Positions 1-32,000 of a stretch of DNA of 32,000 bases are shown here, in pieces. The translations under genes and the position numbers were made by a program. The notes beneath the pieces were generated by a model. That model was given only the letters and a program-made list of their open reading frames with translations, did not search any database and was not told the origin of the DNA. Source of the DNA: an uncultured Acidobacteriota bacterium (GTDB lineage: Bacteria > Acidobacteriota > Terriglobia > Acidiferrales > UBA7541); assembly GCA_963737185.1 (NCBI GenBank), contig CAVTRS010000010.1, forward strand, positions 240,368 to 272,367, given 5' to 3'. Within the stretch, counting starts at the first letter, position 1, and every line of letters begins with the position of its first letter.

Positions 1-1
1 G

Positions 2-280
2 TGGACCGAGGACAAGGCGGAGGACAAGGGCGCTACGGCATGGCATGTCGCGGAGCCGGGCACCAAATGGTTCAGCCCGAGTGAATCGAGTTTCATGATC
101 AACTATCGAATCGACAACATGGACGAAATAATCGCTCAACTAAAAAGTGGCGGCATTCAGCTCTTGAAGGGCCCCGAATATCATGAAAACGGGACATTTG
201 CCTGGGTAATGGATCCCGAGGGAAACAAAATCGAATTGTGGGAACCAAAACTCTGGGACGATAAAAACAAGCGGCCCTAG
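2..280 (+). CDS. VOC (glyoxalase/bleomycin-resistance/dioxygenase fold) family protein, 5' end outside window
   Basis: The frame is open from the window edge (..WHVAEPGTKWFSPSESSFMINYRIDNMDEII..) to the stop at 278-280. The C-terminal 'GTFAWVMDPEGNKIELWEP' is typical of the last strand of VOC-fold proteins. Confidence 0.7.
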   Translation, partial: WTEDKAEDKGATAWHVAEPGTKWFSPSESSFMINYRIDNMDEIIAQLKSGGIQLLKGPEYHENGTFAWVMDPEGNKIELWEPKLWDDKNKRP

Positions 281-337
281 GTAGGGGAGGACTGTTGGCG
301 CAAAGATAGCGCGCAAGAATTGTTTTGGGGGAACGGG

Positions 338-359
338 GGAAAACGTCCCGTCTGTCCCC
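338..359. repeat. Solo half-copy of the 21-22 bp GC-rich repeat core (GGAAAACGTCCCGTCTGTCCCC)
   Basis: Exact reverse complement of the core GGGGACAGACGGGACGTTTTCC found at 7397, 8595 and 10032. It is intergenic. Confidence 0.85.
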
Positions 360-514
360 TGCCCTGGACCCTACGCCTACGGGAAATGGGGACAACCCTT
401 CGTAGCCTCCTGAATCTAAGCTACGTAACTTAGTCGAGAACCGGAGGGGTCCGCGGTTGGCGAGCTATTGGACACGTCACAGGACCCGCACTTAGTCAAG
501 AGGGAGGTGCCTGC

Positions 515-1606
515 ATGAAGGCACTCCGCCGTTGCATCTGGGTAAATATTTTTTGGGCCGCTGTGCTCGCGACGAATTTGTGCGCACAAACCTCTCCGCC
601 AGCCTCGAGCCGGTCCGGCCAAAGTCAAAACACTACAGTCCAGACAAGAGTGTCGACCAAAGCGCACGGGACGCAGCTACGAAATGACCCGGGCGGAACT
701 TATAGAAACTGGGCTGGAAAAGACGTGGCGCACATCATCACGGATATCGAGTGCAGCGCTTCCTTGACCCCTCAACCAGACGAAAGCCACGAGACCCTTA
801 CCGGGCAATCCTGGCTCCAACCCAACCCCACTCCTGGCACTACTATGCACGAATGCGAGGAAGAACATCACCGCCGGTTCGCCTACGCCAACGAACATTT
901 TGCATCCAAGGTACCGGGTTGGATGACCGATCGCGGCCGTATCTACATTATCTGGGGCAAACCGGACTCCGTCGAGACCCATCCGAACGGCGACTCTTGC
1001 GAGCACATTCCTCATAACTGCAAAGCCCTAACCTTCCCGTACGAAGACTGGCATTACAGACACCTGGACGGCCTCCACTTGGATGGCTTCGGAAGTAACA
1101 TCAATAATGTTGTCTTAGAATTCGTGGACAGTGACGGCTCCAACCAGTATCGCCTGGAGACGGACCCGGATGCAGAAAAAGCAGTGTTCCGTCAGTCACC
1201 TTTGGATCCCTCGTGGCAAGTCTCCACAGTGTGTGACGAATGGGAAAGAGATTGGAAGACAAGGAATTTCCAAGGCCTCCGCGAACTTTATGCCAAAGAA
1301 GCCGATTTCCTTCCCGCTGAGGGGCCACGCATCACAGGTCAAGATGCCATTGAGGACTATCTCAAGCAAGTCGTCGATTCGACCGTCGGAGACCGTTTGC
1401 TTGTGGGTACAGGCACCGACGCTTCGCGTAACTTGGGTTATGTCACCGGCGGCGTTCAGTTCGTTATTCGGGGCACCTCCACGCCAGTGAGGGGCTATTA
1501 CCTAATGGTTCTGAGGCAAGATTCAGAAGGCAAATGGCTCATTGTGTACCAAGCCTTGACCGAACTTTCTTCTCCTTGGGCTCAGGGCGGCTTCAGACGG
1601 CCTTAA
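515..1606 (+). CDS. GWxTD domain protein with C-terminal DUF4440/SnoaL-like (NTF2-fold) domain, secreted
   Basis: Shine-Dalgarno GAGGGAGG lies 7 nt upstream of the ATG. There is an N-terminal signal-like hydrophobic segment. The motif 'KVPGWMTDRGRIYIIWGKPDSVETHP' matches the GWxTD signature. The C-terminus 'WERDWKTRNFQGLRELYAKEADFLPAEGPRITGQDAIEDYL' resembles DUF4440/SnoaL. Confidence 0.75.
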   Translation: MKALRRCIWVNIFWAAVLATNLCAQTSPPASSRSGQSQNTTVQTRVSTKAHGTQLRNDPGGTYRNWAGKDVAHIITDIECSASLTPQPDESHETLTGQSWLQPNPTPGTTMHECEEEHHRRFAYANEHFASKVPGWMTDRGRIYIIWGKPDSVETHPNGDSCEHIPHNCKALTFPYEDWHYRHLDGLHLDGFGSNINNVVLEFVDSDGSNQYRLETDPDAEKAVFRQSPLDPSWQVSTVCDEWERDWKTRNFQGLRELYAKEADFLPAEGPRITGQDAIEDYLKQVVDSTVGDRLLVGTGTDASRNLGYVTGGVQFVIRGTSTPVRGYYLMVLRQDSEGKWLIVYQALTELSSPWAQGGFRRP

Positions 1607-1748
1607 ATTTCATCGGTAGTTCCCCACTCAGTGCGTTTGCCGCTCGCGCTGGTCTCGGTATTCGCGATGATGTTGGCGGAGACCACTCGAGCAGCGCTCA
1701 CCCGTGCGGACCCAGCCATCGAGTTCTAAGCCTGCTCGTGCCAGATCG

Positions 1749-3155
1749 TCAGTTGCCGGCAATCAGCGCGCGGAGCGTGGACCAATCGATCGACTGAATC
1801 GCTTTCTGCGCAAGCTCGCGGCTGCACCGGAAAGTCATCACGACAGTTTGCGTGAAAAGTCGCGGAGCGGAGGGATTCATGGCGGCCTTGATCGAAACTT
1901 TTGACGTGTCCGCCTCACCCTTCGTGGCGCTCGCCTGGCCCCACGGCCCCAGAAGCACATACGTCACGATCTCTCCCTCGGCCCCTCCGGTGGGAGGCTG
2001 CGCAGCAGGCAGAAAGAGCACGGTTCCACCACCCGGCAGGGGCGTTGCGTCAAACGCGCCGTGGAAATTTAGCGCGCTTATCCCAGCGGAGTTGATCAAC
2101 GCGCTGACATCCATCTGTGTATTCAACCTAAAATCGGCAAATGCAGTGTTGGGCTTGAGTTCCTTCTGCGCTGCCTGAGCCTCGGCATACTTCCCTTGCT
2201 TCAACAACTCCATCACGTGTGTCATGCCGGGGTCGGGAGCCTCAGAAGCAGCTTTCAAACGCTGGTACTCCGGGTCGCTCGTATTCATCACCAGTTGGAA
2301 AGTGAAAAGCCCAAATGTGAAGGGATTCTTTTCCGATCCGCGCGACATCGAGGTGAGCGGCCCCGGACTCGGACTTTTTGTAAGCCGCCATTGCGCGCCT
2401 TCAAACGCGGACATCATTGGCGCAAAAGCCTTATTCATTTCCGCGCGCACATGGTCGTCGTACTTCACCTCGCAGTCTGAGGGAGCACGATTTTCAGCCT
2501 GGTTCAGCCAGTCGTGAATCACAGGATCGCAGTTGACGTAATTGCCCGCCGATTTGTCTGGTGGCGCGGCAGGCCGATGCAAGCTAATCACGCCATTCAC
2601 CTTCACGCGTTCCCCTTCGTGCGTCAGCGTGCCGGAGAAGTTGGCCTCGAAGTTCAGCGGATCCATTTTCGTCACCGTGACGGTGATGGCGTCATCTTTA
2701 TCGAACATGTACATCGCCGATCTCTGCGCCGAACCCAGCATGACTCCAAACCACAGGTCCGTCTTATGCCCCGTACCCTTGCTGTTCTCGTGATTGATCA
2801 CAAATGTCGTCTGCTTCCCGTTTAGCTCAAGGTCGATGCGCCCCTCTTTGGTCGCCGGTGCGTCGGCCAGAAAAAAAGCCGCGTGGGCGTCCGTCGGCGT
2901 CACATACCAATCGCCCTTGTTTTCAAAGTTATTCATGAACGGCAACTGAATCGTCCTGGTGCCGCCGGCGGCCAGGCCGGAGATGGTGATGCTGCTGTTG
3001 CTCACAACAGGGGGCCGCGCGGCGGAGAGCCTTGCGGCTGCTTGCCGCCCCGCCGCGTGACCAGCGATTGCGCAAAGTGCAAGAAGGGTGAGAGCAGCGC
3101 ACGCCATCGCGCTTCGCAGGTCGAACCTCGAGTGTGTAGAATCCAAGTTTTCCAT
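1749..3155 (-). CDS. Hypothetical secreted protein (signal peptide, no recognised domain)
   Basis: 468-aa ORF with an N-terminal 'MACAALTLLALCAIAGHAAG' signal-like segment. The start could be Met17 at 3107. The antisense ORFs over it look like high-GC artefacts. Confidence 0.6.
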   Translation of the reverse strand: MENLDSTHSRFDLRSAMACAALTLLALCAIAGHAAGRQAAARLSAARPPVVSNSSITISGLAAGGTRTIQLPFMNNFENKGDWYVTPTDAHAAFFLADAPATKEGRIDLELNGKQTTFVINHENSKGTGHKTDLWFGVMLGSAQRSAMYMFDKDDAITVTVTKMDPLNFEANFSGTLTHEGERVKVNGVISLHRPAAPPDKSAGNYVNCDPVIHDWLNQAENRAPSDCEVKYDDHVRAEMNKAFAPMMSAFEGAQWRLTKSPSPGPLTSMSRGSEKNPFTFGLFTFQLVMNTSDPEYQRLKAASEAPDPGMTHVMELLKQGKYAEAQAAQKELKPNTAFADFRLNTQMDVSALINSAGISALNFHGAFDATPLPGGGTVLFLPAAQPPTGGAEGEIVTYVLLGPWGQASATKGEADTSKVSIKAAMNPSAPRLFTQTVVMTFRCSRELAQKAIQSIDWSTLRALIAGN

Positions 3156-3471
3156 TTGGCCTCCGCGCGGGCGGTAATTTATATCTGACTGTTTTCATTT
3201 TTCAAGGGCAGGCAGGTTGGCCCTTGCTCTTATCTAGGGGCACCCACTTCTCCGCATCCCAATGCACCGATGGATTTCACTAATAGTGTTCTCCTTTCGT
3301 GAGGGATAGTCAGAATAAAGAACGCATCAGGCCGCCCCCGTCTGCCGAGAATCGAATCGCCCATCCCGGACATCTATTTCTTAGGACGGCCGCGACTTGG
3401 ACCGAAGCAAGGAATGCAAGGCGCAAAAATGCGTTCGCGAGGAAACGTCCGCTAAAAAAGGGGATCTGAAA

Positions 3472-4215
3472 ATGGCTACTAATTCTTTGACCGCTCTTAT
3501 TACAGGGGGAACGAGTGGGATTGGCCGCGCGACGGCTAGTAAATTGGCCCAGCTCGGCATCCACGTGTTGGTCGTGGGCCGCAGTTTGGAGCGCGGCAAC
3601 AAAACGGTTGCCGAAATTCGCGCAGCAGGAGGTAAAGCGGATTTTATTTCGTCCGACCTTCACGACGTGTCGAGCGCGCGCGAAGTGGCGAAAAAAGCAG
3701 TCGAGCTTGGAAACGGCCATGTCGATATTCTGGTCAACAACGCGGGAATCTTCCCGTTCGGGCCCACGGATAAAGCGACAGAGGGAGAGTTTGAAAAGGT
3801 GTTTTCGCTCAACGTCAGGGCGCCGTACTTCCTTGTCGCGGAGCTTGCTCCCCTGATGGCGAAGAGGGGCAAAGGCGCAATCGTCAATGTATCTACTATG
3901 GTTGCCGATTTCGGAATGGCTGGCATGAGTCTCTATGGCTCGAGCAAGGCAGCCATCAATCTACTGACGAAATCATGGGCGGCTGAATATGGCCCGCGCG
4001 GCGTCCGTGTGAATACAGTCAGTCCCGGACCCACTCGAACGGAGGGCACGGAAGTGATGGGAGAAGGTCTTGGCCAACTCGCCGCGCAGGCGCCCGCGGG
4101 CCGTCCGGCTGACGCGAACGAAATCGCCGAGGCGATTGTCTTCCTGGCGACGGATCGTTCCAGTTTCATTTACGGCGCGAATCTCGCCGTCGACGGCGGC
4201 CGCACCGCGGTTTGA
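3472..4215 (+). CDS. SDR family oxidoreductase (short-chain dehydrogenase/reductase)
   Basis: Contains the Rossmann motif 'TGGTSGIGRATA', an 'NNAG' motif, the catalytic 'YGSSKAA' (YxxxK) and 'PGPTRT'. The start is placed at the ATG at 3472 (MATNSLTALITGG) rather than the upstream ORF start. Confidence 0.9.
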   Translation: MATNSLTALITGGTSGIGRATASKLAQLGIHVLVVGRSLERGNKTVAEIRAAGGKADFISSDLHDVSSAREVAKKAVELGNGHVDILVNNAGIFPFGPTDKATEGEFEKVFSLNVRAPYFLVAELAPLMAKRGKGAIVNVSTMVADFGMAGMSLYGSSKAAINLLTKSWAAEYGPRGVRVNTVSPGPTRTEGTEVMGEGLGQLAAQAPAGRPADANEIAEAIVFLATDRSSFIYGANLAVDGGRTAV

Positions 4216-4242
4216 TTTGCGGGTGGGCCAGCCTTTGAAAGG

Positions 4243-4737
4243 ATGGACAGTCCTCGTTCGCAACCCTCGGTGATATCATCCGCATTCGTGAACAAAAGAA
4301 TCTCAGGAAGTGCGGGCCCGCCCGCCACAATCGCGCGCCGACAATTCCACCGCGTCATCTTCGTAGCAGCTGGCCTTTACAACATCATGTGGGGTCTGTA
4401 CGCGGTCATCGATCCGCAGTGGCTGTTCCGTTTTGCGAAGATGCCGCAAGCGAACTATCCCCAGGTTTTTGCCTGCCTCGGCATGGTCGTAGGATTGTAC
4501 GGCGTCCTCTATCTTGAAGTGGCGCGCGCGCCCGAAAGAGGCTGGCTGATAGCAGCGGTCGGACTCACGGGAAAGGTCTTGGGTCCCATCGGCCTCGCGC
4601 ACCTGATCTGGAGCGGGACCTGGCCAGCTCGCACGGCGATTCTCTGTGTGACCAACGACCTGATCTGGTGGATTCCCTTCACCCTCTATCTATACGATGC
4701 CTGGCCCGCCTTCCGGAAGAAATCGCAGGCGGCGTAG
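4243..4737 (+). CDS. Hypothetical integral membrane protein
   Basis: 164-aa ORF with about four hydrophobic helices (FVAAGLYNIMWGLYAVI, FACLGMVVGLYGVLYL, WLIAAVGLTGKVLGPIGL, LIWWIPFTLYLY). Confidence 0.55.
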   Translation: MDSPRSQPSVISSAFVNKRISGSAGPPATIARRQFHRVIFVAAGLYNIMWGLYAVIDPQWLFRFAKMPQANYPQVFACLGMVVGLYGVLYLEVARAPERGWLIAAVGLTGKVLGPIGLAHLIWSGTWPARTAILCVTNDLIWWIPFTLYLYDAWPAFRKKSQAA

Positions 4738-4892
4738 AGTTGGGTGGCGCACGTCTGTCCCGTGCCCCAATGAAGGAACCGTCGAGGGCGAGGATGATCT
4801 CGCATGGCTGGGCGTTCTTGGCATACTCAATGCATGCGATAGACGTCCCGCATGGCGGAATAAGATAAAGGCCGCTCGCTAACGAATCTTAT

Positions 4893-5486
4893 ATGCTAGA
4901 AATCAGTAAAATCTTCGCTTCACTGCTCGCGGGCATCAGCGCCACGCATGTCGTACAGGGCATTATTATCGGCGGCGTGCTGGCGTTCATCACGGCTCAA
5001 CTTCTCGGGCGCACCAAAATCAAGAAAGTCAACGGCTGGCTCACCATGTACGGGTTCGGCGTGCCGGGCAACGGCATGTTGCTGCGGGCCGCGAGCTACC
5101 AAATATTTCCTGGCCCCGTAAATGTGCCGCAAGAGGCGATGTATTGGACGACCAGCGTAAATGGAGCGGGCAACTACGTAATGCACTTTCCGCCGGGCGG
5201 TCTTCCGCCCAACAATGGATTCTGGTCGCTGACTATGAGTGATGCGAACAATGACTTTGTGGCGAATCCGATCAATCGGTATGTTGTGACCGATCGCTCA
5301 CAGCTCGCGCAAAATCCCGATGGCTCGATCGATATTTATCTCCAGAGCGCCGCTCCGGCGGGCCATGAATCCAACTGGCTGCCGGCGCCCGCGGGCAAAT
5401 TCATACTCTGGCTGCGCGTGTATGTACCCGGTGCGGCTATTCTCGATGGCTCATATCAAGTTCCGCCGGTCATAAAAGTGAAATGA
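4893..5486 (+). CDS. DUF1214 domain protein with N-terminal TM anchor
   Basis: 'NGFWSLTMSDANNDFVANPINRYVVTDRS...DGSIDIYLQSAAPAGHESNWLPAPAGKFILWLRVYVPG' matches the DUF1214 pattern (FWS.T.Y..., NRY, NWLP, R.Y.P). Confidence 0.8.
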   Translation: MLEISKIFASLLAGISATHVVQGIIIGGVLAFITAQLLGRTKIKKVNGWLTMYGFGVPGNGMLLRAASYQIFPGPVNVPQEAMYWTTSVNGAGNYVMHFPPGGLPPNNGFWSLTMSDANNDFVANPINRYVVTDRSQLAQNPDGSIDIYLQSAAPAGHESNWLPAPAGKFILWLRVYVPGAAILDGSYQVPPVIKVK

Positions 5487-5487
5487 T

Positions 5488-6168
5488 ATGAACAGGCTTA
5501 TTCTGAAATACAAATATTTCGTTACGCTCGCCATACTGGCAATCCTCGCATGGGCCGTTTACAAGCAGCTCTCTGCGGGGAGAGGCTTCATTACGGAAGC
5601 CGCGGTGGCGATCATCGTTTGGACGCTCGGCACGTTCGCTTTCATCTACTTCTGGCCGCGCATCGTTTTGCGCGGGTACAAGCGGGCGGCTCTCGTGAAG
5701 GGTTTCGGCGACGGTCCCATTCCGGTCAATACGCTCTACACGCAGCCCCAAGCGCTCTTTGCAGATCCCCTGCATGTATCGTTGCCGCCCGGAAGCTCAC
5801 AATTGATGAGTTATGGCACAAACCGCGACACGCTCTATACCGTCGGCGTCCTCGATCTCTCTAAAGGGCCCCAGGTTCTCCACGTGCCGGACATGGCCGA
5901 TCGGTACTACGCCGTGCAGTTTACCGACCCTTCGGACGGCACTATTTTTGCCTACGTTGGGAAACGCACCACGGGGACCAAAGCCGGTAGCTATCCCATC
6001 ACCGGTCCCGGCTGGAAAGGAACCGCGCCCCAGGGCGCGAAGCAAATATCTTCGCCGAACAATAGCGTGCTCGTGATCGGTCGTGTTTTCGTCGAGAATG
6101 ACAGCGACATTCCGGCTGCCTACGGGCTCGCAAAACAAATTCAGCTCACACCGCTGAGCCAGTCGTAA
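5488..6168 (+). CDS. DUF1254 domain protein with N-terminal TM anchor
   Basis: 'LDLSKGPQVLHVPDMADRYYAVQFTDPSDGTIFAYVGKRTTGTKAGSYPITGPGWKG' matches the DUF1254 pattern. Its start is 1 nt after the stop of the DUF1214 gene. Confidence 0.8.
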   Translation: MNRLILKYKYFVTLAILAILAWAVYKQLSAGRGFITEAAVAIIVWTLGTFAFIYFWPRIVLRGYKRAALVKGFGDGPIPVNTLYTQPQALFADPLHVSLPPGSSQLMSYGTNRDTLYTVGVLDLSKGPQVLHVPDMADRYYAVQFTDPSDGTIFAYVGKRTTGTKAGSYPITGPGWKGTAPQGAKQISSPNNSVLVIGRVFVENDSDIPAAYGLAKQIQLTPLSQS

Positions 6169-6202
6169 CCCGGACAATAACTGCTTGCCTTTAACAGTGG
6201 AA

Positions 6203-6649
6203 TTATTTCGTCAGCTTGCCTTTTTCATTCTGAGCTGCAAGCCCATAATGGATTGCCGCTTCCAGCGTATCGACGTTTATGTCCTTTAGAGCTTTAAACC
6301 GAATGCAATATCCGGTCACGCTCGCCTTGCCCAGCTTTTTTCCATACGTTTTGGCCAGGTACTTCTTATCTTTAAGACCAAGAATATAGACGGAGATTCC
6401 GGTTTTGTTTCCGCTCACACCAATTTGAAAAGACTCCCTGCTTTTTCCATCGGCATATTTTATTGTGTAAGATCCATATCCAATCGTAGGGTTGGAAACA
6501 GTATGACCTTTGCTGTCTTTACCATCGGAGAACCATAATTTGCATTCCGGTGACGCTTGAAGCGTGAGCCGATGCAACTCTCGCATGTCGCTGCGTTTTG
6601 GCTCCGGTTGGCTGGCAATATACTTCCTGATTTGTTCTTGTACGTTCAT
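6203..6649 (-). CDS. DUF1801 (YdhG-like) domain protein
   Basis: 148 aa. 'IRKYIASQPEPKRSDMRELHRLTLQASPECKLWF...TIGYGSYTIKYADGKS...ISVYI...GYCIRFKALKDINVDTLEAAI' is typical of DUF1801. Confidence 0.7.
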   Translation of the reverse strand: MNVQEQIRKYIASQPEPKRSDMRELHRLTLQASPECKLWFSDGKDSKGHTVSNPTIGYGSYTIKYADGKSRESFQIGVSGNKTGISVYILGLKDKKYLAKTYGKKLGKASVTGYCIRFKALKDINVDTLEAAIHYGLAAQNEKGKLTK

Positions 6650-6843
6650 ATGTTCCGCTCCCCGGTTGCGCGCTGGAGATTGTACGACGTCTAGTCCTTT
6701 TGAATCGCTCCCATTCTCTGTCGCACGGGATATTAGAGGTTTTGTGCCACTCGACCGCGAGGGCGCCCCGCAAGCCGTTTTCGCACTCCGCTGGTGTTAG
6801 AATCCAGCCGTTTCTTCGTTTCGCGAATTGAGGCTCGGCGAAA

Positions 6844-7380
6844 ATGTCGCAAGCGCGAACCAGGCCAATCGGAGTGATTGTCATCGCGGTCTGGGGATTT
6901 CTCTCTGCCGGATGGGTTGCGCTCTCGTACATACACTATGGGGGGTACGACCCCACCATGACGCCGAACTACGTTTGGCCTCCCCTTTCATCCCCTCCCC
7001 TTATTTACGAAGCGTCAGCGTGTCTTACTCTTTTGGCCGGCATCGGGCTGATCACGTTAAAGTCTTGGGGACGCATTCTCGAAATAATTGTGGCTGTGGG
7101 CAGCACGGTTCGCCAATTCATTCCATTTGGCTATATCTTGCAATTTGTGCCCGGTCTGACGTTTAGCTATCTGCACATTTCCGGCGAACCTCATCACATC
7201 CGAAACTTCGAGGACTTTGGTGGTGTGCCGGTTGGTGGATACTACGGCGGCATAATGGGCTTCACCTTTTCGTTTTGGGTCGTCCGGGCGGTTCAGTTTG
7301 TTTTCTACCTTTGGGCTCTTTGGTATCTGTTCACGCCGCGAGTGAAGCAGGAGTTTCGTAAAACGAAGGTAGCGCCATAA
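6844..7380 (+). CDS. Hypothetical integral membrane protein
   Basis: 178-aa ORF with several hydrophobic helices (IGVIVIAVWGFLSAGWVAL, ACLTLLAGIGLITL, FVFYLWALWYLF). Confidence 0.55.
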   Translation: MSQARTRPIGVIVIAVWGFLSAGWVALSYIHYGGYDPTMTPNYVWPPLSSPPLIYEASACLTLLAGIGLITLKSWGRILEIIVAVGSTVRQFIPFGYILQFVPGLTFSYLHISGEPHHIRNFEDFGGVPVGGYYGGIMGFTFSFWVVRAVQFVFYLWALWYLFTPRVKQEFRKTKVAP

Positions 7381-7396
7381 GCTTTGGAAAATTAGT

Positions 7397-7470
7397 GGGG
7401 ACAGACGGGACGTTTTCCATTTTTGAGGATCGGGGGATATCAGGAAACGTCCCGTCTGTCCCCGGTTTCC
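7397..7470. repeat. 74-bp REP/MITE-like hairpin element (full copy 1)
   Basis: Left arm GGGGACAGACGGGACGTTTTCC (7397-7418) and right arm GGAAACGTCCCGTCTGTCCCC (7443-7463) form a ~21-bp inverted repeat around a 24-nt loop. It sits between convergent genes. Confidence 0.9.
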
Positions 7471-7566
7471 TGAGTCTGAAATATCCGGGCCAGCGGACGC
7501 TTCAATTTTGTTCATGAGCCCATCTGGAGACGAGTTCCTGTACGGAGCCATTTGGGGGGCAGTCAA

Positions 7567-8448
7567 TTACCGGTTTCTCGAAGGCAATTGACCCACTGGA
7601 ATCAACCTTTTGTGACCAAATAAATCGTACTCGGCGCGCGTCAACATTCTGAGGCCGATGACATATTGGGCAGGGCGTGGAGGCGGTTCATAAATCAAAA
7701 CCAACTTCCATTTAGAACTGATCTGGCTGAACAGTTGTAGGAAAAATTCCCGGGCGGGAGCGACGCCAGGGCCGCCCATAGTGATATGTCCTCCAGCCAC
7801 AAGGTTCGATGGACCGAATGCTACTCCACCGGTGTGGACGCCAGTCTTAACTGAAAGAGCGTTCATGATGGCGTTAATCGTTTCGCCGAACCCACGAGTA
7901 GCCGAAGGAATCGATATGGGCGTATCTAAAATGGGGCTCACAGGTACCTCAACTCCGTTATCGTCGTGGGTTCCATCTCCCACGACGTCAAAACTACCAT
8001 CTGATAACAACCGAACAACAAAATGGCCTGGATTCCTGCTCAGATTATAATCCGAAACAATTTTTCGCAGCACGAGCTCTTCTTGGTCCCGTGACTGCAA
8101 TGTATTCGGCCCTTCCGAATAAGTGCTCTCGAATGGTCCTCCGGCCGGTCCTGGTAGAATCATTGCATCGGGATGTGCCGCTCGATAATTCGGATTCGTG
8201 AGGTCAATTAGATCGTATTTTCCTCCATACGGTGGATCTTCGTAATGTACATCCCATCCGTATTCCTCACTAACTGCGGTTATGGCACGTTCCAGAGGTC
8301 TGGCGTGGTCGGATCTTACGGTGGCCGTGCCGCCGTTGTGTTTGACGATTCCTTCCGGCATGTATGCATGCGGCTCGAGAATTCCCTGGGAGAATAGCCC
8401 GCCGGAAAGGACGGAAACAGCTAGGATGATGATTAAGATCTTACTCAC
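7567..8448 (-). CDS. Hypothetical secreted protein
   Basis: 293-aa ORF with signal peptide 'MSKILIIILAVSVLSGGLFSQ'. No recognised domain. Confidence 0.6.
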   Translation of the reverse strand: MSKILIIILAVSVLSGGLFSQGILEPHAYMPEGIVKHNGGTATVRSDHARPLERAITAVSEEYGWDVHYEDPPYGGKYDLIDLTNPNYRAAHPDAMILPGPAGGPFESTYSEGPNTLQSRDQEELVLRKIVSDYNLSRNPGHFVVRLLSDGSFDVVGDGTHDDNGVEVPVSPILDTPISIPSATRGFGETINAIMNALSVKTGVHTGGVAFGPSNLVAGGHITMGGPGVAPAREFFLQLFSQISSKWKLVLIYEPPPRPAQYVIGLRMLTRAEYDLFGHKRLIPVGQLPSRNR

Positions 8449-8594
8449 CCTTTTTCTCCTTTCAATGCATGGAAATCTTCATATAATTGAGTATTGTTGT
8501 TTCAATAAGTTTCTGTCTCACAACTATAGTTAGCATAGTCGTCGTCATAGTGACAATTGTACATTGTCCTTGTATAGGTGGGGATCGGGGGATC

Positions 8595-8668
8595 GGGGAC
8601 AGACGGGACGTTTTCCATTTTTGAGGATCGGGGCATATCAGGAAACGTCCCGTCTGTCCCCGGTTTCC
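8595..8668. repeat. 74-bp REP/MITE-like hairpin element (full copy 2)
   Basis: Identical to 7397-7470 except for one base in the loop (GGGGGATAT versus GGGGCATAT). Same orientation. Confidence 0.9.
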
Positions 8669-8728
8669 GAAAGAATCCCGAATCTATCCCACGCTGGACG
8701 TCAGAGATGGTGGCCCACTCACCGCAAA

Positions 8729-10003
8729 TCATTTGGACACTGTCGTTGGGTACATAAATTTTTCAAAGGCTAGGACATCGTCGAACGAACTTGAAGTTAT
8801 TTCCGTGTACCAAATTCCAGAATCCATGCGAATGACGGCGGGAACGTAGATGTGCGGGTCATTTAGGCCGCGCCTGTGCGGCTCGGTAGGCACGAAGAGC
8901 AACGCTTCGATCCGCTCACACGATTGCGGGCCCTTGGAGCCAGCGACGTGCTCGCGCTTAATTATTCTTGCATCCTGGAGCCTGCGCCGCAGGTAGTTTG
9001 ATGCAAAATCCGGGGCGATCAGATTCCAACGGACCATGGATATCTCCGCTCCGTCTGAAGCCCTCCATTGCAGCGGACCTCCCTGGACGGGTTGTGGCAG
9101 GTTGTTCTGATTCTTGAGGGTTATGACCTTTCCGTCATCGTCCATCATGAATGCGAGCGCGAGCACCCCATTAAATTTGAATGTTAACGGCGGCTGTGGT
9201 GTTCCTCCTCCGCAGTGAGGGCCAAGCGGCGGCACTGCCATCGCATCGCTGGTCGCCTTCAACAATTGAGCTTCGTCCATGGCTTCAAGGTCCGGGAAGT
9301 ATGCCCCCTTAGTGAGAGGGAACGATCTGGCTTCCGAGAAACTAAAACTATTCTCGGCTGTGGCTATGTACGCGCCAGTCTCTGGAATGAATTCTAGGAA
9401 TAGCAAATATTCATCTCCTGGCTTAAAGTCCTGAAAGTTTTTCTCGGTGGCATATACCGTTCGTTCGCCAATTTTTAGAACCCCTCCGGGCCGCACCACG
9501 ATGATCGAGTCCCCCGCCTGAACGGAGGCCTTGGAATTGTCCTTGAAGACTTGCTCCACCAAGAATCCCCAATCCGAATAAAGGAAGTATTGTCCTGAGG
9601 TCATGTGCGACGTGGCTGTGCCCGCCCTCCCCAAAACGACCAAATCAGCCTGGCACGTCTTCGCTCTCAACCTATATGGCGGATATCCGGCGTAGGTCCC
9701 CTCACCCAATTCCGTAATATGACTTCCGGTGACGTAAAGGTCGCCGCTCGTCTTCGCTAACTGCTGGGGTATCGTCTCAATTGAAGTATCGACGTGCGCC
9801 ACACGCTTGCTATGGATTGCCGCTATTTGGTCGGGCGTGAGGACAGGCGTGCCCTGGCTTTGGCTCACAAGACGAGCTGCCGCAATTGTTATTCCAATGG
9901 CTCCGAGGATGAACGCCGAGACAATAACTGGGCGGGTGACCCGCCGACTGACCCTTCCGTTATTTCGAGAGAGCCTCACAATCGAAAGATACCATTGCTG
10001 CAA
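8729..10003 (-). CDS. Hypothetical membrane-anchored/secreted protein
   Basis: 424-aa ORF with an N-terminal TM segment 'VIVSAFILGAIGITIAAARLV'. No recognised domain. Confidence 0.6.
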   Translation of the reverse strand: MQQWYLSIVRLSRNNGRVSRRVTRPVIVSAFILGAIGITIAAARLVSQSQGTPVLTPDQIAAIHSKRVAHVDTSIETIPQQLAKTSGDLYVTGSHITELGEGTYAGYPPYRLRAKTCQADLVVLGRAGTATSHMTSGQYFLYSDWGFLVEQVFKDNSKASVQAGDSIIVVRPGGVLKIGERTVYATEKNFQDFKPGDEYLLFLEFIPETGAYIATAENSFSFSEARSFPLTKGAYFPDLEAMDEAQLLKATSDAMAVPPLGPHCGGGTPQPPLTFKFNGVLALAFMMDDDGKVITLKNQNNLPQPVQGGPLQWRASDGAEISMVRWNLIAPDFASNYLRRRLQDARIIKREHVAGSKGPQSCERIEALLFVPTEPHRRGLNDPHIYVPAVIRMDSGIWYTEITSSSFDDVLAFEKFMYPTTVSK

Positions 10004-10031
10004 CTCACCGGAGCGTTAAAGTTTGGGGGAC

Positions 10032-10052
10032 GGGGACAGACGGGACGTTTTC
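10032..10052. repeat. Solo half-copy of the repeat core (GGGGACAGACGGGACGTTTTC)
   Basis: Exact match to the left arm of the 74-bp elements. It is intergenic, just upstream of the 8729-10003 gene. Confidence 0.85.
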
Positions 10053-10411
10053 TAGGGAGTCCCTCTCTTGCGGGAAAGCCGCAACGCCGCAACTCGCCGA
10101 ACGCACCCATCCGAATCAACCTCTGCCCTCCCCCCTCCCGCCAAAAGTGCCGATCGTGCATCGTTCGAATGACTCCGGATTTTCGCCCCCGAATGGCGCA
10201 GTCGATCTCAAATTAGAATGCATCTCTTTTCGGTTTCCAAATTGAGTGGAATGACTCATCCAATTTAGTTGTTCGGTTTTTCGGCTTCCTAATTTAGTTG
10301 AATGACCCACCAAATTAAGTCTCCCCGCAGAACCACTCACAATCTATTCCCATAAGCCTTGTATTTTCAATCGGTTACGGGGAACACGACCCGGGCGGCG
10401 CGTTCCCAACT

Positions 10412-11041
10412 TTATCTCTGGGAGAGCCAGACCACGGTGTGATCATCAACGGCCCAGGCGCCGTTTGATTTGATGAGGCGGGCATATTCGCCCTCGCCAC
10501 AGATGGTGCCGCAGGCCCGGCCGACATAAACAATTGCTTCCGTGTGGTCGCGGTTGAAACCGATCCGCGAAACCACGACGACGCCCGGCGAATTCGCGTG
10601 TTTTTTCATGAAGCCGCGCCAGGCGCGGTCGCTTTTTACGAGCGGCGCAATCTCGGCAATATCGAAAACCACGCAATCCGGCGCGAGGTGACAGGGCGAA
10701 GGGAGAAGTGCATGCTCTTTGTTTCGCTCGGTCCAGTCCTGTTTGGTTTCGGGTGAAAGGCGCGATAGGAAGCGCGAGGTCTGTTCGCTTCGCACATCGA
10801 CTTTGGTTACCAGGCCGGGAGGAACGCCGATGGAAGTCGAGCCAATCAAAATAATTGGACGGTCCTTGGACGGATTGTACAGATCCTTGAACACGGCCGT
10901 ATAAACGGCGGATTCATCACCGGTGAGCTGCGGTGCAGGCGCCGCTTGCGCAAGAGTGGATGGGCAGAAAAAACAGAGCACCAGCGCGCCAAAACAAATT
11001 TGGCGGATGAGACAAGTAAGGCGGCGCAAGAAGTTGCCCAC
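10412..11041 (-). CDS. Hypothetical secreted protein
   Basis: 209-aa ORF with signal-like 'FGALVLCFFCPSTLAQAAPAP'. No recognised domain. Confidence 0.55.
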   Translation of the reverse strand: MGNFLRRLTCLIRQICFGALVLCFFCPSTLAQAAPAPQLTGDESAVYTAVFKDLYNPSKDRPIILIGSTSIGVPPGLVTKVDVRSEQTSRFLSRLSPETKQDWTERNKEHALLPSPCHLAPDCVVFDIAEIAPLVKSDRAWRGFMKKHANSPGVVVVSRIGFNRDHTEAIVYVGRACGTICGEGEYARLIKSNGAWAVDDHTVVWLSQR

Positions 11042-11211
11042 GAAGCAATTCTAGCAGAGAGCGTTGTGCTAATCTTAGTGCACGCCGGAAGCAGCCGCAG
11101 CGCACCCAGACCGCAATGAAGCGCGATTGAGAAGGCTCCTACCGCACAGACCTGCCTACCGGCAGGCAGGATCGGAGTTCGGGAAAAAATTTTCGGGAGA
11201 GGATTGAATTC

Positions 11212-13392
11212 ATGAAACGTGCAAACAGGTCAAATCGGAAGCGCTTGGGCTTTGGACGCCGAATGCAATTTGCGATGTTCCTGGCGGCGATTGCCACACT
11301 GGGCGTGCTGATCTCGCACGGAGCCATGGCACAGAACGCTGGAAATTCCGGAGGAGCTCCGGACCCCATGCACGTTCCCGCGCCGCCGGTGACGCGAACG
11401 GACAATGTGGTTGACAATTATTTCGGGACGAAAGTGGCGGACCCGTACCGCTGGCTTGAGGATCAGAACTCACCCGAGACGCGCGCGTGGATTACGCGGG
11501 AAAACAATTACGCGGATTCCATTTTGAAGAATCTGCCGGGGCGCAGCGTAGTGAGCGCGCGGCTGGCCCAACTCCTGAAGGTGGATGCAACGGGTTTGCC
11601 CACCGAACGCAACGGCCGATATTTCTTCAGCAAGCGGCGCGCGGATGAAGACCAGGCGAAAATTTATTTCCGTCAAGGGCCCACGGGGCCCGACCAGTTG
11701 CTGGTGGATCCGCTGCCGATGAGCGCCGCGCACAATATCACGGTGGACCTTATGACGGTGTCGAAAGACGGGAGCCTGATCGTTTACGACGTGAGGGAAG
11801 GCGGCGCGGATGAAACTGTGCCGCATGTTTTCAATGTCGATGCAAGAAAGGATCTGCCCGACCAGCTACCCAAGGGCCTTTATTTCGGCGGAGACTTCAC
11901 GCCGGACAAGACCGGAATGTATTACTCGAAGCAATCCGGCGCGGGGCCGCGCGTCTATTACCACAAGATGGGATCGCCCGTCGCCAATGACAAAATTATA
12001 TTCGGCGAAGGATACGGGCCGGAAATGATCATCGGAGCGGGGCTGGCATCGGATGATGTGCACCTGATGATTCAGGTGATTTACGGCTCCGCGGCGGACA
12101 AGACCGAGGTGTACATGAAAGATGTTGTACACGATGGACCAATCGTCCCAATTATCACGGGTGTGAACGCGCGATTTCAGGCGGATATCGGCGGCGGCCA
12201 GATCTTCATCCAAACAAATTGGAACGCGCCAATGGAAAAAGTGATGGTTGCGGACGTGGCGAATCCCGGAAAAGATCACTGGCGAGTGCTGGTGCCGGAA
12301 AGCGATGCGCACATTGAAGGGACGACTTTTGTGGGCGGGAACGTGTGCGTGCTGTATTCGCGGAATGCGAGTTCGCAGATGCGAATTTTCGGGCGCGACG
12401 GCAAATTTATCCGCGAGGTTAAGCTGCCGACCGTAGGGACAGCGTCAGCGCTGGACGGGCGCTGGGCGAGCAGCGAAACATTTTACAGCTTCACCTCATT
12501 CTTCACGCCCGGCTCGATCTACCGCTATGACGTCAATACCGGCTCGCAGAGTGTGTGGTCAAAATCCGAAGTGCCGGTGAATAGCGACATGTTCACGGCG
12601 GAGCAGGTTTGGTTCAACTCGAAAGACGGCACTCGCGTGCCGATGTTTGTGGCGCACAAGAAGGGATTGAAGTTGGATGGCTCGGCTCCGGCTCTGCTCA
12701 CGGGATATGGCGGGTTCAACGTGAGCGAAACGCCAGCCTTCAGTTCCTCGGCGGTCGTCTGGATGGAGCAAGGCGGCGTTTACGCGCTGGCGAACATGCG
12801 TGGCGGAGGCGAATTCGGCGAAAAGTGGCATCAGGCCGGCATGATGGAGAAAAAGCAAAACGTATTTGATGACTTCATCGGCGCGGCGGAATATCTGGTG
12901 GCGCAGCATTACACGAACAAATCGAAACTGACGATTCGCGGAGGCAGCAATGGCGGGTTGCTGGTGGGTGCGGCGCTGACGCAAAGGCCCGACCTCTTCG
13001 CGGCGGTGGTTTGCGCGTTTCCCCTGCTGGACATGCTCCGATACCAGAATTTCCTGGTGGCGAAGTATTGGGTCCCGGAGTACGGGTCATCCGAGAAAGA
13101 GGACCAGTTCAAGTACATTTACGCCTATTCGCCCTACCAGCATGTGAAGGCTGGGACAAAATATCCGGGCGTGCTATTTCTAACCGGCGACGCGGATACG
13201 CGCGTCGCCCCGTTGCATGCCCGAAAAATGGCGGCGCTGATGCAGGCGTCGGCGGCTCCGGGCAGGCCGATCCTGTTGAAATACGATACGGAGGCGGGCC
13301 ATTCGGGCGGAACTCCCGTAACCAAACAGGTGGAGGATGCTACGGATGCGTTGATATTTCTGCTCTGGCAAGTCGGGGTGACCCCAAAATAA
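11212..13392 (+). CDS. Prolyl oligopeptidase (S9A family serine endopeptidase)
   Basis: The N-terminal 'DPYRWLED' hallmark is followed by a beta-propeller-length middle region. Also present are 'RGGGEFGEKWH', the catalytic serine motif 'GGSNGGLL', and the C-terminal 'GDADTRV' and 'AGHSGG' Asp/His regions. Confidence 0.9.
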   Translation: MKRANRSNRKRLGFGRRMQFAMFLAAIATLGVLISHGAMAQNAGNSGGAPDPMHVPAPPVTRTDNVVDNYFGTKVADPYRWLEDQNSPETRAWITRENNYADSILKNLPGRSVVSARLAQLLKVDATGLPTERNGRYFFSKRRADEDQAKIYFRQGPTGPDQLLVDPLPMSAAHNITVDLMTVSKDGSLIVYDVREGGADETVPHVFNVDARKDLPDQLPKGLYFGGDFTPDKTGMYYSKQSGAGPRVYYHKMGSPVANDKIIFGEGYGPEMIIGAGLASDDVHLMIQVIYGSAADKTEVYMKDVVHDGPIVPIITGVNARFQADIGGGQIFIQTNWNAPMEKVMVADVANPGKDHWRVLVPESDAHIEGTTFVGGNVCVLYSRNASSQMRIFGRDGKFIREVKLPTVGTASALDGRWASSETFYSFTSFFTPGSIYRYDVNTGSQSVWSKSEVPVNSDMFTAEQVWFNSKDGTRVPMFVAHKKGLKLDGSAPALLTGYGGFNVSETPAFSSSAVVWMEQGGVYALANMRGGGEFGEKWHQAGMMEKKQNVFDDFIGAAEYLVAQHYTNKSKLTIRGGSNGGLLVGAALTQRPDLFAAVVCAFPLLDMLRYQNFLVAKYWVPEYGSSEKEDQFKYIYAYSPYQHVKAGTKYPGVLFLTGDADTRVAPLHARKMAALMQASAAPGRPILLKYDTEAGHSGGTPVTKQVEDATDALIFLLWQVGVTPK

Positions 13393-13485
13393 TCCGATTT
13401 GGAATGTCCGATAATGTTTTGACTTTTGATCTTCAAAATTCATTACTTGGGGCCACTTAAGCCCAATCCCCCTTTGCGGAATTGC

Positions 13486-13514
13486 TTGACAGGCATGTGG
13501 TGTGCGGATACGCT
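13486..13514 (+). promoter_or_regulatory. Possible sigma70-type promoter for the DUF4383 gene
   Basis: TTGACA at 13486-13491, a 17-nt spacer, then TACGCT at 13509-13514, about 70 nt upstream of the ATG at 13585. This is a pattern match only. Confidence 0.3.
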
Positions 13515-13584
13515 TCGCGCCAATCCAGGGTGCCTACCCTAATCGACCCTGGCTTTGGACCCTAATCCTGAAGGAGGCCTGCAA

Positions 13585-13947
13585 ATGGGCAAGACCTACG
13601 CGGTTGTTATCGGACTTGTGTTGACCATTGTTGGAATCGTCGGATTTGTGAAGGGACCGGCTGGGATGATGGGGCTGCAATTCAGCACCATCCACAATGT
13701 AATCCACCTGGGCTCGGGTCTGATTGGCCTGGCGATGGGCCTCGGCGGCGGGGAAAAGGGTGGAAGGACGTATGCGAAGATTTTCGGCGTGATTTACACC
13801 ATTGTGGCAATCCTGGGTTTTGCCGGGGTGCCGGCGTCTCTGATGTCCATGCTAAATATCAACACCGAGTATAACGTGATCCACCTCGCCGTGGGCCTGC
13901 TTGGCTTGCTGGCTGGATTCATGGGCGGAAGCGACTCGGGTTCGTAA
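13585..13947 (+). CDS. DUF4383 domain membrane protein
   Basis: AAGGAGG lies 7 nt upstream of the ATG at 13585. Two repeats of the 'HNVIHLGSGLIGL / YNVIHLAVGLLGL' motif sit within four TM helices, as is typical of DUF4383. Confidence 0.75.
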   Translation: MGKTYAVVIGLVLTIVGIVGFVKGPAGMMGLQFSTIHNVIHLGSGLIGLAMGLGGGEKGGRTYAKIFGVIYTIVAILGFAGVPASLMSMLNINTEYNVIHLAVGLLGLLAGFMGGSDSGS

Positions 13948-13968
13948 GATCTTAAATTAAATTTCCAG

Positions 13969-14004
13969 CCCGGCCTTCGGATTCGCCGAAGGCCGGGATT
14001 TTTA
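13969..14004 (+). terminator. Rho-independent terminator
   Basis: Perfect 12-bp GC-rich stem CCCGGCCTTCGG / CCGAAGGCCGGG with a 5-nt loop, followed by ATTTTTA. It lies 22 nt after the DUF4383 stop. Confidence 0.8.
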
Positions 14005-14131
14005 CTCTGCGATACCGCTCTCAAACCAGCGCCCCGAAACCCCCTCCTGAGTAATGAGACATAATGCCCTGAGGTTGAGTATCGCTTCCCCAAACTCAAA
14101 ATTCTGAAATGTTGATTAGAAAAGGGGCGAA

Positions 14132-15193
14132 TTAATATGTGTGTTCGTGTTCGTCGCGCGGATCAACTTTCCCGGCAAAGCGACGATAAAGAAAGATGAA
14201 GTATCCCGATACGAGAATCATTCCGATGATCCACCACGTAAGGCCAATCCGCATTCCGTGCTCCGCAGCGCGCGAATTGTAAATCGTCAGAGAAAGATCC
14301 GGGCCTCCGCGAGCGGGGAGGACGTAAGGATACAAGCCAAACGCCGCGCTGGTTAACATGCCGAGGAGGTAGGCGCAGGAAGAGAAGAAAGCGCGGGCTT
14401 CTTTTCTTGGGGATGGCGCGCCGGAAATAAAGATGAAGACTCCGATCAACCCACCGACGGCGAGTGCTGGGAAAATGAATCCCCATACTCGGGAGGCGAG
14501 ATTGGCCAGGATTTGGGGCTGGACGCGGAAGGTAACCAATGTAATCGCGAGCGTGGCAATCGCGACTCCGATCGCGGAAAGTTTTGCGATGCGGCGCGCG
14601 CGCGCGTTCATTTCGCCTTCGGTTTTGTGGGCAATCCACAAGGCGCCATGCTGCGCCAGCGCGAGGTAAGCTGCGACGCCGACTAGAATCGTGTACCAAT
14701 CCAAGATGCCTGTATGGCTTCCCAATCGAAAATTGGTCCAGAGCGGCTCAAAAAAGTAGCCCTTGGCATCCAAGGGAACGCCGCGGACGACGTTTCCGAG
14801 TGCGGCTCCGAAAAAGATTGCGAGGAGCGCACTCGACAAACAGAAGACCGCGTCCCAAAAAGGCGCCCAGAGCGGGCTATCTACGTGATTGCGAAATTCG
14901 ATGCTGACCCCGCGAAGGATCAGGAGCCAGAGGACCATCATTAAGGGGAGATAAAAGCCGCTGAAGCTTGAAGCGTAAAGAACGGGAAATGCGAAAAAAA
15001 GTACGCCGCCTCCTGCCAAGAGCCAGACTTCATTTGCATCCCACACCGGGCCGATGGAAGCGAGAACCGCGCGACGTTCGGCGTCGGTCCGCGCAACCCC
15101 CAGGTGCACAATGCCGGCACCGATGTCGAAGCCATCCAGCAGAACATAAATGGCTACCATCACCGCGACCAGGCAGAACCATAGAGTTGGCAT
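14132..15193 (-). CDS. cydB: Cytochrome bd ubiquinol oxidase subunit II
   Basis: 'MPTLWFCLVAVMVAIYVLLDGFDIGAG' is the canonical CydB N-terminus. The product is polytopic. The start at 15193 is 10 nt after the cydA stop and has a GAGGA Shine-Dalgarno. The longer ORF to 15316 overlaps cydA and was rejected. Confidence 0.9.
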   Translation of the reverse strand: MPTLWFCLVAVMVAIYVLLDGFDIGAGIVHLGVARTDAERRAVLASIGPVWDANEVWLLAGGGVLFFAFPVLYASSFSGFYLPLMMVLWLLILRGVSIEFRNHVDSPLWAPFWDAVFCLSSALLAIFFGAALGNVVRGVPLDAKGYFFEPLWTNFRLGSHTGILDWYTILVGVAAYLALAQHGALWIAHKTEGEMNARARRIAKLSAIGVAIATLAITLVTFRVQPQILANLASRVWGFIFPALAVGGLIGVFIFISGAPSPRKEARAFFSSCAYLLGMLTSAAFGLYPYVLPARGGPDLSLTIYNSRAAEHGMRIGLTWWIIGMILVSGYFIFLYRRFAGKVDPRDEHEHTY

Positions 15194-15203
15194 AGTCAAA
15201 TCC

Positions 15204-16580
15204 TCATGGCGCGGCGGCGATTGCCGAGTTCGCAGGAGCGGGCCCGCGATCAATTTCTCGATAAACCAAGAAAAGGAAAAGGATTCCCAGGACGGCGTAC
15301 ATTCCGAGAAAACCAATCAAAGTGAACCAGACGTTACCCGCTGAAACCAACGGTGAGACGCCGGCGGGGGTGCGCATCAATCCATAAATGAGCCATGGTT
15401 GGCGGCCCACCTCCGCGGTGATCCATCCCGCTGTGTTCGCGATATACGGAAACGGAAGAGAAAGCAGCAGAATCCAAAGCATCCAGCGCGCGCGGTAGAG
15501 CGCACCCCTCCACAAAAGAAACGCGGCGACCACCATCACAGCGATGAAGATTGTCCCGAGACCGACCATAACGTGGTAGCTGTAGTAAAGGAGCGGGACG
15601 CTGTCCGGCCATTCGGTTTGAGGGAACTGGTCGAGGCCTCGCACTTTCGCGGACCAGGACCGGTAAGTGAGGAAGCTGAGGACATCGGGCAGGATCAGCG
15701 GATTATCCATGCGGCGATTTTCCATATCGGGCTGACCGAGGATTGCGAGGGGCGCGCCGTCTTTCGTTTCAAAGAGGCCTTCCATGGCAGCAAGAGTCGG
15801 CGGTTGGGTCGCTGCGATCATCTTGCCTTGCGCGTCGCCGGTGGGGAAAAGTTGGAGGATTGCCGCGATGACTCCCACGGTGACGCCGGTTCGAATGAAG
15901 AGCCGGGCGGAGTCCTCATGCTTGCGGGAAAGCAAATAGAAGGCGCCGATGGAGGCCATGACGAAGCATCCAGTCTGCACAGCGCCGAGCATGTTGTGCG
16001 CGTATTGCCAGAGCGCCCAGTGATTCAGCAACAGGCCCCAGAAACTTGCGAGCGAAAAACTGTTACCGGGGCCAATCGAGTACGCGACGGGGTGCTGCAT
16101 CCAGGCGTCAGTGGCGATGATAAGGTAGCCGGAAAGCCACGAGCCGAGCCAAACCAAGAAGGTCGCCAGCCAGTGGCCTTTTTGTCCGAGTCGCTTTTCA
16201 CCGAATAGCATCAGGCCAAGGAAACTTGATTCGAGGAAAAACGAAAAGACTCCCTCCATAGCCAGAGTTTGTCCGATTACGCCGCCAGCGGAGCGGGAGA
16301 ACTGCGCCCAATTCGTGCCAAATTGAAATTCCATCGGGATCCCGGTGACAACGCCGAGTGCGAAATTGATGGCGAAGATTCGCGCCCAAAAACGGACGGC
16401 GCGGTTGTATTTTTCGTCACCCGTGCGCAGGGCAAGAGTTTTCAGAATAAGAAGAAGCAGGGATAGACCCATCGTGAGTTGAGGAAAAATATAATGAAAC
16501 GTGACGGTGAAAGCGAAATGGATGCGATGGGCGATTAGAGCGTCTTGCATTTTTTCCAGCTTCGGCTGAACCCCGGCCAA
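15204..16580 (-). CDS. cydA: Cytochrome bd ubiquinol oxidase subunit I
   Basis: 'RIHFAFTVTFHYIFPQLTMGL', 'GVVTGIPMEFQFGTNW' and 'GWITAEVGRQPW' are conserved CydA motifs. The start may instead be Met11 at 16550. Confidence 0.9.
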   Translation of the reverse strand: MAGVQPKLEKMQDALIAHRIHFAFTVTFHYIFPQLTMGLSLLLLILKTLALRTGDEKYNRAVRFWARIFAINFALGVVTGIPMEFQFGTNWAQFSRSAGGVIGQTLAMEGVFSFFLESSFLGLMLFGEKRLGQKGHWLATFLVWLGSWLSGYLIIATDAWMQHPVAYSIGPGNSFSLASFWGLLLNHWALWQYAHNMLGAVQTGCFVMASIGAFYLLSRKHEDSARLFIRTGVTVGVIAAILQLFPTGDAQGKMIAATQPPTLAAMEGLFETKDGAPLAILGQPDMENRRMDNPLILPDVLSFLTYRSWSAKVRGLDQFPQTEWPDSVPLLYYSYHVMVGLGTIFIAVMVVAAFLLWRGALYRARWMLWILLLSLPFPYIANTAGWITAEVGRQPWLIYGLMRTPAGVSPLVSAGNVWFTLIGFLGMYAVLGILFLFLVYREIDRGPAPANSAIAAAP

Positions 16581-16755
16581 GTCCGCTGGATTGCGAGTTT
16601 ATTCCCGTAAATAAAGGAGCGCAACGCTTGATGCGTGGGCCGGAGCGGCTTGGCATTGCGCGCGGGACGTGCCATGATTCGCAGCATTCACGGCTGAACC
16701 CAAATGATTGCAATTGATTGTTTCAGAAATTTTGCCTAACGGAGAATCAACGACC

Positions 16756-18813
16756 ATGAAACGCCACATCGTTGCCATGTGCCCTGTGCTGTGCATTGCG
16801 ATTCTTGCTCTTGCGCCGCTTGCGAATGCCCAGGCGAAGCACGCCATCACATTCGATGACATGATTTCGATGCAGCGCGTGAGCGATCCGCATGCATCGC
16901 CGGATGGAAAATGGGTTGCCTTCACGGTCACAACGCCGGATATGGACGCGAACCGAAACGCGTCAAACATCTGGCTGATCCCCGCCACCGGCGGCGAGGC
17001 GACGGCTTTAACGCGAAGCGGACACGACAATTCTCCGCAATGGTCGCCCGACGGCAAGCAGATCGCATTTCTTTCTTCGCGGGACGGCGAGTCGGAAATT
17101 TATTTGATCTCCGTGGGTGGCGGCGAGGCAACAAAGCTTACGAGCATTTCCACCGGCGTGGACAATTTTTATTGGTCGCCGGATGGAAAATCGTTTGCGT
17201 TCACGACCGGCGTCTTTCCGGATTGCTCTGACGACGCATGCAACAAGAAGCGTCTCGACGATGCGGCGAAAAGCAAAGTGAAGGCGCGCGTGTATGACCA
17301 TCTGCTCTATCGCCATTGGACACACTGGAACGATGGACGGCGCAGCCACCTTTTTGTGATGCCCGCCGCAGGCGGCGCGGCGCGCGATTTGACGCCGGGC
17401 GCGGATTACGATGTGCCTCCGGATTATCGCGGCGATGTGACCGACATAGCGTTTTCACCGGATGGCCGCGAACTTTGCTTTGTTGCCGTGACCGATCCGA
17501 TGGAGGCGATCAGCACGAATGGCGATTTGTTCACCGTGCCCACGGATGGTTCCTCGGCGCCGAAGCGAATCACGCAGAATCCCGGATATGACGGGCACCC
17601 GGTCTATTCGCCGGATGGCAAAAGCATCGCGTATCGCGCGCAACTTACGGCGGAGTATGAGGCGGACCGCTGGCGGCTGATGCTTTACGACCGCGCGAGC
17701 GGGAAAATCACAAATCTGACCGAGGGCTACGACCGCAGCGTGGACAATATGACGTGGTCCGCGAATAGCCGGACGATTTATTTCACGGCGGAAGAGCACG
17801 CCGAATCACCGATTTGCGCGATTGATGCGATGGAAGGCGCAAGCCCACGCGTGCTTGTGGGAGATGGATTTAACGGAGAGCTTTCGCTCGGCGGAAATGG
17901 ACGGACTTTTATTTTTAAGCGGTCGAGTCTGACGATGCCCGCGGAAGTGTTTACGGTTGGCATCGCTGGCGGGCGCGCGCGGCAACTGACGCACTTGAAT
18001 GACGCGCGGCTGGCGCAACTTGATCTCGGCGCACCGGAATGGTTTTGGTTCGAAGGCGCGGGAGGGACAAAGGTCGAAGGGGGTGTGATTCGTCCGCCGC
18101 ATTTCGATGCATCGCACAAATACCCGACGCTTTTTCTGATTCACGGCGGGCCGCAAGGCGCGTGGGAGGACAACTGGGGTTATCGCTGGAACCAGCAAAT
18201 GTTTGCTTCACCGGGATATGTGGTGGTGTTCGTGAATCCGCGCGGCTCGACGGGATACGGCCAGAAATTTACGGATGAAATCACGGACGACTGGGGCGGC
18301 AAAGTGTACGAGGATTTGATGAAGGGGCTCGACTACGCGATCGCCAATTACAAATTTATTGACGCGGATCGTGTCGCGGCCGCGGGCGGCTCGTATGGCG
18401 GATACATGATTGATTGGATTGCCGGGCACACCGGGCGCTTCAAGGCGCTGATCAGCCACGCGGGGCCGTACGACAATGTGAGTATGTATGGCGCGACGGA
18501 GGAGCTTTGGTTCGTGGAGCACGATCTGGCAGGCGAGCCGTGGACGAATCCAGAGAGCTATCGCAAGTGGTCCCCTTCCACATATGCGGCGGAATTTGGG
18601 AAATATAAGACGCCGACTCTTGTGATCGACGGCGAAATGGATTACCGCGTCCCGTACACGCAGGGGCTGGAATTTTTTACGGCGCTGCAGCGGCAGGGCG
18701 TGCCGTCGAAGCTCGTGATCTTCCCGGATGAGGGGCATTGGATTTTGAAGCCGCAGAATAGCGAACTCTGGTACAAGCTATTTCTGGATTGGCTGGGGAA
18801 ATATTTGAAGTAG
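16756..18813 (+). CDS. S9 family serine peptidase (acylaminoacyl-peptidase/dipeptidyl-peptidase-like, beta-propeller plus alpha/beta hydrolase)
   Basis: GGAGA Shine-Dalgarno before the ATG at 16756. Signal peptide 'MKRHIVAMCPVLCIAILALAPLANAQA'. Repeated 'SPDGK' propeller blades. Catalytic 'GGSYGGYM'. 'DGEMDYRVP' and 'DEGHW' supply the Asp and His. Confidence 0.9.
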   Translation: MKRHIVAMCPVLCIAILALAPLANAQAKHAITFDDMISMQRVSDPHASPDGKWVAFTVTTPDMDANRNASNIWLIPATGGEATALTRSGHDNSPQWSPDGKQIAFLSSRDGESEIYLISVGGGEATKLTSISTGVDNFYWSPDGKSFAFTTGVFPDCSDDACNKKRLDDAAKSKVKARVYDHLLYRHWTHWNDGRRSHLFVMPAAGGAARDLTPGADYDVPPDYRGDVTDIAFSPDGRELCFVAVTDPMEAISTNGDLFTVPTDGSSAPKRITQNPGYDGHPVYSPDGKSIAYRAQLTAEYEADRWRLMLYDRASGKITNLTEGYDRSVDNMTWSANSRTIYFTAEEHAESPICAIDAMEGASPRVLVGDGFNGELSLGGNGRTFIFKRSSLTMPAEVFTVGIAGGRARQLTHLNDARLAQLDLGAPEWFWFEGAGGTKVEGGVIRPPHFDASHKYPTLFLIHGGPQGAWEDNWGYRWNQQMFASPGYVVVFVNPRGSTGYGQKFTDEITDDWGGKVYEDLMKGLDYAIANYKFIDADRVAAAGGSYGGYMIDWIAGHTGRFKALISHAGPYDNVSMYGATEELWFVEHDLAGEPWTNPESYRKWSPSTYAAEFGKYKTPTLVIDGEMDYRVPYTQGLEFFTALQRQGVPSKLVIFPDEGHWILKPQNSELWYKLFLDWLGKYLK

Positions 18814-18829
18814 CGGCGCCGGTAAATTA

Positions 18830-19429
18830 TTACGGCCGGTGGCCGGCGTGATGGCCGCGTGTGAAGAGGCCGACGCCGATGCGGGCTTGGATGGTGTTGA
18901 CACCCGGATTAAGAGTTGTGAGGCCAGCGTCGGAGATGTGCAGATAGCGCACCTCGACATTCCAATTGAATTTGCGGCCGAGGAAATGGATCCCAAGCGC
19001 GCCCTGTGGAGTGAAATTCACGCGCGAAATCCCCGAAGGGACGGTTTGATTCGTAAACAGGACGCCGCCTGCGATTTCGAAATAAGGCACAATGCGGCGG
19101 TCGGACTCAAAATCCCATTTCAATACCACGGGATCGAACGATGCGCCGTACGCGATGTTCTTCGGCTGAAACACTACGAAGGCCGGCACAACATCAACGG
19201 CAAATTCAAATTTGCCCCGGAGCACGCCGGGCCCGTGCGGGTTGGTGAGGATCCATCCGAGCCGCGCGCCCGTGGTCCACACGCCCGTGTTGGTGATGCC
19301 GCCCCACGAACTGTACCCGCCGCCCGTCCAAACCTGGAATTCATGGCCGCCCTGATCCGGACGCGCCTGTGAGAATGCGCCCGGGGCGCAGAGCAGGACT
19401 GTCAGGATGGAGCCTATTAGCAATTTCAT
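18830..19429 (-). CDS. Acyloxyacyl hydrolase (PagL-like lipid A deacylase family outer-membrane beta-barrel)
   Basis: Signal peptide 'MKLLIGSILTVLLCAPGAFSQA'. The C-terminal 'VEVRYLHISDAGLTTLNPGVNTIQARIGVGLF' resembles the His-x-Ser active-site strand of the PagL family. Confidence 0.65.
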   Translation of the reverse strand: MKLLIGSILTVLLCAPGAFSQARPDQGGHEFQVWTGGGYSSWGGITNTGVWTTGARLGWILTNPHGPGVLRGKFEFAVDVVPAFVVFQPKNIAYGASFDPVVLKWDFESDRRIVPYFEIAGGVLFTNQTVPSGISRVNFTPQGALGIHFLGRKFNWNVEVRYLHISDAGLTTLNPGVNTIQARIGVGLFTRGHHAGHRP

Positions 19430-19689
19430 TTTCGTTTCGCCGGGGGCCGGTTTGAAATAACTCCGTTTGGGCGGCAGCCAAATTCACGATACCCGAAGTC
19501 GCGGCACGGGGCAATTTATTTGGATGCAACGGGCTGGCGCGTCTGGCGGTCGGCTGACCAAATTTGCTCTGCAAGCCGATCGACTCCCCCTTCATAAAGG
19601 GCGGAATACCCGGCCCCGGTGTGGACACCTAACCCCATTTGTGCTAAAAAGCGTCCCCCCGATTGCATTGCGGGAAGACAGGGTGGGTT

Positions 19690-20439
19690 ATGCGTCCCCA
19701 TAGCCGCTCCGGAATAATTGTCGTTTTGTTGGCGCCTCTGTTGCTATTCGTCAACTTGCCCGTCCCCGCGCAAACCACTGATTCCAAAGGGATTGGCGTA
19801 CTTCAAGTACAGGGTTCCGTATCCCTGGGTGGAACATCCGCGGCTACAGGCGCTACCATTTATGCAGGAGATTCGATCCGAACAGGTTTAAACGGGACCG
19901 CACTCGTAAATCTGACGGGACGCGGGTCAATTGTTATGGCCCCCAATTCTGATCTCACTTTCCCCCCTGTTAGCTTGGGTTCACATTCCGTGGCCCTGCA
20001 CCATGGAAAGTTCGCTTTGCACATTCTTCCCGAGGGATCCGGGACCACAGCCGAGCTCGGCAAGCTCGTATTGAGGCCATTAATCGGACAGGGAGTGGAT
20101 TATGAAGTCGAAATCGAAGCCGATGGCTCAGCGGTGGTTCACTGCATTAGCGGAACGGTCGGGATTATCGAGGTGGAGGGCGCCAATTCCACTTTCTTGA
20201 ACTCCGGGGATTCAGCGGAAATTTCCGCGAGCGGCGTGACAGAACGCATTCCCGCGTCGGCAACCCCGTTGCCTAACTCTTCTGCTCCGAACACTCCGCA
20301 ATCTACGCCAAGATCGCCGAGCGGTAAATCGAATGCCGGCTGGATTATCCTCGCAGCAAGCGGCGGCGGCATAGCTGCGCTGGTCGCCGTCATAGCCATC
20401 GAGCACAAGACCACGCCCGTAAGCCCGTCCGCTCCGTAA
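19690..20439 (+). CDS. Hypothetical protein with FecR-like beta-sandwich region and C-terminal TM anchor
   Basis: 'GATIYAGDSIRTGLNGTALVNLTGRGSIVMAPNSDLTF' resembles a FecR domain. There is an N-terminal signal segment and a C-terminal 'WIILAASGGGIAALVAVIAI' helix. The start is placed at Met10. Confidence 0.5.
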   Translation: MRPHSRSGIIVVLLAPLLLFVNLPVPAQTTDSKGIGVLQVQGSVSLGGTSAATGATIYAGDSIRTGLNGTALVNLTGRGSIVMAPNSDLTFPPVSLGSHSVALHHGKFALHILPEGSGTTAELGKLVLRPLIGQGVDYEVEIEADGSAVVHCISGTVGIIEVEGANSTFLNSGDSAEISASGVTERIPASATPLPNSSAPNTPQSTPRSPSGKSNAGWIILAASGGGIAALVAVIAIEHKTTPVSPSAP

Positions 20440-20595
20440 GAATTCTCAATTGGTTGCGTGGTCCGCGGCGGCGATTATGCGGGAATGATAGTCAATTCGC
20501 GGCCCGCGGACCACAATACCCGGCGCATGGATGCGGCTCATTAATGAAACACGAAGCCGGCAATTGAAACTCAATGATAGAATTGGCTGCAAGAC

Positions 20596-20672
20596 GCGCC
20601 CGTAGCTCAGTCGGAAAGAGCGTCTGCCTTCTAAGCAGAGGGTCGGGGGTTCGAATCCCTCCGGGCGCGCCA
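20596..20672 (+). tRNA. tRNA-Arg (anticodon TCT), CCA encoded
   Basis: Manual cloverleaf: acceptor GCGCCCG/CGGGCGC, D stem GCTC/GAGC, anticodon stem TCTGC/GCAGA with loop CTTCTAA (anticodon TCT), variable loop GGGTC, T arm GGGGG-TTCGAAT-CCCTC, discriminator G, then CCA. Confidence 0.93.
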
Positions 20673-20995
20673 TTTTCTCTTTATAATTATAGCTTCTAAG
20701 ACACAGATAACTGGCAGCAGGCGTTTAGTTTACCTTAGGTATACCACCGGTGACGGGCTGAAATCCCTCCATTCTGACCAAATCATGCAGTTCGATCTTC
20801 TTTTTCGGTTGAAGAACTAAAAAAAAGAGGCGCCGTACCTCGCGGTATCCGACATGCCACAAATTTCTCCGCAGAAAAAAGCGTTCAGTTCCATACTGCG
20901 CGCACTTTTCCGATCGGTTTTCACAAATCGAAATTAAACCGGAGCCATTCGAGTGTAACGGGATCGCTTGTTCAAAACAAATTCATAATTCTAGG

Positions 20996-22885
20996 CTAGG
21001 TCAGAGTTACCTTATTGTCCTTCTTCTTGCTCGGAGCCAGGTGATAGCGTGGCTGTTTGTGTTCCTTTTTGATCGAGTTCAGGAATCGAGACGGTGCGAG
21101 TGCAAAAGAAGTCTTCAAATATGTAACAGCAGCATCACGCGTCCTCGCGTGGAACAAATGGAGGTCCTTTTTTGCGCGTGTCATCGAGACATAGACCAGT
21201 CGGGCGGTTTCTTCAATATCCGCAGGCGTTGCTCCCTCTCTGGGCAGAATCCCTTCATCAAAACCCACTGCACAAACAACATCTGCCTCTAGGCCCTTAG
21301 CTGCCTGAAACGTCAGTATTCTTACCTGCCCTTCGGCGTTTTGACCATGGGATCGCAATTCATCGACCCAACTTCGAACTTCCTTCATGAGATCACCGCG
21401 ATTTGACCACAGCCCCAAGTCCCGAGCGACTCGCAAGAGAAACTCGGATACGTTTTTTTTGTCGACTTCCCGAAGAGAACTCAGTTTTTCAGAAAAGTCA
21501 GTGTATAACTGCTCCTTCTCTTTCTCGAAATCGAGGGAGTTCCAAAATGTAAGTCCCTTTTCAATTACTCCGCGCCAAAGGAGAGCGATCAGTGTCAGTG
21601 CCTTTTTGCGCTTTTCCCTCGTCTCCTCTTTCCGGCTGCGCCTGGAAGGAACTGAGACCTCACCGCTTTCACAAATGTATTCGATACATAATCGGAGAGA
21701 AAAATTATCGTTTATGTCCTCCATCCAATCGTCGACCACTTTGAGCAAGGCAATGCCGGTATCGTCAACAGGAGGAGTATGCCTGTAATGAACGTGCCTT
21801 CCTCGTAGCGCCCGCTTAATCTTATCTGCGTATTGTTTGGCAGGTATGAGAATTAGGACGCTATGCTTTGGAACCGATTTCTTAACAATTTCGGATATTA
21901 CGTAAGCCTCTTGGTCATCTGTCGCAACATCGTGAACAATAACTGGTTCCCCGTTCTGCTTGTCCGGGCCAAACGTGGCTTGTGGCTTTTCTTTTCGTGA
22001 AGGGTCAAAACTTTCTACTACGTTCAACGCCGAGTGAAGTATCTTATCCGGGCAGCGTCGGGAGCGGTCCAGACAGAAGAGCTTCGCATCTCTCCCATAT
22101 TCAAGATGGAACTCCCGGATATACTTGGGCGTGCCACCACGAAAACTGTAAATGCTTTGGTCGTCATCGCCTACCACAAACAATCCAGATGTGTGACCTC
22201 GTGACAGCAGAGATATGAAAAGTCGTTGGCCAAGATTAATGTCCTGGTATTCATCAATCAGTAGATGACTCGCCGCATTGCCATATTCATTGCTTGCGAC
22301 GGCATTTTCCGAAAGAATCTTTGATGCCAATAGAATCTGGTCATCATAGTCAATAGCACCGTTCGCGCGCAATATGGATTCGTATTGGACAGTAATCCTC
22401 TCTTCAATACTTTGGGCATTTGGCCGAATTGTTTTCTGACGAAGATCGTTTGCGCGCTTGCCATCGTCTTCCGCACACCCACACAGATACGCTGCATCGC
22501 GGAACAGAACTTCACGCAACCCCCCATCTGTCAACATTGTAAAATCATCGGGCAGACCGAGATCACTTGCGTGCGTACGTACGATCTCTAATCCTAGGCT
22601 GTGCATCGTTGTGATTCTCGTAGGGCGCTTTTCCAGGACAACATAAACCTCATTGTTTTCCTCGTTAGAGATACGTCGACGCATATTTTCTGCGGATTCT
22701 TTTGTGAAAGTAATCACGGTGATCGATTGGGGAGAAACCAACATGGTTTCAACGAGGTATTTAATTCTTAAAGCCAACTGATGCGTCTTTCCAGTTCCCG
22801 GACCAGCCAGCAATAGGAGAGGTCCTTTCTCTTTCCATGGCTCTGCAACGACTTGGGGTTTAGGATCTGAGGTGATCATATGCAA
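20996..22885 (-). CDS. UvrD/PcrA/Rep-like superfamily 1 DNA helicase
   Basis: Walker A 'LLLAGPGTGKTHQ', motif II 'LLIDEYQDIN', motif III 'VVGDDDQSIYSFRGG', 'CLDRSRRC', motif V 'ILTFQAAKGLEADVV' and motif VI 'LVYVSMTRAKKDLHLF'. The ORF starts with TTG at 22885. The first ATG is at 22879. Confidence 0.9.
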   Translation of the reverse strand: MHMITSDPKPQVVAEPWKEKGPLLLLAGPGTGKTHQLALRIKYLVETMLVSPQSITVITFTKESAENMRRRISNEENNEVYVVLEKRPTRITTMHSLGLEIVRTHASDLGLPDDFTMLTDGGLREVLFRDAAYLCGCAEDDGKRANDLRQKTIRPNAQSIEERITVQYESILRANGAIDYDDQILLASKILSENAVASNEYGNAASHLLIDEYQDINLGQRLFISLLSRGHTSGLFVVGDDDQSIYSFRGGTPKYIREFHLEYGRDAKLFCLDRSRRCPDKILHSALNVVESFDPSRKEKPQATFGPDKQNGEPVIVHDVATDDQEAYVISEIVKKSVPKHSVLILIPAKQYADKIKRALRGRHVHYRHTPPVDDTGIALLKVVDDWMEDINDNFSLRLCIEYICESGEVSVPSRRSRKEETREKRKKALTLIALLWRGVIEKGLTFWNSLDFEKEKEQLYTDFSEKLSSLREVDKKNVSEFLLRVARDLGLWSNRGDLMKEVRSWVDELRSHGQNAEGQVRILTFQAAKGLEADVVCAVGFDEGILPREGATPADIEETARLVYVSMTRAKKDLHLFHARTRDAAVTYLKTSFALAPSRFLNSIKKEHKQPRYHLAPSKKKDNKVTLT

Positions 22886-22897
22886 TCTAGTGCAGCT

Positions 22898-23452
22898 TCA
22901 ATTTGGATTCTTAAGTCGATACAAGCCTCGCGCAGTCAGTATGAAGTGTTCTGTATTCTTGCTTGGATTCCCCACACGATGCTTAGGAAGAAAGGTCCCG
23001 GCATAAGTTATACCGAGAGCAGAGTTCACGTCTTTGGCACGAAAAGGTTCTTTGAGCCGGGCAGTTGCCAGTGCCTCACGGATGCGACGCATCGTTCCAC
23101 GCTCACGGGCCAATTCGTCAACCTTGATGTCGCCTTTCACTTTCCCGCCAACCTCAACTCGCTTGCCTCGTCGCTCAAGGAACTTGATAGTCAACGCGAT
23201 TAGTACAGGTTGGATAAGATTCTTTCCCACATATTCCAGGACAAGAAAGGCATCGTGTAGATATTGGGCATAATTCGACGTATAGAGCTGAAGCGGCACT
23301 GGATTACTAAGCGCAAAACTCACGTGTTTAATCTGCGGATATCGTGTCTTGAGATATGCCTCAAGCGCCAGACTGTCCTCGTGCGTAGGAGGATTGCCTA
23401 ATTCCACTCGCAGAGGAATGGAAACACTATCATTTGATGAAGTTGGCGGCAC
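22898..23452 (-). CDS. Hypothetical protein (about 184 aa), first gene of an operon with the UvrD-like helicase
   Basis: The ORF ends 12 nt before the helicase start on the same strand. No motif was recognised. The C-terminal half is basic ('RGTMRRIREALATARLKEPFRAKDVNSALGI') and may bind DNA. The start is uncertain: GTG at 23452, no clear Shine-Dalgarno. Confidence 0.55.
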   Translation of the reverse strand: MPPTSSNDSVSIPLRVELGNPPTHEDSLALEAYLKTRYPQIKHVSFALSNPVPLQLYTSNYAQYLHDAFLVLEYVGKNLIQPVLIALTIKFLERRGKRVEVGGKVKGDIKVDELARERGTMRRIREALATARLKEPFRAKDVNSALGITYAGTFLPKHRVGNPSKNTEHFILTARGLYRLKNPN

Positions 23453-23557
23453 AGGCGGATTCTACATTGAAATAACATATCTACAGAAGTATTCTCTCGG
23501 GGCGAATGGTAGCATCAGCATCAGCATGGTTGGAGGGCCTGAGAAAGGAGAATTCGG

Positions 23558-23848
23558 ATGTCCGACAGAATGGGTCACGGTGAAGCACAAAATAACGCTG
23601 CGATAGCGATCGCCATTGAAACGGGCCTTCTCCAGACGTGCCCAATTCATGAAGACAGTATCTTTCCTGGGCCGAATGACATCCTTGAGGATGCCTACAA
23701 ACTGGCGAGCGCACGATTCAAAGCAGGCGACCCAGACCTCAAGCGTCTGTTTTCAAGTCAAAAGGAACTTACGGACTGCATAAAGGAAGTCGTTGAGATA
23801 CGCGATGGCGACGAGTGCGGCTCTTGCAACTCCGCTGGCAACGCCTGA
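23558..23848 (+). CDS. Hypothetical 96-aa protein upstream of AbiEii
   Basis: Strong Shine-Dalgarno AAAGGAG lies 7 nt before the ATG. It is divergent from the 184-aa gene and 81 nt upstream of AbiEii. The Cys/His residues ('TCPIHED', 'DECGSCNS') could form a small metal site. Confidence 0.6.
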   Translation: MSDRMGHGEAQNNAAIAIAIETGLLQTCPIHEDSIFPGPNDILEDAYKLASARFKAGDPDLKRLFSSQKELTDCIKEVVEIRDGDECGSCNSAGNA

Positions 23849-23929
23849 AATAGTTGTTCTTCCGTTCGGGCGGTTCGGGCACTCAGTGTTTTATGTGGAG
23901 GCAATCATCCGACTCGTTATGGTGCTCAT

Positions 23930-24781
23930 TTGGATGCTTTAGAGATCCGCAAGCTCGCAATCCTTGCCCTATTTTCTGACGACCTTCTCGCCTCTCTCCT
24001 GGTCTTGAAAGGCGGGAATGCGTTGAACCTTGTATATGGCGTCGGCGCGAGGAGCTCCCTGGATATAGATGTATCACTCGCTAGTGATTTCAAAAACGAG
24101 ACTCAGGCAAGAGACAAGATTTTCGAGGTGCTGACCAAGCAGTTTAAAGCTGCGGACCACACCGTAATTGACCTACGATTTGAACGAATACCACGGGAAC
24201 CTTCGGCAGGCGCCATGCCCAACTGGGGTGGATATGAGGTGAAATTCAAGGTGATTCCAACCAAGCTCTTCCGAACCTTGGGAGGTGATGCGGCAAAAGC
24301 TTCCCGACAAGCGGATGAGATTGGGCCAGGGCATCAAAGAACTTTCAACATTCAGATCAGTAAGGGGGAGCACTGCACCGCTATGCAAGAGGTAGAATTT
24401 GAGGATCACGCTATCCCGGTATACACCCCACCGATGCTCGCAATCGAAAAGTTGCGTGCGATCTGCCAACAAATGCCTGAGTACGAGTTCCGTAAGAACC
24501 CAACTCCGAGGGCACGCGACTTTTATGATATCCACACGATCGTGACGGAAATGGCCGTTGACCTTGCCACCGCGGAGAATTTAGATCTAATTAGCCTAGT
24601 CTTCGCTGCAAAGGCCGTTCCATTGCTTCTAATTTCTCGCATCGGCGAGTCCCGCGAATTTCATCGTCAGGAATGGCCGGATGTTCTGGACCATTTAACA
24701 GGGGTAATTGAGTCATTTGATTTCTACTTCGACTTTGTCATTGGCCAAACTAAAAGGTTAGAAGCCTTGTGGACAGTATAG
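23930..24781 (+). CDS. Nucleotidyltransferase AbiEii/AbiGii family toxin (type IV TA, DUF1814)
   Basis: N-terminal 'LVLKGGNALNLVYGVGARSSLDIDVSL' matches the 'LKGGTAL...R.S.DLD' NTase signature of AbiEii. At 283 aa the size fits the family. It has a TTG start. Confidence 0.75.
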   Translation: MDALEIRKLAILALFSDDLLASLLVLKGGNALNLVYGVGARSSLDIDVSLASDFKNETQARDKIFEVLTKQFKAADHTVIDLRFERIPREPSAGAMPNWGGYEVKFKVIPTKLFRTLGGDAAKASRQADEIGPGHQRTFNIQISKGEHCTAMQEVEFEDHAIPVYTPPMLAIEKLRAICQQMPEYEFRKNPTPRARDFYDIHTIVTEMAVDLATAENLDLISLVFAAKAVPLLLISRIGESREFHRQEWPDVLDHLTGVIESFDFYFDFVIGQTKRLEALWTV

Positions 24782-25630
24782 CCGCCAATCTGCGCTAAGC
24801 TGCGGATTCGACATTCCATTAGCCAAATAAAAGTCATAATGAAATCCAAGCTTGGCAAATTTGGAGTACTCAGATTCTTTATACCCTGCCTTTTGCATGT
24901 AACATCCGATCGCTTGGTGGTACGGATATGCATAGTCTAATTTCTTTAGAATCCCCATCAGGCCGGTGGCCGAAACTTTCTCTCTAGCAGCTTGATAAGC
25001 CGCCAACACTTGGTACACGCCCCCGGCGTACTCCGGACGAACAGTTATGTCGATGAGTGTCCTCTCGATGCCAGTCACATCGACCGTTGCGTCGGTCGGG
25101 TCTTTCATTTTCTCAACTCCAAGGTTCGCCGTGTTCTTGCCGCTGACGAGAACAAACCTCCAGCCATCAGATAAGAAAATATAATTGGACTTTCTCTGTC
25201 TTCCAGAAAATGCCCTGTTTATGCCCTCTTGCGTCATCGACTTTGGTCTGGGCTTAGGGCTTTGCTCGCGATTCACATAAATAGTCTTCGGGTTTTGGTC
25301 CGTAAGGCCATGAAGAAAAACAGCCGTCCCATGCGAGAGATACGATCCAGTCCTCATGGAAAGTGCAATTTGGAAGGGTGATACGTCTCGCCAAGCGTAG
25401 CGCACAAGGCTGCCATATCTTTCAGAGGCAAGCACCTTCTCCTGAAAGTACGTTTTTTCTATCAGGAATTCGAAAAAACCACGCGTTGTTTGGCCGCGCG
25501 AAAGATTCCAACGAAAACGATTTTCTGCAAAGATGGCTGCAATTTCTTTGTGTGAATAGACTTGTCGTCCTCGATCGTCAAAGAACTTAACTATGTCTTT
25601 CCTAGCGAGTTGGATTTTTGATGTGCCCAT
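24758..25630 (-). CDS. AbiEi-like antitoxin/transcriptional regulator (type IV TA AbiEi family)
   Basis: 'GSYLSHGTAVFLHGLTDQNP' and 'VTGIERTLIDITVRPEYAGGV' resemble conserved AbiEi motifs. The start is placed at the ATG at 25630 (MGTSKIQLARKDIVKFF). The ORF could extend to 25669. The 3' end overlaps AbiEii by 24 bp on the opposite strand. Confidence 0.65.
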   Translation of the reverse strand: MGTSKIQLARKDIVKFFDDRGRQVYSHKEIAAIFAENRFRWNLSRGQTTRGFFEFLIEKTYFQEKVLASERYGSLVRYAWRDVSPFQIALSMRTGSYLSHGTAVFLHGLTDQNPKTIYVNREQSPKPRPKSMTQEGINRAFSGRQRKSNYIFLSDGWRFVLVSGKNTANLGVEKMKDPTDATVDVTGIERTLIDITVRPEYAGGVYQVLAAYQAAREKVSATGLMGILKKLDYAYPYHQAIGCYMQKAGYKESEYSKFAKLGFHYDFYLANGMSNPQLSADWRLYCPQGF

Positions 25631-25658
25631 GTGATATGGTATATATACCATATCACAT
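25629..25658. promoter_or_regulatory. Perfect 30-bp palindrome P1 (ATGTGATATGGTATATATACCATATCACAT)
   Basis: Verified base by base as its own reverse complement. Core GGTATATATACC is at 25638-25649. It abuts or overlaps the ATG of the AbiEi-like gene. Confidence 0.9.
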
Positions 25659-25686
25659 TTAGGAGTCAACTAAAAGTTGTTTGTAG

Positions 25687-25718
25687 GAATGAATCAGGTA
25701 TATATACCTGATTCATTC
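25687..25718. promoter_or_regulatory. Perfect 32-bp palindrome P2 (GAATGAATCAGGTATATATACCTGATTCATTC)
   Basis: Verified as self-complementary. It has the same 12-bp core (25697-25708) but different arms. Confidence 0.9.
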
Positions 25719-25789
25719 GCACATGAGAAAGTCCTATATCTACGATGATTTCTGGCGATCCCGGTGAATTAAAGTTCTTCATCCTGTCC

Positions 25790-25821
25790 TGTTGCTGTAG
25801 GTATATATACCTACAGCAACA
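25790..25821. promoter_or_regulatory. Perfect 32-bp palindrome P3 (TGTTGCTGTAGGTATATATACCTACAGCAACA)
   Basis: Verified as self-complementary. It has the same 12-bp core (25800-25811) but different arms. Confidence 0.9.
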
Positions 25822-25970
25822 CGCATAGATACTCTCGTCGGGGATCAATGTGATATTTCGCACGAGACATGGCTTGCGCCGAAGATGTGCTACAACTCGC
25901 CGGGCTTCAGACGACTGATTTAAACATGGTGCTTCCCGGTTGTGATTAAAAATCCAAAGTAACGACCAAG

Positions 25971-25999
25971 AAAAAGGCCCGAACCTCGCGATTCGGGTC
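25971..25999 (-). terminator. Probable Rho-independent terminator downstream of the XRE gene
   Basis: On the minus strand, GACCCGAA-TCGCGAGG-TTCGGGCC is followed by TTTTTC. It lies about 75 nt after the XRE stop. Confidence 0.5.
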
Positions 26000-26074
26000 T
26001 TCACTCACCACCGTGTTGTGATTGGGTTACTGCGCTTTGAACACCGGGTGAGCTATACCGGGAATCGTGGAAAA

Positions 26075-26296
26075 CTAAGGATCCAAACCGCGTACCAAGA
26101 CCGCCATTGAAACGTGAAACACCTTGCAGATCCTAAGAAGAGTGGTAACAGTAATGGGTCGGCCCGTCTCGATCTGCTGCCAGTGTCTTGCTGAGAATCC
26201 AAAGGAAATCATGTCTTCCTGACTATATCCGCGCTTCTTTCGAAGTGCGCGCACGCGCCCTCCCAGCGCCCGAAAGAATTGCTGTTGTTTCGTCAC
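26075..26296 (-). CDS. XRE family helix-turn-helix transcriptional regulator
   Basis: 73 aa. 'LGGRVRALRKKRGYSQEDMISFGFSARHWQQIETGRPITVTTLLRICKVF' is a classic Cro/CI-type HTH. GTG start. Confidence 0.8.
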   Translation of the reverse strand: MTKQQQFFRALGGRVRALRKKRGYSQEDMISFGFSARHWQQIETGRPITVTTLLRICKVFHVSMAVLVRGLDP

Positions 26297-26405
26297 ACAT
26301 AAGTTTGTAGAGTCTCACGAGCAGAAAGACCACGAGGCAGATTAGCTGTTCTGCTTTGGAAGGTCTAGCCGTGAGCGAACCGGCCAACTGCGGAATCGGA
26401 GACAC

Positions 26406-26786
26406 ATGAACCCGATAAAGATAGCTGCAACGATCGCGTTGACGGTCGCGCTGGGGGCGACCGCATATTTGGTGTATGTAATGACGGTGGTCAAATCGGC
26501 GCAAGACAAGGCCGCGGACAGCTGCGCGAGTTGCCAAATGGCGAGGGACAACGCAGCGATGAAGTGGAAGGTGGATGAAGAGAAGATAAGGGCGGCGGAG
26601 CTTGCCGGCGGAGAGCTCGCGCGGTTGGCCGCGGAGCGTGCCTACGCTGGCGACCGCCCGGTGATACTCGGCCCATGCTCCGGCTGCGACTTTCCGCCTC
26701 CAGACTACGAAACGCCAGGCGCGGTTGCAGTACTTGGACTTGTTACATCATTGGTCTTGTTCGGAGTGGCAAAGCGAGTCCACTGA
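26406..26786 (+). CDS. Hypothetical small membrane protein (N- and C-terminal TM helices)
   Basis: GGAG Shine-Dalgarno before the ATG. 'IAATIALTVALGATAYLVYVMTVV' and 'AVAVLGLVTSLVLFGVA' are the TM helices. It is divergent from the XRE gene. Confidence 0.5.
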   Translation: MNPIKIAATIALTVALGATAYLVYVMTVVKSAQDKAADSCASCQMARDNAAMKWKVDEEKIRAAELAGGELARLAAERAYAGDRPVILGPCSGCDFPPPDYETPGAVAVLGLVTSLVLFGVAKRVH

Positions 26787-27015
26787 CCGTTAACGGTCGG
26801 CTCATCATATCGATCCTCATGCAATTTCAGACCCCCCTTCTCTACGTCGAACACTTTTTTGCATTCGGCTCTAAATTCACTGACATTCGCCATTTTGCGG
26901 AAGAGGTTCCCTGAGGATCATCACGGCGGCCGGAGCGCGTGGCAGGAGGAAATAGCTGTTCGCGCGCTCCGAATCCCGCCGCCCGCGTGACCATACGGCG
27001 CCACGCGGAAGCTCG

Positions 27016-27282
27016 TCAGTCGCTTCCGAACATCTTCGCGAAATCCAGTTCGGCTCCGGCTCCCTTTTCGCTCCCGTCCTCGATCGCCTCGCGGAGCGCG
27101 TCGAGCTCGTCGGCCCTCTCGCCGTGCGCCTTCGCCATCTTCTGGTGGTGCGCGGCCCCGGCCTCGTCCTTATCGTCTTCGTAGTGCGACGAGCGATCTT
27201 CGTGCAGCTTCCGAAGCCGCTCATGGTGAGCCGCGGCGCCCTTCAGATAATCCTTCACCTTTTGTTTATCGTCTGTGTGCAT
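27016..27282 (-). CDS. Hypothetical charged/His-rich small protein
   Basis: GAGGAGG Shine-Dalgarno lies 8 nt before the ATG at 27282. There is an internal duplication 'AAHHERLRKLHEDR...' / 'AAHHQKMAKAHGER...'. Confidence 0.5.
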   Translation of the reverse strand: MHTDDKQKVKDYLKGAAAHHERLRKLHEDRSSHYEDDKDEAGAAHHQKMAKAHGERADELDALREAIEDGSEKGAGAELDFAKMFGSD

Positions 27283-27342
27283 CGCGCTTGCCTCCTCAAT
27301 CTCTTCCACGCGCCTTGCTCCCGCCGCGCGCCCCCGCTTGGC

Positions 27343-27891
27343 TTACGCCGCGTCTTGGACGATCTCGCGGCAGATATCGCGCATCGTCGCACGGTCGTTC
27401 GCATACCACGCTATGACAAACCTTGCGGCGGGGCCATCGTCGCCAAATTTTTCTGCCGCCGCCACGAGCGATTTTTGAAACGTTCCCGCCGCCCGCTCGG
27501 CCCCAGTTCCGAGGACATCCAGTGGACGCGCGTCTCCTCGCTTCGCAGCCACGAGAACTTTGCGTACCGCTTGGTCGATCTGCTCGTTCAAAGTAAGTGG
27601 ACGCTCGCCGCGGAACTTCACGACGTCCGCACGCGACATCCCGATGGGCACGGTCTCATCTTCCGCATCCCCGAACAGCTCCATCATGAGCAGCCCATGC
27701 TCTAACTTGTCCCTCTCGGCCCTCGTGAGAAGTGTCGGGGCCGGAAGTACCTCTATCTGTTCGGGCGGCAGCGTCGAGGCGATCATCGCCGCGGCAGCAT
27801 CGTCGCTGTCGTAGAGAAGGTCCTGGACTAACGGGTCCAAGGCCCGGAATTCATCCAGCGCCTTCTTGATCTCGTCGCTTCGCTTTATCAT
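27343..27891 (-). CDS. Hypothetical protein (phage/satellite module)
   Basis: AAGGAGG Shine-Dalgarno lies 6 nt before the ATG at 27891 (MIKRSDEIKKALDEF...). 182 aa, no recognised domain. Confidence 0.55.
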   Translation of the reverse strand: MIKRSDEIKKALDEFRALDPLVQDLLYDSDDAAAAMIASTLPPEQIEVLPAPTLLTRAERDKLEHGLLMMELFGDAEDETVPIGMSRADVVKFRGERPLTLNEQIDQAVRKVLVAAKRGDARPLDVLGTGAERAAGTFQKSLVAAAEKFGDDGPAARFVIAWYANDRATMRDICREIVQDAA

Positions 27892-27917
27892 TTTTTTCCT
27901 CCTTTGTTTATTCCGTC

Positions 27918-28184
27918 CTACGGCTGAGACGCCGCCCATTGCTTCATCGCCCGCTGGAATTTCACGCCAGCTTCGTTGCGGGCGGCCTCGAGACGGTGGA
28001 GCTCCGCGATGTCCTCGCTCGCGGTTTCGACCGCCGCGCAGTAGCGAAGGCCACCGCTGACCAGTGTGAACCGCCGACGGCGAAAGTCGGCGAGCGCTAG
28101 CCCGGCGTCGCTGAGGGCGCGATCCGCAAGCCGAAGCTCTTCAAGCAGCTTCTCATTTGCGGTCTCTTGGCTGTGGCCGTTCAC
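27918..28184 (-). CDS. Hypothetical small coiled-coil protein
   Basis: 88-aa ORF. Its GTG start overlaps the upstream gene's TGA (GTGA), which suggests translational coupling. Confidence 0.45.
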   Translation of the reverse strand: MNGHSQETANEKLLEELRLADRALSDAGLALADFRRRRFTLVSGGLRYCAAVETASEDIAELHRLEAARNEAGVKFQRAMKQWAASQP

Positions 28185-28756
28185 GAACTAAATCTAACGC
28201 GTTTTCGCGGAGCGGGAGTACAACCGGGGGTACAAGTCACAGGGGGCACCAGCTTGAAAAAATTGCTCCCGACAGGGCGCACAAGCTTCCCCCAGAGCGG
28301 GTGATTCTTTCCGCGAAAAAATGTTCGCACGCGGGGGATTGGGGGCGTACCGGTGCGCCGCCTTTGGTCCGTCGCCCTGACGGGTCGAACGCGCTTGATC
28401 GCCTGGAGCAGAGCGTCGCGCGAGGCAACGCGGCGGTCTGCCCGATCGAGCGCGCGCACGACAGCGCGCTGCGGTTTCGTCAAGAAGTAGTGGCGTCCGT
28501 ATACGATCGTGCCGTAGTCTTCTGTGTGCCAATCGGCCAAGAAAACGGTTGGACGCAAGTCATGAAGCCCGCGTGACGCTTGTTCAGGAGTTAGATCGGC
28601 CATCGCCTCCACAACTCGCCGCGCGTGCTCAGCGTCTCTCGTCGAGCGATCAAACTCTTCATATTTACGGCAGCGGGGGCAGTAGCTTCCAACAAATTCG
28701 CCAACATTGTCATACCGGGCTTCCAAATCCCAGCCGCAATGGCAAACCGCATCCAC
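28181..28756 (-). CDS. Hypothetical zinc-ribbon protein, possibly DNA-binding
   Basis: GGAGG Shine-Dalgarno lies 6 nt before the GTG at 28756. Has an N-terminal 'CHCG...CPRC' four-Cys ribbon. The central 'LTKPQRAVVRALDRADRRVASRDALLQAI' looks like a winged-helix segment. Confidence 0.5.
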   Translation of the reverse strand: MDAVCHCGWDLEARYDNVGEFVGSYCPRCRKYEEFDRSTRDAEHARRVVEAMADLTPEQASRGLHDLRPTVFLADWHTEDYGTIVYGRHYFLTKPQRAVVRALDRADRRVASRDALLQAIKRVRPVRATDQRRRTGTPPIPRVRTFFRGKNHPLWGKLVRPVGSNFFKLVPPVTCTPGCTPAPRKRVRFSS

Positions 28757-28787
28757 TGTGCACCTCCACAACAGTCAAGCCGATCAA

Positions 28788-30425
28788 TCACCGGACGTCC
28801 CCGATATTATTGCGGTTGAACATGGGGCGTTCCGGCTCACTTCCAGGCCTCGCCCATTGTTTTCCGCATTGAGCACATCTCATTTGTCCACCAGGGATTG
28901 GTGACACGAGTGCTGATCCGCAGTAAGCGCAAGCCTTCTCTTCGGTCGCGGGCTTGATCGCCAGACTAGGGCTCTGGACTCTCGCGAGTTGCCTTTCCGC
29001 CGCGCCGGAAGATTCATACTCAAGGAGTCCAAGCCTGTCGATGCCCCGCGCGACCAGCACCAGCGCGCCCGCGGCGACGTTCGCGAGGTCGTCGTGCCCG
29101 CCCGTGCGATGGTCGACGGAATCCTTTCCGCCCGAGTGCGTCCGCCTCACAAGCCCGGCGAGTTGCGCCTTCAGGCGCGCATGGTCGAGTAACCGCACCT
29201 GTCGACTGTTCACGGCGGGCAAGAATGAAAGGTAGATGGCGGACTTTGGAATTTCCGATCGTACATAGCTGATACCGTGCTTTTCAAATGCCTCGCGCAC
29301 CCACTCCGCTCCGTAATAATCGCCGGTCACGGTCGAGATGTGCCAGCGCTTCAGTTCGGCGCAAAAATCGAGGACAACGCTGGACGGCACGAACGGCGGG
29401 CGTCTCTCTTGCAGCACGTCGAGCACGCCGGTGTCGTTCTCGGCGTGTGCGATGGCGAGTGTCATCGCGTCCGAGGCGCCACCCGACGGATCACAGAAGG
29501 CGTGATAGGATTCGCCCGGGCGCGGCGCGAGCTCAAGGCACGAGGGCATGACGCACGCGGAAATCGCCTCGACCGTCAGGAAGTTCGCGAGGTCGCCGCG
29601 AAACTGTGCGCCATACTCCGCTGAAGCGGCCTGCGGGTCCTTTTCGTACGCGCGGTCAATGATTTTCTGGCTGACGGTCGGGTTCATCTCACGAGTGGCG
29701 CCGACCCAAACCAGCTCGTCCGTGTTCTTCCCGAAGTTTTTGTCGTGCGCCTCCCACAGCGCGCCCTGCTGCGCGTAAGGTGAGCTGACGCCGAGGTGGA
29801 TCGCGCCGGGGATGTTCGCGCTGCCCTTCTCCATCGCCGAGAGCACCTCCACGTCAGGCGAAGCAGCCTGATCGTCGGTGGCCCAAAAAGCCAACTCGTC
29901 AAAACACGCGCCGATCACTGTATAGCCGCGCACGCTGCGGTAGTCCGACGCGTGGACCTCAATCTTGATGTCGGTCGACAGCTCGATGGAGTCCTTCGAC
30001 TCCGCTGTGACTAGCCGCGCGAGCATGGGGATGTCGCGAAAAAAGCTGGCGACGTAATTGAAGATTACCCCGGCCTGCGCTTTATCCGCGGCGAGGATGG
30101 GTAGAACGCCGACTTCCCCGCGCTGCAACGTCGGATAGTCGCGGAAGACGGCGTTGTAGGTGGAGATGAGCGCCGCGATCCGGCTCTTCCCGCTGCGTCG
30201 TCCGCAGATGAGCCACGCCTTGTGAAATGGTGACTTGGGAGCAAAGCTCCTCCCTGTGTGGCGCGAGAAAATTTGGAACTCCTCGGCGGTCAGCGGCAGG
30301 GCGTACAGGGCCTTGAGGAAAACGCGCCACGCCGACCAAGAATCGCCGTGCGACCAGCGTCGTGAAAACCATGGCCGGAATAACTTCGCATCGTCCATCG
30401 CCTCAATGATCGTCGGTGTTCGCAT
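28788..30425 (-). CDS. terL: Phage terminase large subunit with C-terminal zinc ribbon
   Basis: Walker A 'WLICGRRSGKSRIAA', Walker B 'IGACFDELAFW', nuclease-domain acidic motifs 'AFCDPSGGASDAMTLAIAH' and 'DHRTGGHDDLANVAAGA', and a C-terminal 'CAYCGS...CAQCGKQW'. Confidence 0.8.
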   Translation of the reverse strand: MRTPTIIEAMDDAKLFRPWFSRRWSHGDSWSAWRVFLKALYALPLTAEEFQIFSRHTGRSFAPKSPFHKAWLICGRRSGKSRIAALISTYNAVFRDYPTLQRGEVGVLPILAADKAQAGVIFNYVASFFRDIPMLARLVTAESKDSIELSTDIKIEVHASDYRSVRGYTVIGACFDELAFWATDDQAASPDVEVLSAMEKGSANIPGAIHLGVSSPYAQQGALWEAHDKNFGKNTDELVWVGATREMNPTVSQKIIDRAYEKDPQAASAEYGAQFRGDLANFLTVEAISACVMPSCLELAPRPGESYHAFCDPSGGASDAMTLAIAHAENDTGVLDVLQERRPPFVPSSVVLDFCAELKRWHISTVTGDYYGAEWVREAFEKHGISYVRSEIPKSAIYLSFLPAVNSRQVRLLDHARLKAQLAGLVRRTHSGGKDSVDHRTGGHDDLANVAAGALVLVARGIDRLGLLEYESSGAAERQLARVQSPSLAIKPATEEKACAYCGSALVSPIPGGQMRCAQCGKQWARPGSEPERPMFNRNNIGDVR

Positions 30426-30894
30426 CGCTCACCCCCATCCCCTCGCCATCTGTCGTGGCATCGGTGGCTGCGTTCATCGCATCCTTTTTGTCCCCGTAGG
30501 TCTGCGCGAGGTGCTCCTCGAGAGTCGGAATCCGCTTTGCCTCGCGCTCCAGCCCGAGCTGCGAGAGCAAGCGCGCGAGCGAATCCACGAGCTGCTGGCG
30601 CTCGCGGAGAATCGGAATAATTGCGCGCTTGCGCTTGTTGATCAGGCTTGGCTGCGTGAGAAGGAACGCGTCGACGTGGTCGATGTACAGCCTCGTGCGC
30701 GTGGCCATCTCGACCAGCGTTTTTTTCTGCGTCGAGATGTCGGCCCCGCCCAAGTCGCGGACGAGATCGTCCTGCCACGCGAACAGTGCCTTGGCGGGTG
30801 CGCCGCGACGGTCGACAATCGCGAGACCGCGAATCGCGATCCTATTTCTAATGGCGTTAAGTCCGTGTCGCGTTCGCGCAACTGGTTTCGTCAT
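30403..30894 (-). CDS. Putative terminase small subunit (assigned by position only)
   Basis: GGAGG Shine-Dalgarno lies 7 nt before the ATG at 30894. It is immediately upstream of terL and overlaps it by 23 nt. 163 aa with a basic N-terminus and acidic tail. No diagnostic motif. Confidence 0.4.
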   Translation of the reverse strand: MTKPVARTRHGLNAIRNRIAIRGLAIVDRRGAPAKALFAWQDDLVRDLGGADISTQKKTLVEMATRTRLYIDHVDAFLLTQPSLINKRKRAIIPILRERQQLVDSLARLLSQLGLEREAKRIPTLEEHLAQTYGDKKDAMNAATDATTDGEGMGVSDANTDDH

Positions 30895-31268
30895 CGACGG
30901 GCCTCCTTGACCCTCAAACACGTGCTCGTGTTACTCCCGGCCGCCCAGATGAATCCTCCGACGCTACCTGGAGTTTCATTCGTCCACGTCGAGGGGAACC
31001 GCCAGAGCCGCCTTGACGCGTAAGAACTCCCACGGGCGGCGAATCAGGTCCCGAACTCGCCTGTTTCCGACCACCAAGCCGGGCCAAAAGGCCGACTTCA
31101 GGCGCGATCGGGCTGGCATCCGGCAGTATACCCACGGGAAACCGACGACCGCGCATGAGTTCTAACACGTTTGTTATGAATAACTTACATCGTGCGACCG
31201 CCTGCTCGGTTAGCAGAGGGTCTGTTCTAAGTCCTTTAGAATCAATGAAATAACGATCGCGGCGGAAA

Positions 31269-31373
31269 TAGGACAGGTAGGACAGGTTTGATGCGATTCT
31301 CGGAAAATATCCTATAGAACTCATCCTATATATACTTTCCGAGAATGGGCCTAAACCCGTCCTACCTGTCCTA
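31269..31373. other. Origin-of-replication-like structure: iterons in inverted orientation flanking an AT-rich core
   Basis: TAGGACAGG x2 in tandem (31269-31286). A 15-bp perfect inverted partner GTCCTACCTGTCCTA lies at 31359-31373; the pairing reaches 21 bp with 1 mismatch. There is a nested 11-bp inverted repeat ATTCTCGGAAA (31296-31306) / TTTCCGAGAAT (31336-31346). The AT-rich centre has ATCCTATA x2. It sits directly 3' of the primase gene. Confidence 0.5.
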
Positions 31374-31386
31374 AACCCAAAATCGG

Positions 31387-32000
31387 TCATAATTCCCCCT
31401 TCTCGTCCGGACCCGCGTGATTCAGCAGCGCAAGCCCGGTGTACCACCGCCCCGTGCTGTGCTTCGCCTCGAAATTGAGGCGCTTCAACTCCAGCCCGAA
31501 CGCCGTCTTCGACCACGAGGTCTTGAAGCCATTCCGATCCTTCCAGCTGATGAATGCGGAGAAAAGCCGCCCGCACTCCACCCTCTTCTCCGCCCCTCTC
31601 TCGCACTCCTCGTCGACAAATTGCAGCACGACGTCCTGCCCTTCGCGATATTCGTTGATGGCGTCCTTGATTTCCTTCGGCTCGGTGAACCCGTCCTTCG
31701 CCCAACGCTGGAAGCCGCGCACGGCGAGAGCCAAGATTCCCGGCCCTTCCTCAGCGAGCAACTTCAGGTGCAAGTTTTTGACGCGCTCGGCGGGCGGCAC
31801 GGCGACATTGAACGGAACCCGCTTGATCCGATTCCAAATCGAATCGTCAGTGTCGTGAACCTTCGGCAGATGGTTTCCGGCCATCGCGAGCTTGGCCTTG
31901 GATGTGAACTCGAAATAGTTCTGATATTTTTTCGACGCAGAGATTATGTCTTGCCCCGTGATCTGTTTCAGCTTCGCCTCGTCGTAGCGCTTGCCCTGTC
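31387..32000 (-). CDS. Phage/plasmid primase, P4 family (C-terminal region); 5' end beyond window
   Basis: The frame is open to the window edge (..GKRYDEAKLKQITGQDIISASKKYQNYFEFTSKAKLAMAGNHLPKVHDTDDSIWNRIKRVPF..LKLLAEEGPGILALAVRGFQRW..INEYREGQDVVLQFVDEEC..). This matches the conserved C-terminal block of P4-alpha/D5-type primase-helicases. Confidence 0.75.
   Translation of the reverse strand, partial: QGKRYDEAKLKQITGQDIISASKKYQNYFEFTSKAKLAMAGNHLPKVHDTDDSIWNRIKRVPFNVAVPPAERVKNLHLKLLAEEGPGILALAVRGFQRWAKDGFTEPKEIKDAINEYREGQDVVLQFVDEECERGAEKRVECGRLFSAFISWKDRNGFKTSWSKTAFGLELKRLNFEAKHSTGRWYTGLALLNHAGPDEKGEL

Follow-up and report, generated by a model that had tools for sequence, protein, structure and literature searches.

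Do two adjoining genes on a low-GC island, one for a small protein and the other for a UvrD-like helicase, act together in defence? The question is raised by a 32,000-nucleotide stretch of DNA from an uncultured Acidobacteriota bacterium (the window), for which a sequence-only reading had proposed that the pair is an uncharacterised defence module whose logic resides in the small protein or in the helicase itself. The observation is confirmed and the interpretation partly supported, in that the small protein is not supported as a partner and the helicase alone survives as a candidate. We favour, at a probability of roughly 0.45, a reading in which the helicase would be a partner-free, DNA-stimulated motor in defence, the small protein would be independent of it, and both would be separate cargo of an integrated element resembling a phage satellite, in its low-GC part next to the tRNA.

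The locus and its mobile element

The small gene (23452-22898, minus strand) encodes 184 amino acids from a GTG codon and the helicase gene (22885-20996, minus strand) encodes 629 from a TTG codon; they are co-directional and 12 nt apart, just as first described. The spacing becomes 18 nt if the helicase starts at the ATG at 22879, to which the N-termini of its homologues align and which is, judging from this alignment, the probable start (giving 627 aa). Promoter and terminator scans returned chance-level matches only, and the small gene may be co-transcribed with the helicase gene here. Both genes point at a tRNA-Arg(TCT) gene (20596..20672, plus strand; ARAGORN), 323 nt from which the helicase gene ends. 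They are convergent with the tRNA and do not lie downstream of it in one unit, so that the earlier placement of the pair beside a tRNA holds and its "directly after" does not. The element probably integrated at this tRNA. At 20755-20770 the tRNA T-arm recurs in degenerate form, too weakly for an att-site call.

The reported drop in GC content is pronounced, with 48.0% for the island (20673-26400) against 57.6% for the genome, and none of 3,698 genome segments (5.7 kb, 1-kb steps) is as low. The small gene and the helicase gene have similar values (48.8% and 47.8%), and the terminase gene of the element stands at 61.8%. In run X1, which is possibly the source of the assembly, one contig covers 21303-25716 with zero mismatched letters.

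Divergent from the small gene, across a gap of 105 nt, is a gene for a lambda ea8.5-related protein (23558..23848, plus strand; PF20735, E = 1.4e-9). Beyond it both Pfam and PADLOC recover the AbiE locus recognised earlier, consisting of the AbiEii nucleotidyltransferase toxin (23930..24781, plus strand; PF08843, E = 1.1e-24; PADLOC AbiEii) and the convergent AbiEi antitoxin (24758..25669, minus strand; PADLOC AbiEi, E = 7.8e-20; PF09407). Further along the minus strand are an XRE-type helix-turn-helix regulator (26075..26296; Pfam HTH_31/HTH_3), a terminase large subunit-like gene of a satellite-like element (28788..30425; PHROG 2, E = 3.1e-17) and the 3' end of a gene for a 772-aa primase-polymerase/D5-type helicase (31387..32000; PHROG 1156, E = 6.6e-119). 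Past the window, the primase gene is followed by an excisionase-like helix-turn-helix gene (PHROG 66, E = 0.0012) and by the C-terminal half only of a tyrosine integrase (PHROG 1, E = 6.7e-34, residues 68-216). The island extends through all four of these last genes to the contig end, an extension absent from the sequence-only reading.

An integrase (in its C-terminal half), an excisionase-like gene and a primase, with no capsid or tail gene, are the features by which a satellite is recognised; capsid, portal and tail families were absent from the ORFs scanned with PHROGs, several of which match no family. No second copy of the tRNA 3' end longer than 14 nt occurs elsewhere in this genome, in which the contig stops 157 nt past the integrase ORF. 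In G418, a genome of the same genus, the tRNA 3' half recurs 15.4 kb away as an exact 46-bp copy, and this repeat brackets an unrelated integrase/TrwB/TrwC element. Satellites carry defence hotspots, and the P4-like and PICI satellites described in the accessible part of PMC9122126 share with this element an integrase, an excisionase-like gene, a primase and a packaging gene, as well as a block of low-GC cargo that includes Abi genes. Unlike them, as that part presents them, the element here has a terminase large subunit-like gene, an integrase without its N-terminal half and an unassembled far att site, and it is a candidate hotspot.

The 184-aa protein

In the 184-aa protein a ferredoxin-like domain is fused, in a rare combination, to a widespread winged helix that normally stands alone. 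The N-terminal domain (about residues 1-105; 23138..23452, minus strand), assigned from a fold model, belongs to a small family of 10 proteins (3-row profile), nine of which have no winged helix. The C-terminal domain (about residues 113-184; 22898..23116, minus strand) carries the family motif FLPKHRxGNPG, and its family is usually encoded as a separate gene of 60-100 aa. Indeed, nearly all of the 151 proteins that match the 184-aa protein at E<=0.001 cover the winged-helix part only.

The fold check that the sequence-only reading had called for gave an answer by modelling (pLDDT 88.3 for the whole protein; 89.9 for the winged helix in AlphaFold2) and none by Foldseek, which returned nothing from PDB or BFVD at E<=0.001. 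At Z 6-8 the whole model resembles ferredoxin-like and winged-helix folds, and MazF is not among the matches listed. For the N-terminal domain the top matches are generic ferredoxin-like folds (Z 8.0, rmsd 2.8, 85 aligned; Z 7.6, rmsd 2.4, 82 aligned); a Cas2/VapD- or HUH-like nuclease role was considered and is not proposed, as no such protein ranked clearly. The winged helix best matches SelB (Z 6.9, rmsd 2.0, 57 aligned) and Zalpha (Z 6.8, rmsd 2.0, 58 aligned). Since these are tied with IclR and many others, Z-DNA binding is not proposed either.

Scans with Pfam, PADLOC, NCBIfam and PHROGs assign the protein to no family, neither domain matches a catalytic family, and the ESM Atlas gave no usable match. 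Members of the winged-helix family give only weak matches to DUF7669 and AbiEi_4 (5/59 each), and the winged-helix profile, run against PDB sequences, returned a single chance match. In the viral collection there is no relative of the whole protein or of its N-terminal domain; a motif scan of viral sequences found one winged-helix locus (L263), and a second hit (L264) was discarded as a non-homologue. Going by its modelled folds, the protein would most likely be a nucleic-acid-binding regulator.

The two genes occur apart

Conserved linkage between the two genes is missing in every comparison that we made. Among the 33 helicase-clade loci that extend 600 bp or more upstream, not one codes for either of the small protein's domains, and none of the 17 winged-helix loci has a UvrD neighbour; both counts omit the contexts of three other fusion proteins (P0004, P0133, P0134) and of the six closest helicases (P0014-P0019). 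Among 400 other genomes of the phylum the winged helix occurs in 11 and the helicase in one, a different genome, and among 200 other genomes of the order the winged helix occurs in six and the helicase in none. The closest readable relative, an 82% identical helicase at locus L183, lies on an att-flanked tRNA-Arg island only 185 bp from a divergent integrase, which leaves no room for a partner, and DNA similarity between this locus and ours ends at the coding boundaries. Similarly, the helicases of L163 and L186 are 99.5% identical and have different upstream genes. Because linkage is absent from the helicase side, from the small-protein side and at the genome level, a two-gene module is unsupported, and casting the 184-aa protein as the partner fails the very linkage search that had been suggested as a check. 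The adjacency of the two genes on a virus-like mobile element appears to be a matter of chance.

A distinct clade of UvrD-like helicases

Pfam places UvrD N- and C-terminal domains (PF00580/PF13361) over residues 19-577 of the helicase and finds no other domain type, leaving 18 residues ahead of them and about 52 behind. As had been read by eye, no nuclease is fused to it (Pfam, NCBIfam and PHROGs show UvrD/AAA/SF1 helicase domains only) and the quoted UvrD/PcrA motifs are present. The catalytic motifs of UvrD-like SF1 helicases, namely Walker A (Lys33, TTG-start numbering), the DExQD motif as well as motifs III, V and VI, are retained in common with PcrA, UvrD and Rep, its nearest solved relatives by sequence (E = 2e-67 for PcrA). 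To judge from the sequence, the motifs for NTP hydrolysis and for the ssDNA path are intact, and we infer a 3'-5' DNA motor that would be stimulated by DNA.

The helicase nevertheless differs from the housekeeping enzymes. It falls far below every NCBIfam cut-off (231.6 against 911.2 bits for PcrA, 220 against 951.45 for Rep and 188.8 against 1144.45 for UvrD). In the ESM Atlas it matches UvrD clusters only. It belongs to a clade of UvrD-like proteins of 600-645 aa that a FastTree tree sets apart from PcrA/UvrD/Rep and from GajB with an SH support of 100; on the separation from GajB the tree alone is modest evidence, as it includes just two GajA-linked GajB proteins, both on long branches. The N-terminal Gln element and the GIG motif are largely missing from the clade (2/37 against 147/154 in a position-fixed count, and 3/86 against 53/72, respectively), and the median C-terminal tail is 53 aa against 115.5 aa. 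Motif IV reads S-x-R-C in place of N-Y-R-S, and motif V has Gln in place of His. Going by alignment only, a conserved aromatic segment is kept after motif VI at the position of the PcrA separation pin; the alignment with PcrA also passes through the 2B position, where about 150 residues are kept. The roles that we assign to the Gln element and the GIG motif follow the accessible part of PMC10681800. Also unlike PcrA/UvrD/Rep, the clade is patchy and mobile, and the host keeps a second UvrD/PcrA-type gene, on contig C20.

Neighbourhoods of the clade

The clade spans bacteria, one archaeal genome and prophages, and judging from its contexts it would move as a single gene between islands, prophages and restriction-modification loci. 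A scan of genome contigs with generic motifs found one clade member (L002) among 80 loci, the others becoming controls, and no member was found among plasmids at E<=1e-30 or among annotated phages. Defence or mobile genes lie near the helicase gene in 15 of 25 clade loci and in 1 of 24 loci of ordinary UvrD/PcrA/Rep genes (Fisher p = 3e-5; strict defence genes only, 11/25, p = 0.002), in a comparison with non-independent related loci and unequal E-value limits, with PADLOC on clade neighbours alone, with 13 of the 25 clade loci resting on Pfam alone, and with controls from genomes and clade loci from metagenome contigs. The defence-island context first proposed for this locus is supported, as a defence-island or mobile one. 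Of the ten loci without such a call, which we count against the favoured reading, eight have housekeeping neighbours only; the other two have an MtlR-like gene (L180) and a weak NTPase match (L193).

The immediate neighbours over 41 loci are mutually non-homologous, bar one near-identical pair, and no clade-wide partner was found. AbiE is near just one clade locus besides ours (L187). Six loci (L163, L169, L181, L186, L187 and L197) have restriction-modification genes within 3 kb, and in the type I locus of L187 the helicase gene is flanked by hsdR and hsdS. At L082 it overlaps a DUF6998 gene, and the close relatives L168 and L191 share two upstream genes at 78-85% identity, one GIY-YIG-like and one of 364 aa. 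The genes common to L168 and L191 and the six restriction-modification loci fit an accessory role and count against the favoured reading. On three viral contigs (L082-L084) the helicase gene is near primase, terminase or capsid genes; an integrase and a recombinase adjoin it at L183, and ArdC/ParB at L165.

Comparison with known defence helicases

PADLOC 2.0.0 (2023; HMMs only) assigned the locus to no named system. Nhi, Hna and Hhe are single-gene helicase-nuclease defences, from which the helicase here differs in having no fused nuclease domain. With GajB of Gabija it shares a UvrD-like SF1 helicase and a defence or mobile context, and, according to the accessible text of PMC10681800, the N-terminal adenine-binding element and the GIG motif are likewise missing from B. 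cereus GajB. In contrast, no gajA adjoins the helicase gene here. As the sequence-only reading stated, GajA is missing from the window, and it did not turn up in the 84.9%-complete genome, where a search gave an 80-position P-loop match and none to real GajA; PADLOC recognised GajA in the positive controls L149 and L150. The helicase is also longer than B. cereus GajB (629 against 493-499 aa) and, in the alignment, keeps the aromatic segment after motif VI that GajB lacks.

Type II Gabija (Liu-DS1) and DarHTG are compared here as they appear in the available part of PMC13069673. GajB of type II Gabija has an extra domain and its Walker A lysine at position 252, against 33 here, and its GajC adopts a split MazF-like fold, against the ferredoxin-like and winged-helix model of the small neighbour, which is not conserved beside the helicase. 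DarHTG resembles our locus in placing a UvrD-like helicase beside a toxin-antitoxin pair, here AbiE. It differs in that DarT and DarG are absent here, the neighbours being ea8.5-like, AbiEii and AbiEi, in that DarH is without 2B, whereas the helicase here keeps residues at the 2B position, and in that the helicase gene and abiEii are on separate transcription units.

Weighing the explanations

Under the favoured reading, the motor would be uncoupled from host repair partners and would load on DNA ends, nicks or ssDNA intermediates of an incoming phage or plasmid. It would then unwind or strip the invader DNA, or burn NTPs/dNTPs as GajB does on DNA termini, reducing invader replication with no nuclease of its own and no need for the small gene. 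GajB, as far as the accessible text of 10.1101/2023.05.02.539174 goes, is activated by DNA termini and hydrolyses (d)ATP/(d)GTP. Against this reading, the Gabija helicase by itself gives no protection, according to the available part of PMC12407980, and our literature search found no nuclease-free single-gene UvrD defence. A bolder form is more tentative still: the whole widespread, undescribed clade might be a single-gene, nuclease-free anti-phage or anti-plasmid factor. Its members, having shed the N-terminal element that selects adenine and the tail for host partners, would be activated by ssDNA or by the DNA ends of an invader, would dismantle replication and recombination intermediates or drain purine NTP/dNTP pools, and would also boost an adjoining restriction nuclease.

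It is unlikely, though worth weighing, that the helicase is a plug-in accessory, inert alone, that assists a nearby nuclease (type I/II restriction enzymes, GmrSD-HNH, GIY-YIG-like or DUF6998) by processing invader DNA after cleavage or by repairing cuts that are self-inflicted, and that is here orphaned or serving a host nuclease encoded elsewhere. The restriction-modification, DUF6998 and GIY-YIG-like contexts agree with this, as does the recruitment of UvrD-like helicases, required for defence, by DarTG and by a MazF-like partner in the portion of PMC13069673 available. Yet no nuclease adjoins the helicase in the window or at L183, and the non-homologous neighbours argue against it.

Equally unlikely is a role in maintaining the carrier (its replication, recombination or repair), or that of a repair helicase which spreads horizontally and is neutral, in either case without a defence function. 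The viral contigs, the recombination genes at L183, ArdC/ParB at L165 and the eight loci with housekeeping neighbours all suit it. Against it, the position of the helicase differs in each element, no relaxase or rolling-circle initiator adjoins it in the clade loci, the element here already encodes a primase-helicase, and the GC content of the helicase gene fits cargo and not replication or packaging genes.

The original proposal, possibly restricted to a narrow lineage and with the 184-aa protein as sensor, regulator or loader of the helicase, now seems improbable. The close co-directional spacing, the similar GC contents, the conceivable DNA binding of a winged helix, the uncounted fusion proteins and the pairing of a UvrD-like protein with a non-GajA partner in type II Gabija (in the part of PMC13069673 at hand) still speak for it, against the absent linkage and co-occurrence, the lack of partner room at L183 and the lack of a catalytic family for either domain.

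Finally, an orphan GajB left after gajA loss is very improbable, and membership of the GajB lineage was rejected: GajB PDLC00117 is indeed the top PADLOC match (E = 5e-65), and B. cereus GajB shows the same N-terminal and GIG losses (PMC10681800, accessible part), but this model gives ordinary 700-780-aa UvrD/PcrA-type frames 305-319 bits against 218 for the helicase here, the clade excludes both GajA-linked GajB proteins, the upstream DNA of the 19 clade loci that have at least 2 kb of it contains no GajA-sized ATPase gene, and an entire clade of intact orphans is unlikely.

Implications

A plausible but apparently false two-gene candidate is replaced here by a simpler single gene. The UvrD-type defence helicases of Gabija, type II Gabija and DarHTG all require an effector partner, as far as the accessible sources describe them, and an intact partner-less clade would point either to a new nuclease-free form of defence or to helicases as plug-in boosters of restriction systems. 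In its motif changes the clade resembles GajB, a protein of disputed role, and is thereby a natural comparison for a lone motor. If true, the bolder form of the favoured reading would reveal what a Gabija-type helicase is capable of in the absence of GajA.

A distinct UvrD-like helicase beside tRNA-Arg(TCT)

Two minus-strand ORFs, one for a 184-aa protein (23452-22898) and one for a 629-aa UvrD-like helicase (22885-20996), lie 12 nt apart just where a sequence-only reading had placed them, and both point at tRNA-Arg(TCT) at 20596-20672; homologues of the helicase start at the ATG at 22879. The same reading had called this DNA low in GC, and indeed the block 20673-26400 has 48.0% GC as compared to 57.6% for the whole genome, with all 3,698 sampled 5.7-kb genome windows above it. 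A second, milder low-GC stretch (50-53%) occupies 6000-9000, and its ORFs at 7567-8448 and 8729-10003 have no Pfam family. A Logan contig of sequencing run X1 covers 21303-25716 with zero letter differences from the window, weakly disfavoring an assembly error there since X1 may be the source sample. At 20503 and 26336, both outside the gene pair, one base is missing in X1 and in a second run, X2, and these differences are probably assembly errors.

The helicase falls far under the NCBIfam cut-offs for PcrA, Rep and UvrD. Its top PADLOC match is GajB at 218 bits, while ordinary 700-780-aa frames reach 305-319 bits on the same model. In a FastTree tree of 103 rows, a long branch (SH support 100) set the 52 rows of its clade apart from 45 generic UvrD-family rows, 4 unassigned rows and only 2, long-branched, GajA-linked GajB rows. 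By alignment the catalytic motifs are intact. The N-terminal Gln element was present in 2 of 37 clade loci as compared to 147 of 154 other helicases, and in 4 of 79 database homologues, a further 40 being too short for scoring. Among scorable sequences (86 of 119 clade and 72 of 79 other), the GIG motif occurred in 3/86 versus 53/72, motif V carried Gln in 85/86 versus His in 72/72, and the median tail after motif VI was 53 versus 115.5 residues; motif IV in the clade is S-x-R-C, not N-Y-R-S. The clade differs from housekeeping UvrD/PcrA in lacking the features by which these select adenine, grip the duplex and are tied to a C-terminal partner domain. The N-terminal helix of UvrD is described as touching the adenine ring, and Bacillus cereus GajB as being without that helix, GIG and the separation pin (PMC10681800). 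A further UvrD/PcrA-type gene is present in the host genome, on contig C20.

Genomic neighborhoods of the clade

A defense or mobile gene lay within 3 kb at 15 of 25 clade loci, a set from which viral loci, duplicates and loci without an annotated neighbor were left out. The 15 comprised six restriction-modification, five other defense-type, one toxin, one TIR, one integrase island and one IS; eight had housekeeping neighbors only and two were placed in neither group. As a control, such a gene was found at 1 of 24 random picks from 79 generic UvrD-family genome loci (Fisher p 3e-5; strict defense, 11/25, p 0.002), a test that overstates certainty because of relatedness among the loci, unequal thresholds and the use of PADLOC on clade neighbors only; a Pfam-only count gave 13/25. 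In one such neighborhood (L187, 1326-10172) the clade helicase, an HTH-IrrE gene and an AbiE pair are all embedded in a type I restriction-modification locus.

Across 41 loci the immediate co-directional neighbors were mutually unrelated, save one near-identical pair. The helicases of L163 and L186 are 99.5% identical and follow different upstream genes, showing that the helicase moves as a unit. At L163 (14-4389), a region bounded by inverted repeats of ~125 bp, the helicase comes after tRNA-Ser, a ThaI-like nuclease fragment and a 280-aa gene of no assigned function, in that order. A further exception is formed by L168 (225-1726) and L191 (3503-5004), where a GIY-YIG-like gene and a family-less 364-aa gene precede the helicase, possibly as a three-gene candidate system; close to these genes in L168 there is a GmrSD gene, too.

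Proposed function

The sequence data depict an intact SF1 motor core travelling alone through defense and mobile loci. Our leading, still tentative reading (probability about 0.45) is that the helicase acts in defense by itself, without a partner. It would be activated by DNA ends or single-stranded DNA of invaders, and would then unwind, strip proteins or consume nucleotides. By analogy it may work like a GajB-type motor; GajB given DNA termini is reported to hydrolyze (d)ATP/(d)GTP, with no unwinding (10.1101/2023.05.02.539174). Against solo action, Gabija is described as requiring both genes (PMC12407980), and the recruited UvrD-like helicases of type II Gabija and DarHTG as acting with an effector (PMC13069673). 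A plug-in accessory helicase, for which those recruited helicases speak and against which the unrelated neighbors do, is rather unlikely. We give equally little weight to a role in element maintenance or as a spare repair helicase.

Linkage of the two genes

The sequence-only reading had proposed the 184-aa protein and helicase as a two-gene defense module. A metagenome scan for the clade-specific Walker A motif gave 37 loci, 35 of them matched by tblastn (L168 and L179 are fragments); these 35, L002, three viral loci and L215 made a set of 40, of which seven were dropped for having <600 bp of upstream DNA. HMMs that recovered their own controls found neither domain of the 184-aa protein at any of the 33 remaining loci, of which somewhat fewer are independent because several are near-duplicates. 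Conversely, none of 17 winged-helix loci had a UvrD neighbor, an unrelated AddA-like helicase lying ~7 kb off in one (L217). Among 400 other genomes of the phylum, the winged helix occurred in 11, the helicase in one different genome and the N-terminal domain as one weak match, with no overlap; among 200 other genomes of the order the winged helix occurred in six and the helicase in none. The linkage counts leave out the contigs of three fusion relatives of the 184-aa protein (P0004, P0133, P0134) and of the closest helicase proteins (P0014-P0019). The closest helicase relative with readable context (L183, 82% identical) lies in a 7-kb island bordered by tRNA-Arg(ACG) and a 60-bp att repeat, which holds an integrase, the helicase, a serine recombinase and one gene of no assigned function; helicase and divergent integrase are 185 bp apart, and DNA similarity to the window ends at the helicase coding boundaries. 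The two genes therefore very probably do not form a conserved module, and their pairing is probably coincidental; a module, possibly of a narrow lineage, is improbable despite the 12-nt spacing.

The 184-aa protein is itself a fusion of two domains. Nearly all of its 151 relatives at E<=0.001 (150 listed) match residues 113-184 only, and most of those listed are 55-120-aa proteins. These residues give a confident winged-helix model (pLDDT 89.9) with generic fold matches (Z up to 6.9). Residues 1-105 belong to a separate small family, 9 of 10 proteins of which are without the winged helix, and are modeled as a ferredoxin-like fold, again with generic matches (Z up to 8.0). Both parts or the linker recur in at least three other proteins among the matches listed (P0004, P0134, P0133). 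Neither domain matched a catalytic family, and a predicted nucleic-acid-binding regulator is the simplest inference from the models. A Rap1a immunity-family gene immediately precedes the stand-alone winged-helix gene in three genomes from this bacterium's family (L258 4315-5030, L259 5783-6496, L260 5898-6559). At L218 (5301-11643) the domain follows a membrane-anchored region in one fusion protein, and the gene lies upstream of one for a 1789-aa SF1 helicase that includes an MTES_1575 nuclease domain.

A satellite-like element and its other cargo

Past the low-GC block (window 26700-32000, and 2073-11149 of L001, which includes DNA beyond the window end) come several ORFs without any family and genes for a terminase large subunit-like protein, a 772-aa primase-polymerase/D5 helicase, an excisionase-like protein and a tyrosine integrase, of which only the C-terminal half is present. 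A scan of 19 ORFs gave no match to a capsid, portal or tail family. From this gene content, the layout is that of a phage-satellite-like element that spans at least 15 kb and carries its cargo next to the tRNA. The far att site is absent from the assembled sequence, the contig stopping 157 nt beyond the integrase. In the same-genus genome G418 the 3' half of this tRNA recurs as a 46-bp repeat that bounds an unrelated integrase/TrwB/TrwC element, indicating that tRNA-Arg(TCT) is an integration site within the genus.

The AbiE locus recognized earlier was confirmed for both genes: abiEii (plus) and abiEi (minus) occupy 23930-25669, where they converge and overlap by 24 nt, in contrast to the bicistronic operons described for AbiE systems (PMC3985639). 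Directly upstream of abiEii on the plus strand is a lambda ea8.5-related gene (23558-23848), divergent from the 184-aa gene with 105 nt between. Upstream of abiEi are three perfect palindromes of 30-32 bp (25629-25658, 25687-25718, 25790-25821) that share the core GGTATATATACC and differ in their arms. AbiEi reportedly binds inverted repeats (PMC7319586), and the palindromes are possible AbiEi operators.

Relation to known systems

Both its lineage and the lack of gajA place the helicase outside Gabija: the clade is separate from GajB, no GajA was found in this genome (84.9% complete), and no GajA-sized ATPase lies upstream at 19 clade loci with at least 2 kb; the sequence-only reading had already noted that GajA is missing beside the helicase. 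An orphan GajB, to which the top PADLOC match would point, is very improbable. Neither a solo nuclease-free UvrD defense gene nor this clade was found in the freely available papers searched, supplements and DefenseFinder models aside. This clade of solo helicases makes a fair candidate for a single-gene defense.

Follow-up and report, generated by a model that had tools for sequence, protein, structure and literature searches.

Palindromes with variable but mirrored arms upstream of a convergent AbiE-like gene pair in an uncultured Acidobacteriota bacterium

The stretch of DNA analysed here (32,000 nucleotides, hereafter the window) comes from an uncultured Acidobacteriota bacterium and carries, in an island which starts after a tRNA-Arg and between a UvrD-type helicase and a primase/terminase module, a pair of convergent AbiE-like genes and three palindromes clustered at the start of the regulator gene. 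The relevant features, with coordinates referring to the window, are the following:

23918..23923, plus strand: -10-like TAnnnT, read from the sequence, 12 nt before the toxin start; putative separate, leaderless promoter
23930..24781, plus strand: abiEii-like nucleotidyltransferase, putative toxin, 283 aa (Pfam AbiEii, E 1.1e-24; PADLOC AbiEii), convergent with abiEi
24758..25630, minus strand: abiEi-like antitoxin/regulator, 290 aa, with an N-terminal winged-helix-like domain and an AbiEi C-terminal domain
25629..25658, no strand: palindrome P1, 30 bp, proximal, core GGTATATATACC; over the abiEi start codon and probably also the -10 region; the same 30 bp are found in relatives L014-L016
25664..25669, minus strand: -35-like hexamer TTGACT, read from the sequence, 16 bp before the TATATA of the P1 core; putative abiEi promoter
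25687..25718, no strand: palindrome P2, 32 bp; orthologous site at -73 in L014 and L015
25790..25821, no strand: palindrome P3, 32 bp, distal; orthologous site at -176 in L015 and L016, where the arms differ yet are perfectly paired
25978..25997, minus strand: terminator-like stem-loop between an XRE gene and the palindromes; weak (1 found, 1.1 expected by chance)

The product of the abiEi-like gene matches the AbiEi profiles of Pfam (AbiEi_1, E 9.6e-5) and PADLOC (AbiEi, E 6.7e-20). Its structure model (pLDDT 89), in which the helix-strand order of the first 80 residues fits a winged-helix domain, finds its best folds in Rv2827c (1zel) and in the AbiEi of S. agalactiae (6y8q), with an E of 1.6e-6 and 12-13% identity; as modelled, the protein has the AbiEi/Rv2827c fold. 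A PDB sequence search with an alignment as query returned no match. The locus has both an AbiEi-family antitoxin and an adjoining AbiEii (DUF1814-type) nucleotidyltransferase; the bicistronic abiEi-abiEii operon of S. agalactiae AbiE (PMC3985639) is not found here, where the genes lie tail-to-tail on opposite strands, their 3' ends overlapping by 24 nt. The proteins are AbiE-like, and the arrangement is not that of a canonical AbiE operon; convergence of the two genes, absent from the first-pass annotation of the window, is a conserved part of the system (see below).

As to the local setting, the GC content climbs from 0.46 to 0.56-0.62 over 25-27 kb of the window, so that the palindromes do sit at a GC transition, as had been remarked in the first-pass annotation, a circumstance we judge to be local context; the XRE gene lies 250 bp from the palindromes, and no second copy of the tRNA-Arg end was found elsewhere on the contig. 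The helicase gene (20996-22885) has GajB as its best PADLOC match, with no GajA partner recognised beside it, and is preceded by a 184-aa ORF without a family match; on the other side, a terminase-large-subunit-like gene (28788-30425) and, from 31387, a long primase-like frame are found. A dispersed inverted-repeat element with 19-bp arms and a 29-bp gap occurs at 338-364, 7397-7470, 8595-8668 and 10025-10053 of the window; its 19-base arm motif is present 19 times in the genome, making it REP- or MITE-like.

A base-by-base scan found P1-P3 to be exactly perfect, with centre-to-centre distances of 59 and 103 bp, reproducing the coordinates, the 30-32-bp size and the common 12-bp core originally reported; the contact between P1 and the predicted start of the abiEi-like gene was likewise recovered, the in-frame ATG (25630-25628, minus strand) overlapping the end of P1. 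These are the three longest perfect palindromes of the 3.88-Mb genome, the runner-up measuring 26 bp, and the 12-mer core GGTATATATACC has 3 copies in 3,876,333 bases, all in P1-P3. At least 5 of 6 pairs at positions 9-14 from the centre are formed by 12 of the 1371 perfect 12-bp palindromes of the genome, P1-P3 included, and the arm extension of P1-P3 is far above chance. A search of the window against Rfam matched the tRNA-Arg solely, with nothing on the palindromes.

Relatives were collected in two independent ways, from the protein and from the motif. The protein-first set, made of 7 of 101 genomes and the best 80 of at least 581 metagenome loci, comprises 87 loci, near-duplicates included; wherever at least 300 nt of upstream sequence was available a site within one mismatch of the core is present (73 of 73), and 2-4 sites are present in 72 of the 73, in agreement with the link to the AbiEi-like gene initially proposed. 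The motif-first set was obtained by scanning genome contigs for two cores 78-108 bp apart and holds at least 120 loci, an abiEi profile match being found in 101 of the 120 listed and in 68 of the 74 of those that are at least 2.5 kb long. By record the loci are mostly from Acidobacteriota, plus several other phyla; the sites lie 10-320 bp upstream of abiEi and number 1-4 per locus, mostly 2 or 3 (three copies being nothing special), and the core is lineage-specific. When 401 genomes were scanned for the bare core, arms were seen at all 6 loci with abiEi, our own included, and at none of 11 without it; a search blind to the core retrieved 101 paired centres among 14,954 upstream positions, 74 of them with the exact core, against 8 among 25,900 positions within genes. 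The toxin gene was also matched in 149 of the 178 loci with an abiEi match (none in the other 29), invariably on the opposite strand (149 of 149); all 75 representative loci measured have overlapping 3' ends, and in 58 the overlap is 24 or 27 nt long. The family amounts to 806 clusters (50% identity) at E 1e-30 or better, the layout having been checked solely in the fetched loci.

Six long motif-first loci carrying armed or decayed sites without an abiEi match argue against a strict link; among viral cores, arms without abiEi were found in 1 of 12. On one viral contig (L003:3042-3069) a single 28-bp armed core immediately precedes a YdjM-family gene in a neighbourhood devoid of abiEi. No relative was found in the viral contigs and phage records searched. 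Variants of the layout were also encountered: in two loci (L152:2006-2100, on a Terracidiphilus contig, and L151) a second pair of armed sites is found some 170-270 bp upstream of the toxin gene, so that the cassette has operator-like sites at both ends; in L013:2382-3397 and L376:619-1276 an AbiEii-family gene is divergent from, and upstream of, abiEi, with the palindromes in between; further toxin-antitoxin modules adjoin the sites in some loci, and orphan sites stand beside a DUF6088-AbiEii operon in L165:1946-3921 and beside ParDE in L101:1151-2108; the outer neighbour is a second AbiEi-type or DUF6088 gene in L142, L150 and L154; and in three representatives (L048, L059 and L122) the cassette is directly downstream of a ribonucleotide reductase gene.

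More distant relatives occur in 47 plasmid records. Among the 12 loci examined, one of which is on a cultured Bacillus subtilis plasmid, NZ_CP015223.1, 10 are convergent, one has an opposite-strand toxin fragment upstream and one has no annotated toxin; 1-4 palindromes lie upstream in all 12. Perfect arms are mostly 12-21 bp (11 bp at one Veillonella site), and mismatched arms were seen in Phycisphaera and at one Brevibacillus site. Here the core follows the protein lineage, being GCGTTAACGC-like in Burkholderiales, GGTACGCGTACC in Hymenobacter and AGTATATATACT in several Bacilli and in Sulfurimonas, and copies within one locus often have like arms, both of which fit a protein whose half-site spans about 14 bp. 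In some lineages the centre of the core is GC-rich, and the idea of a universal or required AT-rich centre was discarded.

Concerning the promoters, a sigma-70 scan of positions 25400-26450 returned none; in the family, 22 of the 104 proximal sites have TTG[AC] at 25-27 bp ahead of the centre, a placement that does not rank among the top ones in the remaining 156 sites, while in the plasmid loci of Bacillota the -10 hexamer falls within the left arm of the proximal site. Judging from such motifs, the promoter of abiEi probably lies under the proximal site in some members of the family at least, and an inverted repeat conserved with the gene is found at the putative abiEi promoter. Of 47 toxin starts, 21 have TAnnnT at -14 to -11 and 10 have a word resembling a ribosome site, suggesting that the toxin has its own, often leaderless, promoter.

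The anatomy of the arms was analysed on 260 distinct sites, with the core within one mismatch, from 105 representative loci sharing less than 80% AbiEi identity. Positions 9-13 from the centre carry 0.01-0.05 bits of sequence information, yet are paired in 89-94% of cases, where 25-27% would be expected; a preference for A/T is seen at positions 7-8 (0.51 and 0.31 bits) and one for A at position 14 (0.14 bits), and position 15 carries 0.06 bits. The early statement that the arms remain paired without sharing sequence is thus accurate for positions 9-13 and has to be corrected for positions 7-8 and 14, which are biased; the accompanying suggestion, that the core is read specifically and the arms merely need to pair, fits the family data. 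Arm identity between copies is 0.30 within loci and 0.26 between loci, i.e. near random, which rules out a hidden locus-specific consensus.

The arms also have a defined edge. With 24 sites dropped, 236 well-paired ones remain, in which the probability that pairing first fails is 0.01-0.08 at positions 9-14 and rises to 0.25-0.42 at positions 15-16; arm length is unrelated to GC content (rho -0.04, p 0.52, 236 of 260 sites), with a median of 15 in every GC class, and a stability threshold setting the length can therefore be rejected. Mismatches at positions 7 to 15 of the same 236 sites number 30, 12, 5, 2, 4, 6, 9, 22 and 61, a U-shaped profile with the minimum in the middle of the arm; G-T mismatches are not in excess over A-C (30 and 26 overall; 7 and 10 at positions 9-13), and the central loop position is altered in 9 of 260 sites. 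Pairing is kept without sequence and over a minimum length, as would be required of a functional DNA cruciform or hairpin. The spacing of sites has a weak periodicity of 10-10.5 bp (R 0.22), which was set aside since spacing had itself served to select the motif-first loci and related loci do not count as independent.

Boxes of 16 bp that are perfect and match the LexA and parS consensus were taken as controls. At least 5 of 6 pairs at positions 9-14 are formed by 6 of 96 LexA-like and 4 of 19 parS-like boxes, compared, for the abiEi sites, with 178 of the 187 whose 16-bp centre is perfect and with 230 of 260 overall. The extended parS-like boxes, from L231-L246 and our own genome, reach in one case 18 bp per arm, which suggests a background tendency to extend.

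How symmetry persists while sequence changes can be followed by comparing orthologous sites (85-97% AbiEi identity), where, at positions 9-13, double compensatory differences outnumber one-sided ones by 70 to 15. Relative to the divergence of fourfold-degenerate sites of abiEi, the rate of double changes, taken from disjoint pairs, is 0.73 (19 of 195 positions, 16 pairs), 0.59 (16 pairs) and 0.35 (29 pairs); two-step compensation under selection is expected to proceed at a few percent of the neutral rate, by a hand estimate that assumes about 2% standing mismatches. Double changes at 0.59-0.73 of the silent-site rate are too quick for two-step compensation, which argues for one arm being copied from the other and points to arm-to-arm copying as the process that would maintain the mirror symmetry. 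Template switching is an established route to perfected inverted repeats (PMC5941160, PMC8794818, PMC13100816) and would fit the U-shaped mismatch profile. In a toy model of neutral copying, the profile was matched solely with the most permissive setting and at 0.5 substitutions per site, and the step at positions 14-16 was gone by 2-4 substitutions per site in 9 of 9 parameter sets; the loss of the step, albeit in a crude model, suggests that a position-specific force holds or renews the arm edge. The rate of double changes favours copying, whereas the fixed edge favours an additional force.

The system can be compared with several known ones. It shares with S. agalactiae AbiE an AbiEi-fold regulator, an AbiEii nucleotidyltransferase and an inverted repeat over the abiEi promoter (PMC3985639). 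In that organism, however, the operator IR1-IR2, TGTTGCTTTTA-N27-TAAAAGCAACA, consists of two 23-bp halves 3 bp apart, with the perfect 11 bp at the outer ends (PMC3985639), while here the conserved 12 bp are central, there is no spacer, half-sites are of about 14-15 bp, 2-4 sites are present, and the arms vary freely but stay paired. The best structural match is Rv2827c-Rv2826c (MenA4-MenT4) of M. tuberculosis, whose regulator has 293-295 residues (290 here) and 12% sequence identity, and which also has more than one inverted-repeat operator in the promoter region (PMC7319586). The first-pass annotation regarded a triplet of palindromes as undescribed for AbiEi: several operators per promoter are in fact on record for Rv2827c, although the layout does differ, since the genes of that system form an operon and its two pairs of 23-bp repeats have gaps of 13 bp and follow a common consensus (PMC7319586), and ours has zero-gap perfect palindromes, unrelated arms among copies and a convergent toxin. 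Template-switched inverted repeats likewise show arms homogenised by copying and compensatory double changes (PMC5941160, PMC8794818, PMC13100816); those described here differ in being recurrent around an invariant core, with fixed arm length, across phyla and in one regulator family. Finally, self-complementary elements lie over promoter signals in the promoter hairpins and cruciforms of the phage N4 promoters and of an engineered E. coli cruciform promoter (PMC13463272), whereas extrusion is in our case a prediction. A literature search, covering few subscription papers and judged by title or abstract, retrieved no toxin-antitoxin case of a promoter cruciform or hairpin and no description of the convergent AbiE layout or of the core GGTATATATACC, a sequence which appeared in one unrelated paper.

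The palindromes are real, conserved and tied to a large clade of convergent AbiE systems. The two-way association between sites and abiEi and the shift of the core with the protein lineage in plasmid loci count in favour of AbiEi operators, and the sites are very probably the control element of AbiEi, taking the two leading readings together. The first of these, to which we would give an even chance, is that the palindromes are autorepression operators bound as duplex, with their symmetry kept by copying through template switching; autorepression is favoured by the fold likeness to two proven autorepressors (PMC3985639, PMC7319586). The AbiEi-like protein would repress its own promoter through the palindromes, antitoxin and toxin being transcribed separately and convergently. 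Two AbiEi molecules would occupy each site on ordinary duplex, their winged-helix domains reading the abutting half-sites of the core and the remainder of each molecule covering the arm as far as about 14-15 bp while showing little preference for particular bases, and the proximal site would blanket the start region together with the -10. During replication, a transient hairpin would let a change in either arm be transferred to its partner or removed, so that the sequence drifts while the symmetry persists; the operators would set the level of the antitoxin only, the toxin having its own promoter.

Several observations weigh against this duplex reading. Symmetry is not something that a protein bound to linear duplex can sense, and the information at positions 14 and 15 amounts to only 0.14 and 0.06 bits; simulated copying loses the edge at 14-16 though the observed arms are near random identity; and equally perfect LexA-like and parS cores seldom grow arms. 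The assignment to AbiEi itself has against it the six long loci and the viral core with sites without abiEi, and the different construction of known AbiEi operators, whose perfect 11 bp are outermost and 27 bp apart (PMC3985639).

Variable but perfectly mirrored arms of fixed length hint at DNA hairpin folding. The sites may indeed be linked to AbiEi and yet be selected for pairing itself: each would have to be capable of forming a DNA hairpin or cruciform whose stem measures some 14 bp or more, and AbiEi would read this structure or be displaced by it, which would tie transcription of the antitoxin to supercoiling or to the arrival of the element in single-stranded form. We consider this a serious possibility, though not a probable one. 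It would account for the sequence-free pairing of positions 9-13, for the sharp rise of first mismatches at 15-16 independent of GC, for the edge that neutral copying failed to hold in simulation and for the tolerance of the central loop position to change; the lack of a G-T bias over A-C places pairing at the DNA level, sites of 28-32 bp would, by an estimate from energy values, extrude near a superhelical density of -0.04 to -0.05, and cruciform or hairpin control of promoters has precedent (PMC13463272). On the other hand, selection alone predicts, by the hand estimate, a few percent of the neutral rate and 59-73% is observed, so that copying is needed even if structure is selected, and may suffice; the best-tolerated in-stem mismatches are at position 7 (30 of 236), beside the core, where extrusion should suffer most; distant lineages have GC-rich centres; and the AbiEi-family proteins assayed to date, as reported in PMC3985639 and PMC7319586, bind linear duplex probes. 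The selection for structure initially suggested hence survives as one of two live readings, with the qualification that a near-silent rate of double changes implies copying.

A more specific version, which we hold to be rather unlikely, is that the convergent AbiE clade uses DNA structure as a trigger, its operators being kept at the length at which a cruciform or hairpin flips. The flip would occur under high negative supercoiling or in single-stranded incoming DNA, and would alter AbiEi binding or remove the -10 element, shifting the supply of antitoxin while toxin is still made.

A role of the palindromes at the RNA level, as hairpins of the abiEi leader or of some small RNA, appears improbable: each of them is predicted to fold (as DNA) into a long stem with a four-base loop, and P1 touches the start codon, but the sense strand has no G-U tolerance, the -10 inside the left arm in Bacillota plasmids would make the transcript begin within the palindrome, and no Rfam match accompanies the covariation. 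Most improbable of all are the alternatives listed in the first-pass annotation, namely targets of a recombinase or HUH nuclease, a replication or transfer origin or a junction scar, and likewise XRE operators. In their favour one can cite the island with a primase and terminase module beside a tRNA-Arg, the GC step and the XRE gene 250 bp away; they are now largely refuted, since the XRE protein was matched at its own locus only among 213, the 28 of 64 outer neighbours with a Pfam match are mostly of mutually unrelated families, with 5 of 64 of mobility type (1 integrase, 2 relaxase/TraI-like, 1 IS110, 1 coupling protein), no conserved cognate recombinase, Rep or relaxase was found nearby, and the position of the sites relative to abiEi is constant on chromosomes and plasmids of several phyla.

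An operator role is an ordinary idea; a symmetry of fixed length, free of sequence and turning over near the silent rate, is not. AbiE has been described as a bicistronic, autorepressed operon (PMC3985639); with antitoxin and toxin transcription uncoupled, as they would be here, an alteration at the operator would directly change the antitoxin:toxin ratio. These operators offer an unusually clean natural case in which symmetry is conserved without sequence: should the symmetry be a by-product, the way in which template switching shapes a family of bacterial operators could be measured on them; should it be under selection, they would constitute a structure-sensing switch. The activation of AbiE toxins has been called elusive (2026 preprint, 10.64898/2026.01.19.700257), and, were DNA structure truly the trigger, the family would provide a toxin-antitoxin operator selected for pairing over sequence and a testable answer to how AbiE is activated.
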